Shown piece after piece: positions 1 through 64,000 of a stretch of DNA of 64,000 nt. The position numbers were made by a program, and so were the translations under genes. The notes under the pieces are model-generated. The model did no database searches. It saw nothing but the letters and a program-made list of their open reading frames with translations, and was not told the DNA's origin. Numbering within the stretch: the stretch's first letter is position 1; the number at the start of each line of letters is the position of its first letter. Source of the stretch: an uncultured Solirubrobacteraceae bacterium (GTDB taxonomy: Bacteria; Actinomycetota; Thermoleophilia; Solirubrobacterales; Solirubrobacteraceae); NCBI GenBank assembly GCA_963720975.1, contig CAVRHJ010000007.1:417995-481994 (forward strand), in the 5' to 3' direction.

Positions 1-954
1 CGCGGCCAGGAACAGCGCGAGGCGAGCGGCGAGCAGCCAGTCGCGACGCACGAGGCCGATCAGGCGCTAGCGGGGCCGGTCACGGCGGATGAGGTCGAGG
101 CGGCGTTTGCCGGGCCGGGGACGGAGGGCGTGCAGGAGGCGGCCGCGCACGACGACGAGCTGTCGTTGCGCCGCGGCACGGGCTTCGCGGGCTGGGTGTC
201 GGGGATCATGCTGTCGGAGCAGACGCTGCTGAACGCGGCCGTGCTGACGGTCGCGGCGACCGCGCAGAACAAAGCCCTCGTGGGCATCGTGTTCGACGTG
301 CTGCTGATCGCGCGCGCGCCGCTGCAGCTGTTTCAGGCGATCCAGACGTCGCTGCTGCCGCATCTGACGGGCCTTGAGACGACCTCCGGCCACGCTGCGT
401 TCTCACGGGCGATCCGCGTGACGGTGCTGGCGATCGCTGCGTTCGCGACGGTCGTCGCGCTGGCGCTGCTGGCGATCGGGCCGTTTGTGATGGGGCACCT
501 GTTCGGGCAGCACTACTCCTACGGCCGTGTCGGTCTGGCGGTCGTGGGTGTGGGGATGGGGCTGCACCTGGTCTCGGGCGCGCTCAACCAGGCCGCGCTG
601 GCGCGCAACCGGGCGCGGGCGGCGGCGCTGTGCTGGGGGCTGGCAGCGTGTGCGTTCCTGGCTTGGATGTTGTCGCCGGCGATCGCCAACGAGCTGACGC
701 GCACGGAGGTCGGCTACGCCGGTGCGACGGGTCTGCTGGCGCTGCTGCTGTGGACCCTGTACCGCCAGGGTTCGGGCTCGCTTGCCCGCGGCCCGCGCCG
801 GCTGGCGAACGCACACCCGACGTCAGGGCAGCCCGCGTCGAGCTCCCCGGCTGCCGGTCAGTCGGCGTCAGGCTCCCCGACTTCCGGTCAGTCGACGTCG
901 AGTTCCCCGACTTCCGGTCAGTCGGCGCCGAGCGAGCGCACGATCGCGCCGTAG
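1..954 (+). CDS. Multi-pass membrane protein, polysaccharide-biosynthesis/MATE-like flippase, 5'-truncated by window edge
   Basis: Frame is open from position 1. About 6 hydrophobic helices; the LFQAIQTSLLPHL segment resembles Wzx/MurJ-like exporters. C-terminal tail is built from a 30-bp repeat. Confidence 0.55.
   Translation, partial: RGQEQREASGEQPVATHEADQALAGPVTADEVEAAFAGPGTEGVQEAAAHDDELSLRRGTGFAGWVSGIMLSEQTLLNAAVLTVAATAQNKALVGIVFDVLLIARAPLQLFQAIQTSLLPHLTGLETTSGHAAFSRAIRVTVLAIAAFATVVALALLAIGPFVMGHLFGQHYSYGRVGLAVVGVGMGLHLVSGALNQAALARNRARAAALCWGLAACAFLAWMLSPAIANELTRTEVGYAGATGLLALLLWTLYRQGSGSLARGPRRLANAHPTSGQPASSSPAAGQSASGSPTSGQSTSSSPTSGQSAPSERTIAP
817..936. repeat. 30-bp degenerate tandem repeat, about 4 copies
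   Basis: Units such as ccgacttccggtcagtcgacgtcgagttcc, encoding (P/S)xSGQSxSxS. The rpe stop codon lies in the 4th copy. Confidence 0.85.
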
Positions 955-1601
955 GCCTCGCCGGGGTCAGGGGAGCCGAAGATCGCCGAGCCGGCGACGA
1001 ACAGGCTCGCGCCCGCGTCGCGGCACCGTGGCGCGGTGTCGGGATCGACGCCGCCGTCGACCTCGACGGCCGCGTCCGCGCCGACGAGCGCCCGCACACG
1101 GGGGAGCTTGTCGAGCGAGTGCTCGATGAACGGCTGCCCGCCCCAGCCGGGGTTCACGGTCATGCACAGCGCCAGGTCGAGCACGCCGGCGACCTCGGCG
1201 AGCGCACCGACCGCGGTGGCGGGGTTGATCGCCAGCCCAACGCACGCGCCGCACTCGCGGATCAGGTTCGCGGTGTACGCGACGTGCGGGGTGGCCTCGG
1301 CGTGGAACGTGATCGAGTCGGCACCCGCCTTCGCGAACTCCTCCACGTGGCGCTCGGGGCGCTCGATCATCAGGTGCACGTCGAGCATTCCGCCGACGGC
1401 ATGGACCGTGTCCGCGATCGCGCCCGCGACCAGTGGGCCGATCGTGATCGGCGGCACGAAGTGCCCGTCCATGACGTCCACGTGGATCACCCGCGCGCCG
1501 GCCTGCAGCACCTCCTCGACCTGCTCGCGCAGGCGACCGAAGTCAGCCGACAGGATCGAGGGCGCGACGCGAACGCCGCGCAACAGCTCGGCGGCGCTCA
1601 T
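918..1601 (-). CDS. rpe: Ribulose-phosphate 3-epimerase
   Basis: APSILSADF, HVDVMDGHFVP, DVHLM, MTVNPGWGGQ, VDGG and FVAGSAIF motifs. Start moved to ATG 1601, which forms an ATGA overlap with the upstream ORF. Confidence 0.96.
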   Translation of the reverse strand: MSAAELLRGVRVAPSILSADFGRLREQVEEVLQAGARVIHVDVMDGHFVPPITIGPLVAGAIADTVHAVGGMLDVHLMIERPERHVEEFAKAGADSITFHAEATPHVAYTANLIRECGACVGLAINPATAVGALAEVAGVLDLALCMTVNPGWGGQPFIEHSLDKLPRVRALVGADAAVEVDGGVDPDTAPRCRDAGASLFVAGSAIFGSPDPGEAYGAIVRSLGAD

Positions 1602-1846
1602 ACGGCTTGCAGCATCGAGTCGCCGCAGTTGTTGCACTTCAGGATCGCGGTCGAGGACATGCGCACGATCGTCGAGTGCTCACCGCAGTTCGGGCATACC
1701 GATGTGAGCTCGAAGCGATGCAGGCAGTAGACGCAGCGGTAGCGGCCGGGAAGGTTGGTCGGACGCAGCCACGGCTCACCGCAGTTGGGGCACTGCGGCC
1801 CTAGGTCGATCGTCGTCTTGGCCGGCGTGTCTGGCTTGCCCTCCAT
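1598..1846 (-). CDS. Small zinc-ribbon protein with four CxxC pairs (82 aa), function unknown
   Basis: CPNC, CVYC, CPNC, CNNC. Starts 3 nt after the rsmB stop, and its TGA overlaps the rpe ATG. Confidence 0.8.
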   Translation of the reverse strand: MEGKPDTPAKTTIDLGPQCPNCGEPWLRPTNLPGRYRCVYCLHRFELTSVCPNCGEHSTIVRMSSTAILKCNNCGDSMLQAV

Positions 1847-1849
1847 GGT

Positions 1850-3232
1850 TCAGCTCTTTCGCAGACGGGCGATGAAGAAGCCGGCGGTGCGATCACGCGG
1901 CGGAAGCGTCAGCAGTGCTCGATCGGCCACGTGGGCCGCCTGGGCGTCCGCTGCGACAGCGTCGGACAGCCGCAGGCCGGGCAGCGAGTCGCCCAGATCA
2001 TCGAGGCCGAATTCGGGGTGGGAGTCCAGGAAGCCAGCGATCAGTCGCTCATTCTCAATTGGTGAGATCGTGCACGTAGAGTAGACAAGCACGCCACCCG
2101 GACGGAGGACGCCGGCCCCGGCGGCGAGGATCTTCGCCTGGACGCGCGCCATCTCGGTGATCGCTTCGGGCGTCACGCGCCAGCGTAGATCGGCCCGCGC
2201 CTGCAGTGTGCCGAGCCCCGAGCAGGGCGGATCGACGAGCACGCGATCGAACGCCGGCCCACCCGCGAGCGGCAGCTGGGCGTCGGCGACCTCGACGCGG
2301 ACGTTCGCCGCGCGCAGCCGACTCGCGCTGCGTACGAGCCCGCCGGCCCGTCGCCGGTCGTGCTCGATCGCGAGCACTTCACCGTGGCCCTGCATCAGCG
2401 CGGCGATGTGGGTGCTCTTGCCGCCGGGCGCGGCGCACAGATCGAGCACCCGCTCACCGGCGCGCGGCTCGAGCGCGCGCGAGACGAGCATCGCGCCGCG
2501 CGATTGCGCCAGGAACGCACCCTGGCGCCACAGCTCCGAGCCGTGGACGTCGAACGGCTCCTCTGTGACGAGCGCCTCCGGGAGCCGCGGGTCCCCGTGC
2601 GTGGCGACGGGTAGCTCGCCGGCCAGCGTCGGGGCGTCGGTGACGAGCGTGTTGGCGCGCAGCGCGAGCTCGCTCGGCTCGTTGTCGAAGGCCATCAGGG
2701 CGCGTGCCTGCTCGGCGCCGAGCGCGTCCCACCACAGCTGTGCGATCCACTCTGGGTGGGAGTGCTTGACGGCGGCCCGCTGCGGCGTCTCATCGGTCAG
2801 GCCTGCGATCAGCGTGTCCGGTCCCTCACGCGCGGCGCGGCGCAGCACGGCGTTGACCAGGCCATGCCCCGCTCGCGCGTTTGTCTTGGCGAGCTCGACG
2901 GCATCGGCGACCACGGCGTAGTCGGGAGACCCGCGCAGGTACAGCAGCTCGTACAGGCCGAGCCTGACAGCGGCGAGCAGCGGCGGGTCCAGGCGCGCGG
3001 CGGGACGATCGGCGAGCTGCTCGATCAGGTGATCGAGCGTCCCCTTGCGCTGGATCGCTCCGTAGGCCAGGCGCATCGCGAGCGCCCGGTCGCGCGTGTC
3101 CAGCTCTGCGGCCTCGGCCTGCAGGGCGCGATCGGCGTATGCGCCGCGCTCGAAGACCCGGCGAAGGATCGCGTAGGCGCACGCCCGAGCGGGGGCGATC
3201 GTGGCGGCGGATGGATTTGGCACTGCGCTCAT
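1850..3232 (-). CDS. rsmB: 16S rRNA m5C967 methyltransferase RsmB/Sun
   Basis: N-terminal NusB-like domain; VLDLCAAPGGKS, DPPCSG and YSTCT motifs; located downstream of fmt. Confidence 0.95.
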   Translation of the reverse strand: MSAVPNPSAATIAPARACAYAILRRVFERGAYADRALQAEAAELDTRDRALAMRLAYGAIQRKGTLDHLIEQLADRPAARLDPPLLAAVRLGLYELLYLRGSPDYAVVADAVELAKTNARAGHGLVNAVLRRAAREGPDTLIAGLTDETPQRAAVKHSHPEWIAQLWWDALGAEQARALMAFDNEPSELALRANTLVTDAPTLAGELPVATHGDPRLPEALVTEEPFDVHGSELWRQGAFLAQSRGAMLVSRALEPRAGERVLDLCAAPGGKSTHIAALMQGHGEVLAIEHDRRRAGGLVRSASRLRAANVRVEVADAQLPLAGGPAFDRVLVDPPCSGLGTLQARADLRWRVTPEAITEMARVQAKILAAGAGVLRPGGVLVYSTCTISPIENERLIAGFLDSHPEFGLDDLGDSLPGLRLSDAVAADAQAAHVADRALLTLPPRDRTAGFFIARLRKS

Positions 3233-3238
3233 GATCGG

Positions 3239-4570
3239 CTATCCGCTGCGGCTGAAGGCGCTGGGGGTGAGCACGGCGGCCAGATCGCTCGCCAGACGCT
3301 GCGCCTCGCCAGCGCTGAGCGTGGCCGTCGTCACACGGATGCCGGGCGCGGCGCCCGCGAGGCGGAATGGCGCTCCGGGTGCGACGACCCAACCACGCTG
3401 CATCAGCGCGCTCACGGCGGCGGCCTCGTCGTGAACCGGGATCCATACGTTCAGCCCGGATGCTCCGTGCGCGCGGACCCCCCCGCGCTCCAGCAGCCCG
3501 AGCAGCCTCTGGCGTCGCTCGGCGTACTCCTCAGCGGCCTGCTCGACGATCGCGCGCGCGTCCGGATCGGTCCACAGTCCGAGCACGAGCGTCTGCAGGA
3601 TGTGGCTGACCCAGCCGGGGCCGCACTGCTGTCGCCGCTGCACGCGGGCGATCGTCTCGGCGTCGCCCGCGAGCACCGCGAGGCGCAGATCGGGCCCGAG
3701 CGCCTTGGCGACCGAGCGCGTGGCCGCCCAGTGCAGACGAGCGGCCGCGAGCGTGTGCAGCTCGCTGCCGGCCACTGGCCCCAGGTGGTCGTCCTCGACC
3801 ACCAGTATCTCCGGGAAGTCGGCCAGGACCTTGCTCAGCTCACGTGCCCGCGTGGCGTCGAGCGCCGCGCCGGTGGGGTTCTGCCCGCGGGGGGTGAGGA
3901 TCGCAGCGACGGCGCCCCGCGAGAGCGCCCCGCGCAAATCGCCGGGGAGCATCCCGCGGTCATCGACCGGCACGGGCTCGAGCAGCAGGCCCTGTGCGCG
4001 CAGCAGGTCGTACAGCGCCGCGTAGCCGGGGTTCTCGACAGCCACCCGATCGCCCGGACGCACGTGCGCCTGAAGGACCCGCTCGATCGCGTCGAGAGCG
4101 CCGCTGACGATGCACAGGTCCTCAGCGGGGATGCCGTCGGCGGACAGCTGCGAGCGCGCGAGCTCGAGCAGCTGTGGCACGACCTGCGGCTCTCCGTACA
4201 GGCGGACGGGCAGCTCCGAGCGCTCCAGCGCGCGGCCGAGATTAGGTAGCAGCGCCGGGTCGGGATTGCCGCGCGAGAGGTCGCGGGCCCCGGGCGGCAC
4301 CGGCAGCGGCGACCACGATGATCCGATCGGCGGCCCCTGTCCGATGCGCGTTCCGCGCCGCGGCTCGGTCACCACGACGCCGCGGCGGCGCAGCTCAGCA
4401 AGGGCGGCTGCGACGGTCACCGGGCTGAGCCCGACATCGGCGGCCAGGCGCCGGACGGACGGGAGTCGCTGACCCGGCGAGAGCGCCCCGCTGGCCACGT
4501 CGGCCTCGATGCCGCGGACGAGCTCCGCTGCGCTGTCCGCCGTAATTCGATACTGTCTCAGTTCAGTCAC
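3239..4570 (-). CDS. MocR/GabR-family regulator (GntR HTH plus PLP aminotransferase-like domain)
   Basis: LPSVRRLAADVGLSPVTV HTH; ENPGY, QNPTG and VVEDDH motifs; SVAK lysine motif. Confidence 0.9.
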   Translation of the reverse strand: MTELRQYRITADSAAELVRGIEADVASGALSPGQRLPSVRRLAADVGLSPVTVAAALAELRRRGVVVTEPRRGTRIGQGPPIGSSWSPLPVPPGARDLSRGNPDPALLPNLGRALERSELPVRLYGEPQVVPQLLELARSQLSADGIPAEDLCIVSGALDAIERVLQAHVRPGDRVAVENPGYAALYDLLRAQGLLLEPVPVDDRGMLPGDLRGALSRGAVAAILTPRGQNPTGAALDATRARELSKVLADFPEILVVEDDHLGPVAGSELHTLAAARLHWAATRSVAKALGPDLRLAVLAGDAETIARVQRRQQCGPGWVSHILQTLVLGLWTDPDARAIVEQAAEEYAERRQRLLGLLERGGVRAHGASGLNVWIPVHDEAAAVSALMQRGWVVAPGAPFRLAGAAPGIRVTTATLSAGEAQRLASDLAAVLTPSAFSRSG

Positions 4571-4573
4571 TAT

Positions 4574-4589
4574 TCTGTACTATGACAGA
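4574..4589. promoter_or_regulatory. Candidate operator palindrome between the divergent mocR and PNPOx-family genes
   Basis: TCTGT-N6-ACAGA in the 34-bp divergent intergenic gap. Confidence 0.45.
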
Positions 4590-4604
4590 TTGGAGGGAAG
4601 CGTG

Positions 4605-5339
4605 ATGTCCGCCCCCCAGCCGCTTGACTCAGCGCCTGCTGTCGAGCCCACCCCCCAGCCGCCCGGCCCAGCGGCCGCTGCCGAGCCTGCCTCCGACCGC
4701 GTGCGACTGCGGCGCAAGCGCGAACGCGGCAGCTATGACCGCGCGAGCATCGACGCGATCCTCGATGAGGCCCTGATCGCACATCTCGGGATCGCCGACG
4801 AGGACGGCCAACCGTTCGTGATCCCAACGCTGCACGCCCGCCACGGTGACGTCGTCTACTGCCATGGGTCGGTCGCCAGCCGGACTCTGCGCGCGCTCGC
4901 GAGCGGGGCGCCGGCGTGCCTGACGGTGTCGCTGCTCGACGGGCTGGTGCTCGCGCGCTCGGCGATGCACCACTCGGCCAACTACCGCTCGGTGATGCTG
5001 ATCGGCAAGGCGAGGCTCGTCGAGGACGCGGACGAGAAGCACGCGGCGATGCAGGCTATTGTCGAGCACATTGTGCCCGGCCGCTGGAGCGAGGTGCGCT
5101 GGCCGGCGCCGAACGAGCTCAAGGCGACCGCCGTCCTGGCGATCCCGATCGAGCAGGCGTCGGCGAAGCTACGCACCGGACCGCCGCTCGATGACGGGGA
5201 GGACTATGCGCTGGGCGTCTGGGCGGGGGTGATCCCGATCGCGGCACAGACTGGTGCGCCCGAGCCGGACCCGCGTCTGCGCGCGGGCATCGCAGCTCCC
5301 GCATACACGACCGACTACCGGCGGCCCGGGAGCCGGTGA
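4605..5339 (+). CDS. Pyridoxamine 5'-phosphate oxidase-family (flavin-nucleotide-binding) protein
   Basis: RGSYDRASIDAILDE, HGSVASR, DGLVLARSAMHHSANYRSV. GGAGGG RBS at 4592-4597 precedes GTG 4602/ATG 4605. Confidence 0.88.
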   Translation: MSAPQPLDSAPAVEPTPQPPGPAAAAEPASDRVRLRRKRERGSYDRASIDAILDEALIAHLGIADEDGQPFVIPTLHARHGDVVYCHGSVASRTLRALASGAPACLTVSLLDGLVLARSAMHHSANYRSVMLIGKARLVEDADEKHAAMQAIVEHIVPGRWSEVRWPAPNELKATAVLAIPIEQASAKLRTGPPLDDGEDYALGVWAGVIPIAAQTGAPEPDPRLRAGIAAPAYTTDYRRPGSR

Positions 5340-5368
5340 CCACACGGCCGGGAGCCCCGGAACCGCGG

Positions 5369-6382
5369 CTACTGGCGCCCCGGCAGCCCGTGACCGCGTA
5401 GGTAGTCCGACGCGTCCATCGTGCGACCGCCGGCAGGACGCACGACGAGCAGCTCGAGCACACCGGGGCTGCAGTCGAGCAGCAGGCGTCCGTCGCGTAC
5501 GCTGGGGCCGCGCCGATCGGTCCGCGCGGCGAGCGCGCCAGCCAAGACGTCTGCTTCGGCGCCGGTCGACTGCCCGGCGGTCGGCACGCTCTCCGCGAGC
5601 GCCGCGCGTTGCACCCCCAGCAGCGTGCCGTCGGGAAGCTGCAACCTCGCTCCGATGTGCGGGTCGAGCGCGCGGACGGCACGCTCGAGCTCGCGCGCCG
5701 GCATGGCCGGGTCGAGCAGGCGATCGGTGGCGGCGATCTTCTCGGCGTAGGTCTCACCGTGTGCGGGCTGCTCGACGAACTCGGGGCGATCCTCCAACGC
5801 GCGTATCAGCAGCTCTCCGCCGAGCTCCTGCAGCCGCTCGGCAAGCGATCCGTAGGTGTCGTGCGGCCCGATCGGCTCGACTCCCGTCAGACACACCGGG
5901 CCGCTGTCAAGCCCGGCGGTGAGGCGCATGATCGAGACGCCCGTCTGCGCGTCGCCGGCCATGATCGCCCGCTCGATCGGCGCGGCGCCCCGCCAGCGCG
6001 GCAGCAGCGAGGGGTGGACGTTCAACAGCTCGTGCTCGGACAGCAGCGGCTGCTTGATCAGCGCACCGAAGGCGCACACGATGACCGCCCCACCACCCCC
6101 GCAGGAACAGTCGCCCGCCGTCGCCGGGGCTCCGCCTTGATGCCCGAGTGCACTGGCGATCAGCGCCCGGGTGTCGGGGTCGTTGACGTTCTCGGGCTGC
6201 TCGAGCGCCAGCCCGAGGGCGCGCGCCGTCTCGGCCACGGGCGGGGGCGCCAGCCGCCTGCCGCGACCGCTCGGGCGGTCGGGTCGGGTGAGCACCAGTG
6301 CAGGACGATGCGCCCCAGTGCTTGCCAGCCGCTCGAGGATCGCGGCGGCGAACTCGGATGTGCCGAGGAAGACCGTGCTCAA
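5369..6382 (-). CDS. fmt: Methionyl-tRNA formyltransferase
   Basis: VFLGTSEFA, TRPDRPSGRG, NVHPSLLPRWRGAAPI, LDSGP; follows def. Confidence 0.96.
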   Translation of the reverse strand: MSTVFLGTSEFAAAILERLASTGAHRPALVLTRPDRPSGRGRRLAPPPVAETARALGLALEQPENVNDPDTRALIASALGHQGGAPATAGDCSCGGGGAVIVCAFGALIKQPLLSEHELLNVHPSLLPRWRGAAPIERAIMAGDAQTGVSIMRLTAGLDSGPVCLTGVEPIGPHDTYGSLAERLQELGGELLIRALEDRPEFVEQPAHGETYAEKIAATDRLLDPAMPARELERAVRALDPHIGARLQLPDGTLLGVQRAALAESVPTAGQSTGAEADVLAGALAARTDRRGPSVRDGRLLLDCSPGVLELLVVRPAGGRTMDASDYLRGHGLPGRQ

Positions 6383-6406
6383 CGTCTCGGCTCTGCAGCG
6401 GCGCCG

Positions 6407-7096
6407 CTAGGCGGCGTTCGCCTTCGACTGCGCCTCGCGCATCGCGCGCATCGCTTCCTTGCGCGCCTGACGCGAGATGCGATCGAGGATCAGGACGCCG
6501 TTCAGGTGGTCGATCTCGTGCTGGATCACGCGTGCCTCGAGCCCTTCGGCCTCGATCTGCAGATCTTTGCCCCGCTCGTCTTGTGCGCGCACCCGCACAC
6601 GCGCGGGACGCTCGACCTCGACGTGCACGGCGGGCAGGCTGAGGCAGCCCTCGTCCCCCAGCTCGAGCTCCTCGCTGGTCCACTCGAGCACGGGGTTGAC
6701 CAGCGCGGTGAGCGGATCATCGACGTAAGCCTTGTAGACGAGCACGCGGTGCAGAACCCCGAGCTGCGTGGCCGCGAGCCCGACGCCGAGCGCGTCGTGC
6801 ATCAGCTCGCCCATCCGCTCGACCTCGGCCGCGAGATCCTCGTCAAAGCGTTCGACCGCCAGCGCGGTGGCACGCAGTACGGGATCGCCGAACTTGCGCA
6901 CACGGCGCAACGCGTCATCGCGTCGCGCGCGCGTCTCTGGGTCGAGCTCGGCGGGCGCGTCGTGCTCGCGCTCGACCTCGACGTCGGCCTCGACGTCGAC
7001 CTCGACATCGGCATTGGCACTGGCACCGGCGTTCTCGGAGATGGCGCCTGGGAGCTCGGGCGGCGCGTCGTTCTCGGCGGTTTCCTCCGTGGCCAT
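6407..7096 (-). CDS. def: Peptide deformylase with acidic N-terminal extension
   Basis: GVGLAATQ, EGCLS and QHEIDHL motifs. Real start taken as ATG 7096; the 646-aa track ORF is run-on. Confidence 0.93.
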   Translation of the reverse strand: MATEETAENDAPPELPGAISENAGASANADVEVDVEADVEVEREHDAPAELDPETRARRDDALRRVRKFGDPVLRATALAVERFDEDLAAEVERMGELMHDALGVGLAATQLGVLHRVLVYKAYVDDPLTALVNPVLEWTSEELELGDEGCLSLPAVHVEVERPARVRVRAQDERGKDLQIEAEGLEARVIQHEIDHLNGVLILDRISRQARKEAMRAMREAQSKANAA

Positions 7097-7143
7097 GACG
7101 GCCCAGTCTAAGAGCCGGGGCCGGCTTTCGCCTGTCGGCCCTG

Positions 7144-9510
7144 TCAGTGCTTGACCGCGGTCGAGCGCAATGTCGCGATCGTCCGGGCGGTGTGTCGGGC
7201 GCCGGCCGGATCGTGAGCGGCGAGCGTGACCGAGATGCGCAGCGAGCGCGAGCGAGCAAGCAGTCCACGCGCCTTGGTCGACAGGCGAAGCGTCACCTTC
7301 CTCGCGCTCCCGCCGGCAACGCTGAAGGAGCCACCGGCGAGCGTAAGAGCGCCACTCTGCGCCTTGCCGGAGCTCACGGCGCCTGCGTGCGCTGCGCCGA
7401 GCGTCCGTAGCGTGGCCGTGCCCTGGCAGCTCGACTCCCTCGGCGAGCAGCTGAGGGTGAGGACCACGCGGCCGGACGGGCCGGCCGACAGTGTCCTGCC
7501 GACCAGCTCGGCATCTGGAATCGCCGGGACGGCAGCTGCGTGAAACGCCGCGACTTCCTGCAGGTTCGCCGTCGCTGGCGCGCGTTCGATGCTGCCCGCC
7601 GGCCCAAGCCCCTGCGAGCCCTGTTTGGCTTCCTGTTCGGTGCGCTGGAGGGCGGCTTCTTCTTCGGCTCGAATCGCGCCGGAGGCTTCTTCTTTGCGGC
7701 GTTGTTCTTCGGCCGCGGCTTCTTCCGCGGACGACGGTGCGCTGACGAGGATCGACTGCGTCATCGCTGCGCTCCGCAGACCGTAGTTGTCGGTGACCAC
7801 CAGCGTGACGTCGTAGGTGCCTGGTGCCGCGAACGTGTGCGCGGGCGAGGCTCCGCTGCTGCCGTCGCCCCAGGTCCATGAGTAGCCGACAATCGAGCCC
7901 TCGGGATATGGATCGCTGGAAGCACCCGCCCCGAAGTCGGCCCGGGTTCCGGCGATGACCGAGGCGGGCGCCGTGATCGAGGCCGTCGGCAGCAGCGGCT
8001 TGAACGCGCCGAGCCCGTTGGGCGCGCCGACGCCGGACGGGCCGTCGAGACCGGGGGCCGCATTGCACGCGCTGGTCGCTTCGCAGTCGACGTGCCCGAA
8101 GCGGGACGGCGCTCTCGGATGTTCGCATTCCGCGAGCGGCTGGGCGTCGCAGAAGCCGTTCCCGCCTTCGGTAACGTCGAACAGCGCCGAGGGATCGCCG
8201 AGATGGCCGTACAGCGGGAGCGCCGAGTCCTCGATCCCAGCGTCGCCACCCGCGAGCGCGTATAGCGATGTGACGAGCGGCGTGGACAGCGAGGTGCCGC
8301 CGAGCGTCAGCCAGCCGCTGGCGCTGCCGATCCCGAAGGCTTCGCATTCGGCGCCGCAGTTGTAGGTGTCGAAAATGTCGAAGCCGGTGTCGGGGTCACC
8401 GACCGCGGAGATATCGGCGACGAGCCGTTTGCTGCCGCAGTCCGCCGCCGCGAACCCGGCCGCGCCCTGCTGCCACGCCGGAGCGGTGAACAGGGTGCTG
8501 CAGCCGCCGCCGCTCGCACCCTTAGCGCGGCGTTCGCGCAGGCCGATGCTGTCGCCGGGGCCGTTCTCGTTCCACACTGTCTCTTGCGCGCGCGTGCCGT
8601 CGGCGTTGAGCTCGAGCGAGGTCCCGCCGACCGCTAGGACGGATGGCAGCGACGCGGGCGTGGCTGGCATTTCAGCGGGCGCCTTGCGCTTGTTGACCAC
8701 GTCCCAGCCGTCATAGCCGTCATCGCCGGCCGCGGCAGCGATCACCACGCCGGCATGGCTGTACGCGGCCTGTTCGGCTTCCCCCTGCCCGCTCTCGGCC
8801 CCGGCGTAGGAGTTGGAGACCTCCGTCGCGCCCATGTTGACAGCCTGGTTCACCGCGAGTGCGAGGTCGCGGTAGCTGGGTTCGTTCGCCTCGACCAGCA
8901 GGACCTTGCAGTTGGGGCAGACCGCGTGCGCGGTCTCCACGTCGAGGGAGATCTCGACCGACCAGGCGGTGGTGTCGGCTCGTGGAAGCTTTTCGGGGTC
9001 GCCGGTCTGGCCGACCTTCTCGAAGCATCCGTTGGCGGCCGTGCAGGGTGCGAGGCCGTAGTGGCTGTCGAATTCGGCGAGGTCGTGTTCGATCGTGGGA
9101 TCGTCGAACGCGTCGACAATCGCGACTGTCTGCCCGACTCCACCGGCGGTCGGGTCGTAGGCGTAGGCGCTCGCCAGCTGTTCCGGCGTCAGACCGCCAG
9201 CCGGACCTGAGGAGGTGGCGCCGTCGTTGACCGTGTACGTGGTCGCTGCCGCAGCGGATGACGTAGGTGTCGAGCCGCTGGCAACGGGCGAGCGCAGCAG
9301 CGCAGTGCACGTCGCATGCCCGGGCTTGGGCGCTCGGCAGATCGAGCGGATCTGCGCGTGGCGTGTCCTGGCCGGGGAGACCGGGTGGCTCGCCGATGCC
9401 GTGGCGAGGACGCACAGACTCCAGGCGAGCATGGCACACGCGACCCCGAGACTGATCCGCCGGGTGCGCGCGCGAGGCGCCCTTGCAACCGTGCTCCGGC
9501 GTACCTGCAT
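7144..9510 (-). CDS. Secreted S53/S8 (sedolisin-like) serine peptidase with PKD domain, acidic linker and C-terminal beta-rich domain
   Basis: Signal peptide; EISLD, AAAGDDG and GGTSLSTP catalytic motifs; PKD signature WTWGDG...HTFAAPGTYDVTLVVTD; TACACT box 6 nt upstream of ATG 9510. Confidence 0.85.
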   Translation of the reverse strand: MQVRRSTVARAPRARTRRISLGVACAMLAWSLCVLATASASHPVSPARTRHAQIRSICRAPKPGHATCTALLRSPVASGSTPTSSAAAATTYTVNDGATSSGPAGGLTPEQLASAYAYDPTAGGVGQTVAIVDAFDDPTIEHDLAEFDSHYGLAPCTAANGCFEKVGQTGDPEKLPRADTTAWSVEISLDVETAHAVCPNCKVLLVEANEPSYRDLALAVNQAVNMGATEVSNSYAGAESGQGEAEQAAYSHAGVVIAAAAGDDGYDGWDVVNKRKAPAEMPATPASLPSVLAVGGTSLELNADGTRAQETVWNENGPGDSIGLRERRAKGASGGGCSTLFTAPAWQQGAAGFAAADCGSKRLVADISAVGDPDTGFDIFDTYNCGAECEAFGIGSASGWLTLGGTSLSTPLVTSLYALAGGDAGIEDSALPLYGHLGDPSALFDVTEGGNGFCDAQPLAECEHPRAPSRFGHVDCEATSACNAAPGLDGPSGVGAPNGLGAFKPLLPTASITAPASVIAGTRADFGAGASSDPYPEGSIVGYSWTWGDGSSGASPAHTFAAPGTYDVTLVVTDNYGLRSAAMTQSILVSAPSSAEEAAAEEQRRKEEASGAIRAEEEAALQRTEQEAKQGSQGLGPAGSIERAPATANLQEVAAFHAAAVPAIPDAELVGRTLSAGPSGRVVLTLSCSPRESSCQGTATLRTLGAAHAGAVSSGKAQSGALTLAGGSFSVAGGSARKVTLRLSTKARGLLARSRSLRISVTLAAHDPAGARHTARTIATLRSTAVKH

Positions 9511-9614
9511 GGAGTCAGTGTAGGCAGGGCCGATATGCCGCTTCACGTCGCGGAGTTCGCCCCGGCGTGCCGATCGCCTCCATCGAGGCGCGGCCGCAAG
9601 ACGGCTGTCAGGCT

Positions 9615-11732
9615 CTATTGCGGGTCGACGTCCACGCTGAAGCTCACCTCGGTGTGCCCGCGGGCTCCGGCCACGCGTTGCACGGCCTCCCCCACCGCCG
9701 CCACCGCGGGGCGACGCTCCTGCGCCTTCACCATCAGCATCTGGCGCTCGCGCCCCCGCAGACGGAACAGGGCCGCGGGTCCGAGGATGTTGGCGTCGAT
9801 GCCTGCGAGCGCCTGTGCGAGGCAGTCGCCCAGCGCCACGGCTGCGTCGCGGGCATGGTGGGCCTCGACGGCCGAGCAGACGATCCTCACGAGGTGCGAG
9901 AAGGGCGGGTACCGTAGCGCTCGCCGGCGCTCGAGCTCGCCGCTGAGAAAGCCATCGCTGTCGTGACGCGCCGCATGGAGGATCGCGCGTGCGTCGGGCG
10001 CGATCGTCTGCACGAGCACGCGCCCGTGGCCGCCTCGCCCGGCGCGGCCTGCGAGCTGGGATATCAACGAGAAGGTGCGCTCCTCGGCGCGGAAATCGGG
10101 GAAGCGCAGCGTGGCGTCGGCGTCGAGCACCACCCCGAGACTCACGTCGGGGAAGTCGTGGCCCTTGGCGACCATCTGCGTACCGATCAGCACCCCGCAT
10201 TCGGCCGCCTCGAAGCGACGCAGCAGCCCGCCCACTCCAGTGTCATCATCGGCCGCTCGAGGAGCGCCATTTGAGCGCGCCTCGCCGGCGGGCACGCCGA
10301 GTGCCGCCGCGCCGGGCGCGCCGGCCGCGTCCGCGATCGCATCCGCGTCCAAACGGAAGACGGGAAACGCGCCGTCGTCGAGGACATGCTGCAGCTCGTG
10401 CTGCAGGCGTTCGGTGCCCGCTCCGTGGCGGGCGACCGCGGTCGAGGAGCAGTCGCCGCAGCGCGTCGGCATCGCCTCGCGGTGGCCACAGTGATGGCAG
10501 GCGACGTAGCCGCCTGAGCGGTGGAGCACGAGCGCTACGTCGCAGTCCGGGCAGCTCCAAACTCGCCCGCACGAGCGGCAGGAGAGGAAGTTCGACCAGC
10601 CGCGCCGGTTGAGCAGCACGATCGCCTTGCCGCGTGCGGCGCGCACCTCGGCTAGCGCCTGGGCGGTGAGCGGATGTAGCCCCTGGTTCTCGCCGCGCAT
10701 GTCGAGCACGTGCACGGCCGGCAGCGGACGACCGTCGACACGGCGTGGAAGCACGCAAGCGGGCAGGCGCAGGACGCTCTCCGGGCGCGGCGTCGCGCTG
10801 CCCAGAACCAAGACCGCGCCGCAGCGCTCGGCACGCTCGGCGGCGACGTCCCGGGCGTCGTAGCGTGGATCGCCCTCGTGCTTGTAGGAGGCGTCGTGCT
10901 CCTCGTCGACGACGATCAGGCCGAGGTCCGCGATCGGCGCGAACACCGCCGATCGGGGACCGACGCACACCCGCGCGTCTCCCTCGCGCAGGCGGCGCCA
11001 CTCGGCGTAGCGCTGTGCGGGCGTCAGACGCGAGTGCAGCACCGCGACGGTGTCGCCGAAGCGTTCCATGAAGCGCCCGACGATCTGCGGCGTCAGGGCG
11101 ATCTCGGGCACGAGAATGATCGCTCCGCGCCCCTGCTGCAGGGCGGCGTGCGCGGCCTGCAGGTAGACCTCTGTCTTGCCCGATCCGGTCACCCCGTGCA
11201 GCAGGCGCTGCTCTGCCCGCTGCGCGGCGATCGCCGCGACCAACGGCTCGAGCGCCAGCTGCTGATCGTCGGTCAGCTGCGGCGGGTGAGGGCTGCGCGC
11301 GCCCACCGTCAGATGGCGCGGACGCGCGACCGCGCGGCGTTTGCGCCCGCTCAGCCTGCGCGTGGCCTCCGGCGGCAGAACGAGACCGAGTGCGCGCGCT
11401 GTCGTCGAGCAGTACTCGGCGGCGATCCATTCCGCCAGCGCGACCAGATCGACGGGTACTCCGAGCTCGAGCGCCCGCAGCGGCGCGAGCAGCTTCTCCT
11501 CGGCGATCTCGCTGCTGTCGGCGAGGCCGACGACGACCCCGAGCACCTCGCGGCGGCCGAACGGCACGACCAGCATCGAGCCGACGTCCACCCCTCCACG
11601 CAACTCGTCCGGGAGGCGGTAGTCAAACGGCCCGCGCAGCGACCGGGTGGTGGTCATCGGCTCGATCCGAGCGATCCTCGCCGACGCCGCGAGCCCGGGG
11701 GGCTCGCCCTCGAGCTGAGCGGTGGTGGACAC
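9615..11732 (-). CDS. priA: Primosomal protein N'
   Basis: GVTGSGKT, DEEH, SATP, four CxxC, GTQMVAKGHDFP and QLAGRAGR. Confidence 0.96.
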   Translation of the reverse strand: MSTTAQLEGEPPGLAASARIARIEPMTTTRSLRGPFDYRLPDELRGGVDVGSMLVVPFGRREVLGVVVGLADSSEIAEEKLLAPLRALELGVPVDLVALAEWIAAEYCSTTARALGLVLPPEATRRLSGRKRRAVARPRHLTVGARSPHPPQLTDDQQLALEPLVAAIAAQRAEQRLLHGVTGSGKTEVYLQAAHAALQQGRGAIILVPEIALTPQIVGRFMERFGDTVAVLHSRLTPAQRYAEWRRLREGDARVCVGPRSAVFAPIADLGLIVVDEEHDASYKHEGDPRYDARDVAAERAERCGAVLVLGSATPRPESVLRLPACVLPRRVDGRPLPAVHVLDMRGENQGLHPLTAQALAEVRAARGKAIVLLNRRGWSNFLSCRSCGRVWSCPDCDVALVLHRSGGYVACHHCGHREAMPTRCGDCSSTAVARHGAGTERLQHELQHVLDDGAFPVFRLDADAIADAAGAPGAAALGVPAGEARSNGAPRAADDDTGVGGLLRRFEAAECGVLIGTQMVAKGHDFPDVSLGVVLDADATLRFPDFRAEERTFSLISQLAGRAGRGGHGRVLVQTIAPDARAILHAARHDSDGFLSGELERRRALRYPPFSHLVRIVCSAVEAHHARDAAVALGDCLAQALAGIDANILGPAALFRLRGRERQMLMVKAQERRPAVAAVGEAVQRVAGARGHTEVSFSVDVDPQ

Positions 11733-11757
11733 CGCCTGAGCCTAGAGTGCTACCCGG

Positions 11758-12975
11758 TCAGAGACCGCAAGCCGAGCGCAGCGCGTCTGCCTTGTCCGTG
11801 CGCTCCCACGTGAAGTCCTGATCGTCGCGGCCGAAGTGGCCGTACGCGGCGGTCTTCTGGTAGATCGGGCGGTGCAGTTTGAGCTCCTCCCTGAAGGCTC
11901 CCGGACGTAGGTCGAAGACCTGATCGACCGCCCGCGCGATCTGACCGCGGGTGCGACCCGCTCGCTCGGTGCCGAACGTCTCGACCATTACAGACACCGG
12001 GTGCGCCACGCCGATCGCGTATGCGACCTGCACTTCGGCGCGCTCGGCCAGCCCAGCCGCGACGATGTTCTTGGCCACCCAGCGTGCCGCGTAGGCGGCC
12101 GAGCGATCGACCTTCGAAGGGTCCTTGCCGGAGAACGCGCCGCCGCCGTGACGGGCCATCCCGCCGTAGGTGTCGACGATGATCTTGCGTCCGGTCAGCC
12201 CAGCGTCACCGACCGGCCCGCCGATCACGAAACGGCCGGTCGGGTTGACGAGGAAGTTCTTGCGCAGCTTGTCCGCGTCGTACAGCTCGCCTGGCAGGAT
12301 CGGCTCGACGACGTGCTGCCAGAGGTCCTCGGGAATCCGCGACTCCACGCCTTCTGCGTGCTGAGTGGAGATCAAGAGCTTTTCGATCTCGACCGGCTTG
12401 CCGTCTCGGTAGCGCACGCTGACCTGCGTCTTGCCGTCCGGGCGCAGGTAATCGAGCGTGTCATCCTTGCGAACCGCCGCCAAACGCTCGGCGAGACGAT
12501 GCGCGAGCGAGATCGGCAGCGGCATCAACGTCTCTGTCTCGCTTGTCGCGTAGCCAAACATCATGCCCTGGTCTCCGGCGCCGGCGACGTCGAGCTCGTC
12601 TTTGTCGCTCGCATCGGTGCGCGTCTCGTAGGCCTTGTCGACCCCCTGTGCGATGTCGCTCGACTGCTTGTCGATCGCGTTGAGCACCGCGCATGAGTCC
12701 GCCGAGAAGCCGAGGTCGGCGTCGGTGTAGCCGATCTTGCGCACGGTCTCGCGCGCGACCTCCTGGATGTCTACGTAGGTGTCGGTGGAGATCTCCCCGG
12801 AGACCACGATCAGGCCGGTGTTCACGAGCGTCTCGCACGCCACGCGCCCGTAGGGATCATCGGTCAGGACGGCGTCGAGAACCCCGTCGGAGATCTGGTC
12901 GGCGATCTTGTCCGGATGGCCCTCCGTGACCGACTCGGAGGTGAACAGGAACTCGTTCTCGGTTAGCTCAGTCAT
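11758..12975 (-). CDS. metK: S-adenosylmethionine synthetase
   Basis: [30 protein letters not shown] and GGGAFSGKD. Confidence 0.98.
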
Positions 12976-13052
12976 GTCTTGCTGGATCAGCTCCGGAGTA
13001 GTCGCGCGGCACGGGTGCTCGCCGCGGGCAGGTTGGCGAAAGTCGCAGAAGT

Positions 13053-14405
13053 CTATGCGGCGCGGGCACGGGCGCGCTGGCCGCGCTCGACGAAGTCGAT
13101 GATCAGCGGCACGCCGTCCATCCCATAGCGGGCGCGCAGCCGGTTCTCGACGAAGTACGCGTAGTCGCGCGTGACTCGTGTACGCGAGTTGACCTGGATC
13201 GCGAAGCGCGGCGGGCGCTCGCCGATCTGGGTCATGTAGATCAGTTTCAGGCGATGCCCGCCGGCGCCACGGCGGGTGCCGACCGGCGGCTGGCGCGCCT
13301 GGACGGTCTCGGACAGGAAGCGGTTGAGCTCCGGGGTGGGGATGCGCCCGGACATGCGGTCGCCCAGCGCAATCGCCTCGCTCAGCAGGCGCGAGGCGTG
13401 CCTGCCGGTCTTTGCGCTGACGGTCAGGACGCGCGGACGCAGCCGCAGCTTTTCGGCCACGCGCGCTCGCTCGTGCTCGAGATCGACACCAACGCCCTCA
13501 GCATCCTCGCCGCGCTCCTGCATGTCCCACTTGTTCAGCACGATCGCGGTGGCGCACCCAGCCTTCATCGCGAGCTCGGCGACGCGCAGATCCTGTGCGG
13601 TGACGCCGTCCCCGGCGTCGCACACGACGAGCGCGACATCCGCGCGCTCGGCCGCGCGCTGGGAGCGCAGCGCCGTGTAGTACTCGACTGAGTCGGCGAC
13701 CTTCGACTGGCGGCGCATGCCGGCGGTGTCGACGAGGATCAGCTTTCGCTCACCGACCATCAAAGGCGTGTCGATCGCGTCCCGCGTCGTGCCGGCGAGA
13801 TCGGAGACGATCACGCGCTCCTCGCCGAGAAAGCGGTTCACCAGCGAGGACTTGCCGACGTTGGGCCGACCGATCACGGCCAGCCGGACCGTGTCGTCCG
13901 GCTCTGCGACATCGCCCGCCGGCAGCAGCTCGACTATCCGATCGAGCAGATCCCCCGAGCCGAGGCCCTGCGCCGCGGATACCGCCATCGGCTCGCCGAG
14001 GCCGAGCCGATGAAACTCACTCGCGAGCGGCACCTCGACGACGCTGTCGCACTTGTTGGCAGCGACGATCGTCGGCAGCGGCGCGCGGCGTAGGAGGTCC
14101 GCCATCTCCTCATCGCCCGGCCGGACCCCCGCGCGCGCGTCGACGACCAGCACCCCGACGTCGGCGTCGGCGATTCCCGCCCGGGCCTGGTCGCGGATTG
14201 AGCCGGCAAGCGGATCTTCGTCCTGGAAGTCCACGCCCCCGGTGTCGATCAGCGTGAAGCGGCGCCCGTTCCACTCGCAGTCGAGCTCCTTGCGATCGCG
14301 GGTCACTCCCGGGCGCTCGTGCACGACCGCCTCGCGGGTGCCCGTCAGACGGTTGATCAGCGAGGACTTCCCCACGTTTGGATATCCGACAATCGCGACC
14401 TTCAT
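13053..14405 (-). CDS. der: Ribosome biogenesis GTPase Der (EngA)
   Basis: Two tandem G domains ([16 protein letters not shown] and [16 protein letters not shown]) plus KH-like tail. Confidence 0.97.
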
Positions 14406-14442
14406 CAGGCCAGTATGACTGGCGTGGGCGCCTGCTCGGACC

Positions 14443-14801
14443 TCAGGCGAGCGTGGAGCCGGGGAGGCCGAGGATCAACGACAGTGCTCGGTCGATCTCG
14501 CCGAGGGTCTCCGGCGCGAGTGAGCCAAGGTGGCGCAGCATTCCTGCTCGGGAGACCGAGCGAATAGCACGGCAGATCGCACGACTCTGTCGATCGACGC
14601 CCGCCAGCCGCGGCACCTCCGGACGTAGCGCCGAGGGAGCACGCGAGCTCGACAGCGGCACGACCACGATCAGATCGTCGGCTGTGCCGCTGTTCAGCGC
14701 GTCGACGGAGACCACGACCGCCGGACGATTCTTCCCCGGCTCGCCATCCTTCCCGCCCCAAACGAGACGAGCCACACCTCGCCGCGGCGCGGTTCAGTCA
14801 A
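14443..14801 (-). pseudogene. mazF: MazF/PemK toxin (MazF7-like) with 1-nt frameshift
   Basis: TTG 14801 gives MTEPRRGEVWLVSFGAG; the rest (KDGEPGKNRPAVVVSV...LSLILGLP) is in the -1 frame. Span is 359 nt, and one G appears to be missing at 14752-14759. Confidence 0.85.
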
Positions 14802-14901
14802 GGCCATCGACCAGAACGCTCTCCCATACACGGTCCTCGACGCCGACATCGCCGCTCTGGGCGTCGCGAACGCTGGCCTCGCGCTCGGAGCGCCAGATCG
14901 C
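14794..14901 (-). pseudogene. mazE: C-terminal fragment of a MazE7-like antitoxin with no start codon
   Basis: AIWRSEREASVRDAQSGDVGVEDRVWESVLVDGLD*, ending in overlap with the toxin start. An in-frame stop lies a few codons upstream and no N-terminal DNA-binding half is present. Confidence 0.7.
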
Positions 14902-14938
14902 TATGGCCCGGCAATAGCACTATGGCCCGGCGATAGCG
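14900..14938. repeat. 19-bp tandem repeat, each unit an imperfect palindrome
   Basis: ctatggcccggcaatagca / ctatggcccggcgatagcg, with (G)CTAT-N9-ATAGC symmetry. Confidence 0.85.
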
Positions 14939-15584
14939 ACCTCATTAGCTCGACGATGCGCGCGACGACCTGCTCGACGCTCAGGCCGGTGGTGTCGAGC
15001 GTGACGGCGTCGGCTGCGGAGTGCAGGGGACTGTGCGTGCGCGTGCTGTCGCGCTCGTCGCGCATGGCCTGCTCGGCGAGCACCATCGCGACGTCGGCGC
15101 CGAGCTCGCGTGCGCGCCGCGACGCCCGCTCGCGCGGGTCGGCCGTAAGGAACACCTTGAGCTCGGCGTCAGGCGCGACCACGGTGCCGATGTCGCGCCC
15201 CTCGGCGACCCAGTTGCCGCTGGCAATCAGCTCGCGCTGCTTGGCGACGAGCGCCTCGCGTACGTCAGGGTCGGCAGCCAGGACGGACGCGGCATCGCTG
15301 ACCTCGGGGGCACGGATCGCGTCGGTCACATCACGCCCGTCGAGCAGCACCCGGCGCGACTCGGCAGTCGGCCCGCCGCCGGGATCGATCGCGACCCCTC
15401 GAGCGATCTCACCGAAGATCGCCGGGCGCTGCGGCAGCACGCCCGACCCCTGCTCGAGCGCCGCCAGCGCCACGCTGCGGTACATCGCGCCACTGTCGAG
15501 GAAGGTAAAGCCCAGCTGACCCGCGAGCGCCCGCGCAACCGTTGACTTGCCCGCGCCGGCGGGACCGTCGATCGCTACGAGCAC
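14901..15584 (-). CDS. cmk: Cytidylate kinase
   Basis: AIDGPAGAGKST, LDSGAMYR, EGRDIGTVV and RDERDSTR. Confidence 0.96.
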   Translation of the reverse strand: MLVAIDGPAGAGKSTVARALAGQLGFTFLDSGAMYRSVALAALEQGSGVLPQRPAIFGEIARGVAIDPGGGPTAESRRVLLDGRDVTDAIRAPEVSDAASVLAADPDVREALVAKQRELIASGNWVAEGRDIGTVVAPDAELKVFLTADPRERASRRARELGADVAMVLAEQAMRDERDSTRTHSPLHSAADAVTLDTTGLSVEQVVARIVELMRSLSPGHSAIAGP

Positions 15585-16870
15585 AGCTTCGAGAGGTCCT
15601 CGACGAAGCCCGGGTAGGACACCGCGGCGGCCTCCATGCCGAGGACCTCGACCCCCTCGCGCGAGGCGAGCCCGGCGACCGCGCCCAGCATCGCCATGCG
15701 GTGGTCGCCGTGGGCGTCGATCGTGCCGCCGCGCAGGCCACCGGTGCCGCGAACCTGGAAACCGTCCTCGCTGGCCTCGATCTCGGCACCGAGCCCGCGC
15801 AGCCCGTCGACGACCTCCGCGATCCGGTCTGTCTCCTTGACGCGCAGCTCCTGCGCACCGCGCACGACCGTCTCACCCTCGGCGAAGCAGCCGAGCAGTG
15901 CGACCAGCGGTAGCTCGTCGATCGCAAGCGGGACCTCGTCGGGCTCGACGGTCGTCCCCTCGAGCGACCCGTGGGCGACGTCGAGGTCGCTGACCGGCTC
16001 CTCGCCGACGAGCTCGCCGCTCTCGTCCTCGAGATCGCCGAGCACGATGCCGCGCATGCGGCGCACGATCCGCAGGAAGCCCGTACGCGTCCAGTTCACA
16101 CCGACATCGCTGATCAACAGCCGAGAGCCGGGCACGAGTACGCAGGCGGCGATCATGAACGCAACCGAGCTCGGGTCGCCTGGTACACGAACGCGGTCGA
16201 GCAGCAGCTCATCGGTGTTCACGACCGTGACGTGTGTGCCGTTGCGATGGATTGTCACGCCCGCGCGCAGCAGCATCCGCTCGGTGTGATCGCGGCTGCG
16301 GGCCGGCTCGCCAACCGTCGTGGCGCCGTCGGCGGCGAGCGCCGCAAGCAGGATGCACGACTTGACCTGGGCGCTGGCGACGTCGAGCTCGTAGGAGATC
16401 GCGCGCAGCCGCGCGCCACGAACTTCGAGCGGCGTGAAACGCCCCTCGCGCGCCTGTAGATCCGCCCCCATCTGGCTCAGTGGCGTGGCGATTCGATTGA
16501 CCGGGCGACGGCGGATCGACTCGTCGCCGTCGAGCACGAACGAGCGCCCCTCCTGTGCCGCGAGCCAGCCGGGGAGTAGTCGCAGCAGTGTGCCGGCGTT
16601 GCCGACGTCGATCGTGGCGTCGGGCTCGCGCGCCTCGCGCAGACCAGTGCCGCGGATCACCAGATCCTCGCCGTGGATCTCCACGAGCGCCCCGAGTGCG
16701 CGCACCGCATCGAGTGTCGAGCTGGTGTCGGCGGCGTGTAGATAGCGCTCGATCCGCACTGGTTCGGAGGCCATCGCGCCGAGCAGCGCGGCGCGATGCG
16801 AGATCGACTTGTCGGCCGGCGCGGTTATCTCGCCGGAAAGTCCGCGGGCGGGCTCGAAGCGCATGTTCAT
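15575..16870 (-). CDS. aroA: 3-phosphoshikimate 1-carboxyvinyltransferase (EPSP synthase)
   Basis: DKSISHRA, GNAGT, SAQVKS, RDHTERML, ELRVKETDR and DHRMAM. Start placed at 16870. Confidence 0.96.
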   Translation of the reverse strand: MNMRFEPARGLSGEITAPADKSISHRAALLGAMASEPVRIERYLHAADTSSTLDAVRALGALVEIHGEDLVIRGTGLREAREPDATIDVGNAGTLLRLLPGWLAAQEGRSFVLDGDESIRRRPVNRIATPLSQMGADLQAREGRFTPLEVRGARLRAISYELDVASAQVKSCILLAALAADGATTVGEPARSRDHTERMLLRAGVTIHRNGTHVTVVNTDELLLDRVRVPGDPSSVAFMIAACVLVPGSRLLISDVGVNWTRTGFLRIVRRMRGIVLGDLEDESGELVGEEPVSDLDVAHGSLEGTTVEPDEVPLAIDELPLVALLGCFAEGETVVRGAQELRVKETDRIAEVVDGLRGLGAEIEASEDGFQVRGTGGLRGGTIDAHGDHRMAMLGAVAGLASREGVEVLGMEAAAVSYPGFVEDLSKLCS

Positions 16871-16880
16871 CGGGCAGCCC

Positions 16881-18047
16881 TCATGCTCGCACGACTGGGA
16901 AACCGAGGCCGGCGACGAGCTGGCGCGCGCGCTCGAATGGCTCCTCGCCTGCGATCCACAGCGACACGACACCCTGGCTGTTGTCCTGTGACGGGGACAG
17001 CACCATGTCGAGGATGTTCACGCCGGCGTCACCGAGCGCGAGTGCGATCTCGGCGATCACCCCCGGACGGTTGGGCACCGACGCGCGCAGCTCGCTAACC
17101 GACTCCCCCTCCGCGCCACCGGCGAGGCCGGCGCCGAGCAGCGCCTCGTGGTCGACGCGCGCACGCTCGTTCCAGCTCGTCAGCGCCACAGCCTGGCCCG
17201 TGGCGAGCCACGCGCGCACCTCCTGCAGACGCACTGCGAACTCGTCGATCCCGGCGATCAGCGCCTCGCGGTTGGACATGTAGATGTCGGTCCAGATCGC
17301 GCTGTTGGCGCCGGCAACGCGCGTCGCGTCGCGGAAGCTCGGGCCAACGGCCGGCAGCCGCTCGAACGTCCCGCCCGGCCGTTCGTCTGCCGCCGCAGGC
17401 TCCCCGTCGCTCGCTGCGGGGCTTTCAGCGCGGGGAGCGAGCAGTTCGGCTGCCTGGGCGACGAGCAGGTTCGCGAGCACGTGCGGAAGGTGCGAGACGC
17501 ATCCCATCAGCCGGTCGTGTGTCTCGGCGTCGATCGCCTGCGGCCGCGCTCCGAAGCGGCTCAGCAGCCGGTGTAGGCGCTCGTAGAGCACGCCGGCCGT
17601 ACTCCCTTTCGCCGGCGTCAGGTACCACGTAGAACCGTCGAATAGATCCTCGCGGGCATGCTCGACGCCAGCGGTCTCGGCGCCTGCCAGCGGGTGTCCG
17701 CCGACGAAGCGCTCATCGCAGCCGGCATCGGTACCCTGAAGGGCACAGGCGAGCACACGCTTGGTCGAGCCGACGTCGGTGACGACGCAGTCCGCCCCGG
17801 CGCCGGCGAGCGCCAGGCCCACCGTCTCAGCGAGCGCCCCCACGGGGGTCGCGACGAACACCACGTCGGCGCCGTCGACAGCCGCGGCTACATCCGCGGC
17901 CTGTGTGCCGATCGCGCCCAGCTCCAGCGCCCTCGCGCGCACGCGCTCGTCCGGGTCATATCCGCAAACCTCGGCGTCAGCGCGAGCTCGCGCGGCCAGG
18001 CCGATCGAGCCGCCGATCAGCCCGACGCCGAGGATCGCCACCTTCAA
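16881..18047 (-). CDS. tyrA: Prephenate/arogenate dehydrogenase with C-terminal ACT domain
   Basis: GVGLIGGS, TDVGSTK, FVGGHPLAG, HDRLMGCVSHLPH; ACT motif VPNRPGVIA. Confidence 0.93.
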   Translation of the reverse strand: MKVAILGVGLIGGSIGLAARARADAEVCGYDPDERVRARALELGAIGTQAADVAAAVDGADVVFVATPVGALAETVGLALAGAGADCVVTDVGSTKRVLACALQGTDAGCDERFVGGHPLAGAETAGVEHAREDLFDGSTWYLTPAKGSTAGVLYERLHRLLSRFGARPQAIDAETHDRLMGCVSHLPHVLANLLVAQAAELLAPRAESPAASDGEPAAADERPGGTFERLPAVGPSFRDATRVAGANSAIWTDIYMSNREALIAGIDEFAVRLQEVRAWLATGQAVALTSWNERARVDHEALLGAGLAGGAEGESVSELRASVPNRPGVIAEIALALGDAGVNILDMVLSPSQDNSQGVVSLWIAGEEPFERARQLVAGLGFPVVRA

Positions 18048-18072
18048 GGAGCGTGTCCCATGGCGCGCCCCA

Positions 18073-19107
18073 TCAGACCGCGCTGAGCGCCTTCCCGGCG
18101 AGCGCGGCGGCCTGCTCGACGGCGAGCGCGTAGGACGCGAAGTCCTCCGCTCTCAGCGCCTGGGGCCCGTCGCAGATCGCCTCGTCAGGGTTCGGGTGAA
18201 CCTCGACGATGATGCCGTCCGCTCCGACCGCTGCTGCGGCCAGCGACAGCGGCGTCACCAGATCGCGCCGGCCGGCCGCGTGGCTCGGGTCGACGATCAC
18301 CGGCAGATGCGTGAGCTCCTTCAGCACCGGCACGGCCATCAGATCGAGCGTGAAGCGGTAGGCGGTCTCGAACGTGCGGATCCCCCGCTCGCAGAGCATC
18401 ACGTTGGGGTTGCCTTCCTTGAGGATGTACTCGGCCGCCATCAGCAACTCATCGAGCGTCGCCGACAGCCCACGCTTCAGCAGCGCCGGACATCCGGAGC
18501 GGCCGATCTCGGCGAGCAGCGGGTAGTTCTGCATGTTGCGCGCGCCGATCTGGATCACGTCCGCGACCTCGAGCACTGCGTCCAGATCGCCGATGTCCAT
18601 CAGCTCGGTGACGATCGGCAGCCCCGTCTCGGCCTTCGCCTCGGCGAGCAGCCGCAGGCCCTCCTGGCCGAGTCCCTGGAAGGCGTACGGGGAGGTGCGC
18701 GGCTTGTACGCGCCGCCGCGCAGCAGCGTCGCGCCGGCATCGCGCACGACGCGGGCGGTCTGCATCATCTGATCGCGCGACTCGACCGTGCACGGCCCGG
18801 CGATCATCGCGAAATGCTCGCCACCAACCTTGCGCCCGTCGATCTCGAGAACGCTGCGCTCACCGTGTTTGATCTGCGCGGAGGCGAGCTTGTACGGCTT
18901 GAGGATCGGCACGACACGATCGACGCCAGGCTGGCCTTCCAGGCCGAGGCCCTGGACGGTCACGTCCTGCTCGACGTCGCCGATCGCACCGATCACCGTC
19001 ACGCGCGCGCCCTGACTGCGGTGGGCGAGCGCGCCGGCACGCTCGATCTTCTCGACGACCGCCTCGACCTCCTCATCGGTCGCGGTCTCCTTCATAACGA
19101 TCATCAT
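18073..19107 (-). CDS. aroF: DAHP synthase, class I-beta, with N-terminal regulatory domain
   Basis: [40 protein letters not shown] and DPSHA; AAAGGA RBS. Confidence 0.95.
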
Positions 19108-19115
19108 CTACTCAT

Positions 19116-19330
19116 CCTTTCACTGACGCCTGGGCATGTTAGAGGTGCTGTCCGTCACCGAGATCGAGGCCGTCGGGGGGCCTGCGACGTTCGGACCGTG
19201 AGAGGTGCGCTGGGAGCACCCGCAGGGGTGGCGCTCGGTCCCCGCTCGGGACCCGGTGCGGCCGCCGTCACCCGCTCACGGACGGGCAGAGGCCGAAGCG
19301 CCTAGCTAAATCGCCAGGCGCGATAGGCGC
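19116..19330 (-). promoter_or_regulatory. Structured leader RNA between the leader ORF and aroF
   Basis: 7-bp stem GCGCCTA/TAGGCGC (19324-19330 with 19298-19304) with inner ATCGC/GCGAT; further stems CCGTC/GACGG, GGTCCC/GGGACC and CACCC/GGGTG. No U-tract. Confidence 0.55.
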
Positions 19331-19394
19331 AGCGAGACGACCACGCAGCTTCTACGCGAGAGATCGAGGCGGATGTTCTGCTCGATGTGCTCAT
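19302..19394 (-). CDS. Putative attenuation leader peptide of aroF (30 aa)
   Basis: Hand-translated MSTSSRTSASISRVEAAWSSRCAYRAWRFS*. W18, Y24, W27 and F29 cluster before the stop. Confidence 0.7.
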   Translation of the reverse strand: MSTSSRTSASISRVEAAWSSRCAYRAWRFS

Positions 19395-19494
19395 GGCCGT
19401 CCCAGCTTTTTAGCAGACGCGCGGCACGTAGTCGAGCGGTGAGAGACGATTCGGCTGGACGCGCGGTCAGCTACGGACAGGCGCTAGGGCCCAC

Positions 19495-20583
19495 TCAGGC
19501 TGCGAGCACCTCGGAGAGCGCGTCAAGGAAACGCACGTTCTCCTCTGCCAGCCCGTATGTGACACGCAGCGCGGGTGTCTCGCTGCCGAGCGCAACGCCA
19601 CCGCGTACGAGCACGCCGCGCTCGCGCAGGCCGCGCATGACATCCTGCTCGTCGAGCTCGGTGCCCAGGTGAAACCAGCAGAAGTTCGCCTGCGAGTCGG
19701 CCGGCTCGATCCCGAGCGCGCGCAGCCGCTCATCGACGGAGATCCGCTCGGCGACCGTGCGCGTGACGCGCTCGATCACCGCGTCCTGGTGGGCGAGCGC
19801 CTCGACGGCCGCGGCCTGGGCGAGCGCGTTGCAGAAGAACGGCTGGCGAACCTGGTCGAGCGCGCGGGGCAGCTCCTCCGAGCCGCACAGCGCGAAGCCG
19901 ACGCGCAGGCCGCACAGGCCGTGGACCTTCGAGAACGTGCGCAGCAACACGAGGTTCGGGTGGGCGTCGAGCAGCTCGATCGAGGAGTCCGGGTCCTCGA
20001 GCAGGTTGAACTCGCAGTAGGCCTCGTCGACGATCACACACACATGCCGGGGCACCTCGGCGAGAAAGCCGGCGATGTCGGCGAGCGGGATCGCCGTGCT
20101 GGTGGGGTTGTTCGGGTTGCAAACGAGCACCAGCCGAGTCGCGACGGTGATCTCGGCGAGCATCGCCTGCAGGTCGTGGCGCTCGTCAGCGTCGAGCGCC
20201 ACGGTCACCGCGCGGGCGCCGGAGGCGGCGGCGAGGTGCGGGTAGACCGAGAACGACGGCCATGCGTACACGAGCTCGGCGCCCGACTCGAGCAGCGCCT
20301 CGCCGGCCGCCAGCAGGATGTCGCATGAGCCATTGCCGATCGCGATCCGCGACACGGGCACGCCGTAGCGGTCGCGGAGCTTGCTGCGCAGCAGCAGGTT
20401 GGATGGGTCGGGATAGCGGTTGAGCTGGTCGAGCGCGTGCTCGATCGCCTCGCGCACGGCCGTCAGCGGAGGGTAGGGCGACTCATTGCTGGCCAGCCGC
20501 ACCAGCGGCTCCTGCTGCGCGTACCCGCCGGCCGCCGGATAGCTGGGAATCCGTCGTACGCGCTGTGAGAACTCGATCGCCAC
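19495..20583 (-). CDS. hisC: Histidinol-phosphate/aromatic aminotransferase
   Basis: LASNESP, NRYPD, CNPNNPT, VDEAY and LRTFSKVHGLCGLRVG. Confidence 0.93.
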   Translation of the reverse strand: MAIEFSQRVRRIPSYPAAGGYAQQEPLVRLASNESPYPPLTAVREAIEHALDQLNRYPDPSNLLLRSKLRDRYGVPVSRIAIGNGSCDILLAAGEALLESGAELVYAWPSFSVYPHLAAASGARAVTVALDADERHDLQAMLAEITVATRLVLVCNPNNPTSTAIPLADIAGFLAEVPRHVCVIVDEAYCEFNLLEDPDSSIELLDAHPNLVLLRTFSKVHGLCGLRVGFALCGSEELPRALDQVRQPFFCNALAQAAAVEALAHQDAVIERVTRTVAERISVDERLRALGIEPADSQANFCWFHLGTELDEQDVMRGLRERGVLVRGGVALGSETPALRVTYGLAEENVRFLDALSEVLAA

Positions 20584-20652
20584 GTGCCTATTGTGCCGAG
20601 CGCCCGCACTAGGCGCGGATTCCTGCGCGGGAGCGCCCGCGCAGGGCGCGGA

Positions 20653-21018
20653 CTACTGCGCTGCCTGCAGGTCGGCGCGCAGCGCCCGCGCGTCGCCGAG
20701 ATAGACGTGCGCGGGCACGTGCTCGACCTGTGCGTAGTACTGGATCAGGACCCGGATCACGCGCGGCATCGACCGTGGTACGGGGATCTCCTGCGCGCAC
20801 AGCAGCGGCACGCGGTCGAAGCCGACGGCGCGCGCGGCCACCGCGGGAAACTCGGCGTTGAGGTCTCTCGTCGCGGTGAAGATGCAGCTGACGACGTTCT
20901 CCGGCTGGAGCGCGTTGCGCTCCATGATCTCGCGCATCAGCGCGGTCGTCGCATCCAGGATGTCCTGGGCGTCGTTGCGCTCGACGCTAACGGCCCCGCG
21001 GAGGGCGAACAGTCGCAT
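20653..21018 (-). CDS. aroH: AroH-type chorismate mutase
   Basis: ALRGA, FTATRDLNAEFPA, PRVIRVL and YLGDARALRAD. Start ATG 21018. Confidence 0.93.
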   Translation of the reverse strand: MRLFALRGAVSVERNDAQDILDATTALMREIMERNALQPENVVSCIFTATRDLNAEFPAVAARAVGFDRVPLLCAQEIPVPRSMPRVIRVLIQYYAQVEHVPAHVYLGDARALRADLQAAQ

Positions 21019-21032
21019 GGCGCGCGATTCTG

Positions 21033-21785
21033 TCAAAGCGGACCCTCTCCGGGGGCATCCCCCATGGCGGGGGACGAGCAGGTGAGCGCGCGCAGGCGCT
21101 CGAGGTCTGCGTCGCTCAGCCGCCGGTGCGAGCCCGACGCCAAGCCGTCGAGCGCCAGCGGCCCGAATCGCGTGCGCGTCAGCTCGAGCACCGGATGCCC
21201 GACCGCCTGGCACATCCGGCGCACCTGACGGTTGCGGCCCTCGTGGATCGTCAGCTCGATCAGATTCGAGCCCGCCTTCCCGGACCGGCGCACAGCCGCG
21301 GGTGCCGTGAGCCCGTCCTCGAGCCGCACGCCCGTACGGAGTTCCTCCAGGGCATCGTCCGCGATCGATCTGCCGCCGAGCTTCGCGCGGTAGGTCCTCG
21401 GGACTTCGAAACGCGGGTGGGTCAGGCGGTTGGCTAGCTCGCCGTCGTTCGTCAGCAGCATCAGCCCGGTGCTGTCAATGTCGAGCCGTCCGACCGGGTA
21501 GAGGCGCAGCCCGCCTGCGGGCACGAGCTCCACGACCGTGCGCCTGCCGTGGGTGTCGCGCGCAGTTGAGACGACGCCGATTGGCTTGTTGAGCGCGAAC
21601 AGCGCGCGCGGCTCGGGCCCGCTGAGCGTGCGTCCATCGACCGCTACGACGCTGTTCTCATCGACATCGCGTGCAGGGTCTGTCACCGGGACCCCCGCGA
21701 CAGACACGCGCCCGGCCGCGATCATCTGCTCGGCAGCACGCCTGGAGGCGACGCCGGAGTGGGCGAGGAACTTCGCTAGGCGCAT
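21033..21785 (-). CDS. rluB: rRNA pseudouridine synthase, RsuA/RluB family
   Basis: S4 domain MRLAKFLAHSGVASRR, NKPIGVVST, VGRLDIDSTG and EGRNRQVRRM. Confidence 0.9.
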   Translation of the reverse strand: MRLAKFLAHSGVASRRAAEQMIAAGRVSVAGVPVTDPARDVDENSVVAVDGRTLSGPEPRALFALNKPIGVVSTARDTHGRRTVVELVPAGGLRLYPVGRLDIDSTGLMLLTNDGELANRLTHPRFEVPRTYRAKLGGRSIADDALEELRTGVRLEDGLTAPAAVRRSGKAGSNLIELTIHEGRNRQVRRMCQAVGHPVLELTRTRFGPLALDGLASGSHRRLSDADLERLRALTCSSPAMGDAPGEGPL

Positions 21786-21870
21786 CGTCGCGTGTCGGTG
21801 GCGAGCCTCATGTGCTGCAACCATAGGACGCAACCGCGCACGCCCGGTGAACACCGGCGCCGGGTCGACC

Positions 21871-22884
21871 ATGGATCTTCAGCAGCTCGAGCACACGCTC
21901 GCCGATCGCGGCGAGCCTCCCTTTCGCGCACGCCAGGTGTGGGCTTGGGCGACGCGCGGCGCGCGGGGCTATCAGGAGATGACCGACCTGCCCTCGCCGC
22001 TGCGCGAGATGCTGGCGCGCGAGCTCCCGTTCTCGAGCCTGACTCTGCGCGAGCAGGCGCACTCCGACGACGGGACCGTGAAGGCGCTGTTCTCGACCGT
22101 CGACGGGCGCCCGTTGGAGGCGGTCCTGATGCGCTACCGCGACCGCCGACGCTCGATCTGCGTCTCCTCGCAGTCGGGCTGCCCGCTGACTTGCAGCTTC
22201 TGCGCGACCGGGACGATGCGCTTCGCGCGCAACCTGAGCAGCTCGGAGATCCTCGACCAGGCACTGCACTTCCGCCGCATCGAAGCGATCGACCATTGTG
22301 TGTTCATGGGCATGGGCGAGCCGATGATGAACCTCGACAACGTGCTCGCCGCGTGCGAGCGCCTGCCGGATCTCGGCATCACGCACCGGCGCACGACGAT
22401 CTCGACCGTCGGCTGGATCCCCGGGATCGAACGCCTCGCCGAGCAGCCGATGCCGCTGCGCTTGGCGCTGTCGCTGCACGCGGCCGACGAAGCGTTGCGC
22501 TCGGAGCTGATGCCGGTCAACGAGCGTTACCCGCTGAAGGACGTGCTGGCGGCCTGTCGCGCGTTCTACGAGCGCAAGCGGCGGCGCGTGTTCATCGAGT
22601 ACGTGATGCTCGCCGGCGTCAACGACCGTTACGAGCAGGCGCTCGCGCTGGCGAAGGCGCTGACCGGCGAGCGCGACGGAGCGCCGTCGATCTTCAAGGT
22701 CAACCTGATCCCCTACAACGCCACCGACTCCGGCGGCGGCACGCCGTTCGACGGCTCGAGCCGTGAGTCGATCGCGGCATTCCGCGCTGCGCTGCAGGCG
22801 CATGGCGTGCCCGCGACCGTACGCCTCACACGCGGCAGGGACATCGCGGCCGCGTGCGGGCAGTTGGCCGCCAGCGCCGGCTGA
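21871..22884 (+). CDS. rlmN: 23S rRNA A2503 C2-methyltransferase, radical SAM
   Basis: CVSSQSGCPLTCSFCATG (CxxxCxxC), FMGMGEP, SLHA, NLIPYN and RGRDIAAACGQL. Confidence 0.95.
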   Translation: MDLQQLEHTLADRGEPPFRARQVWAWATRGARGYQEMTDLPSPLREMLARELPFSSLTLREQAHSDDGTVKALFSTVDGRPLEAVLMRYRDRRRSICVSSQSGCPLTCSFCATGTMRFARNLSSSEILDQALHFRRIEAIDHCVFMGMGEPMMNLDNVLAACERLPDLGITHRRTTISTVGWIPGIERLAEQPMPLRLALSLHAADEALRSELMPVNERYPLKDVLAACRAFYERKRRRVFIEYVMLAGVNDRYEQALALAKALTGERDGAPSIFKVNLIPYNATDSGGGTPFDGSSRESIAAFRAALQAHGVPATVRLTRGRDIAAACGQLAASAG

Positions 22885-22897
22885 CACGAAGCTCGGC

Positions 22898-22950
22898 GTG
22901 TCAGTTGACTTGCAGGACAGCGAGTGTCAGTCGACTTGCAGGACCGCGAG
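22898..22950. repeat. 26-bp near-identical tandem duplication of the VOC gene 3' end
   Basis: gtgtcagttgacttgcaggacagcga / gtgtcagtcgacttgcaggaccgcga, 2 mismatches. Confidence 0.85.
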
Positions 22951-23310
22951 GATGTTGCCCGCCGGGTCCTTGAACCATGCGATCGGCGGTCCGCCTGCGT
23001 CGCGCGAGATGCCCCGGTCGTCCTGTTCCAGGCCCTCGTAGCGCTCGAACGCGACGCCCCGAGCCGTCAGCTCGTCGACCGCCGTGTCAATGTCGCTCAC
23101 GGGGAAGTTGAGGATCGTGAACGTCGCCGGGCTGTGATTCGGCTTCGGGTAGACGATCGTCTCTGCCCCACCCTCGATGTGCAGCGTGATCAGGCCGTTG
23201 TCCTGTTCGCTCACGCGCAGCCCGAGCGTCTCGCCGTAGAAGCGCTTGGCGGCTGCGATCTGATCGACGGAGAACCCGCTGAACGCCTTCGTGTGCTCGA
23301 ACATGCCCAT
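22927..23310 (-). CDS. VOC/glyoxalase-family protein
   Basis: [24 protein letters not shown] and [10 protein letters not shown]. Confidence 0.9.
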
Positions 23311-23322
23311 CTCATCTACCCG

Positions 23323-23976
23323 CTATCCGCTCGCCGAAGCGCCCGCGCGGGCCTCGCCGGCGCGCAGCAAGCGCTCGCGCAACTCGGCCTGCTCCTCCGG
23401 GGTCGGGTCCCAGCGGGCGATGTCCGGCAGCTGCTCGAGGCTGCGCAGGCCGAACAGCTTCAGGAACTGGGTGCTCGTGCGATAGAGGACTGCCCCGAAC
23501 TGCGAGTGGCCTGCCTCCTCGATCAGATCGCGATCCAGCAGCGTGGCCGTGGCGGAGTCCGCGCTAACGCCACGGATGCGCGTGATCTCCGGGCGCGATA
23601 TCGGCTGCAGGTAGGACACGATCGCCAGCGTCTCGGCCTGCGCGGGGCTGAGCGTGGAAACACGCGGGCGGCTGAGCAGGCGTCGCGCGGCGTCCTCGCA
23701 GTCGGGGTCGCTGGCGAGCGTCCAGCCGCCACCCAGCTCGCGCAGCCTGATGCCGCGGCGGCCGGGCGCGTACTGCTCGGCGAGCACCGCTAGCGCCGCC
23801 AGCACAGCACCCTCGCCCGCCTGGCAGGCGTCCGCGAGCTCGCCCGGACTGAGCGGATCGGAGGACAGGAACAGCAACGCCTCGACGGTGCGTGCGAGCG
23901 CGGGAATCTCCTCACCCGCACCGCTCACGGCGCTCGTGAGCCCCGCGAACCCCATCACATCCCCGGCGTCGCTCAC
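23323..23976 (-). CDS. scpB: SMC-Scp complex subunit ScpB
   Basis: EALLF, LSPAQAETLAIVSYLQPISR.EI..IRGV and YRTSTQFLKLFGL. Confidence 0.93.
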   Translation of the reverse strand: MSDAGDVMGFAGLTSAVSGAGEEIPALARTVEALLFLSSDPLSPGELADACQAGEGAVLAALAVLAEQYAPGRRGIRLRELGGGWTLASDPDCEDAARRLLSRPRVSTLSPAQAETLAIVSYLQPISRPEITRIRGVSADSATATLLDRDLIEEAGHSQFGAVLYRTSTQFLKLFGLRSLEQLPDIARWDPTPEEQAELRERLLRAGEARAGASASG

Positions 23977-24758
23977 CCGCCAAGCCCTCCCGGCGCCGCG
24001 CTTGCGACGGCCACCGCCAGTGGGCCGGCGGTCGTCTCAGAGCGCCCGCGCACGGCGATCTCCCCGAACGCCCGCTCCTGCTCCCAGTCAGCCTCGCCGC
24101 GTTTGTAGAGCTCGAGCAGCGCGAACAGCGTGACCGCCACCGTCATCCGGTCGGCCCCGCGTACCGCGTCGTCAAAGTCGAAGCTGCCGCGCCTGAGCAA
24201 CCCGCGCAGGTGCGCGAGGCGCTCTGCGACCGTGATCCGGGGGACCGCGATGTGACGCACGCTGATCGCCGGCGGCGTTAGCAGCAGGCGCCCGATCGCC
24301 TCACCGAGCACCTGCGGGTCATGAGAGCCGTCGGCAGGCTGGAGGATCGTGCGGCGCAGGCTGAGTGGTGGCGGGGCGACGCGGAAGCGCACCCCATGCT
24401 CTGCCGCCAGCAGCTCGCCAAGGTGGGTCGAGGCGGCACGGTAGCGGCGCGCGTCGAGCATCCGTGCGAGCAGCTCCTCGGCGGCCTGCTCGGGCTCGAT
24501 GTCGAGCAGCTCCTGCTCCTCGCCGGTCAGCATCAGCCGCGACTTCAGCTCGAGCAGCGCGGCGATCAGCACGATGAACTCGGTCGCGGTCTCGAGATCG
24601 AGCTCGCCGCGGCTCTCGAGATGGTCCAGGTAGGCGAGCACGACCTCCGCGAGCTGCAACTCGAGCAGATCGACCTCTTCGCGCAGCACGAGCGTCAGCA
24701 GCAGGTCGAACGGGCCGCTGAAAACGTCCAGGTCGAGCTCGAGCGCGGCCAGGCTCAC
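23973..24758 (-). CDS. scpA: Segregation/condensation protein ScpA
   Basis: FSGPFDLLL, LLELKSRLML, TLFALLELYK and QERAFGEI. Confidence 0.93.
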   Translation of the reverse strand: MSLAALELDLDVFSGPFDLLLTLVLREEVDLLELQLAEVVLAYLDHLESRGELDLETATEFIVLIAALLELKSRLMLTGEEQELLDIEPEQAAEELLARMLDARRYRAASTHLGELLAAEHGVRFRVAPPPLSLRRTILQPADGSHDPQVLGEAIGRLLLTPPAISVRHIAVPRITVAERLAHLRGLLRRGSFDFDDAVRGADRMTVAVTLFALLELYKRGEADWEQERAFGEIAVRGRSETTAGPLAVAVASAAPGGLGG

Positions 24759-24810
24759 GGACGCACCGCGGCTGGCAGAAAACAGAGGACGCTCATCAGC
24801 GCAAGGTATC

Positions 24811-24873
24811 GAGCGCCCCCGACATGCAGCGGAGCGCCCCCGACATGCAGCGCGGCGACCCCGCTATGCGGCG
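24811..24873. repeat. 21-bp tandem repeat, 2 perfect copies plus 1 degenerate
   Basis: gagcgcccccgacatgcagcg at 24811 and 24832; degenerate copy from 24853; lies between trpS and scpA. Confidence 0.85.
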
Positions 24874-24879
24874 CGCCCC

Positions 24880-25878
24880 TCACCGGCCGGCCCCGCCTAC
24901 GCCCATCCGCTCGCGCACGTCGGCGAGCGTGTCCGCCGCGATCGCCTGCGCTCGCCCAGCGCCGGCGGTGATGATTCGCTCGAGCTCGTCCTCGTCGGCG
25001 CGCAGCTCCCGATAGCGCTCGCGCACGGGCGCCAGATACTCCACCACGCCGGCAGCGACCGCTGTCTTGAACTCGCCGTAGCGCAGATCCGCGAACTCGG
25101 ACTCGATCGCCGCGGGATCCACTCCGCGCACGGCTGCAAGGATTTCGATCAGATTGCTGATCCCGGGCTTGTCCTGCGCGCGACGCACATCGCTACCGGA
25201 GTCGGTGACCGCGCTCTTGAGCTTCTTCTCGATCGCCTTCGGCTCGTCGAGCACGTACACGGTGCCCTGTTCGGAGCCGCTGGTGGTTGACATCTTGCTC
25301 GTCGGATCCTGCAGATCCATGATCCGCGCTCCGACCGCCGGGATGCGGTGCTCGGGGACGACGAGCACCTGCTCGCCTTCGGCGAAGCGCGCGTTGAAAC
25401 GCCGGGCGACGTCGCGCATCAGCTCGAGGTGCTCGCGCTGATCCTCGCCCACGGGGACCTCCTCGGCGCGATAGGCGAGCACGTCGGCAGCCTGCAGGAC
25501 CGGGTACAGCAACAGGCCGGCCGATACGAGCTCGCGCTGGGCGAGCGACTTGTCACGGAACTGGTGCATCCGCTGCAGGCGCCCGAGCTCGGTGACGCTG
25601 CACAGCAACCAGGCCAGCGCGGTGTGCTCGGGCACGTCGCTCTGGCGGAACAGGATGCAGCGCTCAGGGTCGAGCCCCGCCGCGAGCAGGATCGCGGCCG
25701 TGTCATACAGACGCTCACGCAGCTCTACGGGGTCGTAGGCGACGGTCGTCGCGTGCAGGTCGACGATGCAGAAGATGCCCTCGCCGCGCTCCTGGCTGGA
25801 GATGTACTGGGCGATCGCGCCGATGTAGTTGCCGAGGTGCTTGCGCCCCGTGGGCTGGATGCCGGAGAAGATCCTCAT
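24880..25878 (-). CDS. trpS: Tryptophan--tRNA ligase
   Basis: SGIQPTG..HLGNY, YPVLQAAD, VPVGEDQ and KMST. Confidence 0.97.
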   Translation of the reverse strand: MRIFSGIQPTGRKHLGNYIGAIAQYISSQERGEGIFCIVDLHATTVAYDPVELRERLYDTAAILLAAGLDPERCILFRQSDVPEHTALAWLLCSVTELGRLQRMHQFRDKSLAQRELVSAGLLLYPVLQAADVLAYRAEEVPVGEDQREHLELMRDVARRFNARFAEGEQVLVVPEHRIPAVGARIMDLQDPTSKMSTTSGSEQGTVYVLDEPKAIEKKLKSAVTDSGSDVRRAQDKPGISNLIEILAAVRGVDPAAIESEFADLRYGEFKTAVAAGVVEYLAPVRERYRELRADEDELERIITAGAGRAQAIAADTLADVRERMGVGGAGR

Positions 25879-25909
25879 GTATGCAAGCCCACCCGCGGCC
25901 CGACGTCGG

Positions 25910-26965
25910 CTAGCTGGTGCCCGTCAGCGTGCGGCGCCGTTGGGCGCTGTCGGTCAGCCACGGCGGATCCCAGCCGGTGTCGGCGGGGTTGACGTTCAAC
26001 CCCGGGGGAACGATCTCGTCGATCCGGTCGAGCACGTCGGCGCTGAGTGAGCGCTCGAGCGCCGGAAGCTGGCTCTCCAGCTGCTCCATCGTGCGCGGTC
26101 CGATGATCGCGGCGGTGACCGCCGGGTGGTTGACGACGAACGCGAGCGCCATCTCGATCAACGACATCCCGGCCTCGTCCGCGAGCGCGCCGAGCGCGTC
26201 GGCAGCGTCGAGCTTGGCCTGGTTGCCCGGAATCGACATGTCATAGCGGGAGGGGAGCATCTGCGCGCGCCTGCTCGCAGCGGGCGAGTCGCCGCCCTTG
26301 CGGTACTTGCCCGACAGCCAGCCGCCGGCGAGCGGGCTCCAGGGAATGACGCCCATGCCGTAGCTCTCGCACACCGGCAGCACGTCGGCCTCAATTCGGC
26401 GGATCAGCATCGAGTACGGCGGCTGCTCACAGATGAAGCGCTCGCGCTGACGCCGCTGCGCCGCCCACTGCGCCTGCACGATCTGATAGGCCGGGAACGT
26501 CGAGCTGCCGATGAAGCGCACCTTGCCGGCGCGCACCAGGTCGGTGAGCGCGCCGAGCGTCTCGTCGATGTCCGTGTCGGGCTCAGGACGGTGGATCTGG
26601 TAGAGGTCGATCCAATCGGTTTTCAGCCGCCGCAGGCTGTTCTCGACCTCCTCGATGATCCAGCGGCGGGAGTTGCCGAACTGGTTGGGGTCCTCGTCGT
26701 CCATCTTGCCGTGGACCTTGGTGGCGAGGATGACCGAGTCGCGCCGTCCGCCGCCAAGCGCCTTGCCGACGATCTCCTCGGACTCTCCGCGCGAGTAGAC
26801 GTCGGCGGTGTCGATGAAGTTGATGCCCGCGTCGAGCGCGCGGTGGATGATCGCGATCGAGTCCTCGTGGTCGGTGTTGCCCCACGCGCCGAACATCATC
26901 GCCCCGAGACACAGGGGGCTGACGCTGACGCCGGTGCTGCCGAGTTTGCGGTACTCGATCGCCAT
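25910..26965 (-). CDS. Aldo/keto reductase
   Basis: LCLGAMMFG, INFIDTADVY, LATK, IDLYQIH and WSPLAGG. Confidence 0.93.
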   Translation of the reverse strand: MAIEYRKLGSTGVSVSPLCLGAMMFGAWGNTDHEDSIAIIHRALDAGINFIDTADVYSRGESEEIVGKALGGGRRDSVILATKVHGKMDDEDPNQFGNSRRWIIEEVENSLRRLKTDWIDLYQIHRPEPDTDIDETLGALTDLVRAGKVRFIGSSTFPAYQIVQAQWAAQRRQRERFICEQPPYSMLIRRIEADVLPVCESYGMGVIPWSPLAGGWLSGKYRKGGDSPAASRRAQMLPSRYDMSIPGNQAKLDAADALGALADEAGMSLIEMALAFVVNHPAVTAAIIGPRTMEQLESQLPALERSLSADVLDRIDEIVPPGLNVNPADTGWDPPWLTDSAQRRRTLTGTS

Positions 26966-27017
26966 CGCCGGGGACCTTACGCGAGCGCCTGTCGGATCAC
27001 CGTGCGAGCCGCCCGGA

Positions 27018-28616
27018 TCATCGCGCGAGAGCCTCTCGGATCACCGGACGCTTGGCCGCCGCGACCTCGTCCAGGCGGCGTACCGGCGTGCTGTAGGGGG
27101 CGGCGCGCGCGAGCTCGGGGTTCTCGGCGGCCTCCTTCAGGATCGCGGCGATCGCGTCGGCGAAGGCGTCGAGCGTCTCCTTGGTCTCGGTCTCGGTCGG
27201 CTCGACCATCAGCGCCTCGTCGACGAGCAACGGGAAGTACACGGTAGGCGGATGGAAGCCGAAGTCGAGCAAGCGCTTAGCGAGGTCGAGCGTCTTGATC
27301 TGCAGGGCGCGCTTCATCGGCCCGCCTGACAGCACGAACTCGTGCATACACAGCTCGCCGTAGGCGAGCTGCAGATACTCCGCGACGCCGCGCTCCTTCA
27401 GGCGTGCCAGCAGGTAGTTAGCGTTCAGCACTGCCGTCTCGGACGCATCTCTCAGCCCGTCGCCGCCGAGCGAGCAGATGTAGGCGTAGGAGCGGACGAA
27501 GCAGCCGTAGTTGCCGTGGAAGCCGCGCAGGCGCCCGATCGACTTCGAGCCGACACGACCGTGCCCGTGGTCGAGGTCGAACGTCCCGTCGGCTTCCCGA
27601 GCGACGATCGGCAACGGCAGGAACGGGGCGATGCGCTCGGACACGGCGATCGGCCCGGAGCCCGGGCCGCCGCCACCGTGCGGCTGGGTGAAGGACTTGT
27701 GCAGGTTGAAGTGCACGATGTCGAAGCCCATGTCGCCGGGCCGAGAGAGCCCCATGACGGCGTTGAGGTTGGCGCCGTCGTAGTACAGCGTCGCGCCCAC
27801 GCCGTGGACGATCTCGGCGATCTCCGCGATGTTGGGGTCGAACAGGCCGAGCGTGTTCGGGTTTGTCAGCATCAGGCACGCGACGTCCTCGTCGGCTTTC
27901 GCGCGCAGATCGTCGACGTCGACGCCACCGTGCTCGTTGGTGGCGACCTTGACGACTTCCAGCCCGGCCATCGTGACGGTCGCGGGGTTGGTGCCGTGGG
28001 CGGTGTCCGGGGTCAGGACCTTGTGGCGCGCCTGGCCTCGGTCCTCGTGGTAGGCGCGCGTCAGCAGCACCCCGGCGAGCTCGCCATGCGAGCCGGCGGA
28101 CGGCTGCAGCGAGACGTGCGGCAGGCCGGCGATCTCCGACAGCGCGCCCTGCAGGTTCCACATCAGCTCGAGTGCGCCCTGTGCGCGCTCGGGGTCCTGC
28201 AGCGGGTGCAGCCGCGAGTGTCCGGGTAGCGCGGCGACGCGCTCGTGCAGTCGCGGGTTGTGCTTCATCGTGCACGAGCCGAGCGGGTAGAAGCCCGAGT
28301 CGAGGTCGAAGTTGCGCTTCGACAGACCGACGTAATGGCGCACGATCTCCGGCTCGGAGACCTCAGGCAGACGCGGCGGCGCCGCGCGGCGGAAGCGCTC
28401 GGGGAGCAGCTCGCCGATGTCGACCGCGGGCACGTCGATCTCCGGGCACGCGAACGCGCGCCGCCCGGGCGCGCCCTTCTGGAAGATCGTCCGCGCGGGC
28501 TCTCGCTGCAGCGGCGTCGCGCCCACGGCGACTGCGCCTCCTGGCCTCGTCCCGTTCGGGTGGTGGGATTCGATGCCCGGGTCGGAATGGAGGTGGTTCT
28601 CGTCGATCGGGCTCAC
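27018..28616 (-). CDS. gcvPB: Glycine dehydrogenase (decarboxylating) subunit 2
   Basis: YPLGSCTMKHNP, HGTNPA, YYDGAN and HFNLHKSF. GTG 28616 overlaps the gcvPA TGA. Confidence 0.95.
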   Translation of the reverse strand: MSPIDENHLHSDPGIESHHPNGTRPGGAVAVGATPLQREPARTIFQKGAPGRRAFACPEIDVPAVDIGELLPERFRRAAPPRLPEVSEPEIVRHYVGLSKRNFDLDSGFYPLGSCTMKHNPRLHERVAALPGHSRLHPLQDPERAQGALELMWNLQGALSEIAGLPHVSLQPSAGSHGELAGVLLTRAYHEDRGQARHKVLTPDTAHGTNPATVTMAGLEVVKVATNEHGGVDVDDLRAKADEDVACLMLTNPNTLGLFDPNIAEIAEIVHGVGATLYYDGANLNAVMGLSRPGDMGFDIVHFNLHKSFTQPHGGGGPGSGPIAVSERIAPFLPLPIVAREADGTFDLDHGHGRVGSKSIGRLRGFHGNYGCFVRSYAYICSLGGDGLRDASETAVLNANYLLARLKERGVAEYLQLAYGELCMHEFVLSGGPMKRALQIKTLDLAKRLLDFGFHPPTVYFPLLVDEALMVEPTETETKETLDAFADAIAAILKEAAENPELARAAPYSTPVRRLDEVAAAKRPVIREALAR

Positions 28617-30106
28617 CTGCGCCCCGCGATCGGGTATGCGGGCACCGTCGCCTCGCTGTCTGATGTCCGAGCGGTAGCTGCGACCGCCGCTGCGAGCACG
28701 TCGGCCAGCCGGTCGATATCGGCGCGCGAGCGCCGCTCGGTGATCGCTACGAGCAGCCCGCCGCGGTCCTCTGCGCGCCCGGTGAGCGCGTGCAGGTCGA
28801 TCCCCGGGTTGACCCCCTGGCTGGTGCAACGGCTGCGCACGGAGGCGACGTCGAGAGGGCTGCCGGTGGGGTCGGTCAGTCGCACAGCGAACTCGCGCAC
28901 GACCGGCTGGCTGTGCAGCTTCTCCACGCCGTCGAGCGCTGTGAGCGTCTCGCGCGCGTAGTGGGTGCGGTTCAGCAGCAGCTCGCCGAGCTCGACGATC
29001 CCGCGCCGGCCGAGCCAGCTCAGGTAGACGACACCGGCGAGCGCGTTCAGCGCCTGCGAGGTGCAGATGTTCGACGTGGCCTTCTCGCGGCGGATGTGCT
29101 GCTCGCGCGTCTGCAGCGTCAGCACGAAGCCGCGCCGACCATCGACGTCTACGGTCTCCCCCGCGATCCGTCCGGGCATCCGCCGCAGGTACTCCTCGCG
29201 CGCGGCGAACAGGCCGAACGACGGCCCGCCGAAGTCGAGGCGATTGCCGAGCGCCTGACCCTCACCGACCGCGACGTCGACGCCGCAGTCGCCCGGCGGG
29301 GCGAGGATGCCCAGCGTGATCGGGTCGACCTGCGCGACGACGATCGGTACGCGCCCACCGTTGCCGTTAGCGCCGACTTCGCCCGCGCCGGGGTCGGCTG
29401 ACGCACCGGCAGCCTTGGCGGCGGCGCTCAGCGCGGCGGCGTCCTCGACCGCGCCGTAGAAGTTCGGTTGGGCGAAGATCGCTGCGCTCGTCTCGCCGTC
29501 GATCGCCGCGACCCATGCCTCGGGATCGGTGACGCCGTCGCGGAGCGGCACCTCGACGACCTCCATGCCGTAGCCGTGGGCATTGGTCCGCAGCGTCTGG
29601 AGCGAATGGGGATGCAGTCCGGCGCTCACGACCAGCCGCCGACCGCCGTTGTGGAGCTTCGCCAGATAGCCGGCCGCGGCGACCGCCGAGGGGCCCTCGT
29701 AGACCGACGCATTCGAGACCGGCAGCCCGGTCAGCTCGGAGATCGCGGTCTGGTACTCGAACATCACCTGCAGCCCACCCTGGGAGATCTCCGGCTGGTA
29801 GGGCGTGTACGGCGTGAGGAACTCCGAGCGCTCCATCAGCATGTCGATCAGCGCGGGGACGTAGTGGTCGTACATCCCGGCGCCGATGAAGCTCAGCTCG
29901 TCCTCGGCGCTGGTGTTACGCGCGGCGAGCGCGCGCAGGTGCTCGTAGACGTCCTGCTCGGGGAGCCCGTCGGGCAGCTCGAGCGCGCGGCCGAGGCGCA
30001 CCGCGTCGGGAATCTGGCGGTCGAAGATCTCCTGCAGCGAGCCGACGCCGATCGCCGCGAGCATCGCGTCGAGGTCCTGCGGGGTGATGGCGGTGTAGCG
30101 GCTCAA
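28613..30106 (-). CDS. gcvPA: Glycine dehydrogenase (decarboxylating) subunit 1
   Basis: FIGAGMYDH, TPYTPYQPEISQG and REQHIRREKATSNICT. Confidence 0.96.
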   Translation of the reverse strand: MSRYTAITPQDLDAMLAAIGVGSLQEIFDRQIPDAVRLGRALELPDGLPEQDVYEHLRALAARNTSAEDELSFIGAGMYDHYVPALIDMLMERSEFLTPYTPYQPEISQGGLQVMFEYQTAISELTGLPVSNASVYEGPSAVAAAGYLAKLHNGGRRLVVSAGLHPHSLQTLRTNAHGYGMEVVEVPLRDGVTDPEAWVAAIDGETSAAIFAQPNFYGAVEDAAALSAAAKAAGASADPGAGEVGANGNGGRVPIVVAQVDPITLGILAPPGDCGVDVAVGEGQALGNRLDFGGPSFGLFAAREEYLRRMPGRIAGETVDVDGRRGFVLTLQTREQHIRREKATSNICTSQALNALAGVVYLSWLGRRGIVELGELLLNRTHYARETLTALDGVEKLHSQPVVREFAVRLTDPTGSPLDVASVRSRCTSQGVNPGIDLHALTGRAEDRGGLLVAITERRSRADIDRLADVLAAAVAATARTSDSEATVPAYPIAGRR

Positions 30107-30118
30107 CTACACAGCAGC

Positions 30119-30508
30119 CTAGCCGGGCAGAAGCGCCTTGTAGGCAGCGGCATTGAGCAGCGTCTCGCTCTCGGCCGGATCGGACAGGCGCACCTTCACC
30201 AGCCAGCCCTCGCCGTAGGAGTCCTCGTTGATCATCGCTGGGTTCTCGGCCAGCGCCTCGTTGACCTCGACGATCTCCCCGGACAGCGGAGCGATCACGT
30301 CGGAGACCGCCTTCACGGACTCGACCTCGGCATAGGAGGCGTCCTTGGTGAGCATCGTGCCGACGGCGGGCGGGTCGAAGAACACGACCTCGCCGAGCGA
30401 GTCCTGCGCGTACCAGGTGATCCCCATGCTCGCCACGTCGCCGTCGATGCGCGCCCAGTCGTGCTCGGGGTGATACAGCAGGTCGTCGGGGTAGCTGGCC
30501 TGGGCCAT
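30119..30508 (-). CDS. gcvH: Glycine cleavage system H protein
   Basis: EHDW, GITWYAQDSLGEV, ESVKA lipoyl-lysine motif and YGEGWL. Confidence 0.96.
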   Translation of the reverse strand: MAQASYPDDLLYHPEHDWARIDGDVASMGITWYAQDSLGEVVFFDPPAVGTMLTKDASYAEVESVKAVSDVIAPLSGEIVEVNEALAENPAMINEDSYGEGWLVKVRLSDPAESETLLNAAAYKALLPG

Positions 30509-31588
30509 TCACGAGCCCTTTCTGTAGAGCGGTTTGTCCTTGACTACGGCGGGGCGCATCTTGCCACGAACGTCTATCTCGAGGTGAGTGCCCACGGCCG
30601 CGTGCTCGCTCGGCACGTACGCCAGTCCGATCCCGGTCTGCAGGCAGGGCGAGAGCGTGCCGCTGGTGACCTCTCCGCCGCCGATCACCGGGTTGCCCGG
30701 GCGCGCGATCCCGGGGCCGTCGACGGCGAACGCGACGAGCTTCTCGGCGGGACCAGCGTCGCGGATCGCGCGCACGGCATCAGCGCCGATGAAACCAGTG
30801 TCCTCCTTGCAACACCAGCCGAGCCCGGCTTCGATCGGGCCACGCTCGACGCTGAGGTCGTTGCCGTAAAGGTGAAAGCAGACCTCCAGGCGCAGCGTGT
30901 CGCGCGCGCCGAGGCCAGCGGGCACGGCGCCGCGGCGCACGATCTCATCCCACAGCGCGGGCGCGTCGCCGGGAGCACACAGCAGCTCCACGCCGTCCTC
31001 GCCTGTGTAGCCGGTGCCGCACACCAGCACCTCCGCTCCTGCCAGGCGCAGCGTGTGTGCGGTCATCCGGGCCGGCAACGGCGCGTCGGAGACCGCCTGG
31101 ACGATCTCCCTGGCGAGCGGACCCTGGACGGCGAGCATCGCCCAGTCATCGAGCCGGTCGCTGACCTCGACATCGGCCGCGTCCATCGCCTTGGCGTTGA
31201 ACCACGCGAAGTCGCGCAGGTGGTTGGCCGCGTTGGTGACCGTCAGATAGCGCTCGACGTCGAGCCGATAGGTGAACAGGTCGTCGAGCACGCCCCCGTC
31301 CTCGCGGCACAGCACGCTGTACTGCGCTCCGCCCGGCGCGATCTTCGAGACGTCGTTGGACAGCAGGCGCTGCAGCAGCTCAAGCGCCCCGGGGCCGCTC
31401 GTTTCGATCTCGCCCATGTGCGACACGTCGAAGATCCCACACGCTTCGCGCACCGCCATGTGCTCCTGAATGACCCCCTCGTACTGGACGGGCATCTCCC
31501 AGCCGGCGAAATCGACCAGCTTCGCTCCCGCCTCGACGTGGCGGTCATGCAGCGGGGTACGGCGCAGTGCGGGGGGAGCCGAGGCCAT
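30509..31588 (-). CDS. gcvT: Glycine cleavage system aminomethyltransferase T
   Basis: FAGWEMP, FDVSHMGE, TGYTGEDG and GLGARDTLRLE. Confidence 0.96.
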   Translation of the reverse strand: MASAPPALRRTPLHDRHVEAGAKLVDFAGWEMPVQYEGVIQEHMAVREACGIFDVSHMGEIETSGPGALELLQRLLSNDVSKIAPGGAQYSVLCREDGGVLDDLFTYRLDVERYLTVTNAANHLRDFAWFNAKAMDAADVEVSDRLDDWAMLAVQGPLAREIVQAVSDAPLPARMTAHTLRLAGAEVLVCGTGYTGEDGVELLCAPGDAPALWDEIVRRGAVPAGLGARDTLRLEVCFHLYGNDLSVERGPIEAGLGWCCKEDTGFIGADAVRAIRDAGPAEKLVAFAVDGPGIARPGNPVIGGGEVTSGTLSPCLQTGIGLAYVPSEHAAVGTHLEIDVRGKMRPAVVKDKPLYRKGS

Positions 31589-31611
31589 TCAGGCGCAGGC
31601 TAGCGCGCCGG

Positions 31612-31683
31612 TCAACGGGGCTTGCTCCTGAGCGGGCGGCATCCCATTGCCCGCAGGTGGCGCTCGAGATCGCGTCGCTTCAA
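31612..31683 (-). pseudogene. hicA: Truncated HicA toxin (23 aa)
   Basis: TTG overlapping the hicB stop gives MKRRDLERHLRAMGCRPLRSKPR*. This is the typical HicA N-terminal helix; the His-containing catalytic half is absent. Confidence 0.7.
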
Positions 31684-31904
31684 GCGGCGATGGTCAGATG
31701 CAGTGCCTCGCGCTCGAATCCCTCGTCGTCAGCAGACCCCGGCAGAGGAGACAGCATCACGCACAGCGCGTCGATCACGTTCGCACGCGCTTCCTCACGG
31801 GTATGGCCTTGGCTGAACACGCCGCGGACCTGCGGGATCGAGGCGATGATCCAGCCGTCCTCGCCTGGCTCGTAGACGATGGTCAAGTCGAGCTGCTCTG
31901 GCAC
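31680..31904 (-). CDS. hicB: Short HicB-family antitoxin
   Basis: LTIVYEPGEDGWIIASIPQVRGVFSQGHTREEARANVIDAL; TATCGT box 6 nt before GTG 31904. Confidence 0.85.
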   Translation of the reverse strand: MPEQLDLTIVYEPGEDGWIIASIPQVRGVFSQGHTREEARANVIDALCVMLSPLPGSADDEGFEREALHLTIAA

Positions 31905-32019
31905 AAAGACACGATACTCCTGACTCCGACCGGAGAGACGGATCGGGACAGGACCTGCGCTCACTCGGCCATTCGGCGTGAGCTGGACCTGATCGACCGC
32001 CGGGAGGGGCGATGATTCG

Positions 32020-32817
32020 ATGATGAGCACCTCCCCGGGACTCGCGGGCGATGCGACACTCCTGCTCCAGCTGAGCGACCTGCACCTACGGGCGGGCGAG
32101 GACGGGCCGGAGCGACGCCTTGCGCACGCGATCGCCGCCGCGAGCGAGCTTCGCCCCCGGCCCGTCGGCATGCTGGTGTGCGGGGACGTCGCCGACGAGC
32201 CGTCCGCAGAGGTGTACGAGCGGGCTCAGCGGATGCTCGCCACGATGGACATCCCGGTCTATGCGATCCCGGGCAACCACGACGACCGCGACCTGCTGGC
32301 CGCGAGCTTCGCCGGGCGCACGAGTGCGACCGGCGCGCCCGTGAACGTCCGGGCCGACGTCGGCGGGCTGCGGCTCGTGGGCTGCGACACCAGTGTGCCC
32401 GGCATGGTCGGCGGCGCCTTGGCGGCCGACCAGCTGGCGTGGCTCGCGGCGACGCTCGAGGAGGAGCCGGCGCGGCCGACGCTGCTCGCGCTGCACCACC
32501 CGCCGGTCGCGTGCGGCATCGTCGCGATGGACGCGATCGCGATGGACGAGCACGACGCGGCCCGTCTCGAGTCGCTGCTAGAAACTCAGCCTCAGGTCCT
32601 CGCAGTGAGCTGCGGGCACGTGCACCGCACCGTCACTACGACGTTCGCGGGACGGCCGCTGCTGATCTGCCCGAGCACCAACTCGGCGCTCCGCATCGAC
32701 CTGCGCCCTGACGAGGGCCTGCCCGCGACGTTCGAGGAGCAGCCGCTCGGGTTCGCCGTGCACGTGCTCAGCGAGGGTCGGCTGGTCTCGCACGTCCAGC
32801 CACTCGACGTGCACTGA
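32020..32817 (+). CDS. Metallophosphoesterase, CpdA/Icc-like phosphodiesterase
   Basis: SDLH, GDVAD, GNHD, LHHPP and GHVH motifs. Confidence 0.88.
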   Translation: MMSTSPGLAGDATLLLQLSDLHLRAGEDGPERRLAHAIAAASELRPRPVGMLVCGDVADEPSAEVYERAQRMLATMDIPVYAIPGNHDDRDLLAASFAGRTSATGAPVNVRADVGGLRLVGCDTSVPGMVGGALAADQLAWLAATLEEEPARPTLLALHHPPVACGIVAMDAIAMDEHDAARLESLLETQPQVLAVSCGHVHRTVTTTFAGRPLLICPSTNSALRIDLRPDEGLPATFEEQPLGFAVHVLSEGRLVSHVQPLDVH

Positions 32818-32819
32818 TC

Positions 32820-32841
32820 GGCACCGCATAGGCACCGCATA
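32820..32841. repeat. 11-bp perfect tandem duplication
   Basis: ggcaccgcata twice, between the convergent phosphoesterase and ftsZ stops. Confidence 0.8.
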
Positions 32842-32863
32842 TCAAGAATGACGAGGGTCGCCG

Positions 32864-33943
32864 CTAGCGCAGGAACGGCGGGACGTCGATGTCCTCGTCT
32901 GAGATCTCGAGCGTCGAGCGCTGGCGATCTGAGATGCTGGGACCCCGGTCCGGTCTGGCTGCGCGGCCGCTCTCGCGACGCGGAGTGCGGCCTGGACGAT
33001 GGTCGAAGCCGGTGCCGATGACCGTCACGCGCACCTCGTCGGCCATCGTCTCGTCGATCACCGCGCCGAAGATGATGTTCGCGTTCGGGTCGGCCTCGTT
33101 CTGGATGATCTCGGCCGCGTCGTTGACCTCGAACAGGCCCAGGTCGCGCCCGCCGGTGATGTTCAGCAGGATCCCCGTGGCGCCGTCGACAGACTCTTCC
33201 AGCAGCGGCGAGGAGATCGCCGCGCGGGCGGCGTCTGCACAGCGGGTCTCGCCGCTCGCGGTGCCGATTCCCATCAGCGCCGAGCCGGCGTCCTCCATGA
33301 TCGTGCGCACGTCCGCGAAGTCGAGGTTGATCAGGCCGGGGATCGTGATCAGGTCGGTGATTCCCTGCACGCCCTGGCGCAGCACGTTGTCCGCCTCGCG
33401 GAACGCGTCCAGCATCGACGTGCGCCGCTCGACCACCGCCAGCAGCTTCTCGTTCGGGATCACGATCAGCGTGTCCACGACCTCGCGTAGGCGCTCGATC
33501 CCCTCGGTCGCCTGGCGACCGCGCTGGGAGCCCTCGAAGTCGAACGGGCGCGTGACCACGCCGACAGTCAGCGCGCCGATCTCGTTCTTCGCGATCTCCG
33601 CGATCACCGGGGCGGCGCCCGTGCCTGTGCCGCCACCCTCGCCCGCGGTCACGAACACCATGTCAGCGCCCTTCAGCGCCTCCTTGATGTCGTCGCGCGA
33701 CTCCGACGCGGAGGCCAGCCCGACGTCCGGGTTGGCGCCCGCGCCGAGGCCCTTCGTCGACTCGTGGCCGATGTTCAGCTTGATGTCGGCGTCGCACATC
33801 GCGAGCGCCTGCGCGTCAGTGTTGGCGGCGATGAACTCCACACCGCGAAGGCCGGCATCGACCATGCGGCTGACCGCGTTGGTGCCGCCGCCGCCAACGC
33901 CAACGACCTTGATTACTGCCAGATAGCTTCCGCTGCTCTCCAT
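32864..33943 (-). CDS. ftsZ: Cell division protein FtsZ
   Basis: [25 protein letters not shown] and C-terminal DIDVPPFLR. Confidence 0.98.
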
Positions 33944-34126
33944 GATGGTTCTGTCCGAAGCCTTCAGTAGAAATGTAGGGTTCGCAGCATACCTGGTCGC
34001 CGAACCGCCGGGTTGTGCACGTTATGCAGGGATCTTCGCCCTGTCAACGACAACGCCGAGTCTCGCAACAATCGTTGCAGATCGCCCGACTCTCGACCAC
34101 TGCATGAGGATCGACCGACATGTGCC

Positions 34127-34149
34127 CTCAACCTAGACTTGAGGTTGAG
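34127..34149. promoter_or_regulatory. Perfect 8-bp inverted repeat upstream of ftsZ, candidate regulator site
   Basis: CTCAACCT-agacttg-AGGTTGAG in an AT-enriched ftsQ-ftsZ spacer. Confidence 0.6.
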
Positions 34150-34155
34150 TCATTG

Positions 34156-35259
34156 TTAACCCCCGACCGTTCCCCCTTCCCGAGCTCCTTCGACTTCCCT
34201 GCCGGAACCAGTTTCTGCGGCAGGCGCTGCCGATGATTCCGAGGATGAAGTCGGCGCTGCGGAGGCGCCGCTAGCGCCTGAGGTAGTGCTCGCCGCTTCT
34301 TCGGATGGCTGTCCGGCTTCGCCGCTGCCGGCGCTCAGGCCGGCCGCAAGCGAGGCGACCGTCGATTCCGAGCCGCCCGCCGGTTCGCTCGCGCCGGACG
34401 TTTCCGAGGCGGCCGGCGGAGAGACCCCTGCGGGGAAACCAGCGGCCGGGCGCGCGGGCACGCGAACGTCGACGTAGGAGGTACCCGCGGAGCTCGAGTC
34501 CGCGAGCACGCGCTCCAGCGACAGCCACTTGGCGTGCGGGCGCACCGCGTTACCGAAGTACACCAACAGGCCGCCCCGCATCACCAGGGTCAAGCCCTTC
34601 GGTCCCGTGTAACCGCGTTCGACAAGCTTCACGAGCGGGCCTGGGGCGGCGCCGAGGACGCTCAGCACCGCGAGCAGGTTGGCGCCGCGCACGCGCCTGC
34701 CGACGGCCGGCTCGAGCGACGCGCTGACGGTCGCCAGCGAGCTGGACAACAGCGCCGGCCCGAGCACCACACCGTCCGCAGCGAGCGCCGTACGCGAGCC
34801 TCCGACGTCCAGAGCGGCGACCGGCAACTGCTCCACGACCGCGATCCTCAGCCCGTGGGGGAAGCTCGGGTATGCCCGCACCTCGCGCACCAGATGAAAC
34901 GACGAGACCGCCGCCATCAGCGCCGCCGGATGCACGTCCAGGGTGCTCATGCCCTTGGCCGCGTCCGACAGGGCCGCGTCCAGCGCGTGCGCGCTCGGAC
35001 CGTGGACGCCGCTGATCTTCACGTGCTCGACCGACACGAGCGGCGAATGCCGCAGCAACAGCCATCCGCCGCCGAGCAGCGGCAGCGCGATCAACACCGC
35101 CAGCAGCGCGATGCGCAGCCGCCGTCTCGTCCACACGAACGCGAACCAAGCGCGGATTCGCTGTGCGCCCGCGCGCAGCAGGCGCAGGACCGCGGGCGCC
35201 TCGCGCGAGCGTCTCGGTGGGACGCGGCGAGATGCGGGCGCGGCGAGCGAGCGGGCCAT
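34156..35259 (-). CDS. ftsQ: Cell division protein FtsQ/DivIB with long disordered tail
   Basis: Single TM helix; POTRA-like SPLVSVEHVKISG...FPHGLRIAVVE; YVDVRVP..PA; position in the dcw cluster. Confidence 0.85.
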   Translation of the reverse strand: MARSLAAPASRRVPPRRSREAPAVLRLLRAGAQRIRAWFAFVWTRRRLRIALLAVLIALPLLGGGWLLLRHSPLVSVEHVKISGVHGPSAHALDAALSDAAKGMSTLDVHPAALMAAVSSFHLVREVRAYPSFPHGLRIAVVEQLPVAALDVGGSRTALAADGVVLGPALLSSSLATVSASLEPAVGRRVRGANLLAVLSVLGAAPGPLVKLVERGYTGPKGLTLVMRGGLLVYFGNAVRPHAKWLSLERVLADSSSAGTSYVDVRVPARPAAGFPAGVSPPAASETSGASEPAGGSESTVASLAAGLSAGSGEAGQPSEEAASTTSGASGASAAPTSSSESSAAPAAETGSGREVEGAREGGTVGG

Positions 35260-35361
35260 TGACGGGGTTCTTCGACCCCGCGGCGAGAACCCCTACCCGT
35301 TTCCCGCGCGTGCGCGCTCCGATCCTCCCCACCGTCCGCGGCCGGCGAGAACATCCAGTCG

Positions 35362-36048
35362 ATGACTCTGCCCTTCGCCGTCGACTGGCCGACGATAGCC
35401 TCGCTGGCAACCGCGGCCGGGACGCTCGTGCTTGCCGTGGCGACGTTCTCCTCGGTGCGTTTCGGACAGCGCTCGACACGTATTGCGGAGCGTTCGACGG
35501 CGATTGCCGAGCGGGCGCTGTTGGTCGGCCTGCGGCCTGTGCTCGCTCCCTCGCGTGTGACCGATCCGCCCGAGACGGTCCGCTTTGGCGAGGGACGGCT
35601 GGTGAACGTCGAAGGCGGCATGGCCGCAGTCGAGCGTGCAGGCGACGGCGAGGACGAGAACTACTACTTCGTGATCCCCCTGCGCAATGTCGGCAACGGC
35701 CTCGCGGTCCTTCAAGCCTGGCACCTGACGGCGCGGCGCCCTGAGCTGAGCGCTTCTCACCTCGAGCCGGCGGAGCATCGCACGCAGTCACGTGATCTGT
35801 ACGTGCCAGCCGGCGACATTGGTTTCTGGCAGGGGGCGATACGCGAGCCCGACGATCCCTTCCGCGAGGGTCTGCACGCGGCGTTCCTCGCCGGCGAGAC
35901 CCTGACCGTCGATCTGCTCTACGGGGACCACGAGGGCGGTCAGATGGCGATCAGCCGCTTCATCCTCACGCGCGAGGAGGACAATCACTGGCGCCCTGGG
36001 GTCGTCCGCCACTGGCCGCTCGAAGGCATCGACCCACGCCAGCGCTAG
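35362..36048 (+). CDS. Membrane-anchored hypothetical protein inserted antisense in the dcw cluster
   Basis: 228 aa with normal composition and GC3-rich codons; N-terminal TM helix WPTIASLATAAGTLVLAVATF; fills the murB-ftsQ gap. Confidence 0.75.
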   Translation: MTLPFAVDWPTIASLATAAGTLVLAVATFSSVRFGQRSTRIAERSTAIAERALLVGLRPVLAPSRVTDPPETVRFGEGRLVNVEGGMAAVERAGDGEDENYYFVIPLRNVGNGLAVLQAWHLTARRPELSASHLEPAEHRTQSRDLYVPAGDIGFWQGAIREPDDPFREGLHAAFLAGETLTVDLLYGDHEGGQMAISRFILTREEDNHWRPGVVRHWPLEGIDPRQR

Positions 36049-36059
36049 CAGGCCAGAGC

Positions 36060-36968
36060 TCAGGCCACCTGCCACGGGAAGTGGACCTGGCCGAGCGTTT
36101 GCACCTCCGGCTCGAGCGCCACGCCAAACCGCTCGAGCACCAAGCGGCGGCCCTCCCCCATCACAGCGATCACGTCGGCTGTCGTCGCGCTGCCGGTGTT
36201 CTCGATGAAGTTGGCGTGCTTCGGCGCGAAGCGGGCGCCGCCGACCGCCAGGCCGTTGCATCCGGCGTCGGCCAGCAGCAGCCCGGCGCTGCGTCCCTCA
36301 GCGCGCGGATCCTCCGGGTTCTTGAACGTCGAACCGAACGTCTTGATCCCCTGCGGCTGGGCCTCGTGGCGGCGGCGGCGCATCTGCTCGAGCGTCGCTT
36401 TGACCGACTCGGCGTCCGCGTCCGCCAACTTCAGTCGAGCGCGTGCGACGATCTCTCCGTCCGTCAGCGCCGAGCGGCGGTAGCCGAGCCCGAGCTCGCT
36501 CGGCGCGCGGCGCTGCAGGCCGGCGGCCGTCGCGATCTCGACCCACTCGAGCACGCGCTCGAGCTCGCCGCCGTACGCGTTGGCGTTCATCCGCACCGCG
36601 CCGCCGACCGTGCCGGGGATGTTGACGCCGAACTCGATCCCCGACAGACCCGCGCGCGCCGCGCGCGCCGCCACCGCCGGCAAGCGCGCACCACCGCCGC
36701 ACAACGCGGAGCAGCCCTCGATCGAGATCGCGGCGAGCTCGCCGTCGAGCTTGATCACAAGGCCGGGCACGCCGTCATCGGCGACCAGCAGGTTGGAGCC
36801 CGAGCCGACCACGCCGATCTCCAGGCCAGCATCGCCGGCCCACTGAAGCAACTCGATCAGCTCGCCCTCGCCGCCCGCGCGCGCGAAGAACTCCGCGGCC
36901 CCGCCGGTGCGCACGGTCGTCAGCTTCCCGAGCGGGAAGTCCTGTCGTACGGCCGGCGGCCGGCTCAC
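36060..36968 (-). CDS. murB: UDP-N-acetylmuramate dehydrogenase
   Basis: GSGSNLL, IPGTVGGAVRMNANAYG, FGSTFKNP, HANFIEN and LEPEV. Confidence 0.95.
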   Translation of the reverse strand: MSRPPAVRQDFPLGKLTTVRTGGAAEFFARAGGEGELIELLQWAGDAGLEIGVVGSGSNLLVADDGVPGLVIKLDGELAAISIEGCSALCGGGARLPAVAARAARAGLSGIEFGVNIPGTVGGAVRMNANAYGGELERVLEWVEIATAAGLQRRAPSELGLGYRRSALTDGEIVARARLKLADADAESVKATLEQMRRRRHEAQPQGIKTFGSTFKNPEDPRAEGRSAGLLLADAGCNGLAVGGARFAPKHANFIENTGSATTADVIAVMGEGRRLVLERFGVALEPEVQTLGQVHFPWQVA

Positions 36969-38302
36969 GCACCCACCAGCGCGCGCCCCAGCTCGTCGAC
37001 GTCACCGGCGCCCATCACCACGCACACGTCTCCCTCCCTGAGCATCGCCTGCAGCACCGGCTCGGCGTCGGCGAACGCGGGCAGCCAGTACACCGGCCTT
37101 CCGCCAGACGCGTCGGCGGTCGCCTCGGCGATCAGCAGCCCACTCACACCTGGATGATCCTCGGCACGCTCGCGCGCCGGGTACACATCCAGCACGACAG
37201 TCTCGTCGGCGAGCGCCAACGCGCGACCGAACTCCCTGGCGAGCAGCGCAGTGCGCGAGAACAGATGTGGCTGGAACACGGCCACGAGGCGCTCGTGCGG
37301 GAACGTTCGCGCCGCCTGCAGCGTGGCGGTGACCTCCGTCGGGTGGTGGGCGTAGTCGTCGTACACGAGCGCGCCGCGCGTGCTCGTGCCGAGCGCCTGG
37401 AAGCGCCGGCCGGCGCCGTGGAAGCCCGCCAGCCCGGCGATCGCCCGCTCAGGGTCGGCGCCCGCGATCCTTGCTGCCTCAAGCGCGCCGGTCGCGTTGA
37501 GCGCGTTGTGCGCGCCGGGGACCACCAGCGAGACCTCGTTCCCGCGCCACTGGAAACGCGAGCCGCCGGCGCTCAGCGTGACCGCGGACGTGTCGTACGG
37601 CGTCAGCGGCCCGTCGCGCAGCTCGAGCAGCTCCGGGCGATCCCACACGACGGCCGACGCCGGCCCCGTCAGGAACTCCCTGAACGCGTCGCGCAGCTGC
37701 GCCAGTGAGGCGAACGTCGCGTGGTGCTCCAGCTCGACGTTCGTCAGCAGCGCAATCTCGACGCTCAGGCTGAGCATCGAGCGGTCCGACTCGTCCGCCT
37801 CGACCACCAGCCATTCGCCCTCGCCCCACTCCGCGTTCGCCAGGCCGTCGCCGATCGGCGCCCCGATCAGCCATCCGGGCCGCATCCCGGCTGCCCGCAG
37901 GGCATGGGCGATCATCGATGCCGTCGTCGTCTTGCCGTGCGTGCCGGCGACCGCGATCGTGCGCCGCATCGCGGTCAACTCGCCCAGCAGCTCCGCACGC
38001 GAGCGCTCCGCGATGCCGCGCTCTCGGGCGGCGCGTCGCTCGACGTTCTCGCCGCCGACGGCTGAGGAGTAAACGAGCTCGATGCCGTCCCCCGCGGGGA
38101 GGTTCTCCGCGCGGTGACCGATCGCAGCGTCGAGCACGCCGTCGGCGGCGAGCCGCCGCAGATAAGGGCCGCCGCGGGCGTCCGAGCCGCTGACCTCGGC
38201 GCCCAGGGCGTGCGTCGCGCGCGCATAGCCGCTCATGCCAGCGCCGCCCACACCGACGAAATGCACGCGCCGCCCGCTCCACGGGCGCTCCTGCGCACTC
38301 AT
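36965..38302 (-). CDS. murC: UDP-N-acetylmuramate--L-alanine ligase
   Basis: VGVGGAGMS, AGTHGKTTT, EADESD, DDYAHHPTE and FQPH.FSRT. Confidence 0.96.
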   Translation of the reverse strand: MSAQERPWSGRRVHFVGVGGAGMSGYARATHALGAEVSGSDARGGPYLRRLAADGVLDAAIGHRAENLPAGDGIELVYSSAVGGENVERRAARERGIAERSRAELLGELTAMRRTIAVAGTHGKTTTASMIAHALRAAGMRPGWLIGAPIGDGLANAEWGEGEWLVVEADESDRSMLSLSVEIALLTNVELEHHATFASLAQLRDAFREFLTGPASAVVWDRPELLELRDGPLTPYDTSAVTLSAGGSRFQWRGNEVSLVVPGAHNALNATGALEAARIAGADPERAIAGLAGFHGAGRRFQALGTSTRGALVYDDYAHHPTEVTATLQAARTFPHERLVAVFQPHLFSRTALLAREFGRALALADETVVLDVYPARERAEDHPGVSGLLIAEATADASGGRPVYWLPAFADAEPVLQAMLREGDVCVVMGAGDVDELGRALVGA

Positions 38303-39369
38303 CGCCGAGCGGCCTGCAGCAGCTCAGCAGCGACGTCATTCGCCGCGTCCGGTCGGGCCAGCGCCGCCGCCGCCGCCGCCATCGCCGCCAGCCGTCGGCG
38401 GTCGCCGAGCAGCGCGGCCACTTCGCCGCCGAGCCGCGTGGCGCTCAGCTCGGCGTCCTGGATCACGACGGCGGCGTTCGCGTCGGCCATCCAGCGAGCG
38501 TTCGTGCTCTGGTGGTTGGCGGAGGCGTGCGGATACGGGATCAGGATCGCCGGCAGCCCGTGCGCGGCCAGCTCGAACACGGATCCCCCGGAGCGCGCCA
38601 CCGCCAGGTCGGCGGCCTCGAGCGCGTCGGCGAAGTCGGCGAGCTCGAGGTACTCGCGCAGGTCATATCCTGGCGGCAGCTGCAACGCGGCGAGCTCGGC
38701 GTAGTCGCGCCGACCGCACACGTGCAGCACGCGGAACGGTCCGCCGGCGAGCCCCTCGACGGCCGCCTGGTTGATCGAGCGGGCCCCCAGCGAGCCGCCG
38801 AACACGAGCACGCACGTCTCATCCGGCTCGAGCTCAAAGCGCTCACGCACCTGCTCACGCTCGTGCGCGTACAGCGGTATCGGCCTGCCGGTCACGCGGT
38901 AGCGCGGCCCGTCGCGCCCGGCGAGCGCAAACGCCAGACACACGCGTCGCGCAAACGGGGCCAGCAGGCGGTTGGTCAAGCCGAGATGGCTGTCCGCCTC
39001 GCTCAGCACGAGCGGGATCCGCAGGCTCAGCGCGGCCAGCCCGACCGGCCCCGCCACGTAGCCTCCACCGCCCATCACGGCGTCCGGCTCCAGCCGCGCC
39101 AGCAGTCGGCGTGCGCGCGGCACCGCCGCGGCGGCCAGCGCCAGCGCGCGCGCAGCGCGCACGAGGCTCGTGCGGCTCAGCCCCTCGACGGCGATCGTGT
39201 GCAGCTCGAAGCCGGCCGCCGGCACGAGCTGCGCCTCGGCGCGACCGGCGCCGATGAACGTCACTTCTGCTCCCTCAGCCCGCAGCGCGTCCGCGACCGC
39301 CAGCGCCGGTACCACGTGCCCGGCGGTCCCGCCGGCGGCTATCACGATCCTCTTCGGCGCTCCGTTCAC
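38299..39369 (-). CDS. murG: MurG glycosyltransferase
   Basis: AGGTAGHVVP, GGYVAGP, FGGSLGA, ARSGG and HQSTNA. Start estimated at GTG 39369. Confidence 0.94.
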   Translation of the reverse strand: MNGAPKRIVIAAGGTAGHVVPALAVADALRAEGAEVTFIGAGRAEAQLVPAAGFELHTIAVEGLSRTSLVRAARALALAAAAVPRARRLLARLEPDAVMGGGGYVAGPVGLAALSLRIPLVLSEADSHLGLTNRLLAPFARRVCLAFALAGRDGPRYRVTGRPIPLYAHEREQVRERFELEPDETCVLVFGGSLGARSINQAAVEGLAGGPFRVLHVCGRRDYAELAALQLPPGYDLREYLELADFADALEAADLAVARSGGSVFELAAHGLPAILIPYPHASANHQSTNARWMADANAAVVIQDAELSATRLGGEVAALLGDRRRLAAMAAAAAALARPDAANDVAAELLQAARR

Positions 39370-40660
39370 CGCCCCATCGTGCCGGTTCGGGTGGACGGGC
39401 GTCGGCGCGCCCGGAGCCCGTGCGACGCTTGCTGCGGCGCGCCGGAGCGACAGCGCGGACGTGCCCGGTGGCACCCGAGGCGACGTTCAGCAGCAGACCC
39501 ATCGCGGCCAGCATCACGATCAAGCTGCTCGAGCCGTAGGACACGAACGGCAGCGGCACGCCGGTCAGCGGCGCCAGCCCGAGCACAGCAAAAGTGTTCA
39601 ACGCCGCCTGCGAGACGATCAGCGAGGTCACGCCGACGGCGATCAGCGCGCTGTACAGGCTGCGTGCAGCCTTCGCCGCGCGTAGGCCCGCATACGCGAT
39701 CAGCCCGTACAGGAACAGCAGCGCGAACACCCCGACCACGCCGAGCTCCTCGGCGATCACCGCGAGGATGAAGTCCGTCGGCGCCTCCGGCAGGTAGAAG
39801 ATCTTCTGCACCGACTCGCCCGGGCCGACCCCGAACAGGCCGCCCGAGCCGATCGCGATCTGACCCTGTACCGCCTGAAAGCCACTGGAGGACGCGTGCG
39901 CCCAGGGGTCCAGAAACGACGTCAGCCGCGCGCGCGCGTACGGTTTCACGAGCGCGTACAGGAACACCAGGCCGATCACCGTGCCGCCGATCAGCGCAAG
40001 CTTCTGCATCGGCATCCCCGCCGCGATCAGCATCACGCCGATCGTGAACGTGATCACCAGCGCGGTGCCCAGGTCGGGCTCGCTGAACACCAGCACCGCC
40101 GCCGAGCCGACGACCAGCAGCAGCGGTCGCGTCAGCTCGCGCAGGTCGTGAACGCTGCGCGGGCGCTTCGCCAGCAGCGTCGCCGAGTACAGCACCAGCG
40201 CGATCTTCATCAACTCTGAGGGCTCGAACTGGAAGGGGCCGGGCCCGATCCAGCGACGGGCGCCGTTGATGCTCACGCCTACGTGCGGGACGTGCACGGC
40301 GAGCACCAGCACGAACGACACCACCAGCAGCGGCGCCGTGATGCTGTGCACTTTCGCGACCCCGTCGCGCGCCAGAACCCGCATCACGACCAGGCCGACC
40401 GCGCCGTAGGAGACGAACTTGATCAGATAACCGCTGCCGTAACCGTGCCCCTGCAGCAGCGTCGTGGCCGAGGAAGCGCTGTACACCATCACCGCGCCGA
40501 ACGCCAGCAGGCACATCGTCGCCGTCACCAGGATGCGGTGCTCGAGCGACTGCCCCGCGCCCGCCGCGGCCGCGGCTCTCCGCCCCGAGCCGGCCGTCCC
40601 GCGCATCTTCCGACCAGCTTTCCGGGTCGGCGGGCGAGGCATCCTTCCGGCTGATGGCAT
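39275..40660 (-). CDS. ftsW: SEDS protein FtsW
   Basis: MVYSAS, GARRWI, FEPSELMK, DLGT, LPEAPTDFI and GVPLPFVSYGSSS. Confidence 0.95.
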   Translation of the reverse strand: MPSAGRMPRPPTRKAGRKMRGTAGSGRRAAAAAGAGQSLEHRILVTATMCLLAFGAVMVYSASSATTLLQGHGYGSGYLIKFVSYGAVGLVVMRVLARDGVAKVHSITAPLLVVSFVLVLAVHVPHVGVSINGARRWIGPGPFQFEPSELMKIALVLYSATLLAKRPRSVHDLRELTRPLLLVVGSAAVLVFSEPDLGTALVITFTIGVMLIAAGMPMQKLALIGGTVIGLVFLYALVKPYARARLTSFLDPWAHASSSGFQAVQGQIAIGSGGLFGVGPGESVQKIFYLPEAPTDFILAVIAEELGVVGVFALLFLYGLIAYAGLRAAKAARSLYSALIAVGVTSLIVSQAALNTFAVLGLAPLTGVPLPFVSYGSSSLIVMLAAMGLLLNVASGATGHVRAVAPARRSKRRTGSGRADARPPEPARWGGERSAEEDRDSRRRDRRARGTGAGGRGRAAG

Positions 40661-40684
40661 TCCCGCTCACTTCGACGCCGGCCG

Positions 40685-41653
40685 CTAGACCCCTCTGCTC
40701 TGGCGGTAGATCGTGAACCCGATCGCGGAGAAGATCGAGGCGACGATCCAGAAGCGCAGGATGATCTTCGTCTCAGACCACGCCTTCAACTCGAAATGGT
40801 GGTGGATCGGCGCCATCAGGAACACGCGCCTGCGAGTCATCTGGAAGGAGATCACCTGAATCACCACCGACAGCGCCTCGATCACGAAGATCCCGCCCAG
40901 CAGGATCAACAGCACCTCCGTCTTGGTCATCACCGCCAGCCCCGCGATCGCGCCGCCGAGCCCGAGTGAGCCGGTGTCGCCCATGAAGATCGTCGCCGGG
41001 AACGCGTTGAACCACAAAAAGCCGATGCAGCCGCCGACCAGCGCCCCGGCGAGCATCGCGAGATCGAAGTCGCCGGCGAGGAACGTGATGCCGATGTACG
41101 CGAGCAGCACGATCGCCGCGCACCCCGCGGCGAGGCCGTCGAGGCCGTCCGTCAGGTTGACCGCGCTGGTCGTACCCGCGACGACCAGGTAGATCAACAG
41201 CGGATACAGCGGCCCGAGGTCGATGTGGTAGTCGACGAAGCGCAGCTCCAGCGTCGACGGCAGGTGCGCCTCGTGCGCGGCGATAAACCACAGCGCCAGC
41301 GAGATCGCGATCGTCACGCCGAGCTTCGTCCGCGCGCGCAGCCCCAGCGAGCGGCGCCGCACGAGCTTGATGTAGTCGTCCGCGAAGCCCAGCAGCGCAC
41401 ACGCGATCGCGACGCCGAACACGCCGACCGAGCGCCATTCGTAGTTCGTCAGGATCAGGAACGGGACCGACACCGCGAGGAAGATGATGATCCCGCCCAT
41501 CGTCGGCGTCCCCGCCTTCTGGTGGTGGCCCTCCGGTCCGTCCTCGCGGATCTGCTGGCCGAACTCGCGCTTGCGCAGGAATTCGATGAACTTGGGGCTG
41601 AGGAAGATGCAGATCAGCAGTGCGGCCGTGCCTCCGATGAGGATGCGGCCCAT
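40685..41653 (-). CDS. mraY: Phospho-N-acetylmuramoyl-pentapeptide transferase
   Basis: KAGTPTMGG, DDYIK, NLTDGLDGL, FMGDTGS and MAPIHHHFE. Confidence 0.97.
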   Translation of the reverse strand: MGRILIGGTAALLICIFLSPKFIEFLRKREFGQQIREDGPEGHHQKAGTPTMGGIIIFLAVSVPFLILTNYEWRSVGVFGVAIACALLGFADDYIKLVRRRSLGLRARTKLGVTIAISLALWFIAAHEAHLPSTLELRFVDYHIDLGPLYPLLIYLVVAGTTSAVNLTDGLDGLAAGCAAIVLLAYIGITFLAGDFDLAMLAGALVGGCIGFLWFNAFPATIFMGDTGSLGLGGAIAGLAVMTKTEVLLILLGGIFVIEALSVVIQVISFQMTRRRVFLMAPIHHHFELKAWSETKIILRFWIVASIFSAIGFTIYRQSRGV

Positions 41654-43134
41654 TCAGCGCCGCCCCGCACCGGCACCCGACGCGAACACGGAGCCCTCTT
41701 CGGCGGCTTGCGCTCACGCCGCGGGCGCTCCGACGCGCCGCACAGGCTCGCCACGACACGCTCCAGGCCGACGCCGCGCGAGCCCTTCACGAGCACCGTG
41801 TCGCCCTCCCGCAGCAGCCCGCCCACGAGCTCAGCAGCCGCCGCCGCGTCTGGCACCGAGCGGCTCTCGCCCGCGAAAGCCGCTCGCATCTCGGCGGCCA
41901 GCGGCCCGACCGTCACGAGCAGCTCAACGCCGCGCGCGCTCGCGTGCTCGCCGATCTCGCGGTGCAGACGGGGTGAGTCGAGCCCCAGCTCGAGCATGTC
42001 GCCGAGCACGGCCACACGACGCGCGGGGGCCGTCTCGGCGAGATCATCGATCGCTGCGCGCATGGACATCGGGTTGGCGTTGTAGCAGTCATCGATCACA
42101 ACCACTCCGCTCGCCAGCGCTTCGCGCTGCCCGCGCATCGCCGAGAAATCGACCTCGAGATCACCGTGCGGGGTATAGCCGAGCGCACGCGCGACCGCCA
42201 CCGCAGCGAGCAGATTACGCAGGTTGTGCGCCTGGGCGAACGACGGTCGCAGCTCGATCAGCGCTCCGCCCGCGAGGATCGCCACGCTCCCGTCCTCGCG
42301 CCGCTCGCTCAGCCTCACATCGCCTTCCTCGCCGAAGCTGATCGTGTGCACATCCTCACGCAGATGCGCCGCCAGCAGCCGCTCGCCGGCCGGGACGACG
42401 ACGCTCGCACCCGGGGACAGGCCCGCGATCAGCTCCGCCTTCGCGGCTGCGATCGCCTCCAGCGAGCCCAGCAGCTCGAGGTGCGCCTCACCGACGTTCA
42501 CGATCACCCCCACGTCCGGCTCGGCGATCGCGGTCAGCTCGGCGATCTGCCCCGGACCGCGCATCGCCATCTCCAGCACCAGCGCCTGCGCGTCGCCCTC
42601 GGCCGCGAGCACCGCCAGCGGCAGGCCGATCTCGGTGTTGAAGTTCCCGGGGCTCGCCGCCACACGTAGATCCGCGCCCAGCAGCGCCTCCAGGATGTCC
42701 TTCGTCGAGGTCTTGCCGCTCGAGCCAGTCACCGCCACGACCTTCGCCCCGCACACGCCCAACTCGCGCCGCCACGCGCGCGCCAGCGCCTGCAGCGCCG
42801 CCAGCGGGTCCTCGTGCGCCAGCACCACGCCGCCGTCCGCGCCCGTGGCACCATCCGCGACCCCGGCCGCAGCCGCCGCGTGCGCGTGCTCGGGAGTGAC
42901 CAGCACCCCCCACGCACCCGCCGCGAGTGCCCGCGCCGCGAAGCGGCCTCCGTCGTCGTGCTCGCCGCGCAAACCGACGAACAGCTCTCCCGCCGACACC
43001 GAGCGGGAGTCGATCCCCGCGCGCTCCGGGCCGGGCGCCGCGGTGGCACGATCGGCGCGCGCGTCAGCGGACGGCTCGCGCACGAGCCTCGCCCCGGCCG
43101 CCGCGGCGATCCGCCTGGCGTCCCAGTCCCTCAT
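41614..43134 (-). CDS. murF: UDP-MurNAc-tripeptide--D-Ala-D-Ala ligase
   Basis: DSR, TGSSGKTSTKD, NFNTEIG, EMAM, DDCYNANP and KGSRG. Confidence 0.94.
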   Translation of the reverse strand: MRDWDARRIAAAAGARLVREPSADARADRATAAPGPERAGIDSRSVSAGELFVGLRGEHDDGGRFAARALAAGAWGVLVTPEHAHAAAAAGVADGATGADGGVVLAHEDPLAALQALARAWRRELGVCGAKVVAVTGSSGKTSTKDILEALLGADLRVAASPGNFNTEIGLPLAVLAAEGDAQALVLEMAMRGPGQIAELTAIAEPDVGVIVNVGEAHLELLGSLEAIAAAKAELIAGLSPGASVVVPAGERLLAAHLREDVHTISFGEEGDVRLSERREDGSVAILAGGALIELRPSFAQAHNLRNLLAAVAVARALGYTPHGDLEVDFSAMRGQREALASGVVVIDDCYNANPMSMRAAIDDLAETAPARRVAVLGDMLELGLDSPRLHREIGEHASARGVELLVTVGPLAAEMRAAFAGESRSVPDAAAAAELVGGLLREGDTVLVKGSRGVGLERVVASLCGASERPRRERKPPKRAPCSRRVPVRGGAEWAASSSEARPHC

Positions 43135-44774
43135 CGCGTGGCGGCCCGCCCGGCGCGCTCAGGGCGTTCGGCAGTGGCCTGCCCGCTGGCTCTCGCCGCG
43201 GCCCCCTCGGCGACCGCGACCAGCGCTTCCCTCGCTACGGACACGTCGTCGAACGGCAACTTGCGCCCGTCCGCGAACTCCTGGCCCTGCTCGTGCCCCT
43301 TGCCCGCGATCACCACCACGTCCCCCGTGCGCGCCGCGCCGATCGCCTGCTCGATCGCGGCCCGCCGATCCACCAGCGAATGCACGCTCGCCGTCCCCGA
43401 ATCCCGCTGCACACCCTCACCGGGACATCCGGGAATCCGACCGCCGGCTGCCACCACGCCATCCATGATCTCCTCGATTATCCGCTCGGGGTCCTCCGAA
43501 CGCGGGTTATCAGAGGTGACGATCACGAGATCCGCCAGCCGCGCGGCGATCTCGCCCATCTGCGGCCGCTTGCCGCGATCGCGATCGCCCCCAGCGCCGA
43601 ACACGCACAGCACGCGCCCCTCCCCCGCCTGCGCGTCCAGCAGCCCGCGGGCAGCGCTCAGCACGTTCTCCAACGAGTCCGGCGTGTGAGCGTAGTCGAC
43701 CAGCACCGCGAACCGCTGGCGCTCCTCGACAGGCTCGAAGCGTCCCGGCACGCGCACGCCGCGCTCCAGCGCCGCGGTCAGCACGTCGAGCTCGAACCCG
43801 AGCCCGTGCACCGCCGCCAGCGCGCCCAGCGCGTTGGCCACGTTGAAGCGGCCCGGCATCGGCAGCGACAGCCGTCGCTCCCCGTCCGGAGTCTGCAGCA
43901 GGAAACCGCAGCCGCCGAGCCCACAGCTCAGATCGCTCGCCCGGTAGGCAGCGGGCGCGTCCAGCGCGAACGTCAGCACGCCGTCGATCTCGCCCGCCAG
44001 GCGGCGCCCGTAGGGGTCATCGACGTTGACCACGCTCACCGCCGGCGCGATCGCCGCGCAGCCGGCCCCGGACCCGGCCAGGCCGTCCTCGCCGGGCAGG
44101 AACAGCCGCCGCTTGGCCTGGAAGTAGTCCTCCATCGTCGGATGGAAGTCGAGGTGGTCCTGCGTCAGGTTCGTGAACACCGCCGCCGCGAACGGGATCG
44201 CCGCGGCGCGGCCCAACTCGAGCGCGTGCGAAGACACCTCGATCGCGCAAGCTGTGTCACCCGCGTCAAGCATCGCGCGCAGGTCGGCCTGCAGCTCGAT
44301 CGCCTCCGGGGTCGTCCGCTCGACCGGCAGCTCACGCCCGCCGATCACCGACTTGACCGTCCCGAGCAGGCCGCACTGCTCGCCCGCGGCCTCCAGCAGC
44401 GCGCGCACGAGGTACGCGGTGGTCGTCTTGCCGTTCGTGCCGGTCACCGCAACGACCTTCAACTCGCGCGCCGGATGCCCATAGAAGTGCGCCGCGATCG
44501 GCGCCATCGCCGCGCGCGCCGAGCGCACGACGAGTTCTGGCACACCGAGGCCCAAAGGGCGCTCGAGCACAAGCGCCGCAGCGCCCGCGCGCACCGCATC
44601 CGCGGCGAACTCGTGCCCGTCGCTGCGAAAACCGCTCACGCAGAAGAACAGGTCTCCCGGCTCGACAGCGCGGCTGTCATACGCCAGCCCGCCGATCTCC
44701 ACGTCCGCGCTCGCGCCGTCGGCATCGCTCCCGCCGGCTACGTCCACAGCCGCGATCAGCTCGCGCAGCCTCAT
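43131..44774 (-). CDS. murE: UDP-MurNAc-dipeptide ligase MurE
   Basis: YDSR, TGTNGKTTT, EVSSHAL, NLTQDHLD, DYAHTPD, DNPR (mDAP-type motif) and AGKGHE. Confidence 0.96.
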   Translation of the reverse strand: MRLRELIAAVDVAGGSDADGASADVEIGGLAYDSRAVEPGDLFFCVSGFRSDGHEFAADAVRAGAAALVLERPLGLGVPELVVRSARAAMAPIAAHFYGHPARELKVVAVTGTNGKTTTAYLVRALLEAAGEQCGLLGTVKSVIGGRELPVERTTPEAIELQADLRAMLDAGDTACAIEVSSHALELGRAAAIPFAAAVFTNLTQDHLDFHPTMEDYFQAKRRLFLPGEDGLAGSGAGCAAIAPAVSVVNVDDPYGRRLAGEIDGVLTFALDAPAAYRASDLSCGLGGCGFLLQTPDGERRLSLPMPGRFNVANALGALAAVHGLGFELDVLTAALERGVRVPGRFEPVEERQRFAVLVDYAHTPDSLENVLSAARGLLDAQAGEGRVLCVFGAGGDRDRGKRPQMGEIAARLADLVIVTSDNPRSEDPERIIEEIMDGVVAAGGRIPGCPGEGVQRDSGTASVHSLVDRRAAIEQAIGAARTGDVVVIAGKGHEQGQEFADGRKLPFDDVSVAREALVAVAEGAAARASGQATAERPERAGRAATR

Positions 44775-44853
44775 CGGTCGTTCCCCCGTGACGGCATGCC
44801 AATCAGTCTAGTTTCCGCTCCAGCCGGAGCCGCGGTCGAGCCGCGCTGGTGCG

Positions 44854-46515
44854 TCAGCCGGGCGAGATACCCAGATATGGCAGCGCGAAGCTCATGATCT
44901 GCCCGAACGCCGGCGCGGCGACCGTGCCACCGAAGATCGAGCCGTAGCGCGGTTCGTCGACGACCACCGCACACAGCAGCTTCGGGTCGGCTGCCGGAGC
45001 GAAGCCGATGAACGATGCGATGTAGGCCGATTTCGAGTATTCGCCGGTCGCCGGATCGACCTTGCTGGCGGTGCCGGTCTTGCCGGCCAGCTGATACCCG
45101 GGGATCGAGACCTCGCTGGCGGTTCCTTCGGGGCCGAGCACCCCTTCGAGCATGTGGCGCAGCTCCGACGCTGTGGTCGTGGAGATGATCCGATGACCGC
45201 GCGGCTCGTGCTGCTGATGACCGCCGATCGCGCGGATGATGTGCGGCGGGCGGAGGATCCCGCCGTCGGCGATCGCCGCGTACGCGCTCGCCATCTGCAT
45301 CGGCGTCACCAGCTCGCCCTGCCCGATCGGCAGGTTCGCCATCGAAGACCCCGAGTACTTGTTCAGCGCCAGCGCCACGCCGGTTTCCTCGCCCGGAAGC
45401 TCCACGCCCGTACGCGCCCCGAAGCCGAACCGATGCACCCAGTAGTTGAACGTGTCGGCGCCCTCCAGGGCGCCGATCTTGATCGCGCCGACGTTGCTCG
45501 AGCGGGCGAGTATCTGCGAGGTGGTGAGGGTTTCTTCGGCATGTTCGGTGTCGTCGTGAATTGTCCGGTCTGCCACCTGGATCTGATCGGGGACGTTGAT
45601 TCCCGTGGTCGGCGTGACCAGCCCACGCTGCAGCGCACCGGAGATCGTCACCGCCTTGAACGTCGAGCCGGGTTCGTAGTCGAAGCCGACCGCCCGGTCC
45701 TCGCTGTCGCTCGCCGGCGATGCGCCCGGATCGTTGGCGTTCACCTGCGGCCAGTTGGCCTGCGCGAGGATCGCTCCACTGCGCGGGTCCATAACGATCG
45801 CGGTCGCGTCCTGCGGGTCGAACGTCTGCGCGACCGCCTTGAGCACATCTTCGCTGCGCTGTTGGATGTTCGCGTCGAGCGTCAGCGCCAGCGGCGCGCC
45901 CGGCACCTCCTGGCGCGGTTCGGTGATCGACACCGGCTGGCCGATCGCGTCGCTGACCACGTGGCGCTTCCCCGAGCGCCCGGCCAGCAGCCTGTTGCGC
46001 GAGTACTCGATCCCGGACAGGCCACCGCCTTCGGTTCCGACCTGACCGAGCACCTGCGCTGCGAGCGTGCCGCGCGGATACACCCGCCGCATCACCGGCG
46101 CGCCGGTCACACCTTCGATCTTCAGCGCGAGCACCTGCTGCGCAGCGCGCGCGGGAAGCGCCCGCTGCAGGTACACGAAGCCGGTGTGCTCGGAGAGCTT
46201 GCGCAGCAGCACCGCCTGCGTCTGCCCGAGCAGCGGCGCCAGGCGCCGCGCGGCGTCCAGCGGGTCGCTCAGCAGGTACGGATCGGCGGAGATGTCCTGT
46301 GCTGGTTCCGAGACCGCCAGCTCGATCCCGTTGCGGTCGGTGATCGTGCCGCGCGGGGCCGTCACCGCCTCGTCGCTCGCCTGTTGATTGCTGGCGACCT
46401 TGCGCAGCGAGCCGCCGCGCAGAACGCCGAGATAGGCGGTGCGCCCAGCCGCCAGCACGAGCACAACGAAGAAGAAGCCGAAGATCGCCCCGATGCGGTG
46501 CTGGACGACCGGCAC
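44854..46515 (-). CDS. ftsI: Class B penicillin-binding protein FtsI
   Basis: RGTITDRNG, EPGSTFK (SxxK), SSN and GKTGT; no PASTA domain. Confidence 0.93.
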   Translation of the reverse strand: MPVVQHRIGAIFGFFFVVLVLAAGRTAYLGVLRGGSLRKVASNQQASDEAVTAPRGTITDRNGIELAVSEPAQDISADPYLLSDPLDAARRLAPLLGQTQAVLLRKLSEHTGFVYLQRALPARAAQQVLALKIEGVTGAPVMRRVYPRGTLAAQVLGQVGTEGGGLSGIEYSRNRLLAGRSGKRHVVSDAIGQPVSITEPRQEVPGAPLALTLDANIQQRSEDVLKAVAQTFDPQDATAIVMDPRSGAILAQANWPQVNANDPGASPASDSEDRAVGFDYEPGSTFKAVTISGALQRGLVTPTTGINVPDQIQVADRTIHDDTEHAEETLTTSQILARSSNVGAIKIGALEGADTFNYWVHRFGFGARTGVELPGEETGVALALNKYSGSSMANLPIGQGELVTPMQMASAYAAIADGGILRPPHIIRAIGGHQQHEPRGHRIISTTTASELRHMLEGVLGPEGTASEVSIPGYQLAGKTGTASKVDPATGEYSKSAYIASFIGFAPAADPKLLCAVVVDEPRYGSIFGGTVAAPAFGQIMSFALPYLGISPG

Positions 46516-46517
46516 CG

Positions 46518-47321
46518 CTACCCTGCGCCGCCAGTCTGAGGAGCACTTTCCGCGCCTGCGGGCGCGGGCGAGGGCGCGGGCGCGGCTTCCGCGGCGCCGC
46601 CGACGGTGCTCGCTTCGCCGCTCGCCGGCGCTGACGCAGATTCGCCGCCGGCTTCAGAGCTGGTTTCGCCCGAGGCGGGTGAGGCAGGTCCTTCGGAGTC
46701 GGTCGTCGGGGCGGACGACGCCAAGCTCGATTCGGAGCTCGCCGGGGTTTCAGAGCTGGTTTCGCCCGACGTGGGTTGTTCAGAGCCGGTCGTCGGGGCT
46801 TGGGCGCGCGCCTTCAGAGCGGAGGCCGCGCGCGTCGCGTCGGCTCTGGGGTTCGCGCTCAGGAAGCGCAGCGAGCTCACCGGCACGAGCTCCATGCCGA
46901 GCGCTGCGGCTTGCGTCTCGACGCGGTTTCCGGCCGCCAGTTCGGAGCTTTCGATGCTCAGCGCCGCGTTCTGTCGCTGCAGCAGCGACTCGCGCTCGAG
47001 CGAGCGCCCAATGCCGGCGTTCAGCTTCAGCAGCATCAGCTGCAGCGCGACGATCCCGATCAGCGCGAACGCGATCAGCGCGATCCAGCTGCGCCCTCGG
47101 ATCAGGCGGTCGAGACGCTCGCTCGGGAAACCCCCGACGAGCGCGATGACGTCGGCGGCAAGGCCGCGCTCGTGCTGCGCGCTCTGCTCGCCGGGGCGGG
47201 CGGGACGACGGGTAGGACCGGAGATCCGCCTCGGCCCGCGCGGGACGACACGCGGTCTGCCGGGCGCGACGGTGCGCCCACGATGGACCGCCGGAGCGGC
47301 GGCGCCGGCGGGCGGGCTCAT
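46518..47321 (-). CDS. ftsL: FtsL-like protein with long Arg/Pro N-tail and acidic C-tail
   Basis: Between rsmH and ftsI; one TM helix followed by a coiled segment (LERESLLQRQNAALSIESSELAA.NRV). Confidence 0.65.
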   Translation of the reverse strand: MSPPAGAAAPAVHRGRTVAPGRPRVVPRGPRRISGPTRRPARPGEQSAQHERGLAADVIALVGGFPSERLDRLIRGRSWIALIAFALIGIVALQLMLLKLNAGIGRSLERESLLQRQNAALSIESSELAAGNRVETQAAALGMELVPVSSLRFLSANPRADATRAASALKARAQAPTTGSEQPTSGETSSETPASSESSLASSAPTTDSEGPASPASGETSSEAGGESASAPASGEASTVGGAAEAAPAPSPAPAGAESAPQTGGAG

Positions 47322-48424
47322 CCGGTGACCTCGGTGTCGTCGATGTCGTCGGTGAGCTTCCGCGCGGCGCGCAGCCGCGCCGAGGCCGCACGCGGGTTGC
47401 GGGCGACCTCCTCGGCCGACGGGACGACCGAGCGGCGCGTGATCAGCGCCGCCTGCGGCTCGCGACCGCAGGCGCAGATCGGCAGGTCTGGCGGGCAGAT
47501 GCAGCCGCGGGCACGCTCGACGAGGAAGTGCTTGACGCGGCGGTCCTCGAGCGACTGGAAGGAGATACCCGCGAGTAGGCCCCCCTCCCGCAGCAGCGCC
47601 CAGGCCAGCGGCAGCGCGCGGTCGAGCTGGCCGAGCTCGTCGTTGACAGCGATCCGCAGCGCCTGGAAGGAGCGCTTGGCGGGGTGCCCGCCGGCGAAGC
47701 GCGCCGGGGCGGGGATCGCGAGGTTGATCGTGTCGACGAGCTCGAGCGTGGTCTCGATCGGAGCCTGTTCGCGGCGGCGCACGATCGCGCGGGCGATCGC
47801 ACCGGCATGGCGCTCCTCGCCGAAGTCACGCAAGGTGTGGGCGATGCGACGCTCGTCCCACTCGGCGACGATCTGGCGCGCGCTGAGCTCCTGCGTCGGG
47901 TCCATGCGCATGTCCAGCGGCGCCTCGTAGGAGTAGGAGAACCCGCGCTCGCGCGTGTCCACCTGCATCGAGGACATGCCGAGGTCGAAGTACACCATGT
48001 CCGCGCGAGTGCCCTCGCGCGCGAGCAGTTCAAGCGCCTCGGCATAGCCGGAGCGAATAAAGCGCACCGAGCAGGCCGTCTCGGCGGCCAGCGCCGCGAA
48101 GCGCTCTTCCGCGAGCGGATCGCGGTCGATCGCCACCAGCGTCCCGGAAGAGCCAAGCCGCTCGGCCAGCAGCCGCGCATGCCCGCCGTCGCCGAACGTG
48201 CAATCGACCGCCAGCTGTCCCGGGCGCGGATCGAGCTGCTCGATCAGCTCGTCGGCGAGCACCGGCGTGTGCGAAGCCTGTCCAGTCACCGCACCACAGT
48301 CTGCACCGGCCGGCCCAGCTGCCGGCCCACGCCGACCCCGCTGGGCGAGTCCCGAGTCACCGGCCCCGCGACGGCGCCTGGCCAACTCCGGCGCCCGGCC
48401 CTCGCACTCATCACGCAGCGTCAT
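47318..48424 (-). CDS. rsmH: 16S rRNA m4C1402 methyltransferase
   Basis: HTPVL, DCTFGDGGH, DLGMSSMQ, PLDMRMD, FQALRIAVN and NPRAASARLR. Start uncertain. Confidence 0.95.
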   Translation of the reverse strand: MTLRDECEGRAPELARRRRGAGDSGLAQRGRRGPAAGPAGADCGAVTGQASHTPVLADELIEQLDPRPGQLAVDCTFGDGGHARLLAERLGSSGTLVAIDRDPLAEERFAALAAETACSVRFIRSGYAEALELLAREGTRADMVYFDLGMSSMQVDTRERGFSYSYEAPLDMRMDPTQELSARQIVAEWDERRIAHTLRDFGEERHAGAIARAIVRRREQAPIETTLELVDTINLAIPAPARFAGGHPAKRSFQALRIAVNDELGQLDRALPLAWALLREGGLLAGISFQSLEDRRVKHFLVERARGCICPPDLPICACGREPQAALITRRSVVPSAEEVARNPRAASARLRAARKLTDDIDDTEVTG

Positions 48425-48425
48425 G

Positions 48426-48869
48426 TCAAGCAGCGTCGTCGACACGTGCGGTCACCTCCGCGACGCCGCTGAGCAGCGTCTGTCGATGTTCATCCCAGGC
48501 GCCCTTGGCCCACAGCTCGAGGCGATCGCCGACGCCGACGACCACGACCTCCTTCGCCAGGGCGGCGTGCTCGCCGAGGAACCCGGGGACCATGATGCGC
48601 CCAGCCGCGTCGAGCTCAGCATCGTGCGAGCTGCCGTAGAAGAAGCGCTCGAGCTCGGACAGCCGCGGCGACAGCGGCGGCAGCTCCGCGAGCGCGCGCC
48701 GCGTGTAGCGCTCGTACTCCTCCGGGCGCCAGACGCCCACGCACGGCTTCAGGTCCACGGGCATCGCCAGCACCACGCCCTCAGCGAGCGCCGCGCGGTA
48801 ACGGGCCGGAACCGTGAGCCTGTTCTTGGCGTCGAGCGTATGGTCGAAGGTGCCGCGAAAGGGGACCAC
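48426..48869 (-). CDS. mraZ: Division/cell wall cluster repressor MraZ
   Basis: FRGTFDHTLDAKNRLTVP, LDAAGRI and GVGDRLELW. Confidence 0.95.
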   Translation of the reverse strand: MVPFRGTFDHTLDAKNRLTVPARYRAALAEGVVLAMPVDLKPCVGVWRPEEYERYTRRALAELPPLSPRLSELERFFYGSSHDAELDAAGRIMVPGFLGEHAALAKEVVVVGVGDRLELWAKGAWDEHRQTLLSGVAEVTARVDDAA

Positions 48870-48947
48870 TGGGGGAGCTCCCGAAATTGATTACCGAGCC
48901 GAGGTGGAGGAGTGGGAGGAGCCCCTCCACCCCGGCTCGCTGCGGCG

Positions 48948-49000
48948 AACATATCCCACTTTCTCCCACAATGCAACCCTATTTGCACATCTTCTCCCAC
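48948..49000 (-). promoter_or_regulatory. Housekeeping-type dcw promoter with MraZ-type GTGGGA boxes
   Basis: Minus strand TTGCAT (48976-48971)-N17-TATGTT (48953-48948). GTGGGA begins at 48969 and 48959 (10-bp period) and again at 49000. Confidence 0.7.
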
Positions 49001-49227
49001 TCTGCCGCTCACACACCTTTCAGGCATGCAAATCCCCTGCTAACAGGGGACTTCTACGGCCCGGACGCGAGATGGCCGCTTGCGACGGACGGTGCAACAG
49101 GGCGTGCAGAAGTTCGAGCTGACAGCCGTCGTGCAGGTTCACATCGGCGCCGCACTCCGCGCGCGGTTGTACGATCGCTCCGGCCATCGCCTCCGGCCGC
49201 TCGCTCCGCGCACGAAAGGAACCAGCT

Positions 49228-51003
49228 TTGTCCTCATCCTCGACCCGACCCCGCAGCCGCCTCGCCGCCAACGCCTGCGTGGCGAGCATTTGCGTGCTGG
49301 CGCTGACAAGCCTCGGCGGGGCGCTGGCCGGATGCGGCTCGAGCAAGAGCAGCGGCACGAACGCCGACCCCGCAGGAGCGGTCCCCGCCGCGGCGGCCGT
49401 GTACGCGGGCGCGACGGTGCTCCCGAGCGGCGCGCAGAAGACCGCCGCCCAGGAAGCCGGCCGCGCGCTCACCCGCCAGAGCGACCCGTACGTACGCCTG
49501 CTCGCGCTGCTGCAGACACCCGGCTCACCGCATCTCGACTTCCAGCACGACGTCGCTCCCTGGCTTGGCGAGCACGCCGGGGTCTTCCTGTCATCGCTGA
49601 GCTCCGCCAGCGCCCTGCTGACCCCGCTCGCCCAGGATCTGCTCCACGGCTCGACAGCGGCCTCGTATCCGTTCGCCACCGGCGACGCGCAGGGCGCGAT
49701 CGTGCTCGACACCGACGACGCGGGCAAAGCCCAGTCGTTCCTCAACAGCCAGGCTGCACACGCGGGCGCGCACGCCGCGAGCTACAGGGGGGTCACCTAT
49801 CAGGCGACCGGCGGCGGGCTGGCGTTCGGGCTCGTCCAGCGCTTCGCCGTCATCGGCAGCGAAGCCGGGCTGCACAGCGTGATCGACACGACGCTCGGCG
49901 CGGCCTCGCTGGCACACGAAGGCGGCTACGCGAAGCTGCTCGCGGCGGCGCCGCACGAGGCGATCGCGCACGTGTACTTCAACCCAGCGGACGTCGGCTC
50001 ATCCCACGCAACGGGGAAGGCAGCCGGATCCCAGGCGGGCCTGTCCGGCGCCCTGCGCCTGTTGGCAGGCACTTCCCAATCGAACATCTCACTGGTGCCC
50101 GCGGCCACCTCGCTGTCGATCGACGCCGACTCCCTCAGGTCGGGGGCGAGCCACGCCGAAGGCCTGTTGTCGTCTGACCCGGAAGCGGCGCGCGCGCTGA
50201 GCGAACTGCCTGGCGAATCCTGGCTGGCGCTCGGCGTCGGCCACGTCGGCGCGAGCCTCGCCGAGGACGTCCAGGGGCTGCAGAGCGTCACCTCGCTCGG
50301 CAGCGCGCTGGGAGGCTCGAGCGGCGAAGGCGCCTCCGTCTCGAGCGGCTTCGCGCTGAAGCCGCTGCTCGAAACCCTGACCACGCCGCTGAAGCTGATG
50401 GGCGCGAACACCGCCGAGGCGAAACGCGACTTCGCGAGCTGGATGGGATCGGCCGGCATCTTCGCGGCCGGAGGCAGCCTGCTGGAACTGAAGGCGGCGG
50501 TGAGCATCGAATCGAAGGACGCGGCCCAGTCCCGTGCGGCCGTCGGCAAGCTCGCCGCGCAGCTGCGCAAGGCCGGCTGGTCGACCGCGCCCACGTCGAT
50601 CCCCGGGACCGACGCGGCGGTCGGCGCCCACGCGAGCGGGCTGCCGGTCGTGCTGGAGATCGCCAACGGCACCGACTCCAACGGCCACCCGAGGTTCGTG
50701 CTCGGCCTGGCGGAAGCGTCGGTCGAGGCCGCGCTGAAACCACCGAACACGCTGTCCGAAGCTCCCACCCGTCAGGCGGCGGCGACCGCGCTCGGCGAAG
50801 GCATCCAGCCCAGCCTGATGCTCGACTTCCCGACGCTGCTGAGCCTGTTCGAAGGTCTCGGGCTCACGGAATCCCCGGAACTCTCTCCGCTGCTTCCGTA
50901 TCTGCGCTCCGCGACTACGCTCGCCGGGGGCGGACACGCCCTGGGCGGGGAAATCGAACGCTACCGACTGGTGCTCGGCCTGCAGCCGCCGCCGGCAGGC
51001 TGA
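49228..51003 (+). CDS. Lipoprotein, DUF3352-like
   Basis: Lipobox LAGC; DPAGAVPAAAAVY, DFQHDVAPWLG and SLAEDVQ segments resemble actinobacterial DUF3352 proteins (recall). Confidence 0.7.
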   Translation: MSSSSTRPRSRLAANACVASICVLALTSLGGALAGCGSSKSSGTNADPAGAVPAAAAVYAGATVLPSGAQKTAAQEAGRALTRQSDPYVRLLALLQTPGSPHLDFQHDVAPWLGEHAGVFLSSLSSASALLTPLAQDLLHGSTAASYPFATGDAQGAIVLDTDDAGKAQSFLNSQAAHAGAHAASYRGVTYQATGGGLAFGLVQRFAVIGSEAGLHSVIDTTLGAASLAHEGGYAKLLAAAPHEAIAHVYFNPADVGSSHATGKAAGSQAGLSGALRLLAGTSQSNISLVPAATSLSIDADSLRSGASHAEGLLSSDPEAARALSELPGESWLALGVGHVGASLAEDVQGLQSVTSLGSALGGSSGEGASVSSGFALKPLLETLTTPLKLMGANTAEAKRDFASWMGSAGIFAAGGSLLELKAAVSIESKDAAQSRAAVGKLAAQLRKAGWSTAPTSIPGTDAAVGAHASGLPVVLEIANGTDSNGHPRFVLGLAEASVEAALKPPNTLSEAPTRQAAATALGEGIQPSLMLDFPTLLSLFEGLGLTESPELSPLLPYLRSATTLAGGGHALGGEIERYRLVLGLQPPPAG

Positions 51004-51010
51004 GCCGGTT

Positions 51011-51078
51011 CGCGCGGCCGCCGGCGAGGCGCGAGGCCAGGCGCTGGCCAGGCGCGCGGCCGCCGGCGAGGCGCGAGG
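51011..51078. repeat. 26-bp direct repeat, 2 copies 42 bp apart
   Basis: cgcgcggccgccggcgaggcgcgagg at 51011 and 51053, between convergent stops. Confidence 0.8.
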
Positions 51079-51090
51079 GCCGGCCGCCGG

Positions 51091-52332
51091 TTAGGGCTGC
51101 GGCCCTTCGAGGTCGATCGCGCGGTAGAACACCGGCCGGCCGCCGAGCACGCGGTCGACGCCGTAGCGCGCGGGCACGATTTCGCCGTTCGGGTCGATCG
51201 AGTAGCTGCCGATCACCGAGTTGCGTTTTGAGGTCGCGAACAGGCGGTCGATCACGGCCTGCCGATCAGCGCCGTGCGAGCCGGCGCTGCGGATCGCATC
51301 GAGCACGACGGTCATCGCCTCATAGCCGTACAGCGCCGAGGGAGTGCCTTCGCTGCCGAACGTCCTGCGGTAGTCCGCCAGCACCGCCTGTGCCAGTGGC
51401 GGATACAGCGCCGGCGCGAGCACCGGTGTAGTCAGATAGGTCTTCGCGGCCGCGTTGCCGATCCGCGACGTGAACGACGGGGAGGCCATCGCGCTGGACC
51501 CGAGCAGCAGCGCGCGCGGCATGGCGAGATTGAGCTCGCGCCACAGGGCTGCCGTGCTGCCGCCTTCTCCGCCGGCCATGAACACCGCCTGCGGCTTGCT
51601 TTTGGCGATCTTTTCGATCTCGCCGGTGAACGTAGATCCGGCGACCGTGCTGAGACTGTCGTGAGCGAGCACCGCGATCCCCGCGTGTTCGGCATCGCTC
51701 ACGACGATCTGCGCGAGCGGCACGTCGAACGGGTCCTGGTCGTCGAGCACATACAAGCGGCGCACGCCGAGCGACTTCATCAGCTGCACCTGGGCCGCCG
51801 CCTGGGCAGTGTCGCCCGGTTGCAGGCGCGCGAACGTGCGCTTGCCGCTCGGATAGAAGCGTTCGGGCTCGTCCTGGCCGGCGTCGAACGAGGAGGTCAG
51901 GCCGACGTACGGGCTGGCGGTGCTGACCTGCAGGATGCCGGCCGCGTTGATCAGCGGCAGCGATATCGCGGTCGCAGCAGAGTTGAAGTCGCCGAGATAG
52001 GCGATCGTGCTCGTGTCCTGCGCGGCCTTCTCGGCGTTCGTTTCGGTTACGTCCGGGTTCCACCGGTGCGTCTTCGGGCTGGCGTCGTCGAGCGAGAAGT
52101 AGCCGATCTTGAATGGCCCCGCGCGCCCGTCCGCGTCGCGCAGCGCAAGCTTCTCGCCGCCGATGATCTGTTCGGAGACCGGCGCCCATGGGCCTTGCAG
52201 CGGCTCGCTGGAGTAGATCGCGAGCTGACCGCCGGTCGCTTCGGCGACGTTCGAGGCGGCGACTCCGCCGCATCCGGCCGCCCCCGAAAGCACGGCGGCG
52301 AGAGCGGCGAGGCCCAGCCAGCGCGCGAGCAC
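51091..52332 (-). CDS. LivJ-like (type I periplasmic binding fold) substrate-binding lipoprotein
   Basis: Lipobox AAGC after GTG 52332; IYSSEPLQG, LDDAS, YLGDFNSAA, QVSTAS and YGYEAM. Confidence 0.85.
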   Translation of the reverse strand: MLARWLGLAALAAVLSGAAGCGGVAASNVAEATGGQLAIYSSEPLQGPWAPVSEQIIGGEKLALRDADGRAGPFKIGYFSLDDASPKTHRWNPDVTETNAEKAAQDTSTIAYLGDFNSAATAISLPLINAAGILQVSTASPYVGLTSSFDAGQDEPERFYPSGKRTFARLQPGDTAQAAAQVQLMKSLGVRRLYVLDDQDPFDVPLAQIVVSDAEHAGIAVLAHDSLSTVAGSTFTGEIEKIAKSKPQAVFMAGGEGGSTAALWRELNLAMPRALLLGSSAMASPSFTSRIGNAAAKTYLTTPVLAPALYPPLAQAVLADYRRTFGSEGTPSALYGYEAMTVVLDAIRSAGSHGADRQAVIDRLFATSKRNSVIGSYSIDPNGEIVPARYGVDRVLGGRPVFYRAIDLEGPQP

Positions 52333-52337
52333 GCGGT

Positions 52338-52499
52338 CTAGCTGCGGCGGCCGGGCAGGTAACCGGAGAGGATCTTCAGCGACGCCCCCACGAGGATGAT
52401 CGCGGTGGCAAGCAGAAACGCATCGAAGCCCTTGGCTCCCAGCGCCCACAACACAATCCAGACGACCAGGCCGGCCGTGACGGTCAGGATCAATCCCAT
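52338..52499 (-). CDS. Small two-helix membrane protein (53 aa), missed by the ORF track
   Basis: MGLILTVTAGLVVWIVLWALGAKGFDAFLLATAIILVGASLKILSGYLPGRRS*; exactly fills the trpA-SBP gap. Confidence 0.75.
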   Translation of the reverse strand: MGLILTVTAGLVVWIVLWALGAKGFDAFLLATAIILVGASLKILSGYLPGRRS

Positions 52500-52511
52500 G
52501 CCGGCGGAATC

Positions 52512-53317
52512 CTAGCGAGCTGGGCCGAGACCCGCGGCCAGTTCGCCAACCACCGCCGCCACGGCACCCGCCGGGTCCTCGGCGCCGTCGGCCTCGCGCA
52601 CCAGGCGCGTACCGACGATCACGCCGTCGGCGCCCACTTCGGCGGCCTGCACGGCCTGCTCGGGCGTGCCGATCCCGAAGCCGATCGCCACCGGGACCTG
52701 CGTACTGGCCTTCGCGCGCGCGAGGATCTCTCCCAGTCGCCCGTCGAGCGCCCGCCGCTCACCGGTCGTGCCGACGACCGACACCGTGTACAGGAACCCG
52801 CGCGCGTCGGCGCCGATCGCCGCCAGCCGCTCGGGCGTGGTCGTCGGAGCGAGGAGCGCCACGAGCGCGATCCCCTGCCGATCACATGCCTCGAGCACCT
52901 CCGGGGCCTCGCCGTGTGGCAGGTCGGGGACGATCAGCCCGCACGCACCGGTGCGCGCGAGACGCTCGACGAACGCCTCGACGCCGGGGGCGAACACCAT
53001 GTTCGCGTAGCACATCAGCACCACCGGGACGCTCGGGGCAAGAGCCCGCGCGACCTCCAGCACGCCGGCGACGTTCGCCCCGGCGGCGAGCGCCCGCGTG
53101 CCCGCGGCGTGGATCACCGGCCCGTCCGCCAGCGGGTCCGAGTAGGGCATGCCGAGCTCGATCACGTCCGCTCCCGCCTGCACACACGCCTGCCCGATCC
53201 GCACCGACTCCTCCAGCGTCGGGAACCCGCCCATCACGTACGGCATCAGCGCGGCGCGCTTGGACGTGCGCGCGAACGCCGCCGCGAGGCGCTCGATGCC
53301 GGTTGCCGCGAGCGTGC

Positions 53318-53321
<4 letters not shown>
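52512..53321 (-). CDS. trpA: Tryptophan synthase alpha chain
   Basis: [34 protein letters not shown] and [12 protein letters not shown] overlap with trpB. Confidence 0.96.
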
Positions 53322-54585
<1,264 letters not shown>

Positions 54586-54589
<4 letters not shown>

Positions 54590-55368
54590 GCCGGCCGACC
54601 GATCGTTGCCGGTTCGGAGTGAGACACGGGCCGCGGCTGCAGCACCGCGTCGAAGAACGCGCGCAGCTTCGCCGGGTCCTTATGGCCGGGTGCAGCCTCC
54701 GTCCCGCTCGCGGTGTCGACCGCGTAGGGGCGCACCACATCGATCGCCTCGGCGACGTTGGCCGCGCTTAGCCCGCCGCTCAGGATCAGCGCAACGCGTG
54801 AGCGTCGGCTCGCCACGAGCCCCCAGTCGAACGTCTCACCCGTGCCTCCGCGCATCCCCTGCCGAGCGGTCTGCCTGGAGCGCGCATCGAGCAGGTGGAA
54901 GTCCACGTGGAAGCGCTCCAGATCACGCACGTCACCCGGCCCCGACACCTGCGTCGCCTTGATGATCCGTGCGCCCGTCCGTCGTGCTACCTCCGAGCAG
55001 AATGCCGGCCCCTCATCGCCGTGCAGCTGAATCAGGCTGAGACCCAGATCCTCGCTGACGGCGACGATCTCCGACAGCGGAGCATTGACGAACACGCCGC
55101 ACAGCTCGACCCGGCGACGGACGCCCGCGACCACCAGCTGCGCCTGTTCGAGCGAGCATCTGCGCGGGCTGTCCTCGTAGAAGATCATGCCCAGCGCCCA
55201 CGCCCCGAGCTCGACCGCCAGCTCAGCGTCAGGAAGGTTGGTGATCCCGCAGATCTTGACCCGCGCCGAGCTGACCTCCTGGCGGTCGGGCTCGACGCCG
55301 GTCGAAACCCCAGCCGGGACGTCGACCGAGGCCTCGGTGACGTATACAGGCTCAGGCGTGGTCGTCAT
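54586..55368 (-). CDS. trpF: Phosphoribosylanthranilate isomerase
   Basis: [28 protein letters not shown] and VDTASG. Start uncertain. Confidence 0.93.
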
Positions 55369-55491
55369 TGCCCCAACGGTAGCGCCAGCGCGCCAGCCGC
55401 CGCACCGACCACGCTTCGCCTCGGGGAACTCGGGGGCACTCATCGCGTCCCCGAGCGCCGAGTCAGCCCTCTGGCGTGAGCCCTCTTGGCA

Positions 55492-56703
55492 TCAGCCTTC
55501 TGGCGTGTTCGGGTTGGGAACCGAGTTGGGTCGGGTCCCGAGCTTCACGCTGACGGTTTTCGGTTCGTACTTGCCGTTGCCGGTGCCGCGCAGCAGGCCG
55601 ACGCTGACGACGTCCCCGGGGTGCTTGGCCTCGATCGCGTTGGCGAGATCTTCAGAGCTGGTGATCGGTTTCTTGTCGATCGATACGACGATGTCGCCGC
55701 CGACCGCCACCTGGCCGTTTTCGGTGTTCGCGTTGACCGCGCCGCCGTGGATGCCGGCTTTGGATGCGGCGCTGCCCTTCTGGACGCTCTGGACGAGAGC
55801 GCCGGTTTTCACCGGCAGGTTGAGCGCGGACAGCGACCCGTCGATCGTCAGCGAGGTCAAGCCTAGGTAGGCGCCGCGTACGGTCCCGCCTTTCTCAAGC
55901 TGGGAGATCTCCGACTTGGCGGCGTTGATCGGCACGGCGAAGCCGATGCCGACGCTGCCCTGGCTGGTTCCGCCGGTCTCGATCTGGGAGTTGATCCCGA
56001 TCACTTCGCCGGCCGCGTTGAGCAGCGGTCCGCCCGAGTTGCCGGGGTTGATCGGAGCGTCGGTCTGCAGCACGTTGTCGATCGTGAAGCCGTTGGGAGC
56101 CGTGATCTGGCGCTGCAGAGCGGAGATCACGCCGGTCGTCAGCGTCCGTTCGAGGTCGAACGGGTTGCCGATCGCGTAAACGGGGTCCCCCACCTGCGCG
56201 GTGCTGGAATTACCGAGCGTGAGCGGGTGCAGCGTCAGACCATCGGTCGATATGCGCAGCACGGCGAGGTCGTTGGAGGGATCCTTGCCCACCACCTGGG
56301 CTTCGACCGACTTGCCTTTTTCGAAGCTGACGGTGACCTTGACGGCGTTCTCGACTACGTGGTAGTTGGTCAGGATCGTGCCGTTGGCGTCGATCACGAT
56401 GCCCGAGCCGGTCGCCTGGCCCTGGCGCTGGGATTCCTGGCCGAACAGGTTGAACGGCGATTCGGATTTCTGCACGACCGTGGAGGTCACGAACGCCACT
56501 CCCGGCGCATCGCGCACATACACTTCGTGCGGCGTCAGCCCGACGGTGCGGTGCGATGCGTTCGTCGGGGTCGCCGGGACGGCGTCGACGGTGGTGATGA
56601 TCGTCTTGCTTTCGCCGAGCCCCCCGAACGCGGCAATTACGGCTACGACTACGCCGCCGCCAATCAGGGCAGCGAGGAATGGGATGGCGAATGTACGTTT
56701 CAT
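55492..56703 (-). CDS. htrA: HtrA/DegP-family serine protease with PDZ domain
   Basis: N-terminal TM helix; TNYHV, NDLAV and QTDAPINPGNSGGPL; C-terminal PDZ. Confidence 0.92.
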   Translation of the reverse strand: MKRTFAIPFLAALIGGGVVVAVIAAFGGLGESKTIITTVDAVPATPTNASHRTVGLTPHEVYVRDAPGVAFVTSTVVQKSESPFNLFGQESQRQGQATGSGIVIDANGTILTNYHVVENAVKVTVSFEKGKSVEAQVVGKDPSNDLAVLRISTDGLTLHPLTLGNSSTAQVGDPVYAIGNPFDLERTLTTGVISALQRQITAPNGFTIDNVLQTDAPINPGNSGGPLLNAAGEVIGINSQIETGGTSQGSVGIGFAVPINAAKSEISQLEKGGTVRGAYLGLTSLTIDGSLSALNLPVKTGALVQSVQKGSAASKAGIHGGAVNANTENGQVAVGGDIVVSIDKKPITSSEDLANAIEAKHPGDVVSVGLLRGTGNGKYEPKTVSVKLGTRPNSVPNPNTPEG

Positions 56704-56760
56704 GGGAGGAGAGGATGAGCGGTGGCCATCAACGCCATCTAAAGCTCTGCGCGAGCCTAT

Positions 56761-57593
56761 CTAAATGTTTTCGCGGGCCGTTGGCCTCAGCGCTCTGAGC
56801 GCCGCCGCGGGGTCCGGCGAGCGCATCAGCGACTCCCCCACCAGCACCGCTTGGACGCCGTGTTCGCGCAGTCGCAGCAGCTGCGCGGCCGCGGAGATCC
56901 CCGACTCGGACACGACGGCGACCCCGTCCGGGATGTGATCCATCAGGCTGGCGGTGCGTTCGAGATCGACGCTGAAGTCCCGCAGATCGCGGTTGTTGAT
57001 CCCCACGATGTCCGCGCCGATGACCAGCGCGCGCCGCAGCTCCTCGCGGTCGTGAACCTCGACCAGCACGTCGAGTCCGAGCGCGCGCGCCGAGTCGTGC
57101 AGCGCGGCCAAGTCGCTGTCCGGCAGCGCGGCCACGATCAGCAGCACCGCGTCCGCGCCGGCCAGCACAGCCTCATGCAGCTGGTAGGAGTCGACGATGA
57201 AGTCCTTACGCAGCAGCGGCAGATCGCATGCCGCGCGCGCGGCACACAGATCCTGCAGCTGCCCGCCGAAGTTGGGGCCCTCGGTGAGGATCGACAGGGC
57301 GACCGCGCCGCCGCGCTCGTACGCGGCGACGATCTCCGCCAGATCCGGGCAGTCGTGCAGCGACCCCGCGGATGGCGAGCGGCGCTTGAACTCGGCGATC
57401 ACGCCGATGTCGCCGCCGCGGATCGCATCGTGGAAGGGGCGCCCACCCGCGCCGGGCGGGCGCCGGCCAGCGGCCGGCTCGGCCAGCGCCGCCGGCGCGG
57501 CCAGCGGCGACTCGCGCTTTCGGCGCTCGACCTCGTCGCGGGTTTCCGCCAGGATCCGATCGAGCACGGTCGGCGTGGAGGATGTCGAGGAGC

Positions 57594-57597
<4 letters not shown>
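56761..57597 (-). CDS. trpC: Indole-3-glycerol phosphate synthase
   Basis: IAEFKRRSPS, SILTE, LRKDF, LVEVH, GINNRDL and SESGI. Confidence 0.96.
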
Positions 57598-58675
<1,078 letters not shown>

Positions 58676-58719
58676 GTGATCTCGCCGCAAGATTATCTCC
58701 CCCGGTGAACCATCTCTCA

Positions 58720-58784
58720 TGTGACCGCCGCCCCGGTCACCATCGCCCCAGTGTGGCCGCCGCCCCCGGTCACCCTCGCCCCCA
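58720..58784. repeat. About 32-bp imperfect tandem repeat
   Basis: tgtgaccgccgccccggtcaccatcgcccca / tgtggccgccgcccccggtcaccctcgccccca. Confidence 0.8.
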
Positions 58785-58791
58785 CAATGAA

Positions 58792-58817
58792 CGCTGTACA
58801 GCAATGGCTATACAGCG
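58792..58817. promoter_or_regulatory. Inverted repeat, candidate operator between divergent trpD and SnoaL genes
   Basis: CGCTGTACAGC-aatg-GCTATACAGCG, 1 mismatch. Confidence 0.5.
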
Positions 58818-58861
58818 AATGCAAGCGGAGTCACCGTGCCACTCGATTAGGCTGACTGCAT

Positions 58862-59239
58862 ATGTCCGAGGAGAACGTGGAGCTGGTGCGGAGGATCTAT
58901 GAGCTGTGGAACACGAACGGGTCGGCCCGCGATCTGATCGACCCGCAGCTCGAATATGTGAACCCGCCGTACGCAGTCGAGTCCGGGACCCGCCACAGCC
59001 GCGATACGTTGCAGAAGATTCGCGACGTCTACCCGGACTTTCGCGTCGTGCCGGAACGCTTCGTGGACGTCGGCGAGGAGGTGGTCGTGATCGGCATCGC
59101 CAGCGGCACGTCTGAAAGCGGGCTGAAGGCCCAATGGCGCCAGGGCTACGTGTGGACGATCCGCGACGGTCGGGCGGTGCGCTTTCGCTGGTTCAACCAA
59201 CCGGTCGAGGCGTTGGAAGCGGTCGGCTTGACCGAGTAG
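58862..59239 (+). CDS. SnoaL/NTF2-like protein
   Basis: MSEENVELVRRIYE, ERFVDVGEEVVV and WTIRDGRAVRFRWF. Confidence 0.88.
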   Translation: MSEENVELVRRIYELWNTNGSARDLIDPQLEYVNPPYAVESGTRHSRDTLQKIRDVYPDFRVVPERFVDVGEEVVVIGIASGTSESGLKAQWRQGYVWTIRDGRAVRFRWFNQPVEALEAVGLTE

Positions 59240-59292
59240 ACGTCAGGCACAAGCCCGACGAGAACACCGCCGGCGCGGAGCCGCTCCGCGAC

Positions 59293-59853
<561 letters not shown>

Positions 59854-59872
59854 CGGATCAGATACGCGCCGA

Positions 59873-61378
59873 TCATGACCAGCCCGGCTGTTCGCACGCC
59901 AGCTCAATCGCGCGCATAACGGCACGGGTCTTGGCAACCGACTCCTCGTACTCGTACTCGGGCTTGGCGTCGGCGACCGTGCCGCCGCCGGCCTGGACGT
60001 GGGCGGTGCCGTCCTTGACGACAACGGTGCGGATGTGGATCGCGGTGTCGAGGTCGCCTGCGTAGCTGAGGTAGCCGATCGCCCCGCCATAGCCTCCCCG
60101 CTTCACCGGCTCCAGCTCGTCGATGATCTGCATCGCGCGGACCTTGGGCGCGCCCGACAGCGTGCCCGCGGGCAATACCGCGCGCAGCGCGTCCATCGCT
60201 CCGACCCCGACGCGCAGCGTGCCCGATACCGAGGAGACGATGTGCATCACGTGGCTGTAGGTCTCGATCTCCATCAGCTCGTCGACGATCACGCTGCCGT
60301 ACTCGCAAACGCGCCCGAGGTCGTTGCGCCCCAGGTCGACCAGCATCACGTGCTCGGCGAGCTCCTTCTCGTCGGCCAGCAGCTCGGCCGCGATCCGGCG
60401 GTCCTCCTCCGGGCTCGCGCCACGGGGCCGCGTGCCGGCGATCGGCTTGGTGGCAACCTGACGCCCGGTGACTGTCAGCAGCGGCTCGGGGCTGGCACCC
60501 GCGACCTGGAAGTCGCCGAAGTCCAGGTAGTACATGTACGGACTCGGGTTGACCGCGCGCAGGCCACGGTAGATCGCGAACGCCTCGACCGGGGCAGGTC
60601 CCGACCAGCGCTGTGAGGGCACTACCTGGAAGGCATCGCCCGCGTAGATGTACTCGACGATGCGGGCGACCATGCCTTCGAACTGCTCGCGCGAGAGGTT
60701 AGAGCGGAAGTCGGGCATCTCGCGGGCTGGCGCGTGCGATCCGGCGTGCGGCTCGCCACGCGGCACGGGACCGGCGAGCGCGGAGCGCACTTCGCCGATC
60801 GTCTGCGCGGCCTGTTCGTACGCACGCTCGATGTCCGGCTCGGCCTGCAGGTCGGCGTTGGCGATGATCGTAACCGTGTGCTTGAGGTGGTCGAACACGA
60901 CCAGCGCGTCGGACAGCATCAGCGCCATGTCCGGCAGCCCGAGTGCGTCGGGCGGCGGATCGCCGAGCGGCTCGACGGCGCGCACGAGGTCATACCCGAA
61001 GAAGCCAACCGCGCCGCCGGTGAACGGCGGCGGGTCATCCATCGGCGCCTGCGTGAAGCGACCGACGCGCTCGGCGGCCAGCGCGTAGGGATCGCCGCCG
61101 TCCGCCAGCGACCAGCGCAGCACGGCGCGCGGTCGAAACCCGATGAACGACCAGCGCCCGACGCGCTGCCCCTGATCGGCGGACTCGAGCAGGAAGGCCG
61201 GCTCTCCTGGCGCGAGCGCACGCAGCTTCAGGAACGCCGACACCGGCGTCTCGCAATCCTCGATGAAGCTGCAGCGCAGTGGGATCAGGTCGTGCTCGCG
61301 CGCGAGCACGCGCGCCTGCGGCAGGTCCGGGGAGACGCTCACGGCGATCTCGCCCAGCGCGCTAGGAGCGGCGGCCAT
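59873..61378 (-). CDS. trpE: Anthranilate synthase component I
   Basis: LLES and NPSPYM Trp-feedback motifs, PIAGTR, EHVMLVDLGRND and GTLSGAPK. Confidence 0.95.
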   Translation of the reverse strand: MAAAPSALGEIAVSVSPDLPQARVLAREHDLIPLRCSFIEDCETPVSAFLKLRALAPGEPAFLLESADQGQRVGRWSFIGFRPRAVLRWSLADGGDPYALAAERVGRFTQAPMDDPPPFTGGAVGFFGYDLVRAVEPLGDPPPDALGLPDMALMLSDALVVFDHLKHTVTIIANADLQAEPDIERAYEQAAQTIGEVRSALAGPVPRGEPHAGSHAPAREMPDFRSNLSREQFEGMVARIVEYIYAGDAFQVVPSQRWSGPAPVEAFAIYRGLRAVNPSPYMYYLDFGDFQVAGASPEPLLTVTGRQVATKPIAGTRPRGASPEEDRRIAAELLADEKELAEHVMLVDLGRNDLGRVCEYGSVIVDELMEIETYSHVMHIVSSVSGTLRVGVGAMDALRAVLPAGTLSGAPKVRAMQIIDELEPVKRGGYGGAIGYLSYAGDLDTAIHIRTVVVKDGTAHVQAGGGTVADAKPEYEYEESVAKTRAVMRAIELACEQPGWS

Positions 61379-61985
61379 CGAGTACCCGCTCGGCGTCCGT
61401 GAGCGAGCGGCCCCGGCTGCGCATCAGCACCAGCAGGTGGTAGAGCACGTCGGCTGCCTCTTCGTCAACCCGCTCGTCGGACTCCTGCCGAGCCGCGCGC
61501 GCGACCTCCTCGGCCTCCTCCATCACCTTCTCGCCGATGCGGGCCGGATCCTCGAGCAGCTCGACGGTGTAGGAGCCTTGCGGGCGGGCGCTCGCGCGCT
61601 GCACGAGCGTCCGCTCGAGCGCCGGCAGCGTCTCGTACGGCGCTCCGGGCTCCAGATCGCCGCGGTGAAAGCACGTCCGCTCACCCGTGTGGCAGGCGGG
61701 GCCGGCCGGCTCCACGAGCGCCAGCAGCGTGTCGCCGTCGCAGTCCACCCGTAGCGCGCGCACGGCCTGCACGTTGCCGCTGGTTGCGCCCTTGTGCCAC
61801 TGCTCCCCGCGCGAGCGGCTCCACAGGTGAAGCTCGCCGGTCTCACGCGTACGACGAAACGCCTGCTCGTTCATGTAGGCGAGCGTGAGCACCTCGCCGG
61901 TGCTCCAGTCCTGCACGACGCACGGCACCAGCCCGTCGGCGTCGTACTCGAGCAGCTCCTCTATCGGGTCGGCGCCGTGGTTCAC
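61362..61985 (-). CDS. hisIE: Bifunctional PR-AMP cyclohydrolase / PR-ATP pyrophosphatase
   Basis: WSRSRGEQWHKGATSG, DCDGD, ACHTG...CF; EEAEE and EAADVLYH. Confidence 0.95.
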   Translation of the reverse strand: MNHGADPIEELLEYDADGLVPCVVQDWSTGEVLTLAYMNEQAFRRTRETGELHLWSRSRGEQWHKGATSGNVQAVRALRVDCDGDTLLALVEPAGPACHTGERTCFHRGDLEPGAPYETLPALERTLVQRASARPQGSYTVELLEDPARIGEKVMEEAEEVARAARQESDERVDEEAADVLYHLLVLMRSRGRSLTDAERVLDGRRS

Positions 61986-62044
61986 GATCGCTCGATTGTA
62001 GGTCCCGCCGCCCGGCCACCGGTTTCAGACACACTCCCACGGCG

Positions 62045-63022
62045 ATGCAATCGATCCTCGACCGCAAGTTGCTCGTGATCACCGGCAAGGGCGGGGTGGG
62101 CAAGACGACGATCGCGGCCGCTGTCGGGCTGGCGGCGGCGAACACGGGACGACGCGCGATCGTGGTCGAGGTCGGCGAGGAGAGTCGTCTGCCGGGGCTG
62201 TTCGGGGTCGCCGAGCCCGAGCCGGGCATCGAGATTGGGCTGCAGGAGGGCCTGTCGAGTATCTCGATCGACCCCGACCGCGCATTGCTCGAGTGGCTAC
62301 AGGCACTCGGCGGCCGCGTCTCAGGCCGGATGCTCGCCTCCAGCGGCACCTTTCAGTACTTCGCCGCCGCGGCGCCCGGCGCGAAGGAGCTGGTGACGAT
62401 GGTCAAGATTTGGCAGCTGACCCGCGGTGAGAGCAGGCGAGGCCACAGCGGCGGCCATGACCTGGTCGTTCTCGACGCTCCCGCTACCGGACATGCGCTG
62501 GGCATGCTCGGCTCACCGCAAACGTTTGGGGCGATCGCGCGTGTCGGTCCAATCGCCGGACAGACACGCCAGGTGCGCGAGCTGCTCGAGAGCCCTACCC
62601 GCACGGCTTACCTCGCGGTGGCACTGGGCACGGAGATGGCGGTCACCGAGGCGCTCGAGGTCCAGCAGGGCCTGCGCCGTCAGCTCGGTCGCGACCTCGC
62701 AGTGGTGGTCGTCAACGCGTTGCTGCCGCTTCGCTTCACTGGCACCGAGCTCGGGCGCATCGAGGCGCTGAGCGAAGATGCAACGACGGATGATCGGGAC
62801 AGCGTCGACACAGATCCGTCCGACGCGACGCGACGCGCCGTGGCAGCCTCGGCTTCGGCGGCTGCCCGCTCGGTGCACGACCGGGCGCGACTTCAGCACA
62901 ACCAGGTCGCCCGCCTGCGTCGCCGCAGCTTCGACGTGGTGGGAGTGCCGTTCGTGTGGGGAGCACACATGGACATGGCGGGTGTGTCGGGCATCGCCAG
63001 GAGGCTTGCGCGAAAGCTGTGA
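62045..63022 (+). CDS. ArsA/Get3-family P-loop ATPase
   Basis: GKGGVGKTT deviant Walker A, DLVVLDAPATGH, TEMAVTE and VVNAL. Confidence 0.85.
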   Translation: MQSILDRKLLVITGKGGVGKTTIAAAVGLAAANTGRRAIVVEVGEESRLPGLFGVAEPEPGIEIGLQEGLSSISIDPDRALLEWLQALGGRVSGRMLASSGTFQYFAAAAPGAKELVTMVKIWQLTRGESRRGHSGGHDLVVLDAPATGHALGMLGSPQTFGAIARVGPIAGQTRQVRELLESPTRTAYLAVALGTEMAVTEALEVQQGLRRQLGRDLAVVVVNALLPLRFTGTELGRIEALSEDATTDDRDSVDTDPSDATRRAVAASASAAARSVHDRARLQHNQVARLRRRSFDVVGVPFVWGAHMDMAGVSGIARRLARKL

Positions 63023-63899
63023 ACGTACCCGGCGCGAGCGTCGCCGCGGTCGCTGATGCCGACGCCGACGGGGCGCTCGGCACAAGCGCACCGGATACAC
63101 GTGCGACGGCGTCGGGGACGGACGCTGCGGGCGCCGGGCTCTCGACCTCGCCCGCGGCACCGGTCACGGGATGAGCTTCGTGCCCGCCCGGTCGGCCGTG
63201 CGGATGAGCCGCTCGCGAGGGGCCCTGGAACACGCGGCGCTCACCGGCCCGCGATCGATCGACCTGCTCGAACGCGCCATCCGCACCTAGTGGTGTGCCA
63301 CCGGGCGGCAGCGGGACGACCCGGCCGCGGATGAATTGCAGCCGCTCGTACTCCTCGAGCAGGTGCCCGAGCCGCTCGCGCGCGCTCTGAAGCCACTCGA
63401 TGCGCGCGCGCCACGACGCGATCTCGGCATCGCGCGAGAGTACGCGCATCAACCTCGACCAATCCCGCCGCTCATCCGGCGCTTCGAGGTCAGAGAGCCG
63501 CGTGAGATCGCGCAGCCGGCTCAGGCACGCCAGCTCCTGCCCGTAGACCGTGTCGATCAACCGTCTGAGGTTGCGAGGGCGGCACAGCGCGATCTTCATG
63601 TGCAGCTCGTCACGCAGAGGCGGCGCGGCGGAGGAACCGAGCATCCACGACTCGAAGTGATCGACACCCTGCTCGGTCGCCTCGTAGATCACCCGTGGAG
63701 CTGGACGACGATCGGCGCGCGGAGCTACCTCCTCTGCGGCGCGCACCATCCGCTCCCGGCTCAACTGCTCGAGTGCCGAATAAACGCCCGATGGTGCGAA
63801 CGCACACGAGCCAAAACGCTCCTCCAGGCGCTGCGCCAGCTGGTATCCGTAACCGGGGCGCTCGATCACGAGGCCCAACACCGCGTACTTCGCCGACAA
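62736..63899 (-). CDS. PadR-family transcriptional regulator; 3' extent doubtful
   Basis: VLGLVIERPGYGYQL, SGVYSAL, R.IYEATEQG and RDELHMKI; GGAGG RBS. About 190 residues of low-complexity run-on follow the recognisable domains. Confidence 0.8.
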   Translation of the reverse strand: MSAKYAVLGLVIERPGYGYQLAQRLEERFGSCAFAPSGVYSALEQLSRERMVRAAEEVAPRADRRPAPRVIYEATEQGVDHFESWMLGSSAAPPLRDELHMKIALCRPRNLRRLIDTVYGQELACLSRLRDLTRLSDLEAPDERRDWSRLMRVLSRDAEIASWRARIEWLQSARERLGHLLEEYERLQFIRGRVVPLPPGGTPLGADGAFEQVDRSRAGERRVFQGPSRAAHPHGRPGGHEAHPVTGAAGEVESPAPAASVPDAVARVSGALVPSAPSASASATAATLAPGTFTAFAQASWRCPTHPPCPCVLPTRTALPPRRSCGDAGGRPGCAEVAPGRAPSGQPPKPRLPRRVASRRTDLCRRCPDHPSLHLRSAPRCARARCQ

Positions 63900-64000
63900 T
63901 CTCGACCCTCCCTCGCTGACTGCCTCGGCGCAGAAGGTATCCCAAAACAGCTCGCCGCGTGTACCGAAGGTAGGACCAATCGCGTGTGTTCGGATTCCCC

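Follow-up and report, generated by a model that had tools for sequence, protein, structure and literature searches.

A probable young pseudogene pair derived from a MazEF7-like toxin-antitoxin operon between cmk and der in an uncultured Solirubrobacteraceae bacterium

The minus strand of the analysed window, a stretch of 64 kb, contains at positions 14443-14901 a broken toxin gene of the MazF/PemK type, together with the final 35 codons of an antitoxin gene of the MazE7 type. The two pieces are best explained as a young pseudogene pair, what is left of a chromosomal MazE/MazF (MazEF7-like) operon of type II, a reading to which a probability of about 0.88 is assigned. A decayed mazEF7-like module between cmk and der had been proposed in a first-pass annotation made from the letters alone, and the proposal was borne out by alignment to an intact sister allele, hereafter L001, and by matches in the PDB and Pfam collections.

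The minus-strand genes of the region are aroA (15575-16972), cmk, the toxin-antitoxin (TA) remnant, der and metK (11758-12975). Both immediate neighbours of the remnant are intact, and each has a full-length match in L001. The cmk gene (14901..15584, minus strand) encodes a cytidylate kinase of 227 aa, which matches Pfam PF02224 with E 2e-64 over positions 1-210 of the 211 in the profile; der (engA; 13053..14405, minus strand) encodes a double-GTPase of 450 aa, with two MMR_HSR1 domains and a KH_dom-like domain in Pfam. The GC content of the window is 70.5%, and no tRNA genes or Rfam families were found at threshold by scanning its whole length. Other genes include rpe, rsmB, a fmt-like gene, def, priA, metK and tyrA, a gcvP gene for a two-subunit glycine dehydrogenase at 27018-30106, murG and ftsW at 38299-40666, and trpB, trpF and trpE at 53318-61423; a small zinc-ribbon ORF (1598-1849) is located between rpe and rsmB.

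Reading of positions 14380-14980 in three frames placed the toxin ATG at 14807-14805 on the minus strand. Toxin codons 1-19, MALTEPRRGEVWLVSFGAG, are contained in one frame (14755..14807, minus strand), and codons 20-121, beginning with KDGEPGKNRPAVVVSV and followed by the stop codon at 14445-14443, are read one base back (14443..14754, minus strand). The displacement of N-terminus and body by one frame, on which the first-pass annotation was founded, was reproduced, and the shift corresponds to a missing C at 14755. When one base is restored, the toxin becomes a gapless protein of 121 aa, matching the Pfam model PF02452 (PemK_toxin) from position 1 to position 109 of 109, with E 2e-19 and 70.2 bits against a cut-off of 23.1 bits; the match holds only with the base put back. 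The repaired toxin also aligns to the structures 7DU4 and 5WYG of M. tuberculosis MazF7 with E 1e-35 and no gap at the shift point, 66 of 115 residues (57%) being identical, while weaker PDB matches, with E about 1e-3, were obtained for 4MDX, 4ME7 and 5CK9. A protein search with the repaired toxin returned 1209 homologues, the best of which, 98% identical and 121 aa long, is located on the 2.59-Mb contig of L001. Residues R28 and S53 fall in family-invariant columns (77/78 homologues in each case). A catalytic Arg and Ser51 have been described in MazF7 (PMC7354611), and R28 and S53, which are both retained in the toxin body, are predicted from the alignment to be the counterparts of this pair. 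The toxin ORF of the window is interrupted: past 14755 the original frame continues for 18 out-of-frame codons and stops at 14694, and the gene falls into two parts, a 37-aa product and a body that cannot be translated. The deletion, at codon 19/20, cuts the toxin off before Arg28 and Ser53.

The antitoxin remnant (14794..14901, minus strand) is composed of the C-terminal 35 codons, AIWRSEREASVRDAQSGDVGVEDRVWESVLVDGLD, at 14901-14797, and a stop codon at 14796-14794; its end and the start of the toxin gene overlap by 14 nt. The absence of a start codon, noticed at first sight, was found again, as the open stretch of 35 codons contains no ATG, GTG or TTG. Against the 83-residue MazE7 chain 6A6X_C the fragment aligns with residues 48-82 only (E 0.0035, 17/35 identical), and its counterpart in the L001 antitoxin is residues 44-78, with 33 of 35 positions identical. 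These matches, along with those of the repaired toxin, give a measured basis to the resemblance to MazF7 and MazE7 that had initially been proposed. In MazE7 the N-terminal part is an RHH domain that binds DNA, and the C-terminal part, which is disordered, binds the toxin (PMC9477884); from this layout, the surviving piece is the toxin-binding tail alone, recognizable by its identity to both MazE7 and the L001 antitoxin, while the RHH domain has gone with codons 1-43, and the start codon and promoter are missing as well. No Pfam or NCBIfam model matches this antitoxin, even in its full-length form. The only Pfam match of the fragment, to mono-CXXC (E 0.12), was dismissed as noise. No paralogous mazEF genes or operators were found elsewhere in the 64-kb window.

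L001, which is the same record as L048, is the MAG MFD05841.bin.1.51 of an uncultured Solirubrobacteraceae bacterium, about 94% identical to the window in the flanking genes. Its gene order is that of the window, tyrA-aroA-cmk-(78-aa antitoxin)-(121-aa PemK toxin)-der-metK-priA, with the module intact, and its 78-aa antitoxin matches MazE7 over its full length, at residues 9-82 (E 5.7e-15). In a global alignment of 7 kb, at about 94% identity, the only indels which distinguish the window from L001 are two deletions, of 176 bp and 1 bp. The latter is located at 14755 (minus strand), where the window has a single C and the relatives have CC (GGGGCGGG and GGGGCCGGG, respectively). Metagenome contigs from X1, X2 and X7 also carry an extra base at 14752-14756 when compared to the window; together with L001, four independent sequences contain the additional toxin base. 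The junction of the larger deletion, at 14898..14902 (minus strand), features a 3-bp GCG microhomology. The deletion begins exactly at the cmk stop codon, leaving its TAG in place, as defined by the L001 alignments and by the contigs of X3 and X7, which diverge from the window at 14900/14901 and carry on into undeleted antitoxin sequence; past this point, the X7 contig encodes the missing part of the antitoxin (...AREREQE). According to L001, the lost 176 bp contained a degenerate third copy of a 19-bp repeat, described below, two operator boxes, the -10 element TATAAT, the ATG and antitoxin codons 1-43. The loss of the DNA-binding half of the antitoxin by deletion, already suspected, can be stated to the base, and extends to the promoter, both operator boxes and the start codon. 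The third lesion is a substitution: codon 14542..14544 (minus strand) is GGA (Gly89) in the window, where both L001 and metagenome X2 have CGA (Arg), the differing base being 14544. Of 78 distinct homologues, 77 have Arg at residue 89, and R89G is private to the window. Since L001 and the metagenome contigs show the unmutated states, all three lesions are private to the window.

The distribution of the family was surveyed by scanning one genome per species, which yielded 223 loci, 80 of which were kept. In all of the 80 kept loci a full antitoxin of about 78 aa is located directly upstream of the toxin, usually overlapping it. Synteny of cmk-der in relatives, recommended initially as a check, proved informative: an intact module is found between the two genes in ten other Solirubrobacteraceae (L002, L005, L008, L018, L023, L028, L044, L048, L050 and L056), L001 being included as L048. 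The toxin ORF is open in 10/10 of these genomes, and no decayed copy other than that of the window was seen. The toxins of the ten syntenic genomes are each other's nearest relatives, and vertical inheritance is suggested on this ground; the sequence relationships fit one ancestral insertion, inherited vertically within a clade of soil Solirubrobacteraceae. In two of these genomes, L028 (MFD00731.bin.2.49) and L050 (MFD01231.bin.2.57), der, metK and cmk are matched by tblastn in fragments only; the L028 toxin contains a locally scrambled stretch, PLVQFTRASRLSDPEV, and the L028 antitoxin matches residues 1-43 only. The fragmentation of L028 and L050 looks like the outcome of residual indel errors of Nanopore MAGs rather than of decay.

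The region upstream of the antitoxin was compared across 74 distinct loci, with the start-proximal GCGCTA serving as anchor. The resulting consensus, T[GA]GCGC[CT]A-N5-TGGCGCTA[TC]A[CA]T-about 9 nt-ATG, or in full T[GA]GCGC[CT]A-N5-TGGCGCTAyAmT-N9-ATG, contains two T[GA]GCGC[CT]A boxes 13 bp apart, the proximal one overlapping a TAnnnT -10 element which ends about 9 nt from the ATG. In L001 this arrangement is located at 3741-3780, the two-box region being at 3741-3770, and the same layout is found upstream of the antitoxins in L002-L081. We infer that this conserved element is a candidate operator and promoter of the MazEF7-like family, and the short distance between -10 element and ATG suggests that the mRNA of the intact antitoxin would be leaderless or nearly so. 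A scan for sigma-70 and terminator consensus sequences gave no call in the window, nor in the intact L001, and thus speaks neither for nor against the TA promoter, whose assignment is based on the conserved TAnnnT 9 nt from the ATG. In L008, L018, L023, L044, L050 and L056 the distal operator box (ATAGCGCC) contains the cmk stop codon TAG, and the end of cmk and the TA operator share bases in most syntenic genomes. A search for T[GA]GCGC[CT]A-N5-TGGCGCTA with up to 2 mismatches found no two-box operator in the window, in which a single degenerate box, TAGTGCTA, is left in place of the autoregulatory operator upstream of the antitoxin.

This box is located at the junction (14915..14922, minus strand) between two 19-bp repeats, detected by TRF at 14901-14937 with a period of 19 bp, 1.9 copies and 94% matches. 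Unit 1, GCTATCGCCGGGCCATAGT, at 14919..14937 (minus strand), has a perfect copy in L001; unit 2, GCTATTGCCGGGCCATAGC, at 14900..14918 (minus strand), holds the cmk stop codon TAG at 14903-14901. By pattern search the unit is absent elsewhere in the 64 kb (0.02 chance matches expected), and only the window and L001 have the repeats. The tandem repeat described in the first-pass annotation is thus present; the palindromic structure attributed to its units applies in perfect form (GCTAT...ATAGC, 5-bp arms) to unit 2 only, unit 1 having ATAGT, and the repeats are not intergenic, as they form the last 12 codons of cmk (SLSPGHSAIAGP) and its stop. The suggestion that they may be old operators was partly upheld. 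In L001 the same junction reads TAGCGCTA, a perfect family box generated by two identical units (ATAGC|GCTAT), and both changes that lead from it to the TAGTGCTA of the window are synonymous in cmk; the family operator itself, on the other hand, was contained in the deleted DNA. In L001 the degenerate third repeat copy runs into the distal operator box. The repeats have the look of operator-region duplications specific to this lineage; the main operators themselves are lost.

A further conserved element, GTCATACTGGCC, resembling a -10 sequence, is located at 14408..14419 (minus strand), and 2 nt separate it from the ATG of der downstream. The window has it at 12/12 or 11/12 bases, and so do 7 of 8 syntenic loci listed (L002, L008, L018, L023, L044, L048 and L056; it is absent in L005), while the remaining spacer varies. 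Judging from this conservation, the element is probably der's own promoter, of the leaderless type. Such a promoter would explain why the loss of the TA promoter was tolerated.

Silent divergence from L001 differs along the region. Values of dS are 0.039 for the toxin and 0.042 for the antitoxin fragment, as compared to 0.14 for cmk, 0.15 for metK, 0.18 for aroA and 0.38 for der; mismatches number 9/470 in the remnant and 344/5941 in the flanks (Fisher p 1.3e-4). Silent divergence of the remnant is far below that of the flanks, which indicates that the decay is young. A neutral pseudogene dating from the split of the two lineages would exceed the divergence of the flanks, and the ancestor that the TA segment shares with L001 must therefore be more recent. 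A TA segment of roughly 0.6 kb was probably gained via homologous exchange, and decayed afterwards. Positions from about 14396 to 15018 of the window are 97-98.5% identical to L001, with 91% for der and 94% for cmk and aroA (flanks 10443-17418). This mosaic suggests that either the TA segment was recently transferred between lineages through homologous exchange or a divergent der allele was imported. GC3 is 0.77-0.78 in the remnant and 0.86-0.88 in the flanks; the low value of the remnant is typical of a mobile-type module.

By homology, the intact form would produce, from a nearly leaderless transcript, a 78-aa antitoxin formed by an RHH domain and a disordered toxin-binding tail. This antitoxin would repress the promoter through the boxes, the proximal of which the -10 element overlaps, and would wrap and neutralise a dimer of the 121-aa MazF endoribonuclease, whose gene overlaps that of the antitoxin by 14 nt; free MazF would cleave RNA through Arg28 and Ser53. 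In the window, the 1-nt deletion truncates the toxin, in which the invariant Arg89 has in addition become Gly, and a microhomology-mediated deletion of 176 bp has stripped the antitoxin of promoter, operators, start codon and RHH domain. No functional product is expected from the remnant. The flanking essential genes are untouched, and der appears to keep a promoter of its own. As to the order of the lesions, loss of the toxin first is slightly favoured over the reverse, being the classical safe route and fitting the two hits in the toxin. Overexpression of MazF7 of M. tuberculosis did not inhibit the growth of BCG (PMC9477884), and the deletion by itself removes both promoter and translational coupling; for these reasons, the reverse order is only somewhat less likely.

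The lesions are inferred to be biological rather than assembly errors, and the frameshift at 14755 is very probably a genuine mutation. The 1-nt deletion was read from one assembly. Two run searches returned only soil metagenomes with a low share of the sampled words, 0.19 at most, whose contigs belong to related strains; no record with an exact match to the Der or Cmk protein of the window was found, and an exact search of JGI metagenome contigs retrieved neither the deletion junction nor the frameshift allele. The closest relatives are MAGs obtained from Nanopore reads only and polished with Medaka, and in the related MAG catalogue the residual Nanopore errors concentrate in homopolymers longer than 6 (PMC12313526). 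If the window shares this Nanopore-only origin, residual indels are possible, although this one falls in a pair of Cs rather than in a long homopolymer.

An error of base calling, polishing or assembly at 14755, the strongest of the rival explanations and still an improbable one, would leave a full-length orphan MazF, with neither cognate antitoxin nor operator nor promoter of its own, transcribed only via read-through from cmk and maybe attenuated by R89G. Several observations are compatible with such an error: the single C is known from one assembly, the relatives derive from Nanopore data only, G runs flank the site (GGGGCGGG), and the toxin ORF is open over its whole length but for one base. 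An unneutralised homologue might also be tolerated, given the behaviour of MazF7 in BCG mentioned above. Against it, 14755 is the sole small indel in the 7 kb aligned to L001, and falls within a gene whose partner has lost 176 bp, an event impossible as a base-calling error; a second private change, R89G, affects an invariant residue of the same protein, and the reported context of errors, homopolymers longer than 6, differs from a CC pair. Nor were other split genes found in the window. Ten suspicious overlapping ORF pairs found elsewhere in it all have complete Pfam domains, and the full length is present in aroA, cmk, der and metK. A scan for further frameshifts by GC3 frame plot was abandoned as too noisy, with sense and antisense being confused, and was replaced by this check of Pfam completeness. 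If true, the error would imply an unneutralised orphan MazF in nature, flanked by two essential genes and exposed to read-through, and tolerated by means of R89G attenuation or of an intrinsically weak toxicity of the subfamily.

Two other explanations assume that one of the pieces is still expressed, and both are very unlikely. The toxin could be made by recoding, either by restoring the frame near 14755, through a -1 frameshift of the ribosome or slippage in transcription, or by starting at an internal GTG at 14775, which would yield a MazF of 110 aa whose first beta-strand is remodelled. The -1 frame is indeed open from 14793 on, such that slippage at any of codons 5-19 would lead to an almost normal protein, and the 110-aa ORF (14443-14775) exists and retains Arg28 and Ser53. 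Yet the site features neither an X XXY YYZ slippery heptamer nor a long homopolymer, and recoding is not a trait of the family, as the toxin is read in a single frame in all relatives. The GTG has no spaced Shine-Dalgarno sequence, the ORF starting from it does not include the invariant residues P6, R8, G9, E10, W12 and L13 of strand beta-1, and the promoter has been lost. Just as doubtful is that the antitoxin tail is made as a stand-alone anti-MazF peptide, directed against a paralogous toxin elsewhere in the genome, its translation beginning at a non-canonical start codon or reaching it from cmk by read-through or frameshifting. No stop interrupts the 35 codons, which are nearly identical to L001, the fragment starts directly at the cmk stop, and in MazE antitoxins it is the C-terminal tail which binds the toxin (PMC9477884). 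The conservation is, however, accounted for by the youth of the pseudogene; the tail has no start codon of any of the three kinds searched, it is in a frame different from that of cmk, so that read-through of the stop would not yield it, and the 64 kb contain neither a paralogous mazF nor a two-box operator. A Cmk-antitoxin fusion was rejected: a change in repeat number could bring it about only with a third 19-bp copy, an event of which there is no sign.

Among known systems, the locus read as a young pseudogene pair is most readily compared to MazEF7 of M. tuberculosis (Rv2063/Rv2063A; complex 6A6X, toxin 5WYG and 7DU4). Besides the 57% identity of the toxin over 115 residues and the full-length alignment of the L001 antitoxin, which is of the RHH type with a C-terminal toxin-binding tail, the two have in common the overlap of antitoxin and toxin genes and a Ser in place of the usual catalytic Thr (PMC7354611). 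They differ in the host, here a soil actinobacterium of the Solirubrobacteraceae, in the location between cmk and der, and in the state of the genes, which in the window form a pseudogene pair, with a frameshift and R89G in the toxin and an antitoxin devoid of promoter, start and RHH domain. The PemK/MazF fold, the catalytic Arg in the beta1-beta2 region and the upstream position of the antitoxin are also found in EndoA/EndoAI of B. subtilis, whose antitoxin is of the RHH type, and in MazEF of E. coli, and the conserved operator of the intact relatives implies autoregulation as in those systems. Sequence similarity to them is distant only, they are intact, and the DNA-binding domain of E. coli MazE is of the AbrB type, not RHH. 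Decayed chromosomal TA loci, such as the TA pseudogenes of reduced mycobacterial genomes, combine a small inactivating toxin lesion with a deletion of the antitoxin, the neighbours being undamaged. Unlike other decayed TA loci, the present one has an intact sister allele 98% identical to it, and its decay can be dated as recent.

TA pseudogenes are common, and by itself the locus is a case of ordinary gene decay, of little weight. It is nonetheless a clean natural experiment, in which the intact sister allele fixes each lesion to the base, and the confinement of the lesions to the module indicates that a TA pair located between essential genes is lost only by small, precise events. Its modest added value comes from a reconstruction exact to the base, an operator consensus for the whole family and the definition of a cmk-mazEF-der clade. 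The consensus proposed for operator and leaderless promoter of the MazEF7-like family, for which no description of a MazE7 operator was found in the literature consulted, is testable.

Follow-up and report, generated by a model that had tools for sequence, protein, structure and literature searches.

The closest described precedent for the element reported here is the aroR-aroF leader of Corynebacterium glutamicum, in which a Phe-Tyr-Phe leader lies upstream of aroF, according to Mentz et al. (2013, PMC4046766) and to PMC11802643, which cites Neshat et al. (2014). As the latter work is cited in PMC11802643 and PMC7356990, aroF transcription rises on Phe limitation and shows no response to Tyr. 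The enterobacterial leaders trpL, pheL, and hisL each respond to one amino acid through tandem codons and use a hairpin followed by a U-tract terminator. Designs without a terminator have also been put forward: Seliverstov et al. (2005, PMC1262725) proposed control of translation initiation for the actinobacterial LEU element of leuA and for T-boxes and riboswitches that sequester the Shine-Dalgarno (SD) sequence, and for the Phe and Tyr pathways that work reported no RNA element. In tnaC-tnaA, free Trp induces a catabolic operon in a system that works through Rho-dependent termination.

We analyzed a 64-kb window (the whole stretch of DNA under study) for which an earlier note had proposed that a single sensor of Trp, Tyr, and Phe controls the DAHP synthase (DAHPS) operon, aroF-tyrA-aroA, of which the DAHPS gene is the first. 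The core of this idea is supported by our comparison of related loci, because the ORF, its frame, and its aromatic tail are conserved, the ORF has its own promoter, its stop codon adjoins a covarying helix, and the leader tracks two classes of DAHPS; the hairpin and the anti-RBS pairing that had been part of the proposal are not. We consider it likely that the element is a ribosome-mediated leader-peptide attenuator of the DAHPS operon, for which we infer the stalling, the ON/OFF polarity, and the output step. The earlier implication that a multi-aromatic sensor would be unique does not hold, given the Phe-Tyr-Phe aroF leader reported for C. glutamicum in the sources above. For the Thermoleophilia, we found no description of such an element in the literature.

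The documented likeness to aroR-aroF is a functional analogy. Both leaders are actinobacterial, both place a short ORF with mixed aromatic codons directly before a DAHPS gene, and both would follow the same logic, wherein stalling on aromatic codons raises expression. Unlike the C. glutamicum leader, which contains no Trp and has been described as a transcription attenuator, the leader here has Trp, Tyr, and Phe codons, ends in W-R-F-x-UAG, is followed by a helix that begins at the stop codon, and has no U-tract terminator. As in trpL, pheL, and hisL, a promoter-proximal short ORF carries pathway-product codons in its last third, and directly after its stop comes region 2, which a terminating ribosome would mask and which would take part in alternative helices; here, however, three amino acids are interspersed, no canonical terminator occurs in 76 loci, and the Rfam leader families are unmatched. 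Like the LEU element and the SD-sequestering T-boxes and riboswitches, it is a leader of high-GC actinobacteria that lacks a terminator and for which control of translation initiation is proposed, and with the LEU element it also shares the combination of a leader ORF and a structured domain that has a base stem, but the Leu codon run of the LEU element itself pairs with the SD, whereas we found no conserved pairing here between leader codons and the SD. Like tnaC-tnaA, it has conserved residues, including Trp, at a fixed distance from the stop and no intrinsic terminator, and the ribosome at the stop codon may likewise decide the fate of the downstream RNA. Its operon is biosynthetic, however, and unlike in tnaC the surrounding codons are enriched as expected of tRNA-charging sensors.

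Table 1. Features of the DAHPS leader region and their positions in the window
Feature	Position	Strand	Evidence or remark
-35-like hexamer TCGACT, leader promoter	19430..19435	-	17-nt spacing to the -10-like hexamer
Extended -10-like element TGCTAAAAA (relatives: TGCTACAAA)	19407..19415	-	motif conservation
Leader ORF, MSTSSRTSASISRVEAAWSSRCAYRAWRFS and stop	19302..19394	-	93 nt, 30 codons; conservation, frame-specific aromatic enrichment
Aromatic codon W18	19343-19341	-	
Aromatic codon Y24	19325-19323	-	
Aromatic codon W27	19316-19314	-	
Aromatic codon F29	19310-19308	-	
Candidate hairpin H1 (1:2), GCCUGGC / GAUUUA / GCUAGGC	19300..19319	-	inferred pairing
Conserved block TGG CGA TTT AGC TAG GCG	19299..19316	-	W-R-F-x-stop and start of P1
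P1 5' arm (region 2), GGCGCTTCGGCC	19291..19302	-	first base is the G of the UAG stop
Hairpin a in P1 domain, CCCG / UCCGUGAG / CGGG	19271..19286	-	covarying stem
Hairpin c in P1 domain, GGGUCCC / GAGC / GGGGACC	19237..19254	-	hairpin at same position in close clade
P1 3' arm (region 3), GACCGAGCGCC	19230..19240	-	covariation
Region 4 candidate, GGGUGCUC	19214..19221	-	resembles region 2; inferred
Pyrimidine-rich element, CCUCUCACGG	19196..19205	-	CUCACGG complementary to hairpin-a loop CCGUGAG
TAACAT and CCAGGCG	19127..19141	-	-10-like box and purine start; putative second promoter immediately upstream of aroF
Shine-Dalgarno GAAAGGA of the DAHPS gene	19115..19121	-	conserved as GAAAGGA in alignment
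DAHP synthase, class I-beta, N-terminal ferredoxin-like regulatory domain	18073..19107	-	Pfam PF00793, PF18152; NCBIfam PRK08673, TIGR01361

The leader ORF is as it had first been described, with aromatic residues that appear only late, at W18, Y24, W27, and F29. Equivalent ORFs ending in ...[YFW]..WRFx and a stop occur in about 95 distinct Solirubrobacterales/Thermoleophilia loci, always just upstream of a DAHPS gene on the same strand, with that gene 100 to 250 nt downstream. Among these loci the N-terminus of the peptide is variable, the tail is aromatic-rich, and the C-terminus is W-R-F-x-stop. Such ORFs are present at nearly all syntenic loci, and the TGGCGATTT core, which has a single occurrence in the 64-kb window, matches exactly in 41 of the 43 syntenic loci to which protein homology of the neighboring genes led us, independently of the motif. 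In those 41 loci the W-R-F codons are identical, the x codon is the sole varying codon of the block, and the stop is UAG wherever it was read, so that, as in TnaC, the conserved residues stand at a fixed distance from the stop. Synonymous positions are conserved too, which points to a constraint on the RNA or on the codons. Codon sensing gives no explanation for the exact conservation of CGA and UUU. The 30-aa leader peptide has no match in Pfam, and a functional small protein appears unlikely given the variable N-terminus.

Upstream of the conserved block the nucleotides vary freely, and only frame 0 is both open from the start codon and rich in aromatic residues. In the 12 codons before the invariant Trp, W/Y/F make up 24% in frame, whereas the two alternative frames have 5% and 2.4% and DAHPS coding sequence has 3.4%, and thus the earlier claim of an aromatic tail is borne out beyond chance. 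Positions -1 to -4 before the conserved Trp are 29 to 58% aromatic, and enrichment of the variable aromatic codons peaks 5 to 8 codons before the stop. Codon choice is shifted as well: TAT accounts for 51% of Tyr codons in the leaders versus 2% in DAHPS coding sequence, and TTT for 27% of Phe codons versus 2.4%. Judged from this comparison of sequences, the 93-nt leader ORF is a real, conserved gene feature, and the enrichment in codons for the end products of the regulated pathway is what is expected of a leader attenuator.

A short same-strand ORF with its own promoter, immediately 5' of a biosynthetic gene, is likewise characteristic of such attenuators. The leader promoter lies between hisC and the leader ORF, and it follows a conserved pattern of a -35 element, 17 nt, and TGnTACAAA. 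We found TGnT[AT]nA.. in 78 of 96 loci, 7 to 15 nt before the leader start codon and with the -35 at 17-nt spacing; relatives have TCGAC[TG] or TTGCC[GA] at the -35 position. This short distance between the -10 and the start codon implies a leaderless or nearly leaderless leader mRNA, and no SD precedes the leader ORF in the loci compared.

The gene downstream of the leader differs by lineage, being either a class I-beta DAHPS (PRK08673, TIGR01361) or an AroG-like class I-alpha enzyme (TIGR00034 aroFGH). The same leader thus stands before both classes, which are themselves only distantly related. The RNA evidence consists of soil metatranscriptome contigs from relatives: in three of four soil/permafrost metatranscriptomes (X21, X22, and X27), such contigs join the leader motif to the start of aroF. 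Metatranscriptome contigs can contain DNA, and we regard this as suggestive, not decisive, of leader-aroF cotranscription.

The earlier note had suggested searching the aroF upstream regions for a shared short ORF together with covarying stems, and both were found, although the stem is a different one. The hairpin that it had drawn around the Tyr, second Trp, and Phe codons and the stop, with arms GCGCCTA (19330-19324) and TAGGCGC (19304-19298) and the additional ATCGC/GCGAT pairing, is present in the window, but the GCGCCTA arm occurs in only 5 of 96 loci, and we rejected this hairpin as a conserved feature. The conserved structure is instead a helix absent from the earlier note, P1 (GGCGCUUCGG : CCGAGCGCC), a covarying helix of 9 to 11 bp. 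Its 5' arm takes in the final G of the UAG stop as its first base, and the helix closes a hairpin domain 40 to 75 nt downstream of it. In an alignment of 78 sequences, 91.3% of P1 cells are paired, compared to 34 to 46% in slid controls, and 54 cells are double-sided versus 19 +/- 11 in shuffles, with none of 500 shuffles reaching 54. Pair 28:118 is CG in 41 of these sequences, UG in 23, and UA in 14, and pair 29:117 is CG in 37, UA in 36, and UG in 5. A helix of at least 8 bp within 100 nt was found in 82% of loci, compared to 10.6% of shuffles. Because of this overlap with the stop, P1 would be masked by a terminating ribosome, but not by one stalled at or upstream of the Trp codon.

Inside the P1 domain, the stem of hairpin a covaries (CCCG/CGGG versus CUCCG/CGGAG) and its CGUGAG loop is conserved in the close clade, where hairpin c keeps its position and varies in sequence. 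No helix besides P1 was found to covary across all clades. The sequences would also allow the competing helices H1 (1:2) and 3:4, but covariation supports P1 (2:3) and neither of these. H1, which shares bases with the Trp codon, the stop codon, and the P1 5' arm, is paired in 82% of cells without covariation because its core is invariant and hence uninformative. The intergenic region as a whole folds no better than shuffled sequence (MFE z = -0.30), and thus its global stability is uninformative.

Between P1 and aroF, the region 4 candidate GGGUGCUC can pair with GAGCGCC of region 3 over 7 bp including one G.U, and a region-2-like segment lies 3' of region 3 in most lineages, at a variable distance. 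We considered whether the conserved pre-SD CCAGGCG pairs with region 3 and so serves as a universal region 4, and rejected this, since CCAGCG stands there in the lineages whose region 3 has GGACGCC, a change that is uncompensated. The pyrimidine-rich element has one to three CUCACG copies as its counterparts in close relatives, and in one relative (L166) a CGCGAG in the hairpin-a loop is accompanied by CUCGCG downstream, a compensatory change. The earlier note had seen an RBS sequestrator in the pairing of CCTCTCAC (19205-19198) with GTGAAAGG (19123-19116). This match of 7 of 8 positions is present, but the complementarity of CCUCUCACGG to the RBS exists in this window only. In the closest relatives the counterpart of CCTCTCAC is CCAACTCACGG (L184) or CCTCCTCACGG (L156), the GTG of GTGAAAGG varies to TTG or CTG, and the pairing is lost, so we rejected it as a conserved sequestrator. 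In 43 of 76 loci, a TAnnnT box stands at positions -30 to -37 relative to the DAHPS start codon, against a background expectation of about 0.006 per locus. This suggests a second promoter, and transcripts from it would escape the attenuator.

As the earlier note had stated, GC-rich stems without a U-tract follow the leader in the window. Defining an intrinsic terminator as a hairpin followed by at least 5 T in 8 nt, we found none in 76 loci and none in a scan of the window, and we rejected canonical intrinsic termination on this count. The leader lies outside the classical terminator subclass of attenuators, and we do not claim membership in it. At gathering thresholds, Rfam returned no matches in the 64-kb window, and at permissive thresholds the leader region gave only chance-level matches (E >= 1.3; mraW at 16.6 bits versus a threshold of 50). 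With Rfam empty at both levels, readings of the region as a T-box, a known leader, or a riboswitch were rejected. A tRNA-like gene was also rejected, as ARAGORN found none in the leader region, and the (G/U)AG repeats are too few for a site of a TRAP-like protein.

We propose that the promoter (TCGACT, 17 nt, TGCTAAAAA) starts a transcript that would open with a leaderless or nearly leaderless ORF of 30 codons. The sensor would lie in its last 10 or so codons, in which Tyr, Phe, and Trp are enriched, Tyr and Phe often through the rare TAT and TTT, ahead of the closing W-R-F-x-UAG. When aromatic amino acids are plentiful, charged tRNAs would let the ribosome reach the stop codon, where its footprint, extending about 12 nt past the A site, would cover the 5' arm of P1. 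Region 3 would then be freed to pair downstream with a region-2-like segment or with sequence near the ribosome-binding region, giving the OFF state. When Trp, Tyr, or Phe is short, the ribosome would stall either at the Trp codon, which precedes the stop by exactly 4 codons, or at the aromatic codons close upstream of it, and would cover the leader side (region 1, H1) and not region 2. P1 could then form, and the DAHPS translation-initiation region would stay open, the ON state. Against the proposal counts the conserved Phe codon, which precedes the stop by 2 codons, since a ribosome that stalled there would itself lie over the first bases of P1. Given the lack of a canonical terminator, we think that the output is most likely control of translation initiation, probably reinforced by Rho termination of the untranslated RNA.

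In accessibility modeling, positions -30 to +10 around the DAHPS start were more open when P1 could form than when region 2 was masked. This difference exceeded 0.05 in 20 loci and was reversed in 4; the mean effect is small (+0.03), and the Wilcoxon p of 0.0014 is overstated, since the loci are phylogenetically related. For the SD window alone (-16 to +3), equilibrium accessibility indicated no consistent switch, so the weak directional trend is confined to -30 to +10. Unmasked P1 has a model probability of about 0.8 on average, and in most loci it dominates thermodynamically among the local helices. For the sequence of the window, P1 in the stalled state has an equilibrium probability of only about 0.01, and cotranscriptional kinetics must therefore be invoked.

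The same sensor might have Rho-dependent transcription attenuation as its output, a possibility that we take seriously while thinking it rather doubtful. Once the ribosome is released at the stop, Rho would load on the C-rich untranslated RNA beyond region 3, and P1, formed upon stalling, would hide or displace that loading site and permit read-through into aroF. Rho is a major terminator in high-GC actinobacteria, and this reading agrees with the lack of canonical intrinsic terminators in all 76 loci, with the pyrimidine-rich CUCACG-type repeats downstream of P1, and with the composition of the segment from P1 to the RBS (C 36% versus G 28%, with C above G in 79% of loci, compared to C 33.5% and G 35.5% in DAHPS coding sequence). 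However, the skew toward C is modest (C/G about 1.3), the leader ORF shows it to the same degree, the loading site is a predicted one, and the shortest loci have only about 35 to 60 nt from region 3 to the DAHPS start codon, leaving little room before the DAHPS ribosome binds. The polarity could also be reversed, as in erm-type translational attenuation, with P1 repressing whenever it is ribosome-free and a ribosome held at W-R-F-x-stop melting P1, freeing region 3, and opening the DAHPS initiation region. The conserved codons are indeed those closest to P1, the geometry has the ribosome covering the P1 5' arm when UUU, the x codon, or UAG is in the A site, and P1 dominates locally when unmasked. 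Yet a ribosome stalled at the enrichment peak, 5 to 8 codons before the stop, falls short of P1, and the modeled initiation region is slightly more open with P1 formed, in 20 loci versus 4, and we consider this arrangement unlikely.

Two further readings concern the conserved block itself. W-R-F-x-UAG may be a TnaC-like nascent-peptide arrest module in place of a tRNA-charging sensor, such that a free aromatic amino acid or intermediate is sensed in the exit tunnel and release at UAG is blocked. The fixed distance of W, R, and F from UAG in the 41 of 43 motif-independent loci and the regulatory helix adjoining the stop codon are as this reading would have it, but conservation at the nucleotide level (CGA, UUU) exceeds what peptide selection alone gives, the neighboring positions bear the signature of codon or tRNA sensing in their frame-specific aromatic residues and rare synonymous codons, and a biosynthetic operon should respond to lack of its product, not to its presence. 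We accordingly hold it to be improbable. Still less credible is that the small ORF goes untranslated and that the block and P1 form an RNA-level element, for example a leader that binds a protein or a ligand, or the 3' tail of the hisC mRNA. The conserved block does read equally well in the other two frames (...PGDLARR... and ...LAI-stop), and there is no SD before the ORF; only frame 0, however, is open and aromatic-rich amid freely varying nucleotides (24% versus 5% and 2.4%), a promoter separates hisC from the ORF, no Rfam family matches, and leaderless, SD-less leader ORFs are known in actinobacteria, such as the ilvB leader (reference 42 as listed in PMC4046766). Alongside the tRNA-charging attenuator that we favor, it is conceivable, though we would not expect it, that W-R-F-x-UAG, with its fixed CGA and UUU and its 4-codon spacing to P1, is a dedicated module for arresting or pausing the ribosome as it reaches the end of the ORF. 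Such an arrest might stem from the nascent peptide, from CGA and UUU being decoded slowly, or from delayed release at UAG, and it would act without a terminator, via translation or Rho. If true, this would be a mechanistically distinct class of terminator-less sensor, one that integrates three amino acids where the shikimate pathway begins.

We found no amino-acid attenuator described in the Thermoleophilia, and no Rfam family matches this one. The roughly 95 species compared provide a comparative set for a mixed Trp, Tyr, and Phe leader without a canonical terminator, which bears on attenuation in high-GC bacteria, where U-tract terminators are rare. The leader ORF, its promoter, and P1 merit annotation in these genomes, and the alignment could yield a covariance model. 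Given that the same leader precedes two nonorthologous DAHPS classes, it marks control of the committed aromatic step, not the shared ancestry of one operon. For the abundant and almost unstudied soil actinobacteria of the Thermoleophilia/Solirubrobacterales, these results provide a concrete regulatory element, one that most likely lets the cell raise its aromatic pathway when aromatic amino acids run short.

The leader ORF lies on the minus strand in the spacer between a hisC-type aminotransferase gene and the DAHP synthase (DAHPS) gene, in the order chorismate mutase, hisC, spacer, DAHP synthase, prephenate dehydrogenase with an ACT domain, EPSP synthase, cmk and der. This cluster (13053-21872, minus strand; aroH, hisC, aroF, tyrA, aroA, cmk and der) presumably resembles the Bacillus subtilis aromatic supraoperon, where hisC and tyrA are linked with aro genes, and the attenuator sits in mid-cluster rather than at the cluster head. 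On the opposite strand, a 514-aa open frame (17761-19305, plus strand) runs across the whole DAHPS gene and into the leader region; we did not take it for a gene, and chance antisense frames are expected in DNA of 68% GC.

Features of the leader region and the flanking genes
Feature	Position	Strand	Sequence or remark
hisC-type aminotransferase gene	19495-20583	-	
Spacer between aminotransferase and DAHPS genes		-	387 nt; holds the leader ORF
Leader promoter, -35	19435-19430	-	TCGACT
Leader promoter, extended -10	19415-19407	-	TGCTAAAAA; TGnTACAAA in relatives
Leader ORF	19394-19302	-	MSTSSRTSASISRVEAAWSSRCAYRAWRFS, then stop
H1, possible competing hairpin			GCCUGGC-GAUUUA-GCUAGGC; joins Trp codon to stop codon, shares P1 bases
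Helix P1, 5' arm	19302-19293	-	GGCGCTTCGG; first base is the G of the UAG stop
First inner hairpin loop	19280-19275	-	CGUGAG; close clade of the window
Helix P1, 3' arm	19238-19230	-	CCGAGCGCC
Segment downstream of P1	19202-19196	-	CUCACG; complementary to the CGUGAG loop
Proximal TAnnnT box	19141-19136	-	TAACAT; followed by a short pyrimidine run and AGG (19127-19141 in all)
DAHP synthase gene	18073-19107	-	class I-beta, with ferredoxin-like domain

We fetched 80 loci with DAHPS relatives from GTDB species genomes, nearly all of them Solirubrobacterales/Thermoleophilia MAGs with 60-91% protein identity. In 43 of these, hisC is followed by a spacer of 170-650 nt and then the DAHPS gene, and nearly all 43 spacers hold an ORF that starts with ATG and ends in [Y/F/W]..W-R-F-x-stop, with tails such as SSCAYFAWRFI, SYWSFRCAWRFS, ARFYAWRFS and GYAYAYAWRFS. 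The N-terminal part of the leader is unconserved among relatives, and the exact string TGGCGATTT occurs in 41 of the 43 loci. Scanning the genome collection with the pattern TGGCGATTTNNNTAGGCG gave extra Solirubrobacterales loci, for a total of about 95 distinct leaders, along with chance matches, out of context, in unrelated low-GC phyla.

In its own frame the ORF has 24% W/Y/F over the 12 codons that lead up to the invariant Trp; the two alternative frames of this stretch give 5% and 2.4%, and DAHPS coding sequences have 3.4%. The four positions directly before this Trp are 29-58% aromatic. The nucleotide sequence of the stretch varies freely, so it is the reading frame that carries the enrichment. 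Codon choice is skewed as well, with TAT making up 51% of leader Tyr codons (2% in DAHPS genes) and TTT 27% of leader Phe codons (2.4% in DAHPS genes). The Arg codon preceding Phe is always CGA (about 96 leaders; 19308-19313 in the window, where the Tyr codon is at 19323-19325). These rare T-ending aromatic codons and the fixed CGA suggest that slow decoding or a particular RNA sequence has been selected for, and codon sensing fails to account for the exact conservation of CGA and UUU.

The gene downstream of the motif is not always an orthologue of the window enzyme, which NCBIfam assigns to PRK08673/TIGR01361. In a large subset of motif-bearing loci it encodes, instead of the I-beta enzyme, a 360-370 aa protein with the motifs GPCSVHD, KPRTTxGWKGLINDP and GARTTESQxHRQ, an aroFGH-type DAHP synthase by NCBIfam (TIGR00034, 480 bits). 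The two DAHPS classes, only distantly related, catalyse one committed step, and both are preceded by the same leader, stop context and helix; judged from sequence, the leader tracks DAHP synthase and not a single orthologue. The distant Thermoleophilia in our set (loci L058-L080, including Gaiellaceae, Miltoncostaeaceae and Baekduia) have 60-64% DAHPS identity. In most distant relatives of this group tblastn found no upstream hisC homologue, and in several a rough ORF heuristic puts an upstream ORF directly against the DAHPS gene or overlapping it, with no space for a leader; the element thus seems restricted to part of the Solirubrobacterales. Solirubrobacterales-like hisC-aroF clusters were also found on CAJCHW010000211.1, labelled Chlamydiae bacterium (loci L018/L143; 80% DAHPS identity, leader and P1 present), and on CAMCDF010000036.1, labelled Bifidobacterium breve MAG (locus L063; 63% identity), where we looked for the leader motif and did not find it. 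Both labels look like binning or labelling errors.

When the spacers were aligned with MAFFT, CCTGGCGATTTAGCTAGGCG(C) stood out as a conserved block, and so did CCG[A/G][G/A]CGCC, 40-75 nt further downstream; the two pair as a helix, P1, starting at the leader stop codon. Paired cells make up 91.3% of P1 in a 78-sequence alignment, a percentage inflated by the pairing criterion used to choose its loci; the 3' block is recovered also by plain MAFFT alignment. Pair 28:118 is C-G in 41 sequences, U-G in 23 and U-A in 14, and pair 29:117 is C-G in 37, U-A in 36 and U-G in 5. Double-sided changes number 54 cells versus 19 ± 11 in shuffles (0 of 500 reach 54), slid controls are only 34-46% paired, and a helix of at least 8 bp within 100 nt is found in 82% of loci versus 10.6% of shuffled sequences. 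Rfam gave no matches over the whole window at gathering thresholds, nor over the leader region at permissive ones, and folding of the spacer is no more stable than that of shuffled sequence (z = -0.30).

Inside P1 there are one or two hairpins. H1 is 82% paired but invariant, so covariation is uninformative for it. In the close clade of the window (L111, L128, L171, L181 and others), the CGUGAG loop is complementary to one to three downstream copies of CUCACG, and in the L166 lineage a CGCGAG loop occurs together with CUCGCG downstream, making a pseudoknot or alternative pairing possible. The earlier note had placed a different hairpin at the leader end; its arms, GCGCCTA/TAGGCGC and ATCGC/GCGAT, are present as described, but with an arm in only 5 of 96 loci it is not a conserved feature. 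Similarly, the 7-of-8 complementarity of CCTCTCAC (19205-19198) to GTGAAAGG (19123-19116) can be read in the window, but the RBS control proposed from it finds no backing among relatives, where pairing with the RBS is unconserved. That element is part of the CGUGAG:CUCACG complementarity.

In the switch we propose, the 5' arm of P1 would be shielded by a ribosome whose A site is on UAG, since its footprint would extend about 12 nt downstream. When the invariant UGG occupies the A site, protection would reach the U of UAG and leave P1 just free, and stalling at the enriched positions nearer the leader start would cover the leader side of H1 only. The trp attenuator has the same layout, with sensor codons in region 1 and a stop codon abutting region 2. 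Stalling would allow P1 (region 2 with region 3) to form, the ON state with the DAHPS initiation region open; finished leader translation would mask region 2, and region 3 would then pair downstream, giving the OFF state. A region-2-like segment follows region 3 in most lineages at a varying distance (GGGUGCUC, 19221-19214, in the window). Several loci with short spacers show complementarity between region 3, or its 3' flank, and the DAHPS Shine-Dalgarno (SD) or pre-SD sequence, and in the L188/L117 group of loci GCGCCUUUC is complementary to GAAAGG of the SD region.

How would such a switch act on expression? The absence of a U-tract terminator after the leader, remarked on previously, was borne out in a scan of the window, and a hairpin followed by at least 5 T in 8 nt occurs in 0 of 76 loci, which excludes classical intrinsic termination. 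We modelled equilibrium folding with a ribosome at the Trp codon (P1 allowed) or at the stop codon (region 2 masked). Accessibility of the SD window alone did not change consistently between these two positions. From -30 to +10, 20 loci were more open by >0.05 in the P1-allowed state and 4 were less open, with a mean difference of only +0.03 across loci that are related; in the window, modelled SD accessibility was 0.68-0.70 with P1 allowed and 0.42 with region 2 masked. The main rival is pure Rho-dependent attenuation. The RNA from P1 to the RBS has 36% C versus 28% G, with C>G in 79% of loci, unlike coding sequence, a skew weakly compatible with a Rho loading site. Given the lack of a terminator, the accessibility trend and the C skew, we favour translation-initiation control as the output, probably reinforced by Rho acting on untranslated RNA.

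The motif TGnTACAAA lies 7-15 nt before the leader start codon in 78 of 96 loci, and relatives carry TCGAC[T/G] or TTGCC[G/A] 17 nt upstream of this -10-like motif, a predicted sigma-70-type -35/extended -10 arrangement. The promoter-to-start distance implies that the leader mRNA is leaderless or nearly so, without a Shine-Dalgarno sequence. The Corynebacterium glutamicum ilvB leader peptide is likewise made without a ribosome-binding site, according to the work cited as reference 42 of PMC4046766. In 43 of 76 loci a TAnnnT box (TAGGAT, TAGAGT or TAAGAT in relatives; expected about 0.006 times per locus) precedes the DAHPS start codon by 30-37 nt; it may be a second, proximal promoter downstream of the attenuator. 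If it is real, its transcripts escape the leader and the attenuator modulates the read-through component only. Related sequence turned up solely in soil, peat and permafrost metagenomes and metatranscriptomes. In three of four metatranscriptomes (X21, X22 and X27), contigs of relatives link the stretch around the leader motif (~19271-19297) with the start of aroF (~19111-19133) but leave out the variable middle of the spacer; these are consistent with leader-aroF co-transcription, with DNA carry-over a possible source.

A Phe-Tyr-Phe leader peptide is described upstream of C. glutamicum aroF (PMC4046766), so the principle of a DAHP synthase gene with a multi-aromatic leader is not new; transcription of that operon rises on Phe limitation, as PMC11802643 and PMC7356990 relate from Neshat et al. 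2014. No RNA element for the Phe or Tyr pathways emerged when Actinobacteria were surveyed comparatively, and the authors of that survey remark that leaders in this group often work on the SD and not through terminators (PMC1262725). Our search of the literature on Solirubrobacter and leader peptides found no report. We conclude that the element is a real, widely conserved predicted leader-peptide attenuator, in a lineage without an earlier known one, and that the distinctive traits of this candidate are its W-R-F-x-UAG end, the lack of a terminator and a helix in register with the stop codon.
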